NCBI GenBank assembly: GCA_964016885.1
Contig: OZ024742.1
Span: 242,668,001 to 242,732,000, forward strand
Length of the DNA stretch: 64,000 nt
Direction: 5' to 3'
From: Eledone cirrhosa
Lineage: Eukaryota
In this document: piece after piece, positions 1 through 64,000 of the stretch
Position numbering within the stretch: the stretch's first letter is position 1
Layout: every line of letters begins with the position of its first letter
Notes under the pieces: model-generated
Database searches by the model: none
Seen by the model: the letters and a program-made list of their open reading frames with translations, nothing else
Told to the model about the DNA's origin: nothing
Program-made: the position numbers and the translations under genes

Positions 1-18
1 AAAGTATATTATATTATT

Positions 19-62
19 GTAATGCACTGGGTGATTGCTGGCCTTGTGCCTGGAGTGGAGAC
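19..62 (+). mobile_element. 3' tail of tRNA-derived SINE, followed by an ATT/TAA tail in which the Dong-like element sits
   Basis: GTAATGCACTGGGTGATTGCTGGCCTTGTGCC...GAGAC matches the 3' end of the SINE copy at 36415-36592. Confidence 0.75.
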
Positions 63-75
63 AATTATTAATAAT

Positions 76-3000
76 TTCATTCTTAAGCCACGCAATGCTC
101 ACATTAAGGAACCACTCATGATAATAACAATTTTAAAAAAAACAACAAAAAGAAAACCCCGTGACCAAGAAATACCGGGATGGCGGCCGGCGGGGAATAG
201 CCATGTCTCTAGGGGAGAACGACCCCTCTAGTCTTGGTTGACACTCGTTCTAGAAGTGGTAACACGAAATGATTACCCCTTGGCGGATAAGGATAAAACG
301 CGACAAAATAAAGTAGATGTCTAATGATGAAATCTCATACCGGATCGGCCGTCACCCGGGTAAAAAAGGGCCGCGTCCCTCAGAGAGGAACCAGACTGGG
401 GTCGAAAAATCAGCTAATGGTTCAAACCTTCCCATCACTTCGGAGCTGGAGACCTCCCATAACCGGAATACTCCTACTGTTGGCCCTCCATGCTCACCAC
501 CAAGAAATCCAAAGAAAAAGAGAGAAAAATGGTCAAGGGAAGATAATAAAGAAGTCCTTGAGGCTTTCTACACTGCCATGTACTACCCATCAAATACATC
601 GAATACAGAACAAACATATATCAACTGGAAAAAGAAACATCCCGAAAACAGATGCTATATTGACAGTAACAAACTAGCCAATATACGAAGAAATATTGTA
701 AGAAAAAAGTTACTAACTGATATAGAAATTGATCAGATCAAGCTGGTAGCACAAAGTCAGCGAAGGGAAAATGAAGCATGTGTCAGTGAAAACGAGGTAA
801 ACTGTAACACTTCGAATCCCAGGGTTGGGGCGGAATCACTGGCAACAGAACAAATTAAAGAAAGGAGCGAAAAAGTGGAGGGAGTGCATGCTCAGGATGA
901 AACTCCAAATGAAAATAATGAGATCGTAAATGATAAAGAAATGAATGAGAATGAACTTGCCAACTTGAAGGATGAAATTATGATCGAATGGATGAAAATG
1001 AAAGAATCTGACATGGGGGAACGAGACACCCTCCCTAAGATCCAGAACTCCAAACAGAACCAAAAGATAATACACAAGACTAACATAATTCTCAAAAACA
1101 TTATCATCACAAACAAACTAAACATTACTGACTTAAATCATCTCTATTATGCATCGGCTAAAGTCACCACTCACTTATGTGGAGTGAAGATGAAAAAACA
1201 AAGGAATTCCCACAAGAAATCTACTTGGCAAGATAACATCAATCGCCAAATAAACCTTCTCCGATCTGACATAGAAATTTTAACAAACTATAAAGTAGGT
1301 GAACATGTTAAACAAACTAAACTTAGAAAATTGAAAAAAAAGTACAGTATAAGATCAACATGTGACATAGACATGCTGATAGAAACAATCAAGCAAAAAG
1401 TGTCGGCCAAAGCTGCTCGTATAAGGCGCTTTGAAAAACGATCTAGATTCTATAAGGACAATAATATGTTCAAAAACAACCAAAGAAACTTCTACAGAAA
1501 AATTGGTAAGTCAACAGTAACTGCTAAATCAATACCACCCAAGGAGGAAGTGCAAGAATTCTGGGAAAAGATCTGGGCCGAAGAAAAAGTTCATAACATA
1601 CATGCCCCATGGATAGACAGACAAATGAAAGAAACAGCTCACCTTGAAGAACAAACATGGGGAAATATAACAGTTGAACAGCTACGCTTGGCTCTAAGAA
1701 AAACCAGCAAATGGAAATCCCCAGGAAAAGACAAAATACAAAACTTTTGGATAAATGCCTTCACAGAGTCTCATGAGCTGTTAGCCCAACTTTACAATGA
1801 AATAGTTAAGGAGCCAGAAAAGATACCATCATGGCTAGTTAACGGCATTACATTCCTGCTACCGAAGAATGATGAGACAAACAATCCCAAAAATTACAGA
1901 CCGATAACCTGCTTGACCACAATGTATAAAATTTTAACATCAGTCCTAACTGAATACACATATGACCACCTGATAACAAATGATCTATTTCCCATTGAGC
2001 AGAAAGGGTGTAAACGAGGCTCATATGGCTGTAAGGATCAGCTTCTGGTTAACAAAATGATACTGGAAGATTGTCATAATAGACACAAAAATCTATCGAT
2101 TGCTTGGATAGATTATAAAAAAGCATTTGATAGTTTGCCACACAGTTGGATTGAAAAATGTTTAGAGATTTTCAAAATATCCCCCGTTGTCAGGAGGTTT
2201 TTGTCATTCGGTATGAGGACATGGAGAACGACACTCCTTTTGAATAGTGAAACAAAATCACTGGAAGCTGGAGAAGTTAACATTAATTGTGGAATTTTTC
2301 AGGGTGACTCTTTATCACCGCTTTTATTCTACATCGCACTTATACCATTAAGTAAAATGCTCAATGAAACAAAACATGGATATAGAGTCTATGACAAAAC
2401 CATTAATCACCTGTTCTACATGGATGACCTGAAACTATTTGCAAAAAATGATGAACAATTGCAAGGGCTATTATCCACTGTGAAGCAGTTCAGTGATGAC
2501 ATTAAAATGGAGTTTGGACTGGATAAATGCGCCAAAGCAACGTTCACCAGAGGAAAGCTGCTGAAGAGTTCAGACATTAATCTTGATCGGGGGAACGTGA
2601 TAAGAGAGCTTGATCAAGAACAAACTTACAAATATCTAGGTGTTTGTGAAGGAGACGGAATCAAGCACTCGACAATGAGGGAAAGGATAAGGAAGGAATG
2701 TTACCGCAGAGTCAGAGCAATCTTAAGAACGGAATTGAATGCAAGGAATAGGATCGATGCCATAAACACGCTTGCCATACCAGTAGTAACCTACAGTTAC
2801 AATGTCATCAACTGGTCAAGCACAGAGATCCGTAGGTTCGATACAAAAATCCGAAAATTCTTAACCATGCACAGAATGCATCACCCTAAGGCAGACATAG
2901 ATAGAATATATCTCCCTAGGAAAGAAGGAGGACGTGGGTTAATCCAGTTAGACATTGCGTTGAAAACTGCAACAATTGGATTATCCACATATCTAAGGGA

Positions 3001-4108
3001 ATCACATGATTGGATGATCAAACTCGTTTTGAAACACGAAAGCACCAAAAGATCATATTCCATTACAAAAGATGCACAAAGATACAGTAATGGACTACAA
3101 ATTTCAGAAGTCCCATTTACTGCTGAAATGGAAAACACAGAAAAAGCAAAGCAGGTAAAAGTAACTGCAAAGAAAGAACTGCTACAGAAACTGGCTAAGA
3201 AATGGCAAGAAAAGCCTCTGTATGGAAAATACCCAGAGCGAGCTAACAATCCTGATGTTGACAAAACTTTAACCCATCAGTGGTTGGCATCCTCTGGACT
3301 GAAATCGGAGACTGAAGGACTGATTATATCCGCACAAGATCAGTGTCTGCCAACAAAAAATTACCAAGCCAACGTAATAAAAAATGGGTGCAGCCCATTA
3401 TGCCGTGTATGCAAAAAACAACCAGAGACCATTGACCATATAATTTCAATGTGCAGTCCTATAGCTCCAACCGAATACCTAAACAGGCATGACAGAGCTG
3501 CACAATACATACATTGGATAATGTGTAAGCATTTTGACCTGCCCCATCAAAAGAATTGGTGGGAGCATCAACCACCTCCCATACTTGAAAAAGATCACAT
3601 CTCAATCTTGTGGAACTTTAGCATCCAAACAGACCGAAAAATAGATGCAAATAGACCTGATATAATATTGAAGGACTTTCAAAGGAGGGTATGCCTGCTA
3701 ATTGATATGTCTGTTCCAATAGACAAGAATGTATCTATAAAAACATTTGAAAAATTGAGCAAGTATAAGGACCTGGAGATAGAAATTGGAAAAATGTGGA
3801 AATTGAGAACTAAAACAATACCAGTGGTTGTAGGCGCTCTGGGAATGATACCTAAGGGGTCTAACGACTACTTATCGCAAATCCCAGGAAACCCGCGTAT
3901 AGGAGAAATACAAAAGATAGTACTAATGGGAACTGCCCATATACTAAGGAAGATCCTGTCAATATAAGTACATCACAAGTCTAAACACTAAGGATGCATG
4001 TGTGAATATGTATGTTCTTTCTTGAACATGGCGGACCTTGTTGTCTCTTGAGGTCACTGGTTGTGACTTGGTGATAACTCGTATAAACATAAAGCAAGAT
4101 AAATGCAA
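76..4108 (+). mobile_element. Full-length RLE-type non-LTR retrotransposon (R4/Dong-like, family Dong-A)
   Basis: ~240-nt 5' UTR, single long ORF, 140-nt 3' UTR ending ...GATAAATGCAA; short ATT/TAA run at 63-75 and (TAA)n at 4109-4125. Confidence 0.88.
317..3967 (+). CDS. Reverse transcriptase / restriction-like endonuclease protein, 1216 aa, uninterrupted
   Basis: RT motifs KSPGKD, NYRPITCL, WIDYKKAFDS, GIFQGDSLSPLLF, HLFYMDDLKL, YKYLG; CCHC finger CRVC..ETIDHIISMC; RHD; PD-(D/E)xK nuclease RPDII..LIDMSVP..K..KY. Confidence 0.95.
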   Translation: MSNDEISYRIGRHPGKKGPRPSERNQTGVEKSANGSNLPITSELETSHNRNTPTVGPPCSPPRNPKKKREKWSREDNKEVLEAFYTAMYYPSNTSNTEQTYINWKKKHPENRCYIDSNKLANIRRNIVRKKLLTDIEIDQIKLVAQSQRRENEACVSENEVNCNTSNPRVGAESLATEQIKERSEKVEGVHAQDETPNENNEIVNDKEMNENELANLKDEIMIEWMKMKESDMGERDTLPKIQNSKQNQKIIHKTNIILKNIIITNKLNITDLNHLYYASAKVTTHLCGVKMKKQRNSHKKSTWQDNINRQINLLRSDIEILTNYKVGEHVKQTKLRKLKKKYSIRSTCDIDMLIETIKQKVSAKAARIRRFEKRSRFYKDNNMFKNNQRNFYRKIGKSTVTAKSIPPKEEVQEFWEKIWAEEKVHNIHAPWIDRQMKETAHLEEQTWGNITVEQLRLALRKTSKWKSPGKDKIQNFWINAFTESHELLAQLYNEIVKEPEKIPSWLVNGITFLLPKNDETNNPKNYRPITCLTTMYKILTSVLTEYTYDHLITNDLFPIEQKGCKRGSYGCKDQLLVNKMILEDCHNRHKNLSIAWIDYKKAFDSLPHSWIEKCLEIFKISPVVRRFLSFGMRTWRTTLLLNSETKSLEAGEVNINCGIFQGDSLSPLLFYIALIPLSKMLNETKHGYRVYDKTINHLFYMDDLKLFAKNDEQLQGLLSTVKQFSDDIKMEFGLDKCAKATFTRGKLLKSSDINLDRGNVIRELDQEQTYKYLGVCEGDGIKHSTMRERIRKECYRRVRAILRTELNARNRIDAINTLAIPVVTYSYNVINWSSTEIRRFDTKIRKFLTMHRMHHPKADIDRIYLPRKEGGRGLIQLDIALKTATIGLSTYLRESHDWMIKLVLKHESTKRSYSITKDAQRYSNGLQISEVPFTAEMENTEKAKQVKVTAKKELLQKLAKKWQEKPLYGKYPERANNPDVDKTLTHQWLASSGLKSETEGLIISAQDQCLPTKNYQANVIKNGCSPLCRVCKKQPETIDHIISMCSPIAPTEYLNRHDRAAQYIHWIMCKHFDLPHQKNWWEHQPPPILEKDHISILWNFSIQTDRKIDANRPDIILKDFQRRVCLLIDMSVPIDKNVSIKTFEKLSKYKDLEIEIGKMWKLRTKTIPVVVGALGMIPKGSNDYLSQIPGNPRIGEIQKIVLMGTAHILRKILSI

Positions 4109-4379
4109 ATAATAATAATAATAATGTTTTCTTTATTAACCACAAGGGTTTACATAAAGTAGACATTAAGGACAGTACAGGACAATACAGGAGGGTACAA
4201 AAGGGCATTTCTGCGTGTAAAAAAAAACAAGAAACAGAGGATGTAATAATAGAACAATGAAAAAATTCCCCAATATGGGTGGAGACCTCCAAGAGACATT
4301 CATGGAGAAAGCCCATTAAAAAGCCACAGTGACCCTGACCACTAGGGCAAGTGCCCTCTCCCAGTTTTCCACCTTTAAT

Positions 4380-7300
4380 TTACAGACACATACTCAGAGT
4401 AGGCCCATTCACTCGGGCCATTCTTGCCTCTCTCACCCATCTTTCAGCAAAATGCTGGGAAAAGAGCACTTCCCCTCTACCCTGATTTTCCTTTTCAAAT
4501 GAAATTTGAAAATGTTAATCAGGGCATCACCGAAGAGGTAAATGCTCGTCTTCAGCCCTTTCAAACGTGTCCACCATACTATCTCTTTCGCCATGGCCAC
4601 CACGAGACAGATAAAAACTGCCTGCCCTTCCCGGCTAAAGGAAGAGGGCGGGGCAATCCTCACGATGGACTCAGCTGATAGCTGGATCCGTCCTACACGC
4701 GACAGCAGGTGTTCTACATAAACCCACAAGTCAGCAATACTCGGACACTGGACGAGTGCGTGCAGGACGGTTTCGTCGCCCTGCGCGCATCTCGGACATG
4801 CGCGGCCGACGGCACCTCCATGCCTGTAGAGTTTATCCCGAACTGGCAAAGCTCCTCGGTAGCACTGCCAGGCCAGGGATTTCTGGAAGTTGTCCATAGG
4901 CCCCGGCCCGAAATTTCTTCCGAAGAGATTGGCTAGTTGATTTTCGTCGACGCCTAGAGTTTCCCCAAGTACGTCGTCGCTCTTCCCCTACACTAATCCT
5001 CTATAGAACGCCAAGGTGGAGTTTCCACCGATCACATTGCCCGATTGGTCGAGGGCTGTGAGCGCCTGAAGACATTCCAGTCTCCAAGCGCTCCCTCTCG
5101 GTCTTCGCTTGACCCAGGACTGTAGCTTCGTCAAGGAGACGAGCTGGGGAAAGACCCGTCTAGAAAATGGCGACCACACCTGGTCAACGTCGAGGAAGAG
5201 GTGGAGATGCCGTAGCATGAACGCGTATCTGCGCATCATCAGCCACGGCATTCCCAGCTCTCCACGTAGCAGGTGTTGACAGCAGATGGACCGCCTGACC
5301 ATCGGAGCGCGTCCCTTCCACAAAAGGCGAAAGAGCAAACGCTCCAGCGCAGTCTGGCGGGGCTTAGGATAAGGTACGACGGTCAGGCGGTAGTAGATGA
5401 CGGACGCGATGTACGCGTTAGCCCCCTCCGCTAGACCTTTCAGGGATAGCTTCCTCTCCGCCCATTTCTGGGTGAGAGAAGCCAACCTGGTCGTCACCTC
5501 GTCCCAATTTTAGTCCGTCTGGAGGTCCGGACCGAAACAGACCCCGAGCAATTTAACTGGTCCGTTCGTCCAGCGCCCGACGACGCTGTTGGACGGCATG
5601 GACCTGCCTCTCCAGGTGCCGAGCTCCAGGCCCACTGACTTTTCCTGGTTGATCATTCCTCCTGTCACCGCTTCGTATTCTCTTAGTGTAGTGCCGATCG
5701 CCTCGATGTGTTTAACATTCGACACCACTATGGTGACATCATCCGCATATGCTGACACGGATCTTCCGCATCCTAGTTCGCACGGGACCCCCCTCAACGT
5801 CTCCATTTGTGCAGTAATGGCTCGAGAGTCAATACGTACAAGAGGGACGAGAGGGGACATCCTTGGCGGACCCAGCGCATGATGTTGAACGGTTCCGGAA
5901 GGTGACCGTTCACTCTCACCACAGAGCAGATGTCGCTGTGCATGGCAGCGATCTAGCCTCTGAAGACGGGCCCAAAGCCAGCCACCCTCAGGACTGCTGC
6001 TAGGTAACGATGGTCGACCCTATCGAAAGCTTTCGACTGATCTAAATTGATCAAGGACCCACCCGTGCCAGGTTCCCTAGCTACCCTCTTTACGATGTAT
6101 CGCATGAGGTGGAGGTTGTCGTGATGGATCTGTCGGGAATGGCGCACGTCTGCGCCTCTCCCACCAGACCACCAACGACAAGCGCCAACCTCTTTGCTAG
6201 CACCTTGGCCAAAATCTTGAACTCTGTGTTTAGCAGAGTTATGGGCCTGAAATTATCTATCTTATCCCCCTTGTTCGGATCCTTTCTCAGCAGCGCAAAC
6301 AGCTCCTCGGCACACAGAGCTGGGAATTCTCCCGTTCTGTTGCCAGTTGCAATAGACGTCCGCCAAGAGGCCTCCGAACAAGTCTGGCTTCTGTATGTAA
6401 AGTTCATAGAGCAGACCATCCAAACCAGGTGATTTGCACCTTGTGCAGCCAGTCATTGCCTCCCGTACTTCAGCGGCTGGTATCGGCTTTTCGCAACACT
6501 CCGCCTCAGTGGCCGAGAGCCGCGGCAGTCTGTCGAGTTAGACACTAAAGTCCATCCCCCGATCCGGCCCGCCGCTGTCCCCGAACAGCTGGGCGAAGTG
6601 TCGCTGGGAAGCTTCACACATTTGACCGGGATCGAGTAGCATGCGCCCGTCGTGGTCCACCAAAAACGGGATCGTGGCTTTGTTGCCACGATGCGCCTCT
6701 GCCACTCGGGCCCATTGAACGGCTTTCGTCCCCTCGTGTCTGAGAGCACGCACCCTAGTTCTGACAACGCAGCCTTTGTGCTTTGCATTGAAGAATTGGT
6801 CAAGGGCCAATTTCGCCGCAAGTACGTCGGTCGCAATGCCTTTGCTAAGCGCCTCGTCTAATTTTCTAACTAGTTCTCCCTCTACTCTATTTTTCTCTAT
6901 TGCTAAAGCCTTACTAAACCTAATGGATTCTATAATAATCGCTCTTTTCAGAGCAAACCACCACTTATTGTTGACGATGGCCCCAATCCACGCTCGCTTA
7001 ACTAGTTCGCTAATCCGGTCTCTGTAGGCCTTGCGCGCTGGTAAAGACGCGTTTAGCTTCCAGTAGCCGGGTCCTCGTCTATGAAGCCTATCTAAATCAA
7101 GCACACAGATCACGAATTTGTGGTCCGTGTAGCTGACTATCTTGAATTGTGGACAGCCTATGCTAGACCTATCTATTTCCCTACAAAATCCTCTATCTAG
7201 ATATGATCTGGATGACCCGATACGGTTTGTCCAAGTCCACATTGGCACATTCGGGAAATCCAATCGGTACCTGTCAGACAGTTCAAAACGCCTGAGCAGG

Positions 7301-7799
7301 TTGGTGAGGCTCTTGCACCATCCTCCCTATCCGTTAATCCCACACAGTCCGAGCGTGCATCTAAGATCCCGTTCCAGTCGCCCACTAACACTAAAGAGCG
7401 GGACCTTCCAAGAAAGGTCTCCAGACGCCGGAAGAAATCAGGCCACCCTGCTCCTGTCGGGGCAGAGACGGCCACTAGCCTGAAAGCTTGCCCGTCTCCG
7501 CTGGTCACGTCCAGCACCACCAACTCACCTTCTGAGTCCAGGAAGATGGCCCGTATGGCGAGATCCAAACATCTCCGAAAAAGCACAGCAACTCCTCCCC
7601 CCGATCCAGGACGGCTGGGAGATGCGTACACATCGTAGCCGCCGAAGATCGGTGCGAAGGCCCGTGCTTCGGAGATTCTGGTCTCGCTGATGGCCACTAC
7701 ATCTATGTTTAGTGACCTGAGGTCGTTGAGCAGGTGGCCCTGCTTCCATGACGACCCCAAGCCACGCGCATTTATGCTGCCTATTCTGAGTGAGGTCAT
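4380..7799 (-). pseudogene. Tx1-A1 ORF2 (APE endonuclease + RT + C-terminal zinc finger), frameshifted
   Basis: SINARGL, AISET, LVGDWN, SYLDR, TDHK, YWKLN, KSPGLDGL, NFRPITLLN, LDQSKAFDRV, SAYADD, CPRC..ETVLHALVQC, spread over several ORF-track fragments. Confidence 0.9.
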
Positions 7800-7833
7800 G
7801 TTGAAATGGAGTGGAAAAGATGGGAAAGACCAC

Positions 7834-9781
7834 TTACCTTACTTCTCGTAGAGGAAGGATAGTTTCTCCATCCTTTTCACTGCTTTTGGCCTCCTCCGGA
7901 AGGATGTCCTTATAAATCCGCCTGGAGAGTCCTTGTCGGAAGTCTCCGATGTCTTTGGGGAATTTTTGTTTTAGTGTCGTGTACGTTTTCTGTGTAATGC
8001 GAGTGATTTGTATGTGTGGAGGTGGTGTGAAATTTTGGGTTGTTGTGTAGTCTTTTTCTGTGATGCTGGTGTTGTGTTGGATGTAGTGTAATAATTGGTT
8101 GTTCAAATTTAATGCTGTGTAGTGTGTATCGTTTTGGTTGTTTTGTTTTGTTTGCGTGTTGTGGGTTTGTTTCTGTTTCGCTTTTTGGTGACTTTTGTGG
8201 TGTTGGTGATGGTGGTGTTGGGGTTAATGATGGTTATGGTGTTGGTGTTTGTGGTGATGGGGTTGGTGATGCTGGTGTGGATGGCGGCATATCTATCCTA
8301 ACCTTTTTGTTTGATAGTTTATTTGTTTCCCTCTGTATTTTGTTTTTGGAGGTGGAGGAAAGAGAATTTTTTTTCTTTTTTGGTTTCTTTTTTTCTTTTT
8401 GCCTGATACTGTTTCCCACTCCTCGTCGTCACAATCTGTCTCCAGTTGTGATAGGCCGGGGACTTGAAAATCCTCCACAGGCGTTGGTTTTGGTTGTGGC
8501 GTGGTGGATGGTGTAGGAGCTGGTGCTAGTTCTGGCGCGTTGGGTGGTGGTGGTGTTGGTTTTGCTACTGTTGCTGGGATTGTTACTGTTACAGTTGCTT
8601 CTGTTGTTGCTGCTACAGTTGTTGCTGCCATTTTTGCTGCGGGTGGTGTTGATGGTTGAGTCACTGGGGTAGGTAAGAGAGGTGGCCCCAACCTTTTAGC
8701 TTGAGGGCAGAAAGCCCTTAGGTGGGTTCCTTCACCACAAACGACACACCTAGGCCTTCTGCCCTCGACGATTGCGGTGAGGTGGCTGCCGTCAGTGAGG
8801 TCTATTACCTCTGGGATCTCCTCAATGCTTTTTTGATCCGCTTGGATCAGGAGCTCCATCCCAGATCCGGACCAGTTCTCCTGCTTTTCTTTCGCTATTT
8901 CGATTATCTTGGTGTTGGCTTGGATGCCGGCGAGGACGGCAGCTATTAGCCAAGGAATTTCGATGGCCGGTGGAACGTGGCTGAGCCTGATCTTCACGAG
9001 TCTCTGGCCACAATAGCTTGGGACGAATGTGATGTCGTCACTTCTTAATGGGGCCATGGAGTGTTCTCTGGCCTCCTGTGGTGTTTCAAAGAACACGTCC
9101 ACGGTTCCATACTTCTGCCCACGTCTGATGTGGGGGTTTTTTGCCCACACATGTCCCAAAGCTTCTTGGATTTGAGACTCGGATGCCCGTTCCACTCGGC
9201 GCGATTTTATATTAATTATTCGATAAGACACGGTGCATAGGCGCCGATGCTCTATTTTATTAGGTGGGGGTGAGACTGACCCTGTACCCATCTTTCTTTA
9301 CCGTTTTTTTGGTTTCTTCTAATTCCTCCTGAGTTACCTGAAATGCTTCGCACTGTTTTGCTACTCTGGCAAAACTCAGGGTGGTTTTCTTAATGTCATT
9401 GTTGCTGTTGTTGTTATCGTTATTTTTGTTATTATTAATTTTTGTTTCAGTTGTGGTGGTGGTGGCGTCAGTGGTGTTCGGTGTGGAAGAGTTCATTTTG
9501 GTTGAATGCATTTCGATATCACGAGTTAATTTATTTTTTTCTTTTGTTTCTATTGTCGCGGTGGTGGTGGGGGTGGTGGTTGTCGCGGTGGTGGTGGTGG
9601 TGGTGGCGGCTTTAACACCTGCAGTCATTGGTAATGGTGGGAAATGAATGTCTGCCTGAGACAAATTTAAAATATTGCTACTGCTTATATCTTTAGTGTT
9701 GGCAAACGTAGTAATATTTACAATGGTGGTGTCGGTGTGAGGTGTTAGTTTGGGAGAAAGGATTGACTCTGAATCAGCCAT
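7834..9781 (-). pseudogene. Tx1-A1 ORF1 (zinc-knuckle RNA-binding protein), frameshifted
   Basis: Fragments 9260-9781, 8293-9291 and 7834-8106; CCHC knuckle CVVCGEGTHLRAFC; T/P-rich linkers. Confidence 0.8.
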
Positions 9782-9996
9782 GATGTTTCAAAGAAAAATT
9801 TTTGTTTGATAATTATAAAAGTTTAAATTTTGGGCTCAAGTCCCCCAATCTTTTTGTGTGTCCTATTCGGAAAACAATGTATGTGCATTTATATACATTT
9901 AACAATAAAAAATTTCCATAAATGGAAATTTTAAACAAATGAAAACAACAAACCTTTGCGGAGCTCACGATGATACGATTTACTACGTAGGTCGCC

Positions 9997-10032
<36 letters not shown>

Positions 10033-10037
<5 letters not shown>

Positions 10038-10280
10038 TTACTTATCGCAAATCCCAGGAAACCCGCGTATAGGAGAAATACAAAAGATAGTACTAATGGG
10101 AACTGCCCATATACTAAGGAAGATTCTGTCAATATAAGTACATCACAAGTCTAAACACTAAAGATGCATGTGTGAGTATGTATGTTCTTTCTTGAACATG
10201 GCGGACCTTGTTGTCTCTTGAGGTCACTGGTTGTGACTTGGTGATAACTCGTATGAACATAAAGCAAGATAAATGCAACT

Positions 10281-10281
<1 letters not shown>
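10033..10281 (+). mobile_element. 5'-truncated copy of Dong-A (last ~250 nt)
   Basis: Near-identical to 3862-4108; (TAA)n on both sides. Confidence 0.92.
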
Positions 10282-10357
<76 letters not shown>

Positions 10358-10748
10358 AAGAAGCATTTATGCATACATACATATATACATACATACACAC
10401 ATACATAGATACATGCATATATGCATACAAACATATATACATAAATACATACATACATGCATGCATATATGCATACATACATACATACATACATACATAC
10501 ATACATACATACATACATACATACATACATACATACATACATACATGCATGCATATATGCATGCATACATACATACATGCATACATACACACAAACATAC
10601 ATAGATACTTACAAACATACATATATACATGCATACATATATACATACATACATACATACATACATACATGCATATATGCATAGATACATACATACATGC
10701 ATACATACATAAAACATACATAGATACTTACAAACATACATATATACA
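10282..10748. repeat. Compound microsatellite (TAA)n-(GAA)n-(CATA)n
   Basis: Directly visible. Confidence 0.95.
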
Positions 10749-11317
10749 TGGTGGCTGCCAACTCGTTTTCGAGTACGGCCACTACTTTATATCCATGTAG
10801 GAGAACCCCTACCGATGCGCTGAACGAGTGTGACTTTTTAGTCCAGCCAGCGACTTGAAAACTCTGGTACAAATACTAAACTTGTGACAATTATTGACAC
10901 ATAGTGCTGGGCCAATGGTACCATGTGACGACAAGTGCAGAGAGATCTCCACATATAAAGCAATGCCTGTGCCGTGAAGCTTTTATAGTGAGCAAAGGCA
11001 CTGCACAAAGCCAGTCCCACTCTCTTAACCAAGATGATATTTACCAAAAAGAAGAACAAGTCAACATCATTGGATACCATCAGGGTTGCAGGTGTTATAT
11101 CATAGTTTTCCTTCTCCTAGAATTCTGCCTTGACAAAGGCTAAGGGGTCATCTCTCCCGGTGATTTTGGATGGCCATTGACTCTTAAGAGCTCCTTTGCC
11201 CTTTGACAGGTTTTGTTTTTAGTCCTGCATGATGTCCAAAGTCACCCTCCTCACCAAGAAACCTTGGTGGGTTTGCCAGTTTAGTCGCCAACGACCCGAC
11301 CATGAGATAGGTTGTAC
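10749..11317 (-). mobile_element. Non-autonomous bipartite RTE derivative, slightly 5'-truncated
   Basis: RTE-type 5'-UTR motif CTAGGAGAAGGAAAACT joined to an RTE ORF C-terminal remnant (CTRVFKSLAGLKSH); near-identical to 19365-19969 and 20216-20825; tail (ATGT)n. Confidence 0.75.
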
Positions 11318-11557
11318 ATATATACATACATACATGCATATATGCATACATAAATACAAACATACATAGATACTTACAAACATACATATATACAAGCATA
11401 CATATATACATACATACATGCATACATACATATATGCATACATACATGCATACATGCATACATGCATAAATGCATACATACATACATAAAAACATGCATA
11501 CAAACATACATACATACATACATACATACATACATACATACATACATACATACATAC

Positions 11558-11588
<31 letters not shown>

Positions 11589-11620
11589 TACATAAATACA
11601 TACATACATGCATACATCCA

Positions 11621-12098
11621 TAGGAGAATATTAATGCAGAACTAATGAGAAATCTGCAGATACTCCTCCCTGACTATACCTTTAGATTTATACCAGTGAT
11701 TATTGGGGCACTGGGATATGTTAGTAACTGCCTCAGTACAAATCCTGAGAGGCTGGGCTTCACAGAAATAGAAAGAACACGACTAGTTAGGAAATAGCAA
11801 GTACAATCCATTAATGGAACAGTAAAAGTATGTAAAACATTCCAAAAACTTCTGCATCAAATAACTGCATATACACATGTACAGATACACAGAATATACA
11901 CATGCATATATATAACTTAAAACATACAGCTCCAAACATATAATAACATCCATACCTGCACACATACATGCATGCAGAAATGCTGACTTATCTACCTAGT
12001 TGATGTTGTGTAAATTTCAATGAGAGAGTCTTGTATCTATGTTAGAAACCGACACTCTTTGTCTATTTGCAAAAATTTGTGAAATTATAAAACCAGAA
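11621..12098 (+). mobile_element. 3' fragment of a second RLE-type family (Dong-B)
   Basis: Matches 14935-15060 and 13080-13540 (..YAELMRNLQIL..PVIIGALG); ends ATAAAACCAGAA followed by (CATA)n. Confidence 0.8.
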
Positions 12099-12291
12099 CA
12101 TACATTCATACATACATACATACATACATACATACATACATACATACATACATACATACATACATACATACATACAAGCATACACGCATACATACATACA
12201 CACATACATACATACATACATACATACATACATACATACATACATACATACATACATACATACATACATACATACATACATACATACATAC

Positions 12292-12322
<31 letters not shown>

Positions 12323-12324
12323 CA

Positions 12325-12895
12325 TGGTGGCTGCCAACTCGTTTTCGTGTACGGCCACTACTTTATATCCATGTAGGAGAACCCCTACCGATGCGCTGAA
12401 CGAGTGTGACTTTTTAGTCCAGCCAGCGACTTGAAAACTCTGGTACAAACACTACACTTGTGACAAATATTGACACATAGTGCTGGGTTTTATATCGGGT
12501 TATCCCAGTTTCCTGAGTTGCCTTCTCCTAGAAGAATGCCCTTAAAAAGGCTCGGGGTCCTTCATTCCCAGTGGTTTAACCTCGTGATCGGATGTCCAAT
12601 CAGACTATTTGTATGTCCCCGTGCATATACATACACATGCAACCATGTATATACACATATATACATATACATACATATGTACATGTGTATATACATATTT
12701 ACACACTTTTGGATGGCCGTTGACTCTTATTAGTTCTTCCAACCTTTGTCGGGTCACTCTTGAGTGCTACTGGTAACATGTAACCCAGTACAACCTGTCG
12801 CATGGTCGGGGCGTCGGCGACTAAACCGGCAACCCCACCAAGTGTAGCGTGATTTTGGACACCCTGCATGACAAAAAGCAAAACCTGACAAAGGA
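12325..12895. mobile_element. Rearranged (5'-inverted) variant of the bipartite RTE derivative
   Basis: 3' part on minus (12325-~12570 and 12706-12750), 5' part on plus (12747-12895); overlap at CCTTTGTC/GACAAAGG. Confidence 0.7.
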
Positions 12896-12986
12896 CATAC
12901 ATACATACATACATACATACATACATACATACATACATACATACATACATACATACATACATACATACATACATACATACATACAT

Positions 12987-13543
12987 GATTATGATATGGG
13001 ACAGGGAGAAGAAAGCATGCACAGTAATGGAAATTAGCTGCCCAGCAGATGCCAATATAATATCAAAGATTAGCGAAAAGGGAAATATTTATGCAGAACT
13101 GATGAGAAATCTGCAGATACTCCACCCTGATGACACCTTCAGATTTATGCCTGTGATTATTGGGGCACTGGGGTATGTTAGTAACTGCCTCAATACAAAT
13201 TTTGAGAAGCTATGCTTCACAGGAACAGAAAGAACACGACTTGTTAGGAGAAATTACAAGTACAATCCATTAATGGAACAGTAAAAATATGTAAAACATT
13301 CCAAAAACTTTGCATCTAATAACTGCATATACACATGTACAGATACAAAGCATATACACACATACAACTCAAAACATCCACATCCACACATACAATAACA
13401 TCCATATCTACACATGCATGCATGCATACATAATCTACCTAGTTGATGTTGTGTAAATTCCAATGAGAGAGTATTGTGTCTATGTTAGAAACCGACTCTC
13501 TCTCTATTGGGAAAAAATTTGTGAAATTATAAAACCAGAAGAA
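12987..13543 (+). mobile_element. 3' fragment of Dong-B
   Basis: IWDREKKACTVMEISCPAD (RLE domain) plus 3' UTR; (CATA)n on both sides. Confidence 0.82.
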
Positions 13544-13604
13544 CATACATACATACATACATACATACATACATACATACATACATACATACATACATAC
13601 ATGT

Positions 13605-15184
13605 GAACCTAACCCCTAATTTCTTTGTGGATGACCTGAAACTCTATGGAAAAACATAAACGGGATGAAGAAAAATCTTAACTTGGTTACGACAGTCTCA
13701 AAGGAGTTTGGCCAGGATAAATGTTGATATATGATTGTAAAGCGAGGAAAAATTACAAGCTAATCTAACATGTTTATCAATGACCTAACTGTTTCACCAA
13801 TATCTGACGAGGACTGCTACAGATACCTGGGGATAGATGAGAATATATCTTATGATGGTATTTGTAACAAAAAACGCGTAACCAAGGAATATTACACCCG
13901 ATTAAGAAAAATATGGTCATCTGAAATCTCTGCACACAATAAAACAGTGGCTCACAATGTTTGCTGTTCTTGTCCTAACAGCAACGTTTGGAATACTCGA
14001 TTGGACGATAGACGAAATCCGAGTAAATGATGTTAAATCCCGTAAAATATCAAACAACAACAGAAACTTCCACATCAACAGTGATATAGATCGCTTCTGC
14101 TTGAAACGTAAGCAGGGAGGCCGAGGCCTAACATCAGTCCAGACAGCATTTAAGTGTCGCATCATATCCCACCGACAACATCTACGACCCTCCAAGTGTA
14201 GGTACCCATCTACTGAGTAAGCCTGTCTACGTGAGACAGATAAGATCATGAGAGTTTGGAAGGAACACCTTCAAAGATACTCCCTGCATGATAATCTAAA
14301 TCTCACACCCAGGAAATTTGCCCAGCAGTACCGCAGTGAATCCATGGATGAAAACTGCATGCTTAATAGCAAAAAAATCATGCATGGATATTTTACCAGG
14401 AAGCTCCAGAGTGAGAGTAATATAGATAAACAAAGTAGTCTATCTTGGACTAACAACCGCTACATTGGCTCCCACTTTGAAGGATATGTTTTTGTGATCC
14501 AAGAAAAGGAAATCAATACAAAATACCTGATTCACAAAAGAGATAGGTTAGCAGGCAAAACATCTAGATGTGACAACAAATGCAGACTCTGCAGAATTAA
14601 CATCGAATATGTCACCCATGTCATAAGCAACCGTCCAAAGATGTTATCATCTTACTATCTACTTATGAGGCATAATGTAGTGGCCAAAACACTCTACAAT
14701 TCAATCCGTAGAAAAATTTAGCCGACAATAAACATATTAAAAGTAACAGCAATGTGGAAGACATAAACATACATAATATGCAAGAGTACTGTTGGAATGT
14801 TCCAGTAAAAACCCCAATAAAATGCAAGCACAACAGACCAGATATTATGATATGGGACAGGGAAAAGAAGTCATGCACAGTAGTGGAAGTTAGCTGCCCA
14901 GCAGACGCCAATATAATATCAATGATTAGCGAAAAGGAGAATATTTATGCAGAACTAATGAGAAATCTGCAGATACTCCACCCTGATTACACCTTCAGAT
15001 TTATGCTTGTGATTAATGGGGCACTGGGATATGTTAGTAACTGCCTCAGCACAAATCTTGAGAAGCACATGCACATGCACACATACAACATGCACACAAA
15101 TAACTCAAAGCATACACATCCACACATACAATAACATTCATACCTGCACACACACAAATTCATAAAATCATAGAACCAGAAGAA
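13605..15184 (+). pseudogene. 5'-truncated, decayed Dong-B element (RT end, CCHC, RLE)
   Basis: FFVDDLKLY, YRYLGI, RKQGGRGL, CRLC..HV, RHN, HNRPDIMIWD..VEVSCP in broken frames; begins right after (CATA)n. Confidence 0.85.
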
Positions 15185-15506
15185 CAGACATACATGCATG
15201 CATACATAATCACAAACAGGAAGCCTCATATATGTATTCAAAGTTATACCTGTATATATACAGAGTAGGTTACCGAGACTGTGCGAATGTGGAGATAAAT
15301 ATGCCTATTTTTTACTATGAATACATTTTTTACAGGAAACTTCGTATTTTCTCGCATGTTTACATGTCTACATATTTAGAAAGTGTGTATATTTATATAC
15401 ACATTGATGTAGTCCCGGTTACCCTCTCTCTATATATATACAGATATAAATTTATCGTACACTTCGTCTGCTTAGCGTATTTCTTAATATAAATATACAT
15501 ATATAC

Positions 15507-15537
<31 letters not shown>

Positions 15538-16139
15538 TATTGGAAAATGTGTGTAATCCTTGGTACAGTTAGGTATATTAAGACAGGGGGGAAGAAAAAA
15601 ATGGCTTCACTTGTGCTTTCAACAAATTTATTTTCTTCACAAAATCCAAAAAGAATTTTTTTCCGGATTAGAAAAAATTTTCTTGAAAAAATTTTTTTTA
15701 TAAATTAAGTTGTTGGTTGTTGGTTAGGTCTTAGGAGTTCTTGGTTAACGTAGGAGGTATTGTTTCGTTTTTAGAAAGACCTTTCACGCTGAGGTGCGCT
15801 TGTCAAACTGATGTGTATGTGGTGTGTTGTTCTATATATAGGGATTTAACATGTCTGTGGTGTGGTGGGGGGGTTTCTCCCCCTTTAATAAGTGTAGGGG
15901 TGTAGGTGTGTTGAAAAAATGTTAATAGCAGTAATGAGTTGAGACAGTGAGTAGGGTTGGGTGGGGAGAAATGTAGCAAGTGCGGCCTGCCCCGGTCATT
16001 CTCGAAAAATTCATTTATTCAGAGGAAAAAGCTTTTAGTATTCCTTTGTGTCGAGAATGGTCATAGGCAAACCGCACCTGCCAAGCTTGTAAACAATTAT
16101 TTTTTTCTGAAGAATTTTTCTACGTCCATCCCAAAATTA

Positions 16140-17077
<938 letters not shown>

Positions 17078-17268
17078 GGTTTGAGGTTCACCACTGTATA
17101 GAGCTGGTCTATTCCGTATGGTCAATCGTAATGCAATAATATAGAGAGTACTCAACGTAAAGCAGTTCAACCGTCTTTGTTTTTGTAGTTGGTGTTGCTA
17201 TTACGGAGTTAAATATTATAATGAAATGACAGGAGGCTGGATTTGTGTAAATCCTTGAAAGGTTTATT

Positions 17269-17326
17269 ATACTATGATCATTTCAATGACCGGGTTCCGT
17301 ATGAATCCGGTGATATCATCAGGTAT
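17269..17326 (-). ncRNA. Minimal type I hammerhead ribozyme
   Basis: Reverse complement of 18104-18161. Confidence 0.8.
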
Positions 17327-18103
17327 TCGAAATATAATACGTGAATGTAATAGGTAAAATCCATGGGGCTGAAAATCGGGACCCGAGGGCGACCGCTATT
17401 CTGTTCCTTCAACCTCAGCCGGTCGCCCTGGAGTGACGTGGCTAAATTTTATAGTATGCTACTACCGGTCAGATGAACGAAAACAGAAAGAGATGGGAGC
17501 ATAGGTTAACGTCGATCCCATGACACAAGGTAAAAGAAAGAAAGAAAGGAAGGAGAAGAAGGGGGGAAGAAAGAAGAAGAGAAGTCAGGGTTAATGTCAG
17601 CTAAAAGAGGAAGGTAACTACTACTGGTCAGATATAGGCAAGCAAGAGGGGGAAGGAAGATAAGTCTGCGGGAGGAGGAGAGGAGAGAAGGAAGGGAAGA
17701 GAGAAGTAGAAAAGTAAGGGTTGATGGCTACAAGAAGGAAGATAGAAAGGAAGAGGAAGAAAGGTCGATATTAATGTCAGACCACAGTCAAGCCAGGAGT
17801 GGCGCGAGAAAATTTTCACAGGGACCCGCATCTTAGCGGAGGTGAATATATTGGGAGTCAGTGTTTTACAGTGTTTAGACTTCTAGGATGAAGTTAAAAC
17901 AATTTAATAATCAATATTCAATATTAAAGAGGTTAGAAAATTTAAAGTTCAACAGTTTAACAATTAATTATATAATAGTTCCGATTTGTTCTGTAATTTA
18001 AAGGTATTATTTGGCGGTTAAAACAACGGCCGCGCCCCGGGCCCCGGGTCCCGATTTTCAGCCCCATGGATTTTACCTATTACATTCACGTATTATATTT
18101 CGA

Positions 18104-18161
18104 ATACCTGATGATATCACCGGATTCATACGGAACCCGGTCATTGAAATGATCATAGTAT
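18104..18161 (+). ncRNA. Minimal type I hammerhead ribozyme
   Basis: ATAC-CTGATGA-stem II (ACCGG/CCGGT)-GAAA-palindromic TGATCA-TA-GTAT. Confidence 0.82.
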
Positions 18162-18209
18162 AATAAACCTTTCAAGGATTTACACAAATCCAGCCTCCTG
18201 TCATTTCAT

Positions 18210-18250
<41 letters not shown>

Positions 18251-18364
18251 TGCTACTGTACGTCTGTATACATATATGTATGTACGTATACACACATACT
18301 TACATTTAAGTAAGTGCCATACTAAGAGTGAGAAATGAAATTTCGTTTTCATTTTATTTCAACT

Positions 18365-18438
<74 letters not shown>

Positions 18439-19257
18439 CACACACATACATACACATATATATATATGTGTACACACAAGCACATAAAGACACATATATA
18501 CATATATATATACATATATACATATATATACATACATCTACATACATACATACATATATGTACACACATATATACATATATGCACATACATACACACACA
18601 CACATATATAGATACATACATATACATATACACACATATAAACATATATCTATATTTAGCTCTGGACATAGCTATCCACCAGTTAATTTTATTGCTCATT
18701 TTTTGTCGATTCTATTGAGTGATGAATAGCTCCTGTTTTATTTTAACATGTCTATTGAGCACCTTTATTCGATATGTGTATTTCCACATTTTCTCGAATA
18801 GTTTTCGCGGATGTAGAGGTTATCTCCCTTGCCGAATTCCATGTGCGTATTTAGCCTGGGTTAAGCCATCTTATCCGTTCGGACGAAGCTCGTTGAAGAA
18901 GTAAATTTCCTGTCCCCTGAATTCTAGAAGTCTTATATATTTATATGTGAGGTGATAGAGTACAGTCTAAGGATTTACAGAAACCCAAGAAGCTAGATTT
19001 AACACCTTTCTAGTGGGTCCGGGTATGATTTTACATTCATTTAAATTATTAATTTATTGATATTTTTTTATCTGAGTGTCCCGAATCTTCCGTTATCGAT
19101 TTTTTCGATCGTGCGGTTGATTATAGACTTGTTCTATGTGTGACGGTATTTTAACGATAGTTATAGCTCTGATTTATTTAAATCAGCGAGCACTCTGCCG
19201 CTCATATCGAATTTTGTTTATCGTGAACTCGTGCGCCGATTTTTCGATACTCGATCA

Positions 19258-19969
<712 letters not shown>

Positions 19970-20215
19970 TATATACACATATATACACATACACATATAC
20001 ATACACACATACACACATACATATATATATATATACACATACATACATACATACACACATATATATATATATACATACACATACATACACACATATACAC
20101 ACATACACATACATACATACATACATATACATACACATATACATATATATATATACACACACATACACATACACACATATACACATACATACATACATAC
20201 ATACATATACATATA

Positions 20216-20825
20216 TGGTGGCTGCCAACTCGTTTTCGAGTACGGCCACTACTTTATATTCATGTAGGGGAACCCCTACCGATGCGCTGAACGAGTGTGA
20301 CTTTTGAGTCCAGCCAGCGACTTGAAAACTCTGGTACAAACACTACACTTGTGACAATTATTGACACATAGTGCTTTGACTTTGGTACCATGTGACGACA
20401 AGTGCAGAGAGATCTCCAGATATAAAGCAATGCCTGTGCCGTGAAGCTTTTATAGTGAGCAAAGGCACTGCACAAAGCCAGTCCCACTCTCTTAACCAAG
20501 ATGATATTTACCAAAAAGAAGAACAAGTCAACATCATTGGATACCATCAGGGTTGCAGGTGTTATATCAGAGTTTTCCTTCTCCTAGAATTCTGCCTTGA
20601 CAAAGGCTAAGGGGTCATCTCTCCCAGTGATTTTGGATGGCCATTGACTCTTAAGAGCTCCTTTGCCCTTTGACAGGTTTTGTTTTTAGTCCTGCAGGAT
20701 GTCCAAAGTCACCCTCCTCACCAAGAAACCTTGGTGGGGTTGCCAGTTTAGTCGCCAACGACCCGACCATGAGACAGGTTGTACTGGGATACATGTTACC
20801 AGTAGCACCAAGTGGTGACCTGACA
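20216..20825 (-). mobile_element. Non-autonomous bipartite RTE derivative (~610 bp)
   Basis: Structured 5' end, CTAGGAGAAGGAAAACTCTGA motif, RTE C-terminal remnant, (AT) tail. Confidence 0.78.
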
Positions 20826-20901
20826 TAATATATATATATATATATATACAAACATACACATACATACATATACATATACATATACATATATATACACACA
20901 T

Positions 20902-20944
<43 letters not shown>

Positions 20945-21055
20945 TACAAACATACACACATCCATACATATATATACACACACATACACACACCCACATA
21001 CATATATACCCACACGTACATACATCCATACATACCTACACATATATATGTGTGT

Positions 21056-21905
21056 GTCTCACCGTTCACTCAGATATTCATGTGTATACATAAGAAGAAG
21101 GGGGGGGCGGTAGTGAAATGGAATTTTACCTCCGAGTGTTAATTCATTTTTTCGTGTTCAGTCGTGGTTTAAATTTTTCAATGAAGAATTCTTCTTTATA
21201 TCTGCGGAAATGTCCGTTATCCGACCATATCTTGAAGAAAGGGAAGATTGTGAATTTTCCCTTCCCGCATGATGCAAAGTGTGCGCTACATGTGGTATTT
21301 CTGACTGTGGGGTCTTTAATTTGTTGTTTATGTACCCGGACTCTATCATGTAGTCCCGTTCCGGCTTCCCCAATGTAATACTCTTTACACTGTGGACATG
21401 TTGCGCAATATATTAGGTTTTTCGTTTTGCAGTTCATGTTTGCATTGACCTTGAAATTATCATGATTTTTGAAGGACAACTGTTTGCCCTCTTCGATGAC
21501 TTCACAGGTTCCACATCTAGGGTCCCCGCATTTCGTCACTTGCATTGATTCCATGTTGGTCGTAAATTTTGCCTTGGTATTTAGTTTTTTAAGGTTGGGT
21601 GCTTGGCGTCTGCTATAAATTATCTGTGTGTTTTTTAAGAATGCATTCATTTTGGTAGATTGCTGTAGTATCGGGAGATACTGCTTAGCAGTTTTCACAA
21701 TGTTGATGTTCCCTGGGTTGTGAGTGATGACAAAAGAGATAGCAGGGTTTTCTTTTTTATGTTGTGGGTTTGGTTTTTCTCAGTGTTGTTATTGGGATGT
21801 TCTTAGCCTTGGAGATGGCTGCGTTGATGAGTTTCATCGGGTATTCTTGTTTTTTAATGAATTTTTTCAGGTCACATAATCTTTTTTCTTGTAGTACGGG
21901 GTGTG
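21056..21905 (-). mobile_element. 5'-truncated Penelope-like element (GIY-YIG end; Neptune-like)
   Basis: ORF 21144-21698: RRQAPNLKKL, CGDPRCGTC, CKTKNLIYCATCPQC..YIGE..RVRVH..EEFFI..LN; flanked by TA/CA repeats. Confidence 0.88.
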
Positions 21906-21967
21906 TTATATATATATATGTATATATATAATATATAAGATCAAAAGATGGTTAAAAGAGCTCCATG

Positions 21968-22038
21968 TATTTTATTATGCGCATTTCAAAAACAAATATC
22001 ATCATGCAATAACATTTGCGTTTTCGTCAGATAAAATA
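21968..22038 (-). ncRNA. Minimal hammerhead ribozyme (inverted pLTR copy)
   Basis: Reverse complement of 22822-22892. Confidence 0.82.
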
Positions 22039-22821
22039 GGGAGACATGATATGAAGGTTAAAAAACACTTGTGAATAGTGCAGTTTTAAATCAACATATG
22101 AAAAGTAGTTTTAGATTGATGTGTCATATTGGGAAAAAGAATTGAGGGGTGGGGGGAAGGATGAAAAAGAGGAGGAGATGAGAGCAAAAAGTGGAGGGAT
22201 AGGAGTATAATGAGGAAGGATGAGATAGGAGGAGAGATGGCTGATAGAGAGAGAGAGATAGCTTTTATAACTGAGAAAAATATATTGTTTTACATAGAGA
22301 GGTTAAAAAACCGTTGGAAGATAATATATAAATTGAAAGAATTTGAAACTTAACGAAGAGAAAAATTTTAGAATAATGTTAAATTAAGGTTTGTATATTG
22401 AAGGGTTTAATAATATGTGCGATGAAAAGAAATTGTTAATATGTATTAAGAATAATATTTAAGGGTTTAATATGTGCGATGGAAAGAAATTGTTGATATG
22501 TATTATTAAAAAATATAAAAATATAACAATAGTAATGTAATTAAGGATATATTGTGAAAAGAAGTAGAAGAGTGGATGAATAAGTGTAATATGTATCTCA
22601 CTCTCTCTATCACCCATCTCTCCTCCTATCTCATCCTTCCTCATTATACTCCTCCCCTCCACTTTTTACTCTCATCTCCTCCTCTTTTTCATCCTTTCCA
22701 CCCCACCCACACCCCTCAATTTTTTTCCCAATATCACATATCAATCTAAAACTACTTCTCATATGTTGATTTAAAACTGCACTATTCACAAGTGTTTTTT
22801 AACCTTCATATCATGTCTCCC

Positions 22822-22892
22822 TATTTTATCTGACGAAAACGCAAATGTTATTGCATGATGATATTTGTTTTTGAAATGCGCATAATAAAATA
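22822..22892 (+). ncRNA. Minimal type I hammerhead ribozyme in 5' pLTR
   Basis: TATTTTAT-CTGACGA-stem II (CAAAT/ATTTG)-GAAA-palindromic TGCGCA-TA-ATAAAATA. Confidence 0.85.
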
Positions 22893-23098
22893 CATGGAAC
22901 TCTGTTAACCATCTTTTGATCTTATATATTATTTATACTCCATTCCTACAAACTGTAGAGTGCTACTTATCCGATATCTGCATTGCTTTATTGTACTACA
23001 ATAAAACTCACCTCCTACATTAACTTGCTCCTTAACGGTTGAGCGTTAACTCTCATATTGGATACCTTTTGATGGTCCTTTACTTTTTCTTCTACAAC

Positions 23099-25497
23099 AT
23101 GGATTATTACAACTTAACCACTTCAACTAAAGACATTCCTATACCTGGTAAATCTGAATTCACCAAACTTCTAATTGAAAAAACTGACTCCTTAGATGCA
23201 TAGCTTATTTCTATGACCAGCGCCTAAAAGGGAATTTCTATACCAAGGAACATAACTTCCTCGATCATTTATTTAATTCTAGAAGAAATCCTCCTTCCAA
23301 CAAAAATCTAGTGCAATTCGAGGAGGAGTTAACAAACATTATTAAAAATCTTAAATTCAAGAGAAACCCTTACAGAGGACAAGAGCTCCTTGTAAATCTC
23401 AAGAACACAATTTCAAACCTAAATTCCTCAAAAAATGTTTTAGTCCACTCTGACAAAACAAATAATTTATATGGTATTTCTAAGGATAACTATAACAACC
23501 TTATCCTAAAGGAACTTAGGAAAAAATATCGCAAAACCAACCATGATAATTTAGAATCCATAAACTTTGAAGCTTCTGAGATTATGTCAAAACTTGGCAT
23601 CGGAAAAAAAACCGAACCATTCCTCCCAAGAACTCCGAGGATAAATCTCAAGGATCACAAAAACAATTTACGTACTGAACTACCTGTTAGACTAATCGCC
23701 CCCTCTAAATCAGATATGGGGGTTGTTAGCAAAGCCATCTTGGATAGAATTATCCCACACGTTCGTTCTAATTGCTCTTCTTTGAACTTAAATTTATAGT
23801 TTGGTATTTCTGAAGTGATTGGCTGGTTCAACAAATTGAATAAGAAAAATAAACAAAAATGTATTCAATTTGATATTGCCAGCTACTATTCTTCTATTTC
23901 GCCCTCACTTCTCAACAATGCTCTATCTTTCGCTTACAAATATTCAGACATCACCACAGATGAACTTCACATCATTCTCACCGCACGTAAAACCATCCTA
24001 GAGTTCAACAATGAATATTGGACCAGAGCTGATACCTCTAACAACTTTGTCATCTCAATGGGAGCATCCGATTCATCCCAATTGACAGATTTAATTGATA
24101 TCTTTATTTTGAACTCTTTGAATCGGAAAATTCCTCAACTCCGCGGTGGAATTTATCGTGACGATGGACTCTTTACTATCTTAAATTGCAACATAGTTCA
24201 TATTATTAAGAACAATATTATTAAGAACAATATACGTAATCTCTTTAACCAACATAACTTAAAAATTGAATTTGATAACAGCATCAAACTAGCTAATTTT
24301 TTGGGTGTATCTCTTAATCTGGACACTGGCCTATATTACCCTTACCATAAAAACAATGAGAACCTAAATTATGTTAATTTTAAATCTAACCACCCCACTA
24401 ATATTAAGGATGCTATAGTTAGTAATATTGGAAAAAGAATATCCAACCTATCTTCTAATAAAAACATCTTTGATGCTAACGCCAATTACTATAATAACGC
24501 GCTTTCTAAAGCCGGTTATCCTGATAAAATCAAATATAGTAAAGAAGCAAATTCTAGAAGATCTTACAGTAGAATAATTAATCATGATCATTCCAATAAC
24601 TTTAATAAAAGACCTAGATACAAAAACATAATCAGGTATAATGTTCCTTTCTCCATCTCTATTAATAATAATATTCCTAAATTATTCTTTAGTGCCTTAA
24701 ATAAATACTTCCCTCCCTCACATATCTATAGTAAAATATTTAACAAACACACTATAAAATTTTCCTATTAGACCTCCTCCATCATCTCCAACATTATCTC
24801 TAAACACAACAATAAAATACTAAATACTAAATCTCTTCCTTCCAACACTGAATATCATAATAATAGTAATAGTAGTCCCGACGTCATTGTTAACTCTAGG
24901 CTAATTTCTGCAAACCCAAATACAACGTCAAAGACAACTTCGTTACATATTCTTAATCCCATTCTAAATCAAGAAACTATTATTCCTATCGTAAATAACT
25001 TCTCCAATCCAATTCCTTCTATAGATAACACTAGGTCACTTGTTAATAACTCTGTTAATTTCTCTAATCGCAATTGTAATTGCCCTGTTAAAAATAGATG
25101 TCCTCTCAACAACCATTGTCTTGAAAAAAACTTAATCTACGAATGTAACGTTATAACTGACACCAATTCCTTTACCTATTTTGGCTCCAACTTCCACCTC
25201 CTTTAAAGTTCGTCTTTATAATCATCATTCGTCTTTTAAATACCAACTTAAAAGAACCAACACGGCACTCTCAGAACTCATATGGTCCTTGAAAGACAAA
25301 AATATTAACTATAACATCTCTTGGGGGGAGGTTTGTTCTGCTTGAATGGTTCTCTATCCAAGACATGCGATCTCTGTTGTTTATGTGAAAAATTTACCAT
25401 TATATCTAATTTAGATTCTATAATAAATAGACGCACTGACTTGTTTTCTCTCTGCTTGCATAAATTCCACAGAACATTCCATAAAGTACACAGCTAA
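23099..25497 (+). pseudogene. PLE RT + GIY-YIG ORF, disrupted
   Basis: SDKT, LKDHK, PVRLI, FDIASYYSSI, GIYRDDGL, YVNFKSNHP, CNC..CPL..C..NLIYEC..YFGS, C.LC. Confidence 0.88.
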
Positions 25498-26464
25498 TAT
25501 CTAATATTTTACCAATTTAAAATCCTTTTCTCAAAGGCACATATATATATACATATATATTTCTTTAAAAATATACCCATCTTTCTACCTTATTTCAATG
25601 TTATTTATTATACATTATATAATACTAGTTACTCATTCTATATCACTCCTATTTATCACTTCCCTTTCTTTCTTTTTTCCTTTTTTCTTTTCTTTTTTTC
25701 TTTTTCTTTTAATTTATAACCTCTAATCTGTACTTTTTTTTCCTAGATACTTCTCAATTCTCATTATTACTCAGCACAATATATCCTTACTTCATAATAT
25801 CACCTTGAAAAAATCCTTCGTAAACATAAACATTTTTTTGACGTTAGATTATTCATCCTCAATATTCATTATTTTTTTCTCCCTTTCATGCTCATCTAAC
25901 TTATACATATTACGCTTATTCATCCACTCTTCTACTTCTTTTCACAATATATCCTTAATTACATTACTATTGTTATATTTTTATGTTTTTTAATAATACA
26001 TATCAACAATTTCTTTCCATCGCACATAGTATTAAACCCTTAAATATTATTCTTAATACATATTAACAATTTCTTTTCATCGCACGTATTATTAAACCCT
26101 TCAATATACAAACCTTAATTTAACATTATTCTAAAATTTTTCTCTTCGTTAAGTTTCAAATTCTTTTAATTTATATATTATCTTCCAACGGTTTTTTTAA
26201 CCTCTCTATGTAAAACAATATATTTTTCTCAGTTATAAAAGCTATCTCTCTCTCTCTATCACCCATCTCTCCTCCTATCGCATCCTTCCTCATTATACAC
26301 CTCCCCCTTCACTTTTTACTCTCATCTCCTCCTCTTTTTCATCCTTTCCCCCCACCCCTCAATTTTTTTGCCAATATCACACATCAATCTAAAACTACTT
26401 TTCATATGTTGATTTAAAACTGCACTATTCACAAGTGTTTTTTAACCTTCATATCATGTCTCCC

Positions 26465-26535
26465 TATTTTATCTGACGAAAACGCAAATGTTATTGCATG
26501 ATGATATTTGTTTTTGAAATGCGCATAATAAAATA
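26465..26535 (+). ncRNA. Minimal type I hammerhead ribozyme in 3' pLTR
   Basis: Identical to 22822-22892. Confidence 0.85.
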
Positions 26536-26658
26536 CATGGAACTCTTTTAACCATCTTTTGATCTTATATATTATTTATACTCCAGTCCTACAAACTGTA
26601 GAGTGCTGCTTATCCGATATCTGCATTGCTTTATTGTACTACAATAAAACTCACCTCC

Positions 26659-26958
<300 letters not shown>

Positions 26959-27255
26959 GTGTATATATATATATATATATTGTTATACTTTGGAAGGGTC
27001 ATGTTGCCAATAAGAAACACACGCACCAGTTGCTTTCACTTCAATTTATTATAATAGATTTATAAATTTAGGAATTTATAAATTTCCGGTTGGTTGGTTG
27101 GTTCCACAACCAGATGGTTGTTTATATATTGTGAAAGTTCTTTCGTCACACATTCTGTGACCTCTTCAGTGACTGGGATTCTTTTCTTTGTTTTTGTACC
27201 TCTCCTTTGTTCTGTCCTACGCCATCTTGTTTCTGTCTGTGTGTTGTGTGCTCAG

Positions 27256-28733
27256 CAACCTGTGCCCTACAAGACCAGCAAGAGGGGGAACACCTACCAT
27301 TACCTCAATGGCCAAGAAAACCCACACAGATAGATGGAACGGGTGGACCAGAGCCATACGGACCCCCGAAAACCACGATGAACTAAAGAAAATGAGTGCA
27401 TATGCGGTGGGGGCCAGCATAAAATTAACCCTTAAGGAACATATGTTCAAATTTAATGGAAAAACATATGCCCAAGAGGAAGGAGCAGCCATTGGTGTTA
27501 GCATTGCAGGCGACATAGCTAACTTATTCATGGTATGGTGGGTCAGTAGACTTAAACTTAAACTTAAAGAACAATTAGAATACCCCTTAACCCAGATAAT
27601 GTACTCCCGCTACGTTGATGATATAAACATCGTAGTAAAAACACCCCCACTAGAGAACAGTCAGGAATTAGAGAAAAACACAATGGAAAGCATCCAGCAA
27701 ATAGCTAACTCCATCCACCAGAGTATTAGAGTTACTATAGACTACCCAAGTAAACACTCCAACCATCGATTACCTGTACTAGACACAGAGCTCTGGTTAG
27801 ATACCATTAATAACAAAAAACAAATCCTCCATTCCCATTATGCCAAACCCATGACTTCCAAATATCTGATCCACCGAAACTCAGCTGTTTCGGACCATAC
27901 CAAAATCAACATACTGATTGCGGATTTGGTACGGCTGATGAGAAACGTGTCCCGCATGTGCAACCCCGAAGAACTAGAGAGACACATACAACACTTCATC
28001 CACCGTATGCAGTTCTCTGGTTACAATCAGAGAGATAAAATCAGAGTGTATAGAGGAGCCAGAACCAAATGGGAAAAAATGGTAAATAATGGCACAAATG
28101 GGACCTGCCCCTTGTATAGAAGCAAATTTTGGAATAGAATGGAAAGAACTAGGAATAAGGCTAATAGAATAAACTCATGGTATGATAGCAATAAATACCA
28201 GAGTGTAATGTTCATCGATACAACCCCTAGAGGTGAATTAGCTTACAAATTTAGAAGGGGCCTAGATAAACATAAACTCAATATTAAGATAGTAGAAAGA
28301 CCAGGTACCTCCATAAAAACACTTATTAGCAAGACATACTCTTTTCAAAGAGCCCCCTGTATAGATAAGAAATGTATAACCTGTAAATTAAGCCCCCATA
28401 TTAACTGTAATACTAGAAATGTAGTATATAGCATAAGATGTACTGAAGGACAATGTAGAGACAAAAACATAGTGTACATAGGTGAGACAGCTCGTAGTGT
28501 AGGGGAACGGATAAATGAACACTGGCGAGATCTTCAAGATAGAAAAGAATCATCTGTACCATGCTAAAATAGAACATAAGGGTAAATTAGAGAACATAGA
28601 AATAAAAATAGAATCTACACACAGAAAAGACGCAATGTTTAGACAAATCACAGAGGCAATAAACGTAAAAGAATTACAACCAAAATTAAATAGAAAACAT
28701 GAGTGGAACAGCAACATCACAACTTACAATTAA
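27256..28733 (+). pseudogene. PLE RT (C-terminal half) + GIY-YIG, one frameshift near 28555
   Basis: QEEGAAIG, SRYVDDI, DYP..LPVLD, YAKPM..SA, FSGY, C..C.TC..C..NVVYSI.C..YIGETARS..R..EH, RQITEAINV..LN.K.EW. Confidence 0.88.
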
Positions 28734-28938
28734 GGAAAAAATGAAAACACACACGCACATAGAACAAACAACCAACCTGTAACATGTAAATAAACAAATA
28801 AATAAACGAATATAAACACACACAGACACCCGGATGTGGCGCATGCGCAGACTGAGCACACAACACACACACAGAAACAAGATGGCGTAGGACAGAACAA
28901 AGGAGAGGCACAAAAACAAAGAAAAGAATCCCCAGTCA

Positions 28939-28976
28939 CTGAAGAGGTCACAGAATGTGTGACGAAAGAACTTTCA
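28939..28976 (+). ncRNA. Hammerhead-like variant in pLTR (inverted copy near 27132-27169)
   Basis: CTGAAGA-G-GTCACA/TGTGAC-GAAA-GAACTTTC; stem I not evident. Confidence 0.5.
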
Positions 28977-29186
28977 CAATATATAAACAACCATCTGGTT
29001 GTGGAACCAACCAACCAACCGGAAATTTATAAATTCCTAAATTTATAATTTTTTTTATAATAAATTGAAATGAAAGCAACTGGTGCGTGTGTTTCTTATT
29101 GGCAACATGACCCTCCCAAAGTATAACAATATCGGTTTCAACACACGTTTTCAGATAAAGAATCTTGCTAAACAAATTCAGAAACG

Positions 29187-29772
<586 letters not shown>

Positions 29773-29871
29773 ATGTGTATGCGTCTGTCTGTCTGTGTGT
29801 GTAGATCCCGAGTTAAATCGAGGGTAACGACAGCAAATAAGGTACTCAATAGAGTGGGAACATCATTATTC

Positions 29872-29989
29872 AATGTAGAAATGGCTTCTACGGGACTAGA
29901 ACTCTTTCATTCGTATGAAATCGTCAGGAATGCCTAATGATTTCATACGAATGAAACAGTTCTAGTCCCGTAGAAGCCATTTCTATATT
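29872..29989. repeat. 57-bp-arm foldback containing a truncated hammerhead core in each arm
   Basis: Arms 29872-29928 and 29933-29989; minus arm reads CTGACGA-TTTCATACGAAT-GAAA-GAGTTC-TA. Confidence 0.7.
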
Positions 29990-30012
29990 AAATATATATA
30001 TATATGTGTGTG

Positions 30013-30104
<92 letters not shown>

Positions 30105-30177
30105 GGGAGAGTGTGTGTGTATTTGTACCTATACATATACGTATATATATATATACACATATATACGTATATATATA

Positions 30178-31850
30178 GGTCCAGCTTCCCTTAGCGGAAC
30201 CAGCAGGCGACGCCGCCGCCGCTCACGCCACGTAACGTAGTTCAATCCTCCCCACAATGCCGAAGTGGCAATACCTATCGGGAAAATCTTCTTTAGGCTC
30301 CTCGAAAAACACTTTCCACCACAACAGCGCTACCACAACATAATCAACAAAAACTCTATCAAGCTATCCTACAGCACCACACCTAACTTCGCACAAAACA
30401 TCGACTCCTCAAACAACAAAAAACTCAACAACTATGGAAGAAACAACCTAGAAATTAGTGGAGAGCCGACCAGGTGGTGTAACTGCCGTGATAGATCTAC
30501 GTGCCCCCTCAGCAACAGATGCCGAGAACGTAACGTGATCTACCAGTGCAGCGTGAGGACGGACACCTCCAAGCTTATATAGGATTAACAGCTTGTGACT
30601 TTAAGACCCGGCTCTACCAACACCGACATACGTTCCGAAACTCGGTCCGGCGACATGCCACCACGCTTTAGGGCCATATCTGGGACCACCAAGATAATAA
30701 TATAACTTACCATCTTACTTGGAGCTTACTGTCCAGAGCTAACTCTTACACGGGAGGACGCCGTCCGTGTAACTTATGCTCGGAGGAAACATTACAAATG
30801 CTGTTTACGAAAAAGATGAACTGGTAACTGGTAACTGCAGGCAAACACAGATTGCGGAAGACTTACCTCGCCCTCAAACCCCCTAACGATCCGGGTGGGT
30901 AGACAAGGGCTGAAACACCCCACTTGCCGAATAAGATAGGGAAAACCCCAACTTATATAGGTAGATGTACCTCTTTTCTTTTCCTCTATGTTTTCTTCTT
31001 CTCGTTGTCTCCTCCTATCACTTCTTTCCACCACCGAACTTCTTCCTCGTTCGTTTCTTTGTTTTTTTCCCCTTTCGCCTACCCCGAGGCAGCCCATCGG
31101 GCCTCTTTAGCCTCAGTACCCACACCCCAGTAACTTATAGATAGCATTGACCGATTACGCTATACTAACTATTCATAGCAGCTGCGTTAGACCCCAGAAA
31201 TGTGGTATTAATTTTTAATACCAATTCTAAATTTTCAATAATTCTCATCTAGCAACTCATTGGCTGAAAAAGCAGAACCAACTAAATATAGCAGCTCTGT
31301 TAGACTCCTTAGTTTTTGTTTTATTTCACTTCTCACTTTCCAATCTTACATTCTGATATATCTTTCTCTCAATTGTTATTATATTCTTTTTTATTATATT
31401 TTTTCATGGTCCCCTAATCTCCTTTTTCTAAAGAAACCTTTTTTCGCCTACCTCCTCTGGCCTACTTTCATACACATTCCTTAGACTTTGCCGTGTAGAT
31501 TTCACCTTCAACGCTTGACCGGCTCTACCCACTTCCCTATCGTTCTACAGGCAAGTTCAGCCACCCCACCCCGCACCCACTGCCATGATAGACTTTTCTG
31601 TGTCTGCTACAAATTTTGACCAATCCTCTTGACAACTACAATCTTCCCATATAAGGAAGTACTCCTTGAAAAGTTCGGCTATTTATTTACCGGACTAAAA
31701 AAACTCTTACTTTAGTCCAGAAATAGCCGTCGAAACGGCTTGAGCTCTGCCGTCGAGGTCATACTTTCTCCTATTACCCACTCTACTACCCTAAGTATTG
31801 AGTACTCTGGTGCGTTATGGTCCATTTGGTTCCTTACCACAACTCCTTCG
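30178..31850 (+). mobile_element. 5'-truncated decayed Penelope-like element (GIY-YIG end + long 3' UTR)
   Basis: FNPP..IGKIFFRLLEKHFP..IKLSYS..CNC..CPL..C..NVIYQC..YIGLT..FKTR, C.LC; 3' boundary approximate. Confidence 0.8.
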
Positions 31851-31913
31851 TTATATACATGTATAACTACATATATACATTCACACACAAGTACATGTAT
31901 ATACACAGGTATG

Positions 31914-31946
<33 letters not shown>

Positions 31947-32047
31947 GTGCGTGTGTGTGTGTGTGTGTGTGTCTGTGTGTGTCTGTGTGTGTCTTTGCTT
32001 GTGTATGTATGTGTGTATGTATATATGTGTACATGCATGTATGTATA

Positions 32048-32760
32048 TTCTGGTTTAATTACTTTATAAATGTTCACTATCAGAAAGAGAGAGAGAGGGG
32101 GGAGAAAGGGTCGGTTTCTAATATAGAAACAAGACTCTTTCATTGAAATTTAGACAACATCAACTATGTAAATACGTCTGTACGTCTGTATGTGTTAGTG
32201 TACATGAGTGTCTGGAGTTATATTTCAACCAGTGCATATGCCTCTTTTTCTACAACTGTATATAGGAGGTATTACATGCTGAATTTCTTAGATGTTTTAC
32301 ATCAAGTATGTCAAACATGCGGCCCTTTACAAGCACACTTGCGGCCCGCACAAAGGTTTTTACAGCGCGAGCATGTTTTATCTTCGTAATATAAAATTAA
32401 AAACATTTGTTGTATTATGCGGAATTAGGTATCGTGTGTGGCCCTCAGACAACACATATGGGACCCATGTGGCCCTCGAGGAACCCTCAGTTTGACATGC
32501 CTGCTTTACATATTTCTATAGTTCCATTAACGGACTATACTTGCAATTTCCTAACTAATATCCTTTGTGGTTATTTAACCATGTTGTCCTGGATATCCAT
32601 AAAAGTAGAGAATAATCACGACTAGAATGAATTTGAAAAAAGGCCTGTTTGATCAGCATTAACCAAGATCTAATTATCTCATTATCATTTAACTTTAACT
32701 ATATATTTCTCCATATAATCCTTAGAAGTATTTCTAAAGTCACGTTTGTGATATGTCTTC
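32048..32760 (-). mobile_element. Old 3' fragment of Dong-B-related element, interrupted by a MITE
   Basis: Reverse complement resembles 13000-13540 (CCATTAATGGAAC, GTTGATGTTGT..AAATTTCAATGA..GAGTCTTG, AAACCAGAA); ends in CATA-type repeat. Confidence 0.65.
32303..32503. mobile_element. hAT (Charlie-like) MITE, 201 bp
   Basis: TIRs CAAGTATGTCAAAC / GTTTGACATGCCTG; 8-bp TSD TTTTACAT / CTTTACAT; GCGGCCC subterminal motifs. Confidence 0.85.
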
Positions 32761-32801
32761 GTATTTTTCTTTTATGCATATTTTAAAAATGTAATGCGAT
32801 G

Positions 32802-32900
32802 GAAGAAGAAGAAGAAGAAGAAGAAGAAGAAGAAGAAGAAGAAGAAGAAGAAGAAGAAGAAGAAGAAGAAGAAGAAGAAGAAGAAGAAGAAGAAGAAGAA
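32802..32900. repeat. (GAA)n microsatellite
   Basis: Directly visible. Confidence 0.97.
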
Positions 32901-33190
32901 TTAAAACAATTTCAATTACTTTTACTTTGCAGTCTTGTATTGGACTTTGTTATGTTATTCTCCTTATTTCTCCATTCTTCACTGCTATTAATAAAATATA
33001 GAAACCTGTATTTATTTTAGAGAGTAGCAGGTATGTCTCTCAAAAGTATAGTTATTGCTGTAATATTGTAGAATACGTATCTTTTGTTTTTTAACAGATA
33101 TTATTATAGGTGCTGCATGATAATTGGAACTCTATACCGTTAAGAAATCTTAAGTTATATTAAAATAATACATAGTGAAGGCACATTGCT

Positions 33191-33323
33191 AATGACACTT
33201 GAAAAACTTGTCAACCTTTACTTACATAAACTTTTTAAAATGTGAAGACAGAAATATAATGACACTTGAAAAACTTGTCAACCTTTTCTTACATAAACTT
33301 TTTAAAATATGAAGACAAATATA
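33191..33323. repeat. Tandem duplication of a ~67-bp unit
   Basis: AATGACACTTGAAAAACTTGTCAACCTTT...GAAGACA occurs twice. Confidence 0.9.
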
Positions 33324-33856
33324 ATGAGAGCTCGAATATAATCGCCATATTAATCACAACCTGTTTTTGCATCAGGATGATGCAAAGAAATGCACGCGCA
33401 CAAACTCATTAACATGTATATGCACTCACACATGTACACATACACACATGCATATATGCACACATATGTATACATATAGACTCAAACAAACATATTGTTT
33501 CCATTTGCTGAAGAGAATTACAAATCGTCATTAGAATTTATTTGTCACTTGTGATATATTTATATCTAATTTTTTAGACATTTTATTGAAAATGTTACAT
33601 TTGAAGTTGTCTACTTTTCTTAATTCCTCTTTCTTCAAATATTAATTTTTAAATATTAATTTTCAAAAGTAAACTTGAGAGATTCAAATCCGCGTAATCT
33701 GACAATTAGCTTGTCTAACTCTGCAAAGAGTGTTGATGATTGGAATAAAAAAAACACTCTATATTTTATGTGTTATTTTTGCAAATAAAAACATTGAATT
33801 GATAGACACAAGAAAGGGAAATCATGATTTTACGCATTGTTGGTTCAAACATGTTT

Positions 33857-33914
<58 letters not shown>

Positions 33915-34347
33915 TGTGTGTTTCTAATTACGTGATATCTTATGTCAGCAAAATTGTCATCAGATGATATTTCGATGATTTCCTTGTTCCAAATACTTTT
34001 TAATTAATTGTCGTAGATAATTTATTATATGCACTTTTTTGTTCTATTTGTTTGTTTGTTTTTTGGGGTGGGGAGAGGTTTCGTGTCTGCAACAGGATTC
34101 ATTCTCGCGTAGGTGCATTGTTAATCTGTGGTTATGATAACTGTATAAGTTAGCTATGTGACGTCAACATCTGTCAAGTTTGAACTTGAAATGATATGTT
34201 AGCATTGTACAATGTAGATACCACTTTTGTTTTTAAACTCAATCCTGTGAGACATCATTATCATTAAGATAAAAGATAACAGCTTAACTTAGAAAAAATA
34301 ATGCAGGTTTGGAAAAAGTATTCGAAAAGCATTGCTCTATAATAATT

Positions 34348-34745
34348 GTTTCTACGTTTGGCACAAGGTCAGCAATTACCCATCGACGCCGTAAGGATGA
34401 AAGGCAAAATTAACCTCGGCGGGATTTGAACTCAGATCATAAAGACCCGTAACTCTATGATGCAAAGCATGGCGTCCGACCCTCTACAGATACTGCCAAT
34501 CCACCACTCAATAATAAGGGTTTCTTATATAAGCACAAGGCCAGCAATATTGGTGGGAGGGGAAAGTCGATTAAAACTACCCCAGTGCGTGACTGGTACT
34601 TTATTTTATCGACTCCGTAAGGATGAAAGGCAAAGTTAACCTCGGTGGGATTTGAACTCAGATCATAAGGGGGGGGGGTAACTCTATGCTGCAAAGCATG
34701 GTGTCCGACGCTCTACCGATTCCGCCAATCCACCGCCCTCCACCG
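34348..34745 (-). mobile_element. Two tandem tRNA-derived SINE copies (34348-34508, internally deleted; 34519-34745)
   Basis: A-box-like head, B-box GAGTTCAAATCCC, central CTTTGCCTTTCATCCTTACGG (Meta-domain-like), tail CCTTGTG..AGAAAC. Confidence 0.85.
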
Positions 34746-35109
34746 CTCTATAATAATGAATATTGATGTGTTATGCACATTATAATTGGTTGAGATCAAA
34801 ATTTAATAAACTATTAACAAATACCAACAAATGCTGAAAATTTACGATCGGTAAGCTGAGATTAACAAATTTAGTTTCCCAGTTATAATTGTTTCAATAC
34901 ACCAACGTATCCAATGTCAATGAAAAAGACACAGTTTCATTTCTCTTCGCTAGAAATATGAAGCCTTGTGTTTCATCTAACTAATAAATATTGATTACCA
35001 AAATGCGTGGATTTATATATGGTTATTTATTCATTCCTTTTTTCTATTTGTATTTTTTTTTTATTCCAAAGAGTAAATAGAATGAGGATCATTATTATTT
35101 CTTTGTTGG

Positions 35110-35325
35110 GGGTAGTGGATTGGCAGTACCGGTAGAGCGTCGGGTACTATGCTTTGTGGCATATAGTTACGGCCCTTTACATTCTGAGTTCAAATCACAT
35201 CAAGCTTAGCTTTGCCTTTCATCCTTACGGGTTCGATAAAATCAAATACCAGTAAGCACTGGGGTCGATTTAATCGGCTCTCCCCTTCACTTCAAATTGC
35301 TGGCCTTGTGCCTAAAGTAGAAGCA
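35110..35325 (+). mobile_element. tRNA-derived SINE
   Basis: Same head, core and tail motifs. Confidence 0.85.
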
Positions 35326-35548
35326 ATTATCATTTCTTCCTTGGAGTCAATATTCGACAGTGGTTTATTTAAAACTGAAAGACAAATATGTTAAGTTTAT
35401 CGCACCTATTTTTCATCATATAACAGTCATTCGGGACAATAGTACAGTCACAATAACAATTATTTAAGTGCTAGCTGTTACAGGTAAGTAAGCATGTTTG
35501 TAAGTATGTAAATAAATATCTAAGTGAATAAACAGGTAAGTACAAGCA

Positions 35549-36234
35549 TGTAGACCAGAAACTCCGCTTCCTGACTATAGCAGCCAGCAACACAACTCCA
35601 TTGTCGTGTAACTACGAGAGTATGAAGGGCGGGTAAGCCATCGGGGTAGGCTCTGGAGTCAGAAATAGAAAGAAGACTCCAAAACGTTTTATTATTATTA
35701 TTTTTTTTTCACTTTATTTTTATTGCTCGTTATTCATTATTTCGTCATTGTTCTATATTGTACCTTCTCTTCTTTCTGGTCTTAAACTTCTACTCCACCT
35801 TTTAGAGTAATCCTCTCTTATATACTCATATGTACACCAGGTCCGAACACAAAAGAACCAAACTCCCATTGTCACTGCCTCCGTCTCTCTCGCTATCTCC
35901 CCATCTCTCACTATTGTGAACAAATAGGGGACCACGCGCTTGCCGCCGTGTCCCAAAAGAAGTTAATTTTTAAAAGGGGACAGAAAGAGTTCCTCCTCTG
36001 ACGAAGAGACCTCTTCTCGTGGGCAGATCTATCTTTTTCAGTTCTTCATTTAGCCAACGAGGAGTTGACAAAGCCGCTAAAAGATAAACCCTTGTCTCTT
36101 GAAACGGACAACGTTCAGATGAAGATGGGTTCACACCAAGTAGAACATTGGAAAGAAATGTTATTAATAAAGTGATGCACGGTGATTTATACTATATTAC
36201 ATGACAACCCGCATGACGTGGGCCTCTACGTACA
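35549..36234 (-). mobile_element. Probable orphan 3' LTR with adjacent polypurine tract
   Basis: TGTA...TACA termini; C-run at 36236-36246 reads as a G-run PPT immediately 5' of the LTR on minus; no second LTR in window. Confidence 0.5.
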
Positions 36235-36414
36235 TCCCCCCCCCCCACACACCAATAATTGAATTGCTCACAGGTGCTATTTTTGGAACTAATTTCTTCA
36301 TGGAGATAACAAATTTGTTCCAATTAGATTTAATATATAAGAATAAATAAAAGTGGAAGTCTATTGGCATTGAAGGGTAGTCTGGTCAACCTAACTAAAC
36401 TAAAATTCATCTAT

Positions 36415-36592
36415 TAGTAGATTGGTAGTACTGGTAAATGGTCGGACGCCATGCTTTGCAGCATAGAGTTACGGCCCTTTATGATCTGAGTTCAAATCCT
36501 GCCGAAGTTAACTTTGCCTTTCATCTTTACGATAAAATAAAGTACCAGTAATGCACTGGGATAATTGCTGGCCTTGTGCCAAAAGTAGAAAC
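36415..36592 (+). mobile_element. tRNA-derived SINE
   Basis: B-box GAGTTCAAATCC; tail GCCTTGTGCCAAAAGTAGAAAC-AATT. Confidence 0.85.
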
Positions 36593-36834
36593 AATTAATT
36601 GTCTTGCTTTCGTTTTATAACTACTGTACCACTTAACATTTCTTGCTTTGAGTATGGATAATGGTGTGTAAATTGACTTCAGTGCTTAATATAATAAAAG
36701 AACTTCATCTTCTTCTTCTTCTTCTTCTTCTTCTTCTTCTTCATTTCTTATTCTTATTCTTCTTCTTTTTCTTTGTCTTCTTCTTTTTCTTCTTCTTTTT
36801 CTTCTTTTTCTTCTTTTTCTTCTTCTTCTTCTTC

Positions 36835-37235
36835 TAGGACGTCGGACAAAATACGCCGCATTATTTGTTCCAAGTCTTTACGTTTCTGAGTTTAAATCCC
36901 ACCGAGGTCATTTTTGCCTTTCATGCTTCCGGTTTAGATAACATATAAGTATCAGCCAAGTACTGGGGTTGCAATCCCTACCCCAAATATTTTCTAGCCT
37001 TGTCACTAAATCAGAAACCATTGTTAAAGCTGGCGGATTCGGACAGAATTGTAACAGCGTCGGTGAAATGCTCTGAAATATTTCTTCCCGCTCTTATATG
37101 GTCTGAGTTCAAATCCCATCAAGATCAACTTTGCCTTTCATCTTTTCGGGATCCATAAAATAAAATACTAGGGCCGATGTAATTGACTTATCTCTGCCTC
37201 TGAATAGCTGATACTGTGCTACATTTAGATTTGAA
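36835..37235 (+). mobile_element. Two tandem diverged tRNA-SINE copies after a (TTC)n tract (36705-36835)
   Basis: Two B-boxes and two TTTGCCTTTCAT cores. Confidence 0.8.
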
Positions 37236-37881
37236 GTTGTGATCATTGGAACACTTGGATGTTATTAACTGCCTCAGTACAAATCTCATGTTACCCTCTA
37301 TAATTATTTCCTTGATTTATGGTTGCTATCGACGCAAATCGGGTTCCGTAAACAATTTCAAACAAATATATTTTGGTAAAGTGTTTATTTTTCCGCTAAA
37401 GTTCAGTACTCGCATGTATTATTGTGGAACATTGTGAAGAAAAATCTTGATTAAGCCGAGTACCTTATCAAAGCCATGCGACTATAGATCAACACAACAT
37501 CCCTGAATTCTCATGATTACATGTATTTAACTAGATCTACTACGTCACCGTAATCAACCATCACTTATCTAGTTCTAACTTAGTTGTAATTATAATTATT
37601 CCATATACATCGTATAAAATGCCAATGTAAATTTAATAGAATTTCACCAAGTTTAACTCCTTATAATTTACTATGAATACCAATTCTGAGTAGATTTAGA
37701 TTGCCTAGAATTTTGAATTCTATCATTGATACAACAATCTTGTGATACACAAGTGTATAATAATTTCTCTTCTAGCACAGCAATGTGCAATAAATTCACC
37801 TCTGAATCATCACTATGTGGTAAACTGTCACATAGTATAATGGCCTTCTATAAATCTATAGCCAGAACACGATTGACTATG

Positions 37882-37946
<65 letters not shown>
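37882..37946. repeat. (TATC)n microsatellite, insertion site of the Tx1-B tandem
   Basis: Directly visible; resumes as ATATCTATCT at 43781 and 49186. Confidence 0.92.
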
Positions 37947-37947
<1 letters not shown>

Positions 37948-38171
37948 CCTACCAGACGTGTGTAACTTCGCGGAGAAGTTTCCGTTAATTTATGTAAGAA
38001 AAAAACGTGAGTTTTCAGTTAAATTTTATATTATTGTGTAACTTGACCCCCGTCTGGATCTTCAGGTGGTGGGTCAACTCATTTTCGCCCCTACAGGGGC
38101 GAAATATTTGTTTGAAAAATATTTTCTCCATCGAATTTTGGAAAAAATATAGTAAGAAGTTTGATTACCTT

Positions 38172-40075
38172 ATGAACGCTGCGTTCAACGATAATGGTGG
38201 TGGAGAGTCGGTAAGACTACAAAGCTCGCAGTCAACATCGTCTTCTTCCCTAGATACTATGGAGATGGAAAGACGAAATGAAAATGTAAAAACAAATTCA
38301 TATCCAAACAACACAAATGACACCAAACAGTTCAATGACAACAAAAATAACAACAACACCAATAATGATGATAAAAACAACAATGACAACAACAACAAAG
38401 AAAAAAATAAAGACAACACCAATAACACCAGCATCAAAGACAACAACAACACCAAGGAAAATACGAATAATATCAACATCGGTGACAACAAGAATAACAA
38501 CAACAATAACAACAATAATGACAACACCACCAACACGGATTCCACAAAGAAACCAAAAAGCAGAGAAAGTTCAAAAAAAGGAGGAACTGATATATCTCGA
38601 CATAACAAATGCTGAACAACTTTTAAAGGACGCTAGGAGATATGTCACTTTCGAAAAAAATGGTGCTTTCAGCATCAATTCTCCGGTAGAAATTCGCAAG
38701 GAAACTGCTCTCAAAACGATAGTTTTTAGGACAGTTTCCAATTCTACCCGAAAACCAGTCCAATTGTCACAGAAAGAAATTGACTGGTTTTCAAAAATTC
38801 AATGAATGATATTGCATTCATTCAAAGAAGCAAACTTTTTGGGAGTATTTCGGTACTCATGAAGGATCAATTGACGGCCCAAAATTACTCTGTGTCGCCA
38901 ATTGTATCCAACCTGTACACCTTTTTCCCTACATACATAGGAAAAAGGACACAAAAGATCAGAATCACGAGTGTCACACCAAAGGTGAACATATGGTGGA
39001 TACTGTGCGGCTTCATCAATTTTGATGAAGACAGAATACTGTCAGTAGGAAAGTTCCCCAGAGATGTATTCAATGGGACTAGCATTGAAGTTCTGGTGCA
39101 AATGAGCCCAGAGGGAATAGCTATGATCCTTCAACGTGTACTCCTGGACGGACTCACCTACATAAACTTTTCGGTTGAGGGTAGGCGGCCTTCATGTTAC
39201 CATTGCTTTAGCAGGGGTCACCTGAGGGCTTCCTGTCCCAAATTAATGAATAAAAAAAGGCTCTTCTGCCGATACCCATCAAAACAACACAACCACCAAC
39301 ACCACCACAACAACAACACCAACACACAAAAATAACCACAACAAACACAGTCCCACCCAACCCCCACTCCACCTAAAACCACTGCAAAATCACATACAGA
39401 CACAACAGCTCCCCAAGACATACCCCTCCCCAATCACACAGACGATACAACAGATGAGGCTATCTCGCCATCACCCAGTGAAGATGAGGGAGAACGCCAT
39501 CGCTCGAAAAGAAAGAAAAGACATCACAAAAGCAAAAAACCAGCAAACACTACCACAAACATACAACCACCAACACAAACAACAAAAACATCACAAACAA
39601 AACCCCCACCTCCTGAAAACAAAATACCTACAACAAAACGAAAGCACACACAAGAACTACAGACAAAAACAAACACAACACAAGAAAATTACACTTACAC
39701 TTACATAAACACTGAAAACAAAACACTAATGGAGACCATCACGAACGACCCTTCGGTTTTCACCGAAGGGAAAACTTTCGCCCACTCTATTAAAAATAAC
39801 AAAAAATTGAACCTAAAACTGATTAGGGTCCCTATACAAACTTATAGGTCCCTAAAAGAAACATTTGAAAAGGATGTGGGGAATTCCTGCGTGAAACCAC
39901 TTAACCGCGTCCTTCTCAAATGTCTCCTCACCCCAGACACCCCCATCCCACCAGACCCCACCCCACTAAACATCTCCGTCCCCACCCCGCCGGAAACCAC
40001 CACCCACTCAGACAACCCCCCAACACCCCCATGGAAATCGTGCAGCCTGGTCCCCAGGAGACGAAGAGTGAGTGA
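38172..40075 (+). pseudogene. Tx1-B1 ORF1, frameshifted
   Basis: Fragments homologous to the intact ORF1 at 44003-45772. Confidence 0.8.
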
Positions 40076-40106
40076 TCTCTTCCTCTTTTAACTTTTCAGC
40101 ACCAAC

Positions 40107-43100
40107 ATGGCCAATAGAAGAGTTGGATGTGTGAACGTACGCGGCCTGGGAATGCCCTGCAAACAGGGCAAACTCTTAAACGACATCAGGTCGCACAGTA
40201 TGGATGTGGTAGCCATTTGCGAGTCCAGGATCCACAGCGAGCGACAGCTGGCCCCCATCTTCGATGACTTTGACATCTACGCATCTCTCTGTCAACCGGG
40301 GGGTGGGGGCGGAGTTGCCGTTTTGCTGCGGAAACACCTGGGCCTCGTAACACAGACGGTACATCTGGACCCGGAGGGTCGACTGGTGGTCCTAGACGTT
40401 GACGGTAGTGAAGGTGGAGCCTTCAGGCTGGTGGCTGCATAATCCCCATCCGCGACACCACGGCCAGACTTCTTCAAACGTCTAGAGACTTTTCTGGGAA
40501 CGTCCCGCTCCTTGCTTTTAGTGGAGGACTGGAATGGAATCCTAGATGCACGTTGGGACTATGTGGGAGCATGTCCCGATAAATGGGAGTGTAACAGCCT
40601 CAAATAGTTAATCGACCGATTTGACTTGACCGATAGATATCGACTAGATTTTCCGACTGTGCCACTGAGGACGTGGACTAATCGTAGCGGAACATCTAGA
40701 TCGTACCTAGATAGGGTTCTAGTTAGAAATAAGGATAGGGACATGTTAAGCTGTTCACAAATGTTCATGGTTGCCTATTCAGATCACAAACTAGTGACCT
40801 GCATGGCCAACCTTGATAGAACCCATAGACAAGGACCCGGCTACTGGAAGCTGAACTTGTCGTTACCGACAAGCAAAGCCTACAGTAGACGGATTAGCAC
40901 TTTAGTTAAACAGCACTTGACAGGGGCCATTGTCAACAACAGATGGTGGTACTCTCTCAAGAGGGCAGTTAGATTAGACTCGTTAGTTTTTAGTAAAGAA
41001 TTAGCGTTAGATAGAAATAGAACCGAGAAGGAACTGGTAGATAAAGTAGAAGAGGCAATTAGAAATGGCAACGTAGCCAGCGTGCTAGCAACGAGAACGG
41101 CCTTGGACCAGTTCTTCGACGCAAAGCAGGAGGGCTTCGTTGTCAGAAGCAAAATACGTGCTCTGGGAAACGAGGGAGCCAAAGCTGTTAGCTGGGCCCG
41201 AGTGATGGAGACAAAAAGTGGCAACAAGTCCACGATTCGGTCTTTGAAGGACCAAAACGAAAGCCTGATACGTGAGCCGAAGCAGATGTGTGCGGCCTTT
41301 CAGCGGCACTTTGCTCAACTATTCGGGCGGGGCGGCACGGTTGGAGGGGCTATGGATTTCGGTCTTTACCTCGACGGCCTACCGCGACTCTCGGACAGCG
41401 AGGCAAAGTTCTGCGAAAAGCCGATTTCAGCCTCTGAGATAGGGGACGCGCTGAGCCAATGCGGCAAACGCAAATCTCCAGGTCTCCACGGTCTACCCTA
41501 CGAATTTTACGTAGCAATGCCGGACTTATTCTCCGGTCTCCTGGAAGCGGTCTACTGCAACTGGCAACAGAACGGGAGAATTCCCAGTTCTGTAACCGGG
41601 GGCGTGGTCACACTAGTCAGGAAGGACGAGAATAAGGGGGATGACATAGGCAACTTCCGGCCCATAACTCTGCTAAACACAGAGTTACAGATTTGGGCCA
41701 AGGTGTTGGCAAAGAGGCTGGCGCTTGTCGTCAAGAACCTGGTGGGAGAAGCGCAGACATGCGCAATCCCGACCAGGTCCATACACGACAACCTCCACCT
41801 CATGCGATACATCATAGAGAGGGTATGGTGTAAACCCGGCTTCGGTGGGGCCCTGATCAACTTGGATCAGTCTAAGGCTTTCGATAGGGTTGACCATCGT
41901 TACCTGGATGCGGTGCTCGAGGCGGCAGGCTTCGGACCCGTGTTCAGGGGCTGGATTGCTGCAATGCACAACAGCAACATCTGCTCAAGCGTCAAGGTGA
42001 ACGGCTACCTCTCGGAGCCGTTCCATATTACGCGATCTATTCGACAGGGATGCCCTCTCTCCTCCCTTCTGTACGTACTGACTCTCGAGCCACTACTGCG
42101 GAAGTTGGAGCTATTGCAGGGCATCCCTCTGGAACCGGGACTGCGGAAAGCGGCGTCGGCCTACGCCGACGACGTGGCAGAAATGGTGTCGAGCGCCTCG
42201 CAAATCGAGGAGGTCGGCACCTTACTGAAGGAATACGAAAGTTTCACAGGAGCGAAGCTGAACCGGGACAAGTCCATCGGTTTGCAACTCGGATCATGGA
42301 GAGGCAAACCGATGCCTTCCGATGGCGTCGTCGGACGCTGGACGGAAGGACCGGTAAAGCTGCTCGGGGTCTGGTTTGGTCCGGACCTCCGGGTGGAGAA
42401 GAACTGGAACGAAGTGACGGCCAAGGTGTTTGCATTCACGCAGAAGTGGGCCGACTGCAAACTATCCTTGAAAGGTCGAGCGGAGGTGGAGAACACTTTT
42501 ATAGCGTCCGCCATCTACTACCGCTTGACCGTCGTGCCTTGTCCAGCCAAAACGCTCGCCAAAATGGAGCGTGCGCTCTTCCAATTCCTTTGGAAGAGGC
42601 GGGCTCCTTTGGTGAGAAGATCCATCTGCTACCAACACCCTTCTAACGGAGGGCTGGGGATGCCGTGGTTGACGATGCGCAAACACGCGCTCAGGCTGCG
42701 GCATCTCTACGTATTCCTCACCGGACAACCGGTGTAGGCCCCGTTCGTGAGGCGAGCCTTCCCACGACTCGTCTCGCTGACCGTGCTGCAGTCCTGGGTC
42801 AAGCAAAGACCGAGAAAAATGGGCGACTGGCACATCGAATGTGCTCAGGCGCTCACAGCCCTCTGGCAGGCGGACCTGGCGATCAGTGGAGACGCCACTT
42901 CGTCATTCTATAGAGGGTTGATCCGCAGCAAGTGCGACGACGCGCTCCGTGAAACTCTAGGCGTAGAGGAAGATGAACTGGCCAGTCTGTTCGGTAGGAC
43001 CTTCTGCCCGGGACCGATGGACAACTTCCAAAAGTCCCTGGCCTGGCAGTGCTACCGAGGAGCTCTACCAGTTCGAGACAAGCTCTACAGACATGGGCGC

Positions 43101-43542
43101 CCGGGCAGGGACCCCCCTGCAAAAAAGATCTGTCCGAGATGCGTGCGTAATGAAGAAACCGTCGCGCACGTATTCATACACTGTCCGGGCGTCACTGACC
43201 TGTGGGGCTATGTAGAACGACTATTGTCGCGGGTGGGACCAATCCGGTTGACCACCGAGTCCATTGTCATGATCAAACCGCCACCATCCTTCAAAAACGA
43301 AGGAGAGGCGGTTTTCCTTTGTGTGATAGCTATGGCGAAAGGGGTTGTATGGTGGACAAGGTTGAAAGGGCTGAGGTCAGACACTTTCTCTCCGGTCAAC
43401 AACTGATTCTTTTTTTCAAATACCACTTTGGAAGAAGAATCAGGATGGAGAGAGAGGTGCTGTACCCCAGCAAGTTTTATGAAAGGTGGGTGAAAGTGGC
43501 GAGAATGGCCCGAGTGGGCCTTCTCTCTATATCAGCCTGTAG
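40107..43542 (+). pseudogene. Tx1-B1 ORF2 (APE-RT-zf) with stops and frameshifts
   Basis: NVRGL, SYLDR, SDHK, NFRPITLLN, RQGCPLS, AYADD, CPRC..H..HC. Confidence 0.9.
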
Positions 43543-44002
43543 GTTGAGGAAAAGGAGGAGGAGAGGAAAGGAGTACAAACTCTTCGTACTCCTGGAGATG
43601 AGGGTTTCACATTTTTTCGCGGGTATGTGTTACCCATATGAACTGTCTCCCCCTATTGGGGAAAATCGACTAATTTTTTACATTGCATTTGTCATAACAT
43701 TTTACACGTTTTTATTGTATGTAAACTTCCCCCTTTGTATTTGTCCCCTTCTTTTGTGCCCCTGTGGCTAATAAAGAAACATATCTATCTCGTATAGTAT
43801 AGACGCGTATAACATCGGCTCCTGCCTTTTTGAATTTTTACCCATTGACAGTAAGTGTTTGTCTCTTTATTGTGTTGTCTTCGTGCCTTTTAACCACCCG
43901 GCTAGGTCTGTAGACGGGTGGTCATCGTATTTTTACCCCTTTTGGGGATAAAAACTACTCCAAAATATTTTTGCTGACTCACAATGGTAAAAAGTTGACG
44001 CC

Positions 44003-45772
44003 ATGTCTGCAGCACGTGTGGACGATAACGCCACGCTCACTAAGGAAGAAGAGAGAAAGAAGCAAGCGGTACAAAGCGTTTTGCTTTCTCGCGTCAACGT
44101 TGTAAAAGACTTGGTAAACGGCGATATGCCAGACAAACAATTAAATACGGGTGCAAACCCAATTTATTACAACTCAAACACTAACAATGACAAAACCAAC
44201 ACACCAAACGAGAAAGACAACAACAACAAAAATGAAAACAACTCAAATTACGAGAAACAAAACAATTCAAACACCAACAACGAAAACAAAATATCTTTTC
44301 CACAGACTGCTAAAATATCAGTCACATATGTGCTTGAGGATATATCAAATGCAAAAGAAATGCTTGAAAAAGCAAAAAAATATGTATCGTTTAGCGAAAA
44401 TGGATCTTTTTCCATCAATTCGCCCCCAGAACTAAAAAAACAGACGGAATTACGAACTGTTGTATTCCGTACAATTGCAAACAAAACAAAAAAACCAGCA
44501 CAACCATCTCAAGCTGAAATTCAGTTAGTCCTGAAAGAGGCTATGAAAGACATTATTTTCATACAAAAGGATAAACTCTATGGCAGTTTATCCATATTGA
44601 TGAAAGACGAATTGGCGACGAAAAAATACTCTGTGTCGCCAATTCGTTCCACACATTACACCTTTTTCCCCACCTACATGGGTAAAAAAAACCAAAGAAT
44701 ATGGATAACCACCATCACCCCAAACATAAATTACTGGTGGTTACTAACCGGTTTCCTCAACTTAGACGAGGATAACCTTATATCAATAGGGAAGGCATCC
44801 GGCGACGCGTTCAGTGGAACGAGCATTGAAGTTCTGGCCCAAATAAGGCCAGAACGTATCGCCCAAATCCCTGAGCGCGTCATGCTGGATTACCGTACCC
44901 ACCTCAACATTATTGTGGAGGGTAGGCGTCCCTCCTGTTACCTCTGTGGCAATAGAGGTCACCTGAGGGCTGCCTGTCCCCAGCTCACACCGAAAAAACC
45001 ATTGCTACCAACACCCCAACAACCAACACCCACACCTCCCCAACAACAACAACAAAAACAACCACAACAACAACAACAAAAACCAACAACACCACCACAA
45101 CAACAACAACAAATACGTGAAAAAACAACACAGAACACTGTCCCACCCAAAACAAATACAAAATCACACACACCGCAAACACTACCAGAAAACATACCCC
45201 TCCCACCCAACAAGGAAGACGAACACCTTTCGTCGCAAGACGAAAAAGATCCCTTCCAAATAGTAAAAAGAAAGAAGAGGAGGCGCACCACAGACACACT
45301 TATTAACATTAACCCTCCCCAAGAGAAAACAAACTATATACAAACCACCCCTCCCCGTCACACAACACTAACTGCTACGCAAAAAAAGACTTTACAATAT
45401 ACATACATGAACACAAACAAAGAACTAATGAACACAATTTCGTCAAACCCTTCGGTCCAAACTGAAGGGCCCAACTTTCTAACTGCTGTGGGACTACCTC
45501 ATTTACAAATGATTAAAGTCCCAATGAACTTATACAAAACGTTGAAAATAAATTTCACGGAGGACGTGGGCCGTCCCTGCTCCAAGCCAATCAACCGGGT
45601 CCTCCTAAAAAATTTCCCCACCCTCTACCCAGACACCCACTCAACCACAAACACCCCAACCCCACAACACACTGATGCCCCTACACTTCCACAAACCACC
45701 ACCCCACCCAACAACCCATCCCCAACCCTCATGGAAATTGAGCAGCCCGCTCCCCGGGACGCAGAGTGGTAA
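44003..45772 (+). CDS. Tx1-B2 ORF1p, 589 aa, intact
   Basis: Open frame; CYLCGNRGHLRAAC knuckle; N- and Q/P/T-rich linkers; basic NLS-like KRKKRRR. Confidence 0.85.
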   Translation: MSAARVDDNATLTKEEERKKQAVQSVLLSRVNVVKDLVNGDMPDKQLNTGANPIYYNSNTNNDKTNTPNEKDNNNKNENNSNYEKQNNSNTNNENKISFPQTAKISVTYVLEDISNAKEMLEKAKKYVSFSENGSFSINSPPELKKQTELRTVVFRTIANKTKKPAQPSQAEIQLVLKEAMKDIIFIQKDKLYGSLSILMKDELATKKYSVSPIRSTHYTFFPTYMGKKNQRIWITTITPNINYWWLLTGFLNLDEDNLISIGKASGDAFSGTSIEVLAQIRPERIAQIPERVMLDYRTHLNIIVEGRRPSCYLCGNRGHLRAACPQLTPKKPLLPTPQQPTPTPPQQQQQKQPQQQQQKPTTPPQQQQQIREKTTQNTVPPKTNTKSHTPQTLPENIPLPPNKEDEHLSSQDEKDPFQIVKRKKRRRTTDTLININPPQEKTNYIQTTPPRHTTLTATQKKTLQYTYMNTNKELMNTISSNPSVQTEGPNFLTAVGLPHLQMIKVPMNLYKTLKINFTEDVGRPCSKPINRVLLKNFPTLYPDTHSTTNTPTPQHTDAPTLPQTTTPPNNPSPTLMEIEQPAPRDAEW

Positions 45773-45796
45773 GTGCCTTTTCTCCTTACCACCAAC

Positions 45797-48700
45797 ATGG
45801 CTGTGCTGAGAGAAGGGTGTCTAAATGCGCGTGGCCTGAGCTCACCTTGGAAGCAAGCAATGCTTCTAAATGACTTCAGGTCACGATCTATAAATGTGAT
45901 GGTTATCTGCGAGGCCCGGATCAGCAACATGCGACAGCTAGACCCCGCCTTTGATGACTTTGAGATGCACGCATCTCTCTGTCAGCCCGGAGGTGGGGGT
46001 GGGCTTGTCGTTCTGCTGCAAAAACATCTGGGTCTCGCCACACAGATAGTTCACTTGGACCGAGGGGGTCGACTGGTGGTGCTGGACCTTGGCAGTGGTG
46101 AAGGTGGAGCCTTTAGGCTGGTAGGCGCATATGCCTCTTTTGGGACAGAGCGGCCCGACTTTTTCCAGCGTCTGGAGTCTTTTCTAGGGACGTCCCGTTC
46201 TCTGCTTTTAGTGGGGGACTGGAATGGTATCCTGGATGCACGTTGGGACTATGCAGGGGCATGTCCCGATACATTACCGGCAAGTAAAGCTTAGAGGGAC
46301 CGGATTAGTACGTTAGTTAAGGAGCGGTTGACTGGAGCGATCGTCAACAGCAGGTCGTGGATATCTCTAAAGAGAGAGATTAGATTAGTCTCGATAGAAT
46401 TTAGTAAGGTTCTAGCTGCGGATAGGAATAGGAAGGAAAGTGACCCGATAGATAGAGTAGAAGAGGCAATTAGAAGCGGCGACGTGGCCAGAGTGCTAGC
46501 GTCGAGAACGGCTTTGAGCCAGTTTTTCGACACGAAGCACGAAGGCTGCGTTGTCCGAAGTAAAATACGTGCTCTAGTGAACGAGGGGACCAAAGCTGTT
46601 AGCTGGGCCCGCGTGACAGAAGCCAAGAGTGGAACTAAATCCACCATCCGGTCTTTGCGAGACCAGGATGGACGGGCGATCCTTGAACCTAAGCAGATGT
46701 GTGAGGCCTTTCAAAGGCACTTTGCCCGATTGTTCGGAAGGGGCGGGGAGCCGTTTGGGGATGTGGACTTCGGTCCATACCTCGACGGCCTGCCGCGTCT
46801 CTCGGACAGGGAGGCGAAGTCCTGCGAGGAGCCGATTTCAGCAGCTGAGATAGAGGACGTGCTGAACCAATGCGGCAAACGCAAATCCCCGGGTCTCGAT
46901 GGTCTTCCATACGAACTATATCTAGCTATGCCGGACTTGTTCCCCGATCTCCTCGAGGCGGTCTACTGCAATTGGCAGCAGAAGGGGAGAATTCCCTGTG
47001 CTGTGACCAAGGGCGTAGTCACGCTAGTGAGGAATGACGAGAACAAGGGGGACGAAATAAGTAACTTCAGGCCCATAACTCTTCTAAATACAGAGTTACA
47101 GATTTTGGCCAAGGTGCTAGCAAAGAGGTTGGCGCTTGTCGTCGAGAACCTGGTGGGAGATGCGCAGACATGTGCTATCCCGTCCAGGTCCATCCATGAC
47201 AACCTCCACCTCATGCGATACATCATAGAGAGGGTTGGGAACGAACCCGGCTTTGGTGGGGCTTTGATCAACTTGGATCAATCTAAGGCGTTCGATAGGG
47301 TCGACCATGGTTACCTGGATGCGGTGCTAGCGGCGGCAGGCTTCGGACCCGTTTTCAGGGGCTGGATCACTGCTATGCACAGCAGCCGCATCTGCTCTAG
47401 AGTCAAGGTGAACGGCTACTTCTCGGAGCCGTTCGAAATCGCGCGGTCCTTCCGACAAGGGTGCCCTCACTCCTCCCTTCTGTATGTAGTGACTCTACAG
47501 CCACTGATGTGGAAGTTGGAGTTGTTGCAGGGCATCCCTTTGGAACCAGAATTGCGGAAAGCGGTGTCGGCCTACGCCGATCACGTGACAGTAATGGTGT
47601 CGACGGCCTCCGAAATCGGGGCGATCAGTACCCTACTGGAGGAGTACGAAAGGTTCACAGGGGCTAAGCTGAACCGGGACAAGTCGATCGGTTTGCAACT
47701 CGGCACCTGGAGGGGCAAACCGATGCCCTCCGATGGCGTCGTCGGACGCTGGACGGAGGGCCCGGTGAAGTTGCTCGGGGTCTGGTTCGGGCCAGACCTC
47801 CAGGTGGAGAAGAACTGGGGTGAGGTTACGAACAGGGTGTTTGCACTGACCCAGAAGTGGGCCAGTTGCAAACTATCCCTGAAAGGTCGGGCGGAGGTGG
47901 CGAACACCTATATAGCGTCCGTCATCTACTACCGCCTGACCATCGTGCCTTGCCCAAGGGAATCCCTCGCCAAGATGGAGCGCGCACTCTTCCAATTCCT
48001 TTGGAAGAAGCGGGCTCCTTTGGTGAGGAGATCCATCTGCTGTCAACACCCTTCAAAAGGAGGGCTGGGGATGCCGTGGCTAATGATGCGTAAACACGCA
48101 TTAAGGCTACGGCACCTCCACGTAATCCTCACCGGTCAACCGGTGTGGGCCTCGTTTGTGAGACGAACCTTTCCCAGACTCGTCTCACTCACCGAGCTGC
48201 AATCCTGGGTCAAGCAAAGACCGAGAAAACTGGGCGCCTGGCACATTGAGTGTGCCCAGGCGCTCACCGCCCTCTGGCAGGCGGACCCGGTTATCAGTGG
48301 AGACTCCACCGCGACATTCTATAGAGGGCTGGTACGCAGCAGGTGCGACGACGCCCTCGGACAAGCCCTAGACATGGAGGAAGACGAACTGGCCAGCCTG
48401 TTCGGTAGGACATTCAGCCTGGGACCTATGGACAACTTCCAGAAGTCCCTGGCCTGGCAGTGCTATCGAGGGGCTCTACCCGTTCGAGAAAAGCTCTACA
48501 GACACGGGCGCCCGGGTTGGGACCCCGCCAAAAAGATCTGTCCCAGATGCGTGTGCAACGAGGAAACCGTTGCACACGCATTGGTACACTGCTCGGGCGT
48601 AGCCGATCTGTGGGGCTATGTCGAACAACTGCTGTCAAGGGTGGGACCGATCCGGTTGACCATCGAGTCTATTGTAACGATCAAGCCGCCCCACCCCTTC

Positions 48701-48955
48701 AAAAATGAAGGAGAGGCGGCGTTTCTGTGCGTAAAAGCCATGGTGAAAGAGGTTGTATGGTGGACGCGTCTGAAAGGACTGAGGTCAGGCACCTTTCTCT
48801 CTGGCCAACAACTGGTCCGTTTCTTCCGATATCATTTCGGAAGAAGGATCAGGATGGAGAGAGAGGTGCTCCACCCCAGTCGTTTTTATGAAAGGTGGGT
48901 GAAAGTGGCGAGAATGGCCCGTGTGAATGGGCCTTCTCTTTACATCAGCCTGTAG
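45797..48955 (+). pseudogene. Tx1-B2 ORF2 with internal deletion of the endonuclease C-terminus
   Basis: Jumps at ~46270 over the region corresponding to B1 ~40580-40860 (YLDR/SDHK lost); RT motif altered to AYADH. Confidence 0.88.
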
Positions 48956-49320
48956 GTGGAAAAGAGGAAGGAACGAGTGAGCACCCTCTCTCTGTGCTGC
49001 TGAGGAGAAGGGGTTGCACACTTTTTTCGGGGGGGTGTGCGACCTCCCAAACGCTCTCTCCCTATTGAGGACTTTATTGTTAATTTTATATTTGTTATTT
49101 GTTTTCTTTACTCGCCTTTTTGTGTAAACTCCCCCCATTGTACTTGTCCCACTTTTTGATGCCCTGCTGGCAAATAAAAAAAAACATATCTATCTATAAT
49201 AGAAGGAAAGGGCAGGCAGTTTATCTGCCTGGTAGTCATGCCGAAAGAGGTCGCGTAGTGGACAGGTCTGAAAGGGTTAAAGACAAGCACTTTCCTCTTC
49301 GGCGAAGCGGTGATTAACTT

Positions 49321-49663
49321 TGTGGTGGTGTTGGTGGTGATGATGGGGGGTCGTGGTGATGGTGGTGGTGGTGGTAGTAGTGATGTTGGTGGTGGTAGTA
49401 GTGTTGGTGGTGGTGGTGGTGGTGATTGTGGTGGTGATGGTGTTGGTGGTGGTGGTGGTGGTAGTGGTGATGGTGGTGGTAGTGGTGGTGGGGTGGTGAT
49501 GGTGGTGGTAGTAGTGTTGGTGGTGGTGGTGTGGTGGTTGTGGTGGTGATGGTGGTGGTGGTGGTGGTGGTGATGGTGGTGATGGTGATGGCGGTGGTGG
49601 TGGTGGTGTTTCTGGTGGTGGTGGTGTTGGTGGTGATGGTGGCGGTGGTGGTGGTGGTGGTTA
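49321..49663. repeat. Degenerate (GGT)n microsatellite
   Basis: Directly visible. Confidence 0.95.
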
Positions 49664-49998
49664 TTGTCACAGCATTTTGATGGACAAATTTTTATATTTC
49701 ATTTGGTCGCCAAATAATTTTGAACTCGAATTCTATAACATGCCGCGCTAACAGCTTTTTTTTAAAAATGTGTAAAATAACTAGTTAAAAATTGCCTTAG
49801 TCATCTAATTTAATTTATTCCGACAAACACAAAAAATGTATGTGTATGAATTTGTTTGTAAGTTGGATGTGTGCTCTCTCTTTGAGTGTATAAAAATTAC
49901 ATATGTATATATGTGCATATATATATATATATGTGGGTCTCTGTGTGTGTATGTATGTATATATATATATATATATATATATAAACATTTATATATAT

Positions 49999-50103
<105 letters not shown>

Positions 50104-50991
50104 TGGGGGGAACACTCTTTCACTTTTTCAACGGTATGCAGAAGCATACTCACATTTAATGAAATTAATTCTTTGTGGAAGATGTGTGTGTGTGTTGGTG
50201 CGAGTGAGCGTGTTATATTTGTTTCACTACATTTTTTTAACTTTTAGTAGTTTGTGCTTAAGAAGTATTTATCTATTTTTTTTTCCTATTTTGTTTTAAT
50301 TTATTCTTGTTCATTCCACACAACCATCTTCATTTGTACTCTATGAAATTTACTGCGATATTCTCTAAACATAACCGTTCAGATACGAAAATAAGACATT
50401 ATCAGAAAATGTCCAATGAATATTTTTCTAATACCGTTAAACGATAGTTAAGCTTAATTGGTGTCGTGTATAGCTTGTGGCTTCATATAATTTGCATATC
50501 TTTTATCATTTAGTTCGCCATTAACAGTTAGCGTTCTTGCAATAAACGTTCTTTTGTTTAGTGTTTCGGGCAGGTATTCTCCAATATATTTTGTAGTGTT
50601 TTTGAATGTCTGTCATAGCTAATTTTTCTGTGTATTTAATTAGATCATCAAAGGAAATTAGTTATCGCTAATGTTGTTATTATTATTTATTTTTATCATC
50701 ATCAGCATCAGCATCATTACCGCCATCATCATTATTAGAATTTTTGTCACGCGTCGCAAGTTAATGACATTCCAGACTAAATGATAAATAAATAAATTTG
50801 GAAAGGAATAAAATGTTAGCCACACTGGAATTCAAAAGGCAGTAGAGGATCCAAAATAATTTTGGGGTTTTAGGAATACCAGTAGGAAACATACGATCTG
50901 TTGCTTCTATAAAATAGGTGCATAATTCACTTTAGCTTGGCCTATCATTGCCTCCATAGGAATCAGAATTACCCCAGTTATCCTTTACAAA

Positions 50992-51090
50992 TAGGCGGCA
51001 AATTTGCCGTTAGAATTCTGGATAAAGTAGTGTAGTATTTGTTTCGGCTCTCTACTCTCTGAGTTCAAATCGCACCAAGTTATCTGACTT
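50992..51090 (+). mobile_element. 5' half of a tRNA-SINE
   Basis: CTCTGAGTTCAAATCGCACC B-box with diverged head. Confidence 0.6.
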
Positions 51091-51174
51091 TAATGATAGG
51101 AATCTAAATTGTGTCTTTGATATAACTCATCATTGAATAATTGAATATATTATTCATAGCATGATTCTGAAAAT

Positions 51175-51495
51175 AAATGGTTCTGACTTCACAAGCCCCC
51201 GGCTGTCAGAATGTGTTATGGACTGGATCCCATTAAGAAGGAGGATTTGCCTCTTGAAGCTTAGGTTTAAAGATAGTTCTCTATGGATGGTGCAACATCA
51301 TGCACCAAACAAGGAATCCGACCGAATACAGGTCTTTTCTTAGTGAAGTCACTGCAGCGTTAGGTATAGTTCAGATTGAGTCATATATCTTGATGGGAGA
51401 CTTCAATGCACATGTTAGCACTGACCACCTGATATGGAAAGAAGTGATTGGAAAGAATGGCGACCCTGATCTAAATACGAATGGAGAGGTCTTAC

Positions 51496-51497
<2 letters not shown>
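51175..51497 (+). pseudogene. Decayed RTE-clade APE endonuclease fragment
   Basis: RICLLKL..Q.HAPN..Y.SFL..ILMGDFNAHV..W..VIG.NG..DLN.NG..LL. Confidence 0.8.
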
Positions 51498-51530
<33 letters not shown>

Positions 51531-52518
51531 CTGCTGCTACTACTACTACTGATGCTGTCGCTGCTTCTGTTATCGCTGATACTGCTACTACTTCCAAAGA
51601 AGAAGAAGAAGAAGAAGAAGAAGAATTCAACGCTTTAATGAATCTACCAATTTACCATCCTAGACTTTATTTTTATGGACGAATTATTTATGGGCTCCTA
51701 CTTGTTAGAGCAATAACAGTGCACCTAAGCTAACATAATATCAAATGAGAATTGAAACCGGATTTTAAATTCAAATCGACAAAATCTTACGCAATATGAC
51801 AAGAAATAACGTGCTGAATGTTACTTGTGTTGCTTGTTTAATAGATGTTCGTGTGCAAAACATAATAGATTGGTTCTCACTAATGTAGAATTTTATAGTT
51901 TTTCGAAAGCTGTTTTGAATGTTTCAGCAAAAATGGTCCATTAAAGAGGAAAGTTCAAAAAGGTAGTTTCTTATAAAGTCTGTCTCATTAAGTTTACAAC
52001 TGAATTTATTGTGTAGTAAAAATTGATTTTTCTCCCAATATTCCGCTTTTATTAACTTGAAAATATATTCGGATGAGCATGCAAAACGTTTTTAGTTACT
52101 AGTTAGTTACCAAACCACGGGGCTTTTTACGTATTAATCTACTTTTAAAATATTCATCTAAATAAATTTCAGTTAGTAATCAATAGCTGATACAAATTAC
52201 AAAATCGAATATGTTTACCTATTTCTTTTTTATCTCTATCTCCTCTCTTTCCCTTCTCTCCCCTCTCTCTATCTCTCTCTCTGGATATATATACATATAT
52301 ATATATATATTGGGTTACAGGCGCTCACACACAGATAAAGAAACACGTGTAAATATATATATGGATGTATGTGTGCGTACACATAAACACGCAGATGTAA
52401 GACAGTCTTGATTGGCTGCTGACACTGCAAACGTAAAGAAACTCCAGAGTAACGAGACACTGATTCAAATCTAATAAAACTATTAATCTCTACTATAGTA
52501 TATATTGAGTACGTCAAT

Positions 52519-52598
<80 letters not shown>

Positions 52599-52841
52599 AG
52601 CGAAGCAAGCGGTTATTAAACAATTCTCTAAATAAATTAAAAAACGATTTAAATAATCACTTGTTCCATTGCTGTTACCGACGGTTTCATCATTCCAAAA
52701 GATTGGAAATCCAGAGAATTTCCAATGGAAAGAAATTTACTATGGGGCTTGCAACCTTATAGTGTGGAAATAGGCTGTCTGAAGATTCATTTCTTTCCAT
52801 TGGAAATTCTCTGGATTTCCAATCTTTTGGAATGATGAAAC

Positions 52842-53268
52842 TAAAGAAAAATGATATATCGTCCAGGTGTGTGAACGACATCTCATCTCTCTAAAATTAT
52901 TAATTAAAACAGAAGGGCTTTAACGATAACAAGGCTAATATTTTATTAAATGATTCATTTAATAAAACATGACATAATAATTACATTCATAGGACATACC
53001 CTGCAAGCTAAATGGCAATGGCTTAATTCTTACATTCAAGAAGAGATATGAAAATCTCTTGGTCAAAAACAGGCGTTTTTACAAAGTACGTTCACGTGGC
53101 AGGACAAAGGCGACTGGAATTGAAAACCAAATCTCTTGAGTTTTACATTGGCGTCTCTTCTTTTAGAGAACGCCGAGATAAGGGAAGTAATTCGCTATTT
53201 TCTTGTGTTACCCACAGGTGGCGACACTGCGTTGCTATAGTCAACACACTGTCGCCATAGTTACTACA
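52842..53268 (-). repeat. Gypsy 3' LTR
   Basis: About 8 mismatches by eye to 57439-57865. Confidence 0.95.
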
Positions 53269-53789
53269 ATCACCTCCGACCAAATTTTTAATAAAAATCG
53301 TAAAAGAAACGATAGCATGGAGGAACTAGAAGTTGTAAATTGGTGCAAGAAAAATTCCTGTAGTATATAACAATGAAGCCAAAGCCTTACAAGGTACTCT
53401 TTACAAGTTGTTGAAACCGGTTTCAAAACGAACAATATAGAGGTGAAATAGGTTAATGCATGCAAGCATTACACAAAAAATATACAACAAATGCAATAAT
53501 TATACACATGCAGCAATAAATGCAAAATGCATTAAAAATACCATTCGCAGTAAGGGTCCCAAATGCGATAAAAAAAAACGATAGGCATTGAAAATGCCAT
53601 AGGAAGTAAGGTTACAAAATGCAATGAAAAATTATAATATGCCTTAAAAATACCAAAGGCAGTCAGGGTACAAAATGCAACAACAACTTCAATATACAGT
53701 AAAAATAACTGCAAGAAAAAAGAATACAATTCAGAAGTGTATAGTACTGCATAGCTTACGGGGCCAATGCACCCTTCGACCTGAACGGG

Positions 53790-56748
53790 TCTTATTTCTG
53801 TATGTTGGTGGTGGGGGGACGAAGAAACAAGTGTATGTGGCGAAGAAAAAGAAGGGGGCATTTGTGGTTCAAGTGTCACTGTGTCAGTGTCCAGATTGGC
53901 TCGTTTGAGGCGATCAACGGAAATAGTTTCCCTGAAGCCCCTAATGTCCACTGTGAAATGTTTCTCTGTACGAGCAAGCACACGATAGGGGCCAGAGTAC
54001 GGCCGTGTGAGAGGGGGTCTCACAGTGTCGTCCCTAACGAACACACGTGTCCACAAGGCAATATCCTTTGGGACGGCAGTTTTTACAGTTTGCTTCCTAG
54101 TGTCCATCGGTGGTAAATCCTGGAAGTAAGAATGAAGCCGGGACACGTAGGAAGCAGGATCCTGCGAAGCAAGATCAACAGGAGCAAGCATTTGCCCCGG
54201 TAACGCAAGAGGAGCACCATAAATTTATTCGGCCGGGGAGAACCCAAGGTCCACCTTTATTGTCGACCGAATACCTAACAACACAATAGGTAGGTACTCA
54301 CTCCAACGTGAAGAGTCCATTGAAGCCCTTAAAGAGGCTTTAAGCTGTCTGTGAAATCTTTCCACCATTCCGTTTGATGCTGGATGATATGCCGTGGTTC
54401 TTATGCGAGTAGCGCCAATAATGTGTGTTAATTCACGGAAGAGGTTAAATTCAAATTGACGACCGCGGTCTGTTGTTATTGTGGTTGGTACTCCAAAACG
54501 AGCGATCCATGCAGATATGAGAGTACGCGCTGTCGTTTCAGCAGTGATGTCTGTCATAGGGATGGCTTCAGGCCAACGTGAAAAACGGTCAACGATCGTC
54601 AAAATATACGAATAACCACGACTAATCGGCCACGGGCCGACGATGTCTACATGAATGTGACGAAATCTGGCATCAGGACAGGTGAAAGTTCCGAGAGGAG
54701 TTTTAACGTGCTTATGAACTTTTGACTTTTGGCAAGGACACAGGAACGGCACCAAGCAGCAATGTCACGTCTCATATCAGGCCAGAAAAATCTGGCTGTT
54801 ATGAGTTTTACCGAGGCTGTAGCTCCTGGGTGAGAAATGCCATGCAAAGCGAGAAATACAGTTCGTCGATGACCAACTGGGACGAGAGGTCGTGGTGAGT
54901 CCAACGAGATATCACAAAGTATCTGTCCGTCAGCGGTTGATAAAGGAAGGTATTTACATTTCTAAGTCCGAAAGGCATAGTGAGGAACTCGAATGCTCCG
55001 AAAGGAGTGGCAATAGCAGTCTTAGGAATATCGTCCTTGTTAACCGGGATTTGATTATAAGCGCGGACCAAATCAAGCTTCGAAAAGACCTCGCACCCCT
55101 GCAATGACGATGCGAAATCCTGCAAATGCGGGATTGGGTAACGGTCGGGCACAGTAATCGCGTTTAAGCGTCGGGAGTCACCCGTCGGTCTCCAATCACC
55201 AGAAGATTTAAGTACCATATGTAGAGGCGATGCCCAAGGACTTGTGGAACGCCGAATTATTCCTAATTCCAGCATGTGGTCGAATTCAGACCGTGCAGCT
55301 TTCAACTTCTCTGCAGATAATCTTCGAGGACGTGAGAAAACAGGTGGACCTGTAGTGGATATAAAGTGTTCATTCACATGATCCGGACTAGCAATTCGTA
55401 ATCTTCCTTGCGTCAGCTGTGGGAATGATTTTAACAAACTGTGATACTGGTTGCCCACTTCAGCCAAGAGAAAAGCAGGGCTTACTGTGGCGATCTCCGG
55501 CTTTGTACCCTCGAACGATAGGCCTGTATTAGCATCAAAAAGTCGTTGTCTGCAGATGTCAATCGACAAGGAAAAATGGTGGAGAAAATCCGCTCCCAAA
55601 ATGGCGTATGGCAAGTCGGCGATAGTAAACTTTCACTTCAATTCACGACGCAAATTTTTTAACCGAAGAGGAAGCGAAATTTGCCCGTACGTTCGAATGG
55701 CCGTGTGGTTGACTGCTCGTAAATTTATATTTGATTCAGATGGGGGTTTTTTGAGATAACTGACTGGCCAAATACTCAGCGACGCGCCAGTATCGACAAG
55801 GAAAAATTTTTTCGACCGCAGGTCGTATACGAAAAGATGGCGGTTCGGTCGATTTTCCCAGAGTTCACTAGCCGCCTCTAGTGGCTCTGCTTTTGCGTTT
55901 TCCGATCTCTTGTAATTACAGGGCGTGCGACAACGTTGTGCCCTACTGCCGAAGTTAGCATGATACCAACAAAACGAAGAATTATTGTTGTCTGCGTTGT
56001 AGTGCTGGCGAGGAATAGAAGACGGCGGCGAACGGTACACGTAGCGGTTTCGAGGAATAGCAGACGGAGGCGAACGGTACTCGTAGCGGTTTCGAGGAAT
56101 AGCAGACGAAGGCGAACGGTACCTCAAACGTTGAGAAGGCTCTCTGTGTTGTACGGTCAAATCCTCCACTTTTTGGGTGAGCGCTTCGATCATCTCCAAC
56201 AGTTTGCTGTCGGCCACAGAAGAATTGCGTGGGGGAACAGAAGAAGAGGCCACACAAGGATTATGCCGACTGCTGTTAGAGTCCACCTCTAGTATTCTAT
56301 CCGCGGATGCGGCAAGTTGATCTAACGATTCCCTCTCCAAATTATTGACCAAGACCATCTGCGCACTTGGCGGTAAACGAGAGAAAAATAGTTGTTTGAG
56401 GAATGGGGTGTCCATCCCCTGGGAGTCGCTCAATTCCCGCAGATGTCGCAAATAGGAGCTTGGCGTCCTGTCACCCATTTACGCATCATCTAACAATTCC
56501 CGAAAACGACTTTCCGCTGACTTGGTATTCCTCCGAATAATTTCCCCTTTCAACGAGCCATAAGTAATGTCTGCGGCTAAATTGGTTACCACATCCTTCA
56601 CGGAATATGCCAACGACACAGGCAAGCCACTAACTAGTACCTTCAGTTTATGCTGTTCTTTGGTTTTGGTTAAATCAAAATAGCATTCAAACTGCAAAAA
56701 TCATAACTTAATGTCGCCTGCGAAGGACGGCAAATGATGTTGATTCAT
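53790..56748 (-). pseudogene. Gypsy gag-pol, disrupted
   Basis: gag (GDRTPS, CWYH..FG..A..C..PC), protease [33 protein letters not shown], integrase [34 protein letters not shown]. Confidence 0.92.
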
Positions 56749-57125
56749 GATGCCCAAAGATTTGATGAATTTTTAAGGCCAAATTATTTCTTCGAAGCAG
56801 CTATGCGACCAAAAAATGACACTGGAATCCAAAATCTTATTCACGCGAATTCAACTGAAATTCTTTTTGAAAATTCTCGCCGGCCAAAATAAAATTTGCA
56901 TAATAAAAAAAAAATTATTTTCCATGAAAATTATTTGGTAAGAAAATCCCAAGATGGCCGATTGAAAAATGTGTTTGTGATGAAGAAGCCGTCACGTGGC
57001 ACGATGCAGCTAATCAGATGGCTGGGATTGAAGAAGACAAGCTGTACGCGGTAAAACAAAATTTTTGAGTCTCCATTTTGTTATTTTAACAGAAGGTTGA
57101 AAGCAAAATTTTATATCCAGAGAAA

Positions 57126-57162
<37 letters not shown>

Positions 57163-57424
57163 AGAAGTTGATGCAAAAGGAAAAATATTGTTCACTCAAA
57201 GACAAGATACCAAACAACAACGGGCCTGAATTCCATATATATATATGTGCAGCGTCGCACTCTTTGTTCTTAAAATAAATATCATTGTTGATAAAACGCT
57301 GGATGAGTTGTGATAATTTTTTTTTATTTTTATCTAACTATGCTTGCAAGGCAGGTCAGAAGGAGATACAATTCAGCAATACAGAAGAATTTTAAACACA
57401 GAAGAATTTAAAAAGTTGTTCTTA

Positions 57425-57437
57425 GTCGGGGTCACCA
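57425..57437 (-). promoter_or_regulatory. Primer binding site, complementary to tRNA-Trp 3' end
   Basis: TGGTGACCCCGAC, 1 nt after the 5' LTR. Confidence 0.8.
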
Positions 57438-57438
57438 A

Positions 57439-57865
57439 TAAAGAAAAATGATATATCGTCCAGGTGTGTTAACGACATCTCATCTCTCTAAAATTATTAA
57501 TTAAAACAGAAGGGCTTTAACGATAACAAGGCTAATCTTTTATTAAATTATTCATTTAATAAAACATGACATAATAATTACATTCATAGGACATACCCTG
57601 CAAGCTAAATGGCAATGGCTTAATTCTTACATTCAAGAAGAGATATGGAAATGTCTTGGTCAAAAACAGGCGTTTTCACAAAGTACGTCCACGTAGCAGG
57701 ACAAAGGCGACTGGAATTGAAAACCAAATCTCTTGAGTTTTACATTGGCGTCTCTTCTTTTAGAGAACGCCGAGATAAGGGAAGTAATTCGCTATTTTCT
57801 TGTGTTACCCACAGGTGGCGACACTGCGTTGCTATAGTCAACACACTGTCGCCATAGTTACTACA
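57439..57865 (-). repeat. Gypsy 5' LTR
   Basis: Direct repeat of 52842-53268; TG...TA termini. Confidence 0.95.
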
Positions 57866-58271
57866 AAACCGTCGGTAACAGCAATGGAATAGGTGATTAT
57901 TTAAATCGTTTTTTAATTTATTTAGAGAATTGTTTAATAACCGCTTGCTTGGCTACTTTTTATATTGTTCTGGCATCTCGAATTAGTACCATTGAACCAC
58001 AAGTATTATAAACAACTTGAATATTTCTACAAGTACATTGTAACTGTTGAGGTATTCATCCACTTTTATAATTTTTCTCCTTATGTAGAGAACAAAACGT
58101 TGAATAATGCTGCTAATTTTACTGGCAATATCAACATGTTTATAATATACAGCTATTATCAGCGACCTGATTTTGCGTGTGTGTCATTTTAACGGCTTGA
58201 CCGCAATGCGTTGGGCAGGAAGCAAAATATTTACTCTCTATGGGGCTTGCAAACTTATGGTGTGGAAATAG

Positions 58272-58352
58272 GCTGTCTGAAGATTCATTTCTTTCCATTG
58301 GAAATTCTCTGGATATCCAATCTTTAGGAATGATGAAACCGTCGGTAACAGC
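58272..58352 (+). ncRNA. Type I hammerhead ribozyme with long stem II
   Basis: GCTGT-CTGAAGA-T-TCATT...AATGA-T-GAAA-CCGTCGG-TA-ACAGC. Confidence 0.88.
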
Positions 58353-58544
58353 AATGGAACAGGTGATTATTTAAATCGTTTTTTAATTTATTTAGAGAAT
58401 CGTTTAATAACCGCTTGCTTCGCTACTTTTTATATTGTTCTGGCATCTCGAATTAGTACCATTGAACCACAAGTATTATAAACAACTTGATTATTTCTAC
58501 AAGTACATTGTACCTGTTGAGGTATTCATCCACTTTTATATTAT

Positions 58545-58605
<61 letters not shown>

Positions 58606-58642
58606 TATATATATGTATATATATATATATGTATGTGTGTGT

Positions 58643-58683
<41 letters not shown>

Positions 58684-58684
58684 T

Positions 58685-58757
58685 GTTTCTACTTTTGACA
58701 CAAGGCCAGCAATTACCCAATGCATTACTGGTACTTTATTCTATCGACCCCGGAAGG
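58685..58757 (-). mobile_element. 3' 70 nt of the tRNA-SINE fused to the Tx1-A2 3' UTR
   Basis: Reverse complement matches 36530-36592; followed on minus by (ATT)n at 58645-58684. Confidence 0.85.
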
Positions 58758-58983
58758 GTTTACATAAAGTAGACATTAAGGACAGTACAGGACAATACAG
58801 GACGGTACAAATGGGCATTTCTGCGTGTAAAAAACAAAAGCAAAGGATGTAACAAAAAATAACAATGAAATATTCCCCAATAGGGGGAGACTTCCGAGGG
58901 ACATTTGTGGCGAAAGCCCATTAAAAGGCCACAGTGACACTGACCACCAGGGCAAGTGCCCTCTCCCAGTTGTCCACCTTTAA

Positions 58984-61900
58984 TTTACAGACACATACTC
59001 AGAGTAGGCCCATTCACTTCTTGCTTCTCTCACCCATCTTTCAACAAAATGCTGGGAAGAGAGCACATCCCTCTCTACCCTGATTTTCCTTTTCAAATGA
59101 AATTTGAAAAAGTTAATCAGGGCATCACCGAAGAGGTAAGTGCTCGTCTTCAGCCCTTTCAAACGTTTCCAGCAGGTGTTCTACATAAACCCACAAGTCA
59201 GCAATGTTCGGACATTGGACGAGTGCGTGCGGGACGGTTTCGTCGCCCTGCGCGCATCTCGGACATGCCCGTAGAGTTTATCCTGAACTGGCAAAGCTCT
59301 TCGGTAGCACTGCCAGGCCAGGGTTTTCTGGAAGTTGTCCATAGGCCCCGGCCCGAAATTCTTCCGAATAGATTGGCTAGTTGATTTTCGTCGACGCCTA
59401 GAGTTTCCCCAAGTACGTCATCGCTCTTCCCCTCCACTAATCCTCTATAGAACGCCAAGGTGGAGTTTCCAGCGATCACATTGCCCGATTGGTCGAGAGT
59501 TATGAGCGCCTGAAGACATTCCAGTCCCCAAGCGCTCCCTCTCGGTCTTCGCTTGACCCAGGACTGCAACTCCGTCAAGGAGGCGAGCTGGGGAAAGACG
59601 CGTCTAGCAAACGGTGACCACACCTGATCACCATCGAGGAAGAGGTGGAGATGTCGTAGCCTGAGCACGTGCCTGCGCATCATCAGCCACGGCATGCCCA
59701 GCCCTCCACGTAGCGGGTGTTGACAGCAGATGGACTTCCTGACCATCGGAGCGCGTCCCTTCCCAAAAAAGCGAAAGAGCAAACGATCCAGCGCAGTCAG
59801 GCGGAGCTTAGGACAAGGTACGACGGTCAGGCGGTAGTACATGACGGACGCGATATACGCGTTAGCCACCTCCGCTCGACCTTTCAGGCATAGCTTCCTC
59901 TCCGCCCATTTCTGGGTGAGAGAAGCCACCCTGCTCGTCACCTCGTCCCAGTTTTTGTCCATCTGGAAGTCCGGACCGAAACAGACTCCTAGCAATTTTT
60001 CCGGTCCGTCCGTCCAGCGCCCGACGACGTTGTTGGACGGCATGGACCTGCCTCTCCAGGTGTTGAGTTGCAGGCCCACTGACTTTTCCTGGTTGATCAT
60101 TGCTCCTGTCACCGCTTCGTATTCTCTTAGTGTAGTGCCGATCGCCTCGATGTGCTTGGCGTTCGACACCACTACGGTGACATCGTCCGCATATGCTGAC
60201 ACGTATCTTCCGCGTCCTAGTTCGCGAGGGAACCCCCTCAACGTCTCCAGTTTGTGCAGTAATGGCTCGAGAGTCAATACGTACAAGAGGGACGAGAGGG
60301 AACATCCTTGGCGGACGGAGCGCATGATGTTGAACGGTTCCGAAAGGTGACCGTTCACTCTCCCCACAGAGCAGATGTCACTGTGCATGGCAGCGATCCA
60401 GCCTGAAGACGGGTCCAAAGCCAGCCGCCTTCAGGACTGCCGCTAGGTAACGATGGTCGACCATATCGAAAGCTTTCGACTGATCTAAATTGATCAAGGA
60501 CCCATCTGTGCCAGGTTCCCTAGCTACCCTCTCTGCGATGTATCGCATGAGGTGGAGGTTGTCGTGGATGGATCTGTCGGGAATGGCGCATGTCTGCGCC
60601 TCTCCCACCAGACCACCAACGACAAGTGCCAACCTCTTTGCTAGCACCTTGGCCAAAATCTTGAAATCTGTGTTTAGCAGGGTTATGGGCCTGAAATTAT
60701 CTATCTTATCCCTCTTGTTCGGATCCTTTCTCAGCAGCGCCACCGCTCCTCGGCTCACAGTGCTGGGAATTCTCCCATTCTGTTGCCAGTTGCAGTAGAC
60801 GTCCGCCAAGAGGCCTCCGAACAAGTCTGTCATCTGTACGTAATGTTCATAAGGCAGACCATCCAAACCAGGCGATTTACCCCTTGTGCAGCCAGTCATT
60901 GCCTCCCGTACTTCAGCGGCTGTTATCGGCTTTTCGCAACGTTCCGCCTCAGTGGCCGAGAGCCGCGGCAGTACGTCGAGGTAGACACTAAAGTCCATCC
61001 CTCGATCCGGCCCGCCGCTGCCCCCGAACAGCTGAGCGAAGTGTCGCTGAAAAGCTTTATACATTTTCCCGGGATCGAGTAGCATGCGCCCGTTTTAGTC
61101 CACCAAAGAGCGGATCGTGGCTTTGTTGCCACGACGCGCCTCCGCCATTCGAGCCCATTGAACGGCTTTCGTCCCCTCATGTCTGAGAGCACGCATCCTA
61201 GCTCCGACAATGCAGCCTTCGTGCTTTGCATTTAAGAATTGGTCAAGGGCCAATTTCGCCGCAAGTACGTCGGTGCCGATGCCTTTGCTAAGCGACTCGT
61301 CTAATTTTCTAACTAGTTCTCCCTCTGCTCTATTTTTCTCTATAGCTAAAGCCTTACTAAACCTAATTGACTCTATTCTAATTGCTCTTTTCAGAGCAAA
61401 CTACCACTTGTTGTTGACGATGGCCCCCGTCAACGTTCGCTTAACTAGTTCGCTAATCCGGTTTCTGTAGGCCTTGCACGCTGGTAAGGACGCGTTTAGC
61501 TTCCAGTAGCCGGGTCCTCGTCTATGAAGCCTATCTAAGTCAATCAAACAGATCCCGAATTTGTGGTCCGTGTAGCTGACTATCTTGAATTGTGGACAGC
61601 TTATGCTAGACATATCTATTTCCCTACAAAATACTCTATCTAGATATGATCTGGATGACCCTGTGCGATTTCTCCAAGTCCACATTGGCACATTCGGGAA
61701 ATCCAATCGGTACTTGTCAGACAGTTCAAAGCGCCTGAGCAGGTTGGTGAGGCTCTTGCACCCTCCTCCCCTATCCGCAAATCCCACACAGTCCCAGCGT
61801 GCATCTAAGATCCCGTTCCAGTCGCCCACTAACACTAACGAACGGGACGTTCCTAGAAAGGTCTCCAGACGCCGGAAGAAATCAGGCCGCCCTGCTCCTG

Positions 61901-62243
61901 TCGGGGCATAGACGGCCACTAGCCTGAAAGCTTGCCCGTCTCCGCTGGTCACGTCCAGCACCACCAACTTACCCTCTGGGTCCAGGAAGATTGCCCGTAT
62001 GGCGAGATCCAAATCTCTCCGAAAAAGCACAGCAACTCCTCCCCCCGATCCAGGACGGCTGGGAGATGCGTACACATCGTAGCCGCCGAAGATCGGTGCG
62101 AAGGCCCGTGCTTCGGAGATTCTGGTCTCGCTGATGGCCACTACATCTATGTTTAGTGACCTGAGATCGTTGAGCAGGTGGCCCTGCTTCCACGACGACC
62201 CCAAGCCACGCGCATTTATGCTGCCTATTCTGAGTGAGGTCAT
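58984..62243 (-). pseudogene. Tx1-A2 ORF2, frameshifted with C-terminal deletions
   Basis: ORF-track fragments 61401-62243, 60378-61085 and 59198-60418 carry APE and RT motifs. Confidence 0.9.
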
Positions 62244-62277
62244 GTTGAAATGGAGTGGAAAAGATGGGAAAGACCAC

Positions 62278-64000
62278 TTACCTTACTTCTCGTAGAGGAA
62301 GGATGGTTTCTCCATCCCTTGTCACTTGATTGTCCGGTGAAGGCACCGTTGAATCGTCCCTTCGGCTAGTCGTCGGCTCTTCTGTGAGTATATCCGAATA
62401 TACTCTCCGGTTGAGTGTCCCCCTAGGTCTCTGAAATCACCAACTAGGTTGGGGAATTTCATTTTAGTGTTTGTGTATTGTTTCTGTGCTATTCTTAGTA
62501 TTCTTATGTTCGTTGGTGTTTTGATTGGTGCTGGTATTATGTAGTCGTGCTGTGAAATGTCTGTGTGTTCAATTATGTAAGTCATTAGTTTCTTGTTGTG
62601 TGTATTTATTGCTGTGCATTTCTTTTTCTGGGGGTGGGGTGTGGTTCTGATATTTTCTTGTCGTTGTTGCTGGGTGTGTGTGTTTTGTTGTTGTGTTTGC
62701 GATGTTGGTGCTTGTGGTGGTGGTGTTGAAGGTGTTGTTGTTGTTGGCGGTGGAGTTGCCGCCGGTGGTGATGGTGGTGCTAGTGTGGGTTGTGATGGTG
62801 TTGGTGGTGTTGCTGCTATAAGTCTCTTTGCAGTAGCCTTTACCCTTTTTTCATTTCTTCCCTCCCTTTTCGAAGGCGACGATGCGCTGCTTCTGCGTTT
62901 GTGCCTTCTTGCGACCTTTTGCCATCCCTCTCCCACCTCATACTCCATGTCTGATTCTGTGAGGTCGGGGAGGGGTACCAGCTCCACTCTTTCACTTGTT
63001 CTTGTTGGTGATGGTTGCAGTGGAGTCTCTGTTGCAGCTGCAGTTGGTATTACTGTTGTTGTTGTTAATACTTCCACTGCTGCTGCTGTTCTTGATTTCC
63101 GTGGCGCGGGTAGGGTACAACCGACCTATCCTTCCTGCTTTCCGCCTGTCTTGTTGCTGGTAGCAATGGAGCCGGTTTCGGAAGGAGGGGTGTTTTCTCC
63201 TTTCTCAGGGTCTTCTCATTGCAGAAGGCCCTGAGGTGAGGCTTCGACCCACAGCGAAAGCATTTCGGGCGTTTGCCCTCAACACTTATGGGCTGTTGAG
63301 TGCCGTTATCGAAGTCTATCACATCCGGGATAGTTTCGATGCACTCCTGGTTGGTTTGAATTAACATCTCAATAGAGGTGCCTACCCAATCTTCTCGTAC
63401 TTTTTTCTGTACTTGCAGTACAGTTGTTTTGTCCTCGATTCCGACGAGGACAGACGCGACCAACCAAGAAGGGGCCATCTCGGGTAGGACGTGGGTCAGT
63501 TTGACCCTCATAATTTTTTCTCCGCAGTAGGAGGGCACCAACACCATTTCCTCTCTCCTTAGGGTCACTAAGGATTGAGCCTTTTCCTCCTGGGGTGTGG
63601 TAAAAAGCAAGTCCACGGTGGCATATTTCTTGCCTCGGGTGATATGCGTTTTCCGCTTCCACACAGACCCTAAGACTTTTTGTATTTGAGCCTCTGTGGC
63701 TCTTTCAACCCTACGGGATTTTGTGCTTACTGTGCGGTACGTGACCGTACAGTGCTATTGGGTTTCGAAATATTTTTCGGCTACCTTGCAGATTGCTCGG
63801 TGTCCGGTTTTCGTCACCATCTTCTTTGCTTCCTGTAATTCCTCATTTGTTATAAGGATGGTTTCCAGGTTCTTTGCGATACCTGCAAACGAGATTGGTT
63901 TTTCTTTCTTGTTGTTGTTGTTGTCGTCAGAGCTGCTGTTACTTTTGTTGTTGCTGCTGGTACTACGACTGCCGCCGCTGTTGATGTGGTTGTTGTTGTT
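62278..64000 (-). pseudogene. Tx1-A2 ORF1, frameshifted, incomplete
   Basis: Fragments 63065-63664 and 62322-63077 homologous to A1 ORF1. Confidence 0.8.

Follow-up and report, generated by a model that had tools for sequence, protein, structure and literature searches.

The L1/Tx1-like LINEs analysed here carry, at the boundary between ORF1 and ORF2, a 5′ splice donor which, judged by comparison among copies and families, is real and under selection. The explanation that we favour, and hold with about as much confidence as doubt, is that of a U1-binding, splice-competent donor that is masked in the finished RNA by predicted base pairing, and that does not mark the start of an ORF2 intron. 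LINE RNAs must stay unspliced and reach the cytoplasm, and an unused donor should oppose both, given that an unused 5′ splice-site motif blocks export and leads to nuclear retention in the accessible part of PMC4380460. A lineage of thousands of copies with a near-perfect inter-ORF donor consequently requires an explanation.

The window, a 64,000-nt stretch of a 3.0-Gb host genome, contains four copies of these elements (A1, A2, B1 and B2), with the ORF2 start codon at 7799 and 62243 on the minus strand for A1 and A2, and at 40107 and 45797 on the plus strand for B1 and B2. The A and B copies share ~71% identity in ORF2, pieces of which matched PF03372 (APE endonuclease), PF00078 (RT) and PF13966 (zf-RVT); the endonuclease also matched L1 endonuclease structures, human L1 being the nearest among solved structures. 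The elements have the organization of the L1/Tx1 group, that is, an ORF2 with an N-terminal APE endonuclease, an RT and a C-terminal zinc-binding region, and a separate ORF1 5′ of it. These three regions are present in the frameshifted ORF2 of A1 (4381..7799, minus strand), which ends in TAA and lacks an AG at the stop. The ORF1 of B2 is intact (44003..45772, plus strand; 589 aa) and has one CCHC-type motif and no Pfam match; no homologous protein was found among 7,992 candidates scored. Likewise, none of 181 metagenome contigs held a relative, and the 30 loci taken from 150 matches to a zf-RVT search all fell within families already sampled (80–95%), so that none of them supplied a deep outgroup. 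Two ORFs, the second with APE endonuclease, RT and zf-RVT, are also described for Kibi and Koshi, microsatellite-targeting non-LTR retrotransposons of the Tx1 clade in the L1 group (PMC4494074). At the 3′ end, which is the end covered here, the elements studied pass into tracts of (ATT)n, (TATC)n or (TC)n, and the (ATT)n and (TATC)n ends are likened to the Kibi/Koshi type, the Tx1 placement being putative. In the accessible text of PMC4494074 we found neither a donor between the ORFs, nor pairing of the junction with the 3′ UTR, nor hybrids joined at a donor. The window also holds an intact RT ORF of another retroelement (317–3967, plus strand; 1,216 aa) and a Penelope-like fragment with an RT and a weak GIY-YIG match (27308–28567, plus strand).

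A preliminary description of the window had placed a donor motif shortly before ORF2 in all four copies, and its motifs, distances and spacers are borne out by the sequence. A1 reads AAG|GTAAGT at 7832..7840 on the minus strand (AG|GTAAGT with the hexamer at 7837–7832), and the ORF1 stop codon TAA occupies donor positions +2..+4, which places the donor in phase 2; A2, with the A-type tail, has the same AAG|GTAAGT at 62276..62284 on the minus strand (hexamer 62281–62276). On the plus strand, B2 reads GTG|GTAAGT (hexamer 45769–45774; donor to the base before the ORF2 ATG, 45766..45796) and B1 reads AGA|GTGAGT (hexamer 40068–40073, within 40065..40075). The distance to the ORF2 ATG, given as 28–39 nt, is 38 nt in A1, 38 nt in A2, 28 nt in B2 and 39 nt in B1. 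The spacers of A1, A2 and B2 contain no AG, as had been reported, and that of B1 contains TTTTCAG. Overlap of the donor with the ORF1 stop, described for all four copies, was found in the A copies and in B2; in B1 the TGA stop lies at +6..+8, outside the hexamer, and the donor is in phase 1. For the TAA at +2..+4 in A1 and B2 the frame was set by homology with the intact B2 ORF1 (A2 has the tail of A1), and for B1 by homology of the MEIVQPGPQE tail. The assignment of the copies to two divergent families did not survive: the four copies represent four families, and A2 is a hybrid. The B copies of the window carry decayed donors, and the family versions are better, namely GAG|GTAAGT for B2 (GAG|GT in 29 of 30 loci, full hexamer in 28 of 30) and AGG|GTGAGT for B1 (18 of 20 loci). 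The GT itself, whose conservation in a family consensus had been named as a check, is present in all 30 B2 loci. In the B1 spacer, 40085–40098 has a branch-like TTTAAC, a pyrimidine tract and a CAG just 5′ of the ORF2 ATG; this CAG lies too near its own donor, and could be an acceptor for an upstream one.

The same motif recurs throughout the lineage. With a pattern blind to the donor, GTRRGT was found 16–45 nt before CAACATG at 7,326 of 8,544 ORF2 starts, and the reversed-pattern control gave 0; from the base composition of the junction, G|GTRRGT is expected by chance at ~6e-5 per position. G|GTRRGT is present in all 19 family representatives, which have 66–96% identity in ORF2 and donor-to-ATG distances of 25–47 nt; these representatives, chosen with both ends available, were hand-picked, several of them from donor-containing lists. 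Two families from the donor-blind list also have a donor, CAG|GTAGGT in family E and CAG|GTAATT in L334; in E, which is absent from the second list, the gap is one base below the minimum of the pattern. Among the 19 representatives the ORF1 stop is TAA, TAG or TGA, and the donor is in phase 2 (11 by script) or phase 1 (F2 and B1 by script, C and C′ by hand), with the reservations that the script took the wrong ATG for A and that F1 and Bc1 are frameshifted copies. An explanation of the motif at the level of the protein or of the stop codon fails, since distance, stop codon and phase all change while the motif stays. The motif varies among donor-type sequences only (GTAAGT, GTGAGT, GTAGGT and GTAATT), and its core bases are retained even where they are predicted to be unpaired (F, B2 and B1). 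The preliminary description had offered a U1-binding element as its fallback, and this idea, with the binding predicted, holds up together with the conserved donor.

A candidate for the masking partner was found at the other end of ORF2. When a segment comprising the 25 nt before the donor, the donor and the spacer was tested for pairing, the 75 nt after the ORF2 stop were the best predicted partner in 11 of 12 elements, the exception having a mutated donor. Pairing energies in the 12 elements lay between −42 and −67 kcal/mol, whereas far windows had means of −25 to −32, and none of 300 shuffles reached the observed energy in any element. Across the 19 representatives, family-matched pairs averaged −59 kcal/mol compared with −48 for mismatched pairs (0 of 20,000 permutations, relatedness ignored), and sense pairing was more stable than antisense in 18 of 19, although the cognate partner ranked first in only 5 of 19 rows. 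In A1 the pyrimidine-rich spacer ending in CAAC (7800..7831, minus strand) forms the predicted 5′ strand. Its predicted partner is the purine-rich stretch that opens the 3′ UTR (4346..4372, minus strand), which would also cover the donor, with positions −1..+7 predicted to be fully paired. The corresponding predicted partners are 58951..58977 on the minus strand in A2 and, on the plus strand and including the ORF2 stop, 43536..43615 in B1 (CCTGTAG; −67 kcal/mol) and 48949..49030 in B2. Both the start codon and the stop of ORF2 lie only a few bases from the point at which the predicted helix closes, and ORF2 would therefore form the loop. Full pairing of the donor from +1 to +6 is predicted for A, H2, C, C′, E, Bb, Bb2, Bc1 and B1s, and a partly open donor for the remaining ten representatives, F, B1 and B2 among them (+2..+4 unpaired in B2). 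In minimum-energy folds of the whole RNA the helix appeared in four of eight elements (A, C′, B1 and F2), among them the sister copies of A1 (L093) and B1 (L350), and was missing from B2, B2b, E and Ba; in the folds of B2, B2b and Ba a local hairpin with the donor partly or wholly in its loop was preferred. Per-pair covariation was not shown, because positions changed on both sides still paired in 12 of 22 cases, with no excess over the slid controls (43 of 83), and the purine and pyrimidine tracts allow loose pairing in many registers. The junction/3′ UTR helix is best regarded as a prediction, supported at the level of whole segments only.

Taken together in the reading that we favour, U1 would bind the donor while ORF2 is being transcribed and would protect the RNA from early 3′-end formation. 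Once made, the 3′ UTR would pair with the spacer and the donor and displace U1, in competition with the local hairpin in B2, B2b and Ba, and the full-length, unspliced RNA could then be polyadenylated and exported. Where masking fails, for example on read-through across tandem elements, the donor would be used. U1 binding, its timing and the export step are inferred by analogy. Canonical poly(A) signals are few in ORF2 (0–2 per element). Within the 400 nt 5′ of the donor such a signal occurs in 13 of 18 representatives, against 8.8 expected from shuffles, its positions being unaligned, and no conserved poly(A) signal was found near the donor. The more ambitious form of the proposal, a full-length checkpoint in which a 3′ UTR 3.4 kb away displaces U1 and loops out ORF2, together with swaps of ORF1 between tandem elements by splicing at this donor, from which a family of over 2,400 copies arose, is put forward tentatively and is in our estimate somewhat improbable.

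The closest parallels come from LTR elements and retroviruses, as far as the accessible parts of these papers go. In the Arabidopsis Ty1/copia element EVD a conserved donor likewise ends the structural-protein region, and in its donor/shGAG RNA U1 binding at the donor has a splicing-independent role in blocking early termination (PMC5580714). EVD belongs to the LTR elements, and its intron and poly(A) site are defined and have been shown at the RNA level, whereas the elements described here are non-LTR elements known from DNA, lack a conserved acceptor and have an ORF1 with its own stop. At the major splice donor of foamy virus, U1 suppresses polyadenylation, and RNA structure that blocks U1 allows it (PMC3694450), as is predicted here; that structure is local and lies in duplicated LTRs, in contrast to a predicted partner 3.4 kb away in a non-LTR element. 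No paper reporting an inter-ORF donor or a junction-to-3′ UTR helix in LINEs was found among the sources consulted in part, which lay outside subscription journals, Repbase reports and supplements, and the main text of PMC13282606 contains neither "splic" nor "ORF1". If U1 binding and its release by the 3′ UTR are true, they would constitute a LINE counterpart of retroviral donor control.

The original interpretation was that the donor opens an intron equal to ORF2, with an AG at the ORF2 stop as acceptor, yielding an ORF1-only mRNA in which ORF1 receives a new tail; its conserved donor and its U1-binding fallback stand, the intron does not. In a developed form, where the helix acts as the switch for this splice, we consider it unlikely. 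The CCTGTAG named as acceptor in the B copies is there, with its last base at 43542 and 48955, and 29 of 30 B2 copies retain CCTGTAG|G, but as an acceptor it reduces to the TAG stop codon that 16 of 18 representatives have in common. The weaker TAAAG|GTGG of the A copies was also found (~4373), although families A and H have TAA at the proposed acceptor. Elsewhere the context is TAG|G in B and F, and C and D, which lack a pyrimidine tract there, have TAG|T or TAG|A. By a crude pyrimidine score the ORF2-stop AG performs modestly, ranking 4th to 55th among the 241–278 AGs of each element (18 representatives). The predicted C-termini WKRGR (B2) and WKTGR (A1) do read as described; they are not a conserved product, as the donor phase differs between families and the product would differ with it, from a long tail in B2 to a Gly followed at once by a stop in B1. 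In favour of the proposal, the loop of the predicted helix coincides almost exactly with ORF2, yet the helix joins the 5′ end of the intron to the would-be exon 2, and should thereby hinder the ORF2-removing splice.

Retroposed copies precisely lacking ORF2, the genomic check suggested for this proposal, were absent: the junction was found in 0 of 1,517 B2-type copies, defined by the exact B2 15-mer before the donor, and 0 of 1,491 A-type copies, defined by an A 16-mer, copies with a mutated anchor falling outside both sets. Three patterns for departures from the B2 donor gave 1, 1 and 2 matches, all small indels with no ORF2-less junction. For the A type the three patterns gave 5, 6 and 10 overlapping matches, none at the ORF2 stop; apart from small indels they comprised an inversion, an isolated fragment and a 1.7-kb deletion, one of each. 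An RNA without ORF2 would depend on ORF2p supplied in trans and would rarely be copied into the genome, so that the missing copies weaken rather than refute a spliced mRNA. A donor-to-stop joint was not among the 15 of 210 (B2) and 15 of 610 (A1) joints listed from contigs of runs X1, X3, X4 and X5 (B2) and X1, X2, X4 and X5 (A1); the kind of these runs is unrecorded, and the absence is therefore no evidence either way. The likeness to copia gag splicing drawn in the preliminary description thus extends to the conserved 5′ splice donor and not to a conserved acceptor or spliced product, and on comparison of sequences an intron equal to ORF2 is not supported.

About equally doubtful is regular splicing from the donor to an acceptor within ORF2 or the 3′ UTR, which would produce an ORF1-only message or an ORF1–ORF2 fusion. 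The internal candidates are TTAG|TGG at ORF2 +413 and YCAG|GTC at +81. All 18 representatives have the AG at +413, whose mean crude score is the best, and the Leu codon TTA at +411..+414 is invariant in all 18, as are only 15 of 113 comparable codons. In addition, two deletions found as single copies (L392 and L230/L382) run from a donor to within 1–2 nt of an ORF2 AG, each missing an exact splice by that margin. Against this, the +413 junction is absent, though the A and B2 patterns would have caught such copies, the +81 patterns gave 4 and 1 matches of which none was a donor junction, and the phase varies between families. The A-family 3′ UTR has a strong acceptor-like site, TTTTTACACGCAG (window ~4200–4240 and 58800–58830, minus strand), which is unconserved in C, D and B. 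A mini-intron from the donor to the first AG of ORF2, giving an in-frame fusion, was also considered and rejected: no such copy was found, though the A and B2 patterns would catch it.

The single case that suggests past use of the donor is the hybrid family H, to which the window copy A2 belongs and whose ORF1 differs from that of A1. At 62324..62325 (minus strand) the ORF1 of family C′ ends exactly at the donor boundary (...CAAG|) and family A begins; C′ ...GATCAAG| is joined to the A sequence CAG|TGAAAAGG, and an additional G stands 7 nt downstream. The CAG lies in the A-type ORF1 tail (7880..7882, minus strand), immediately before the A part of H, and is a candidate cryptic acceptor with a weak pyrimidine tract. 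Five H copies including A2 are 86–95% identical to C′ up to the donor boundary, and 91–95% identical to A1 from 2–4 nt after the CAG (7882–7880). The parental pattern, consisting of the last 18 nt before the A2 junction followed by a base other than T, had 106 matches; of 30 such loci, 24 continue into the donor or a near variant and a C-type spacer (family C′) and six are hybrids. The H motif, the same 18-mer followed by T, had 2,416 exact matches, against at most 106 for the parent. Of the H loci, 25 of 25 inspected read TGAAAAGGGATG, one G more than A, and this G restores the frame of the A tail. The join duplicates a homologous ORF1 tail of ~45 nt, which sets it apart from a simple homologous crossover. 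The event is a single one, with 2 nt of AG microhomology and a purine-rich acceptor. Tandem neighbours of these elements occur (L225). The sequence of the junction suggests that H arose from a past splice, from the C′ donor to the CAG of a downstream A element; a template switch at the AG microhomology is possible. Further donor-joined hybrids were not found in Bb/Bc (11 matches), E (1), F (5) or B2 (2), the families searched (C, Ba and B1 lay outside the search, and Bb, E and F have no denominators); the matches were small indels, one unrelated match and L392.

A template switch is also the origin of H in a further alternative, where the helix is the functional unit and the donor-like sequence one of its constrained parts. 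The helix would then bring the start and the stop of ORF2 together for translation re-initiation or for cis binding of ORF2p. The closing of the helix within a few bases of both codons speaks for this alternative, as does the microhomology at the H junction, there being 11 AGs in 140 nt of sequence surrounding the C′ donor, and 13 in the last 140 nt before the A ATG. It does not account for a motif that still matches U1 where it is neither a stop codon nor predicted to be paired (B1 and F), or for variation confined to GTAAGT, GTGAGT, GTAGGT and GTAATT, and we regard the alternative as improbable, with either of the two functions. Least credible by far is neutral inheritance of a functionless Arg codon, stop and GT from a common ancestor, for although all sampled families are one lineage in one genome and outside relatives were not found, the motif stays while the donor-to-ATG distance (25 to 47 nt), the stop codon and the phase change.

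Under the favoured reading of a masked, splice-competent donor, family H would record a failure of masking. Donor use in a LINE that leaves spliced genomic copies has a precedent in the human L1 SpIREs, whose donors lie in the 5′ UTR and which the accessible part of PMC5860796 describes as evolutionary dead ends. Unlike these, family H, if spliced, is autonomous and has at least 20 times more exact motif matches than its ORF1 parent; it would represent a concrete route by which LINE families exchange ORF1. At G000:C1:4225326-4255756 and C1:55427442-55453378 the elements stand head to tail in arrays with a spacing of ~6–7 kb, an arrangement that would permit read-through between neighbours. The copy L332 combines an F-type junction with an A-type ORF2 end and 3′ UTR, and is a recombinant or a nested copy. 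In L392 (1500–1560; G000:C2:135302704), a Bb copy, the join runs from the donor boundary to ORF2 +85 and misses an exact splice by one G; among the 11 matches of that search, 7 have lost a single G at this donor. In L230 (2272–2319)/L382 (G000:C1:85684020), an H copy, the sequence passes from the donor exon and its GT into ORF2 immediately after GCGCAG, a deletion of ~1.7 kb that lies 2 nt off an exact splice.

What the first reader, a model, noticed from the sequence alone, without database searches (positions are those of the whole stretch)
58645..58790. SINE-Tx1 chimera and shared 3' terminus: candidate SINE/Tx1 partnership
Seen: Tx1-A1 ends CCTTGTG-GTTAATAA-AGAAAAC-(ATT)n. SINE copies end CCTTGTG-N8-9-AGAAAC-(A)ATT (34348, 34519, 36592, 58685). 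In Tx1-A2 the last ~18 nt are replaced by the SINE's last ~70 nt, joined at an AAGG microhomology (58754-57), then (ATT)n. Known: many SINEs borrow the 3' end of their partner LINE, usually L2, CR1, RTE or I rather than Tx1. Inference: TPRT began on SINE RNA and switched template to Tx1 RNA, so Tx1 ORF2p may mobilise this abundant SINE.
Basis: partly seen in the sequence, partly recalled or inferred. Interest (0 to 1): 0.72.

Follow-up and report, generated by a model that had tools for sequence, protein, structure and literature searches.

The report
Abundant SINE shares Tx1's terminal hairpin
A very abundant short mobile element in this animal genome ends in a short sequence, predicted to fold into a small hairpin, that lines up with the ends of Tx1-type retrotransposons and inserts at the same ATTAT sites, so these retrotransposons likely supply the enzyme that spreads it, while the flagged fusion of the two is likely an ordinary later insertion.

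Summary
The full-length Tx1-type LINE ending at 58754 lacks its last 18 nt and is joined, through 4 shared bases, to the last 74 nt of a SINE. The template-switch reading is not favoured. I found six such joints, all different, against 6,858 intact Tx1 ends. The same joint occurs on an unrelated CR1-group LINE and between two Tx1 pieces, and one joint pairs an old Tx1 copy with a young SINE piece. A 5'-truncated SINE inserted into the (ATT)n tail with a small target deletion fits best. The partnership idea stands on other grounds. The SINE's last 25 nt match four of six Tx1 subfamily ends without gaps (14-18/25) and eleven other LINE ends poorly (3-11/25). Both carry a predicted CUUGU-loop hairpin with one flipped base pair. 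Both end at the same distance from it and make 10-22 nt target duplications starting ATTAT. The match is short, the LINE census incomplete and no assay exists. Tx1-driven SINEs are known (crocodilian SINEU), but a shared structured tail was not found in eight literature searches. New variant; interest 0.5.

The parts
58684..58757 (-). 3' 74 nt of a SINE of a young short-bodied subfamily (368 exact copies of its diagnostic 38-mer in the genome); 5'-truncated
58754..58757 (-). 4-nt microhomology (CCTT on the minus strand) shared by the Tx1 3' UTR and the SINE body
58696..58708 (-). SINE terminal hairpin region (5-nt loop CTTGT); this copy has one C-to-T change in the stem and is predicted to fold otherwise
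58645..58683 (-). (ATT)13 array: target microsatellite directly behind the SINE end
58754..64000 (-). Tx1-A2: full-length two-ORF L1/Tx1-group LINE with broken ORFs; lacks its last 18 nt; its 5' end lies about 600 nt beyond the window, in the (ATT)n tail of another Tx1 copy, with no SINE 5' half beside it
4126..9996 (-). Tx1-A1: related copy with intact 3' end, flanked by (ATT)n on both sides
4126..4150 (-). Tx1-A1 terminal 25 nt: predicted hairpin 4138-4150 (loop CTTGT), AATAAA signal 4132-4137, GAAA end motif
37940..43781 (+). Tx1-B, (TATC)n-flanked group; predicted terminal hairpin 43758-43768; best 25-nt match to the SINE end (18/25); start approximate
43790..49190 (+). Tx1-C, (TATC)n-flanked group, variant hairpin; bounds approximate
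34343..34507 (-). SINE copy, short form with a further internal deletion
34515..34745 (-). SINE copy, long form
35110..35330 (+).
36411..36597 (+). SINE copy, short form
19..68 (+). free-standing 5'-truncated SINE tail in ATT-rich sequence, with no Tx1 upstream

Best explanation
The SINE's last 25-40 nt line up with the 3' ends of this genome's Tx1-type LINEs and the SINE inserts at ATTAT sites with 10-22 nt duplications, so it is likely copied in trans by the ORF2 protein of the (ATT)n-targeting Tx1 group, and the flagged joint is likely a later 5'-truncated SINE insertion into the Tx1 copy's (ATT)n tail that deleted the last 18 nt of Tx1. Steps. (1) Shown: the SINE and Tx1 ends are colinear, and both stop at the same distance from the CTTGT loop, with target sequence following at once. 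(2) Predicted: this segment folds into a 3-4 bp stem with a 5-nt loop; one pair is G-C in the SINE and C-G in Tx1, and a neighbouring pair is A-U or G-C among Tx1 subfamilies. (3) Inferred, by analogy with L2 elements: ORF2p recognises the loop and starts reverse transcription at a nick in ATTAT. (4) Shown: the SINE has no AATAAA where Tx1 has it; inferred: a Pol III transcript does not need it. (5) Shown: (ATT)n tails collect further SINE and Tx1 insertions. Inferred: a small share of truncated insertions join upstream DNA through a few shared bases and delete part of the target, which gives this joint.
For: Partnership. End-anchored identity 14-18/25 to Tx1-A1, A3, B and D, and 11-13/25 to two Tx1 ends with a 1-nt indel; 3-11/25 to eight non-Tx1 ends and 3-10/25 to three more. 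Gapped alignment extends the match to about 38 nt for Tx1-B and D (p=0.003, 0.0005); eight non-Tx1 ends give p of 0.19 or more. Pair 2 is G-C in 100 of 108 short SINEs, C-G in 82 of 84 ATT-group and 44 of 45 TATC-group Tx1 ends; pair 3 is A-T in 71 and G-C in 8 of 84 ATT-group ends. The hairpin is in the lowest-energy fold of 3 of 3 Tx1 ends and 2 of 3 SINE ends. SINE duplications: 41 of 155 copies, 9-23 nt, median 14, 34 of 41 start ATTAT; swapped-flank control 0 of 90. ATT-group Tx1: ATTAT follows 66 of 74 ends, and 4 of 34 copies with a resolved 5' end show 11-18 nt duplications in non-repeat DNA. Joint. Six distinct deletion-type joints against 6,858 exact intact ends. The same search design gives 4 joints for Tx1-A and 1 for a CR1-group LINE whose ends are about half as common (3 versus 6 in 1.19 Mb). 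Tx1|Tx1 joints of the same kind in L011 and L218. L002: Tx1 part 17/308 differences, SINE part 0/81, p=0.03.
Against: The shared stretch is short and A-rich at its end. In an unanchored profile scan of 1.19 Mb, Tx1 ends made up only 6 of the top 45 of 123 non-SINE hits, and Tx1-A ends were not among them. Local alignment to Tx1-A1 and A3 is not significant (p=0.14, 0.09). The best sequence match is to the TATC-targeting group, while the target points to the ATT group; only 1 of 164 SINE ends is followed by TATCTA. The SINE hairpin is no more stable than shuffles (z from -0.7 to +0.6), and the covariation rests on two evolutionary events. Tx1 ends were picked with a pattern that covers part of the hairpin, so within-family conservation is partly built in. 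A young CR1-group LINE also ends in (ATT)n with the same polarity, so target polarity alone does not single out Tx1. SINEs sit in long (ATT)n arrays far less often than Tx1-A (25 of 155 versus 52 of 74 with three or more units). At the window's own joint the age test is uninformative (85/2114 versus 1/74, p=0.36); pooled over six joints p=0.012, but 0.24 without L002, and sparse sampling of Tx1 relatives inflates the Tx1 distances.
Confidence: 0.6

Rival explanations
1. Template switch: reverse transcription began on SINE RNA and moved to Tx1 RNA 18 nt from its end, so the whole 5.9 kb unit was inserted in one event.
For: All six joints fall within the last 18-28 nt of Tx1. The unit is flanked by (ATT)n on both sides. 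Ages of the two parts at this locus are not distinguishable. Template switching during LINE retrotransposition is documented (PMC4494074, discussion).
Against: The searches could only find joints within about 30 nt of the end, so their position is partly built in. The same joint is found on a CR1-group LINE. Old Tx1 with young SINE in L002. Short 5' overlaps are normal for truncated SINEs. Flanking microsatellite makes a duplication test impossible.
Confidence: 0.25
2. Another LINE mobilises the SINE, either the young ATT-tailed CR1-group family or an unsampled or extinct family (for example L2), and the likeness to Tx1 ends is chance or a relic of an earlier partner.
For: The CR1-group family is young (98-99% between copies) and ends in (ATT)n. 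The LINE census covers 1.19 Mb of random sequence plus targeted loci out of 3.0 Gb. L2 is listed for coleoid genomes (PMC8967140) but was not met here. The SINE stem has one pair flipped relative to every Tx1 sampled.
Against: The CR1-group end matches the SINE end at 3/25 and showed no target duplication in the five rows with a resolved 5' end (four insertions), whereas the SINE makes 10-22 nt duplications. None of 11 scored non-Tx1 ends approaches the Tx1 values. A designed SINE-hairpin-plus-AATAAA pattern found only 4 mutated SINE copies and no LINE.
Confidence: 0.25
3. Two-step origin of the joint: a full or truncated SINE first inserted normally in the (ATT)n tail, and a later repair deletion between the two CCTT words removed the Tx1 end, the array and the SINE's front.
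For: SINEs behind intact Tx1 tails are common: L003, L004, L007, L008, L018, L043, L176, L188, L271. A 4-nt microhomology marks the joint.
Against: It needs a second event in a young insertion, and 56 of 155 SINE copies are 5'-truncated anyway. It cannot be told apart from a deletion at insertion time in one genome.
Confidence: 0.15
4. The Tx1 copy inserted into a pre-existing SINE, or a Tx1 subfamily carries the SINE tail as its own end.
For: Tx1 pieces do insert into SINE tails (flank of the window), and Tx1-clade elements often target other repeats (PMC4494074).
Against: No SINE 5' half lies upstream of Tx1-A2. All six joints differ, so they are not copies of one master.
Confidence: 0.03

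Closest known systems
SINEU families with Tx1-Mar LINEs in crocodilians (Kojima 2015, PMC4494074; parts 1, 3 and 4 of 5 read)
   Same: SINE proposed to be mobilised by a target-preferring Tx1 group; shared target; tandem nesting of SINE and Tx1 copies.
   Different: SINEU has snRNA-derived heads and targets a Mariner transposon; the paper states that no LINE sharing the SINEU-1 3' terminus was found. Here the target is ATTAT/(ATT)n and the evidence includes a colinear 3' end with a predicted hairpin.
Kibi and Koshi (teleost Tx1-clade elements targeting (TC)n and (TTC)n) and crocodilian (TTCC)n/(TTTC)n-targeting Tx1 (as described in PMC4494074)
   Same: Microsatellite-targeting, two-ORF elements with an APE-type endonuclease; tandem arrays inside the repeat.
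   Different: Targets here are (ATT)n and (TATC)n; no partner SINE is described for them in that paper; phylogenetic placement next to them was not tested.
Stringent L1-clade pair in monocots, LINE1-1_ZM with ZmSINE2/3 (Ohshima 2012, PMC3472496; part 1 of 3 read)
   Same: L1-group LINE and SINE share a short conserved 3' end with a hairpin, conserved loop and compensatory stem changes.
   Different: Plant lineage, about 50 nt shared. [quoted passage not shown]
Stringent L2 systems UnaL2 and ZfL2 (Hayashi 2014, PMC4176376; abstract and passages read)
   Same: Loop identity matters while the stem can be exchanged; this is the model for how the hairpin would work.
   Different: Shown by experiment for L2 only; longer stem; nothing here has been assayed.
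Octopus tRNA-derived SINEs OK, OR1, OR2 (Ohshima and Okada 1994; seen only as citations in PMC4824008 and PMC4758252)
   Same: Very abundant SINE in a genome whose LINE protein has its closest named relative in an octopod; resemblance to this group is recalled, not tested.
   Different: No reference sequence could be compared, so the family name is open; none of the passages read names a partner LINE for these SINEs.

Membership tests
Tx1 clade non-LTR retrotransposon | Two ORFs; ORF2 with APE endonuclease, reverse transcriptase and C-terminal zf-RVT | tested here: met
   Pfam Exo_endo_phos, RVT_1 and zf-RVT on A1/A2/B/C pieces; closest solved structures of the endonuclease are L1 endonucleases; upstream ORF1 region
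Tx1 clade non-LTR retrotransposon | Sequence-specific targets such as microsatellites | tested here: met
   (ATT)n or (TATC)n on both flanks
Tx1 clade non-LTR retrotransposon | RT phylogeny grouping with Tx1, Keno, Kibi or Koshi rather than L1 | not testable with these tools
   120 listed homologues and 7 clusters carried no clade name; no named reference was available. The label Tx1 rests on architecture, target specificity and recall.
Stringent SINE/LINE pair | Shared 3'-terminal sequence | tested here: met
   14-18/25 end-anchored, up to about 38 nt with gaps; short, and weak without anchoring
Stringent SINE/LINE pair | Conserved terminal stem-loop with compensatory changes | tested here: inconclusive
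   Two pair exchanges and a conserved loop; the SINE fold is not more stable than shuffles
Stringent SINE/LINE pair | Same insertion signature | tested here: met
   ATTAT start and 10-22 nt duplications in the SINE; 11-18 nt in 4 Tx1-A copies; polarity also shared with a CR1-group LINE
Stringent SINE/LINE pair | No better-matching LINE in the genome | tested here: inconclusive
   11 other ends scored, none better; census incomplete
Stringent SINE/LINE pair | Tail-dependent trans-mobilisation | not testable with these tools
   needs a cell assay
Template-switch chimeric retrocopy | One insertion: a single duplication around the whole unit | tested here: inconclusive
   microsatellite on both sides
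Template-switch chimeric retrocopy | Both parts of equal age | tested here: inconclusive
   not met in L002 (p=0.03); no power at the window's locus (p=0.36)
Template-switch chimeric retrocopy | Joint specific to the partner RNA | tested here: not met
   same joint on a CR1-group LINE (one case, flanks not fetched)
RTE-mobilised SINE | RTE-like tail; duplication starting with T about 10 nt downstream of a T stretch (PMC6007223, abstract) | tested here: not met
   5-9/25 to RTE-group ends; duplications start with A in 95% of 41, and no T stretch near -10
tRNA-derived SINE | tRNA-related head with A and B boxes | tested here: inconclusive
   box-like words are visible in the head (consensus recalled); Rfam gave no tRNA match on one full copy

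The most novel reading that the evidence does not exclude
The dominant SINE of this genome (roughly 390,000 copies, extrapolated from 155 in 1.19 Mb) is spread by microsatellite-targeting Tx1 LINEs through a minimal CUUGU-loop hairpin. This would make it an animal SINE with a Tx1-derived structured tail and show that Tx1 elements recognise their RNA by a stem-loop, as L2 does, rather than by poly(A), as mammalian L1 does.
Probability: 0.5. Interest if true: 0.68.

Novelty: new variant of a known kind. Interest (0 to 1): 0.5.

Why it matters
SINEs make up 11.6% of one annotated octopus genome (PMC13282606), and the passages read name no LINE that drives them. A Tx1 partner would identify the engine of that expansion and explain why SINEs, Tx1 copies and (ATT)n arrays pile up together. 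It also bears on a standing question: whether L1-group elements began as stringent recognisers of a 3' structure and relaxed later (PMC3472496). A 13-nt hairpin with natural stem variants gives a small, directly testable substrate. The chimera itself matters little.

Tried and rejected
Laying contigs of four runs (at most two samples, one study) on 58080-59300 to look for an allele with the intact Tx1 end: no piece spanned the repeats at 58534-58694, so the test was uninformative; it showed only both parental continuations at 58754 and 58757. A duplication test around the whole Tx1-A2/SINE unit was impossible because of microsatellite on both sides. The one match (L204) is a plain SINE, not a joint, and was dropped; L200, L202 and L205 duplicate L006, L005 and L002 and were counted once. 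A search for a LINE with the SINE's own stem plus AATAAA gave 4 mutated SINE copies only. The 5' part of the majority line and the ungapped 4% figure are distorted by truncation and indels and were not used. The age script stopped on errors, so four of six intact-tail cases were not scored. Naming the clade through homologue names failed. Rfam found nothing for the SINE. The general repeat finder was swamped by microsatellites. Target polarity as stand-alone proof was rejected after the ATT-tailed CR1-group family turned up. Ends of several low-copy LINE families were not scored: a third Dong-like family, a CRE/Hero-like copy, a second BovB-like family, and L320/L321, L326, L327, of which L321 and L327 were seen by eye to end in CAA and GAAAT repeats.

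Full report
1. The observation. The window holds four L1/Tx1-group LINE copies with endonuclease, RT and zf-RVT domains in broken frames. Tx1-A1 (4126-9996, minus) and Tx1-A2 (from 58754, minus) share their 3' UTR (89% over 435 nt). A2 stops matching A1 18 nt before A1's end. The next 74 nt (58684-58757) are a SINE 3' end, the 4 bases at 58754-58757 belong to both, and (ATT)13 follows. The four SINE ends cited are present.

2. The whole element. The neighbouring 10 kb of G000 show that A2 is full length and begins about 600 nt beyond the window, directly in the (ATT)n tail of another Tx1 copy. No SINE front half lies there, so Tx1 did not insert into a SINE. Tx1 copies in this genome fall into an (ATT)n-flanked and a (TATC)n-flanked group, both forming tandem piles.

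3. How common is the joint? A DNA search (40 of 1,051 candidates scored, 30 loci read) and two gapped patterns gave six deletion-type Tx1|SINE joints, including this one: L001, L002, L005, L006, L201, L203. One further match was a plain SINE and was dropped. All six junctions differ. Intact Tx1-A ends number 6,858 by exact pattern. Exact patterns undercount both classes, but the joint is of the order of one in a thousand and is not a family. SINE pieces or whole SINEs behind an intact Tx1 tail are also seen (L003, L004, L007, L008, L018, L043, L176, L188, L271).

4. How the joint arose. Template switching and a later truncated insertion with target deletion give the same product, and the flanking microsatellite hides any duplication. 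Four observations favour later insertion. (a) The pattern design that found 4 Tx1-A joints found 1 on a young CR1-group LINE that also ends in (ATT)n but has no tail similarity; its ends are about half as frequent in the random sample (3 versus 6). This is one case and its flanks were not read. (b) Two Tx1|Tx1 joints of the same kind were seen. (c) In 1.19 Mb of evenly spaced sequence, 56 of 155 SINE copies are 5'-truncated, and 7 of 12 truncated copies with a duplication overlap the target by 1-4 nt, so the microhomology is ordinary. 5'-truncated L1 insertions with target deletions are described in PMC2912911 (passages). (d) In L002 the Tx1 part has no relative above 89% among the 39 others scored, of 4,813 candidates, while its SINE part belongs to a subfamily with 368 exact copies: 17/308 versus 0/81 differences, p=0.03. 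Against this, the window's own joint gives p=0.36, the pooled p=0.012 falls to 0.24 without L002, and Tx1 distances are inflated by sparse sampling. Public contigs could not show a pre-insertion allele. I put later insertion with deletion, at or after insertion, at about 0.7 and template switch at 0.25.

5. The shared end. Majority ends of 108 short-form and 25 long-form SINEs were compared with LINE ends cut from loci. Without gaps and anchored at the end, 25 nt match Tx1-A1 at 14-16, A3 at 16-17, B at 18 and D at 16-18 positions (shuffle p from 2e-3 to 5e-5). Two Tx1 ends with a 1-nt indel match at 11-13. Eight RTE-, Zenon-, CR1-, Dong- and BovB-like ends (labels from recall of motifs) match at 3-11 and three more CR1/L2-group ends at 3-10. 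With gaps the long-form SINE matches Tx1-B and D over about 38 nt (p=0.003, 0.0005) and A4 over 29 nt (p=0.007), but A1 and A3 not significantly. An unanchored profile scan does not separate Tx1 ends from background: 6 of the top 45 of 123 non-SINE hits. The homology is real only as an end-to-end match, and it points to the Tx1 lineage as a whole.

6. The hairpin. Around the loop CTTGT the SINE has C-G, G-C, G-C (94, 100 and 105 of 108). ATT-group Tx1 has C-G, C-G and A-T or G-C (80, 82, and 71 or 8 of 84). The TATC group has C-G, C-G, G-C (44, 44, 42 of 45) with a more variable loop. Pair 2 is thus flipped between SINE and LINE, and pair 3 is exchanged among LINEs. These are two events, and the Tx1 selection pattern overlaps the stem. 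The hairpin is in the lowest-energy fold of three Tx1 ends (z -1.9 to -2.4) and of two of three SINE ends, which are no more stable than shuffles. Tx1 has AATAAA behind the stem; the SINE does not. In L2 elements the loop is the specificity determinant and the stem can be swapped (PMC4176376, passages); that is the model assumed here, untested.

7. Insertion signature. SINE duplications begin at the first base after the core end: 41 of 155 copies, 9-23 nt, median 14, 34 of 41 starting ATTAT; control 0 of 90. ATTAT follows 66 of 74 ATT-group Tx1 ends, against a background of 0.3% of positions. Four of 34 ATT-group copies with a resolved 5' end show 11-18 nt duplications in non-repeat DNA; the others lie in microsatellite or show none. 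The ATT-tailed CR1-group family showed no duplication in four resolved insertions. The RTE signature of PMC6007223 (abstract) is absent. Only 1 of 164 SINE ends is followed by TATCTA, so the ATT group is the likely current driver, although the tail is closest to the TATC group; an ancestor of both may have donated it (inference).

8. What is known. The closest named homologue of the Tx1-A ORF2 is from an octopod (69%); the SINE's family name could not be tested. Kojima 2015 (PMC4494074; parts 1, 3, 4 of 5) infers Tx1-Mar as mobiliser of crocodilian SINEU from shared targets and reports no LINE sharing the SINEU-1 terminus. Ohshima 2012 (PMC3472496; part 1 of 3) found three SINEs with L1-clade tails among 58 pairs and discusses them for plants and a green alga; its supplementary table was not seen and may bear on novelty. 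Eight full-text searches and passages of PMC3747384, PMC4824008, PMC4758252, PMC8967140, PMC10294476 and part 1 of 3 of PMC13282606 gave no SINE with a Tx1-derived tail and no partner for octopus SINEs. Repbase, SINEBase and subscription papers, including the 1994 description of the octopus SINEs, were not searchable.

9. Verdict. The chimera is most likely a by-product of many elements using the same (ATT)n sites and says little about partnership. The partnership is a sound, moderately supported hypothesis (about 0.7 for Tx1 as driver, about 0.5 for hairpin-based recognition), apparently not in the open literature searched, and easy to test. New variant of a known kind; interest 0.5.

Noticed in passing
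window 317-4107 (+) and flank L031 (+): Two Dong/R4-like LINE families (label recalled) end in (AAT)n and sit back to back with Tx1-A in the same arrays, on the opposite strand; the one in the window has an open 1,216-aa frame. Several element families compete for one microsatellite.
   Followed up: partly
window 37940-49190 (+); L137-L165: A second, young Tx1 group targets (TATC)n and forms tandem piles; at least three subfamilies with variant terminal loops.
   Followed up: partly
L330-L338: Young CR1-group LINE (957-aa frames common, 98-99% between copies) with an (ATT)n end, a stem-loop-like inverted repeat before it and an internally repeated 3' UTR.
   Followed up: partly
window 9996 versus flank L031 near 1600: Tx1-A1 and A2 share ORF2 and 3' UTR (about 90%) but have unrelated 5' UTRs and very divergent ORF1 regions, suggesting 5' module exchange.
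   Followed up: no
window about 53100-57900: Broken LTR-retrotransposon-like element (integrase and RT matches, minus strand) with a repeated stretch at about 53200 and 57800; part of it is duplicated again at 58337-58540.
   Followed up: no
L105:340-402, L048:4280-4342: A 40-nt stretch that resembles the short SINE's end at about 30 positions lies inside another repeat family, not at a terminus and without an ATT flank; unexplained.
   Followed up: partly
L231 and L047 (minus); Tx1-A1 5' UTR near window 9800: The 5' UTR of the A1 subfamily contains a word that scores moderately against the SINE end profile; possibly chance.
   Followed up: no
L260-L289: The young SINE subfamily of the chimera is mostly 5'-truncated (about two thirds of 30 copies), more than the family at large; several copies sit in tails of other SINEs.
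   Followed up: partly
L196, L003, L045, L055, L073, L097: SINEs form head-to-tail arrays by repeated insertion into the ATTAT that follows a previous copy; 24 of 155 sampled copies have another SINE end directly upstream.
   Followed up: partly
L037, L053, L078, L103: An abundant RTE family ends in (GAT)n, and short copies of its 3' end are scattered through the loci; a possible second SINE/LINE pair.
   Followed up: no
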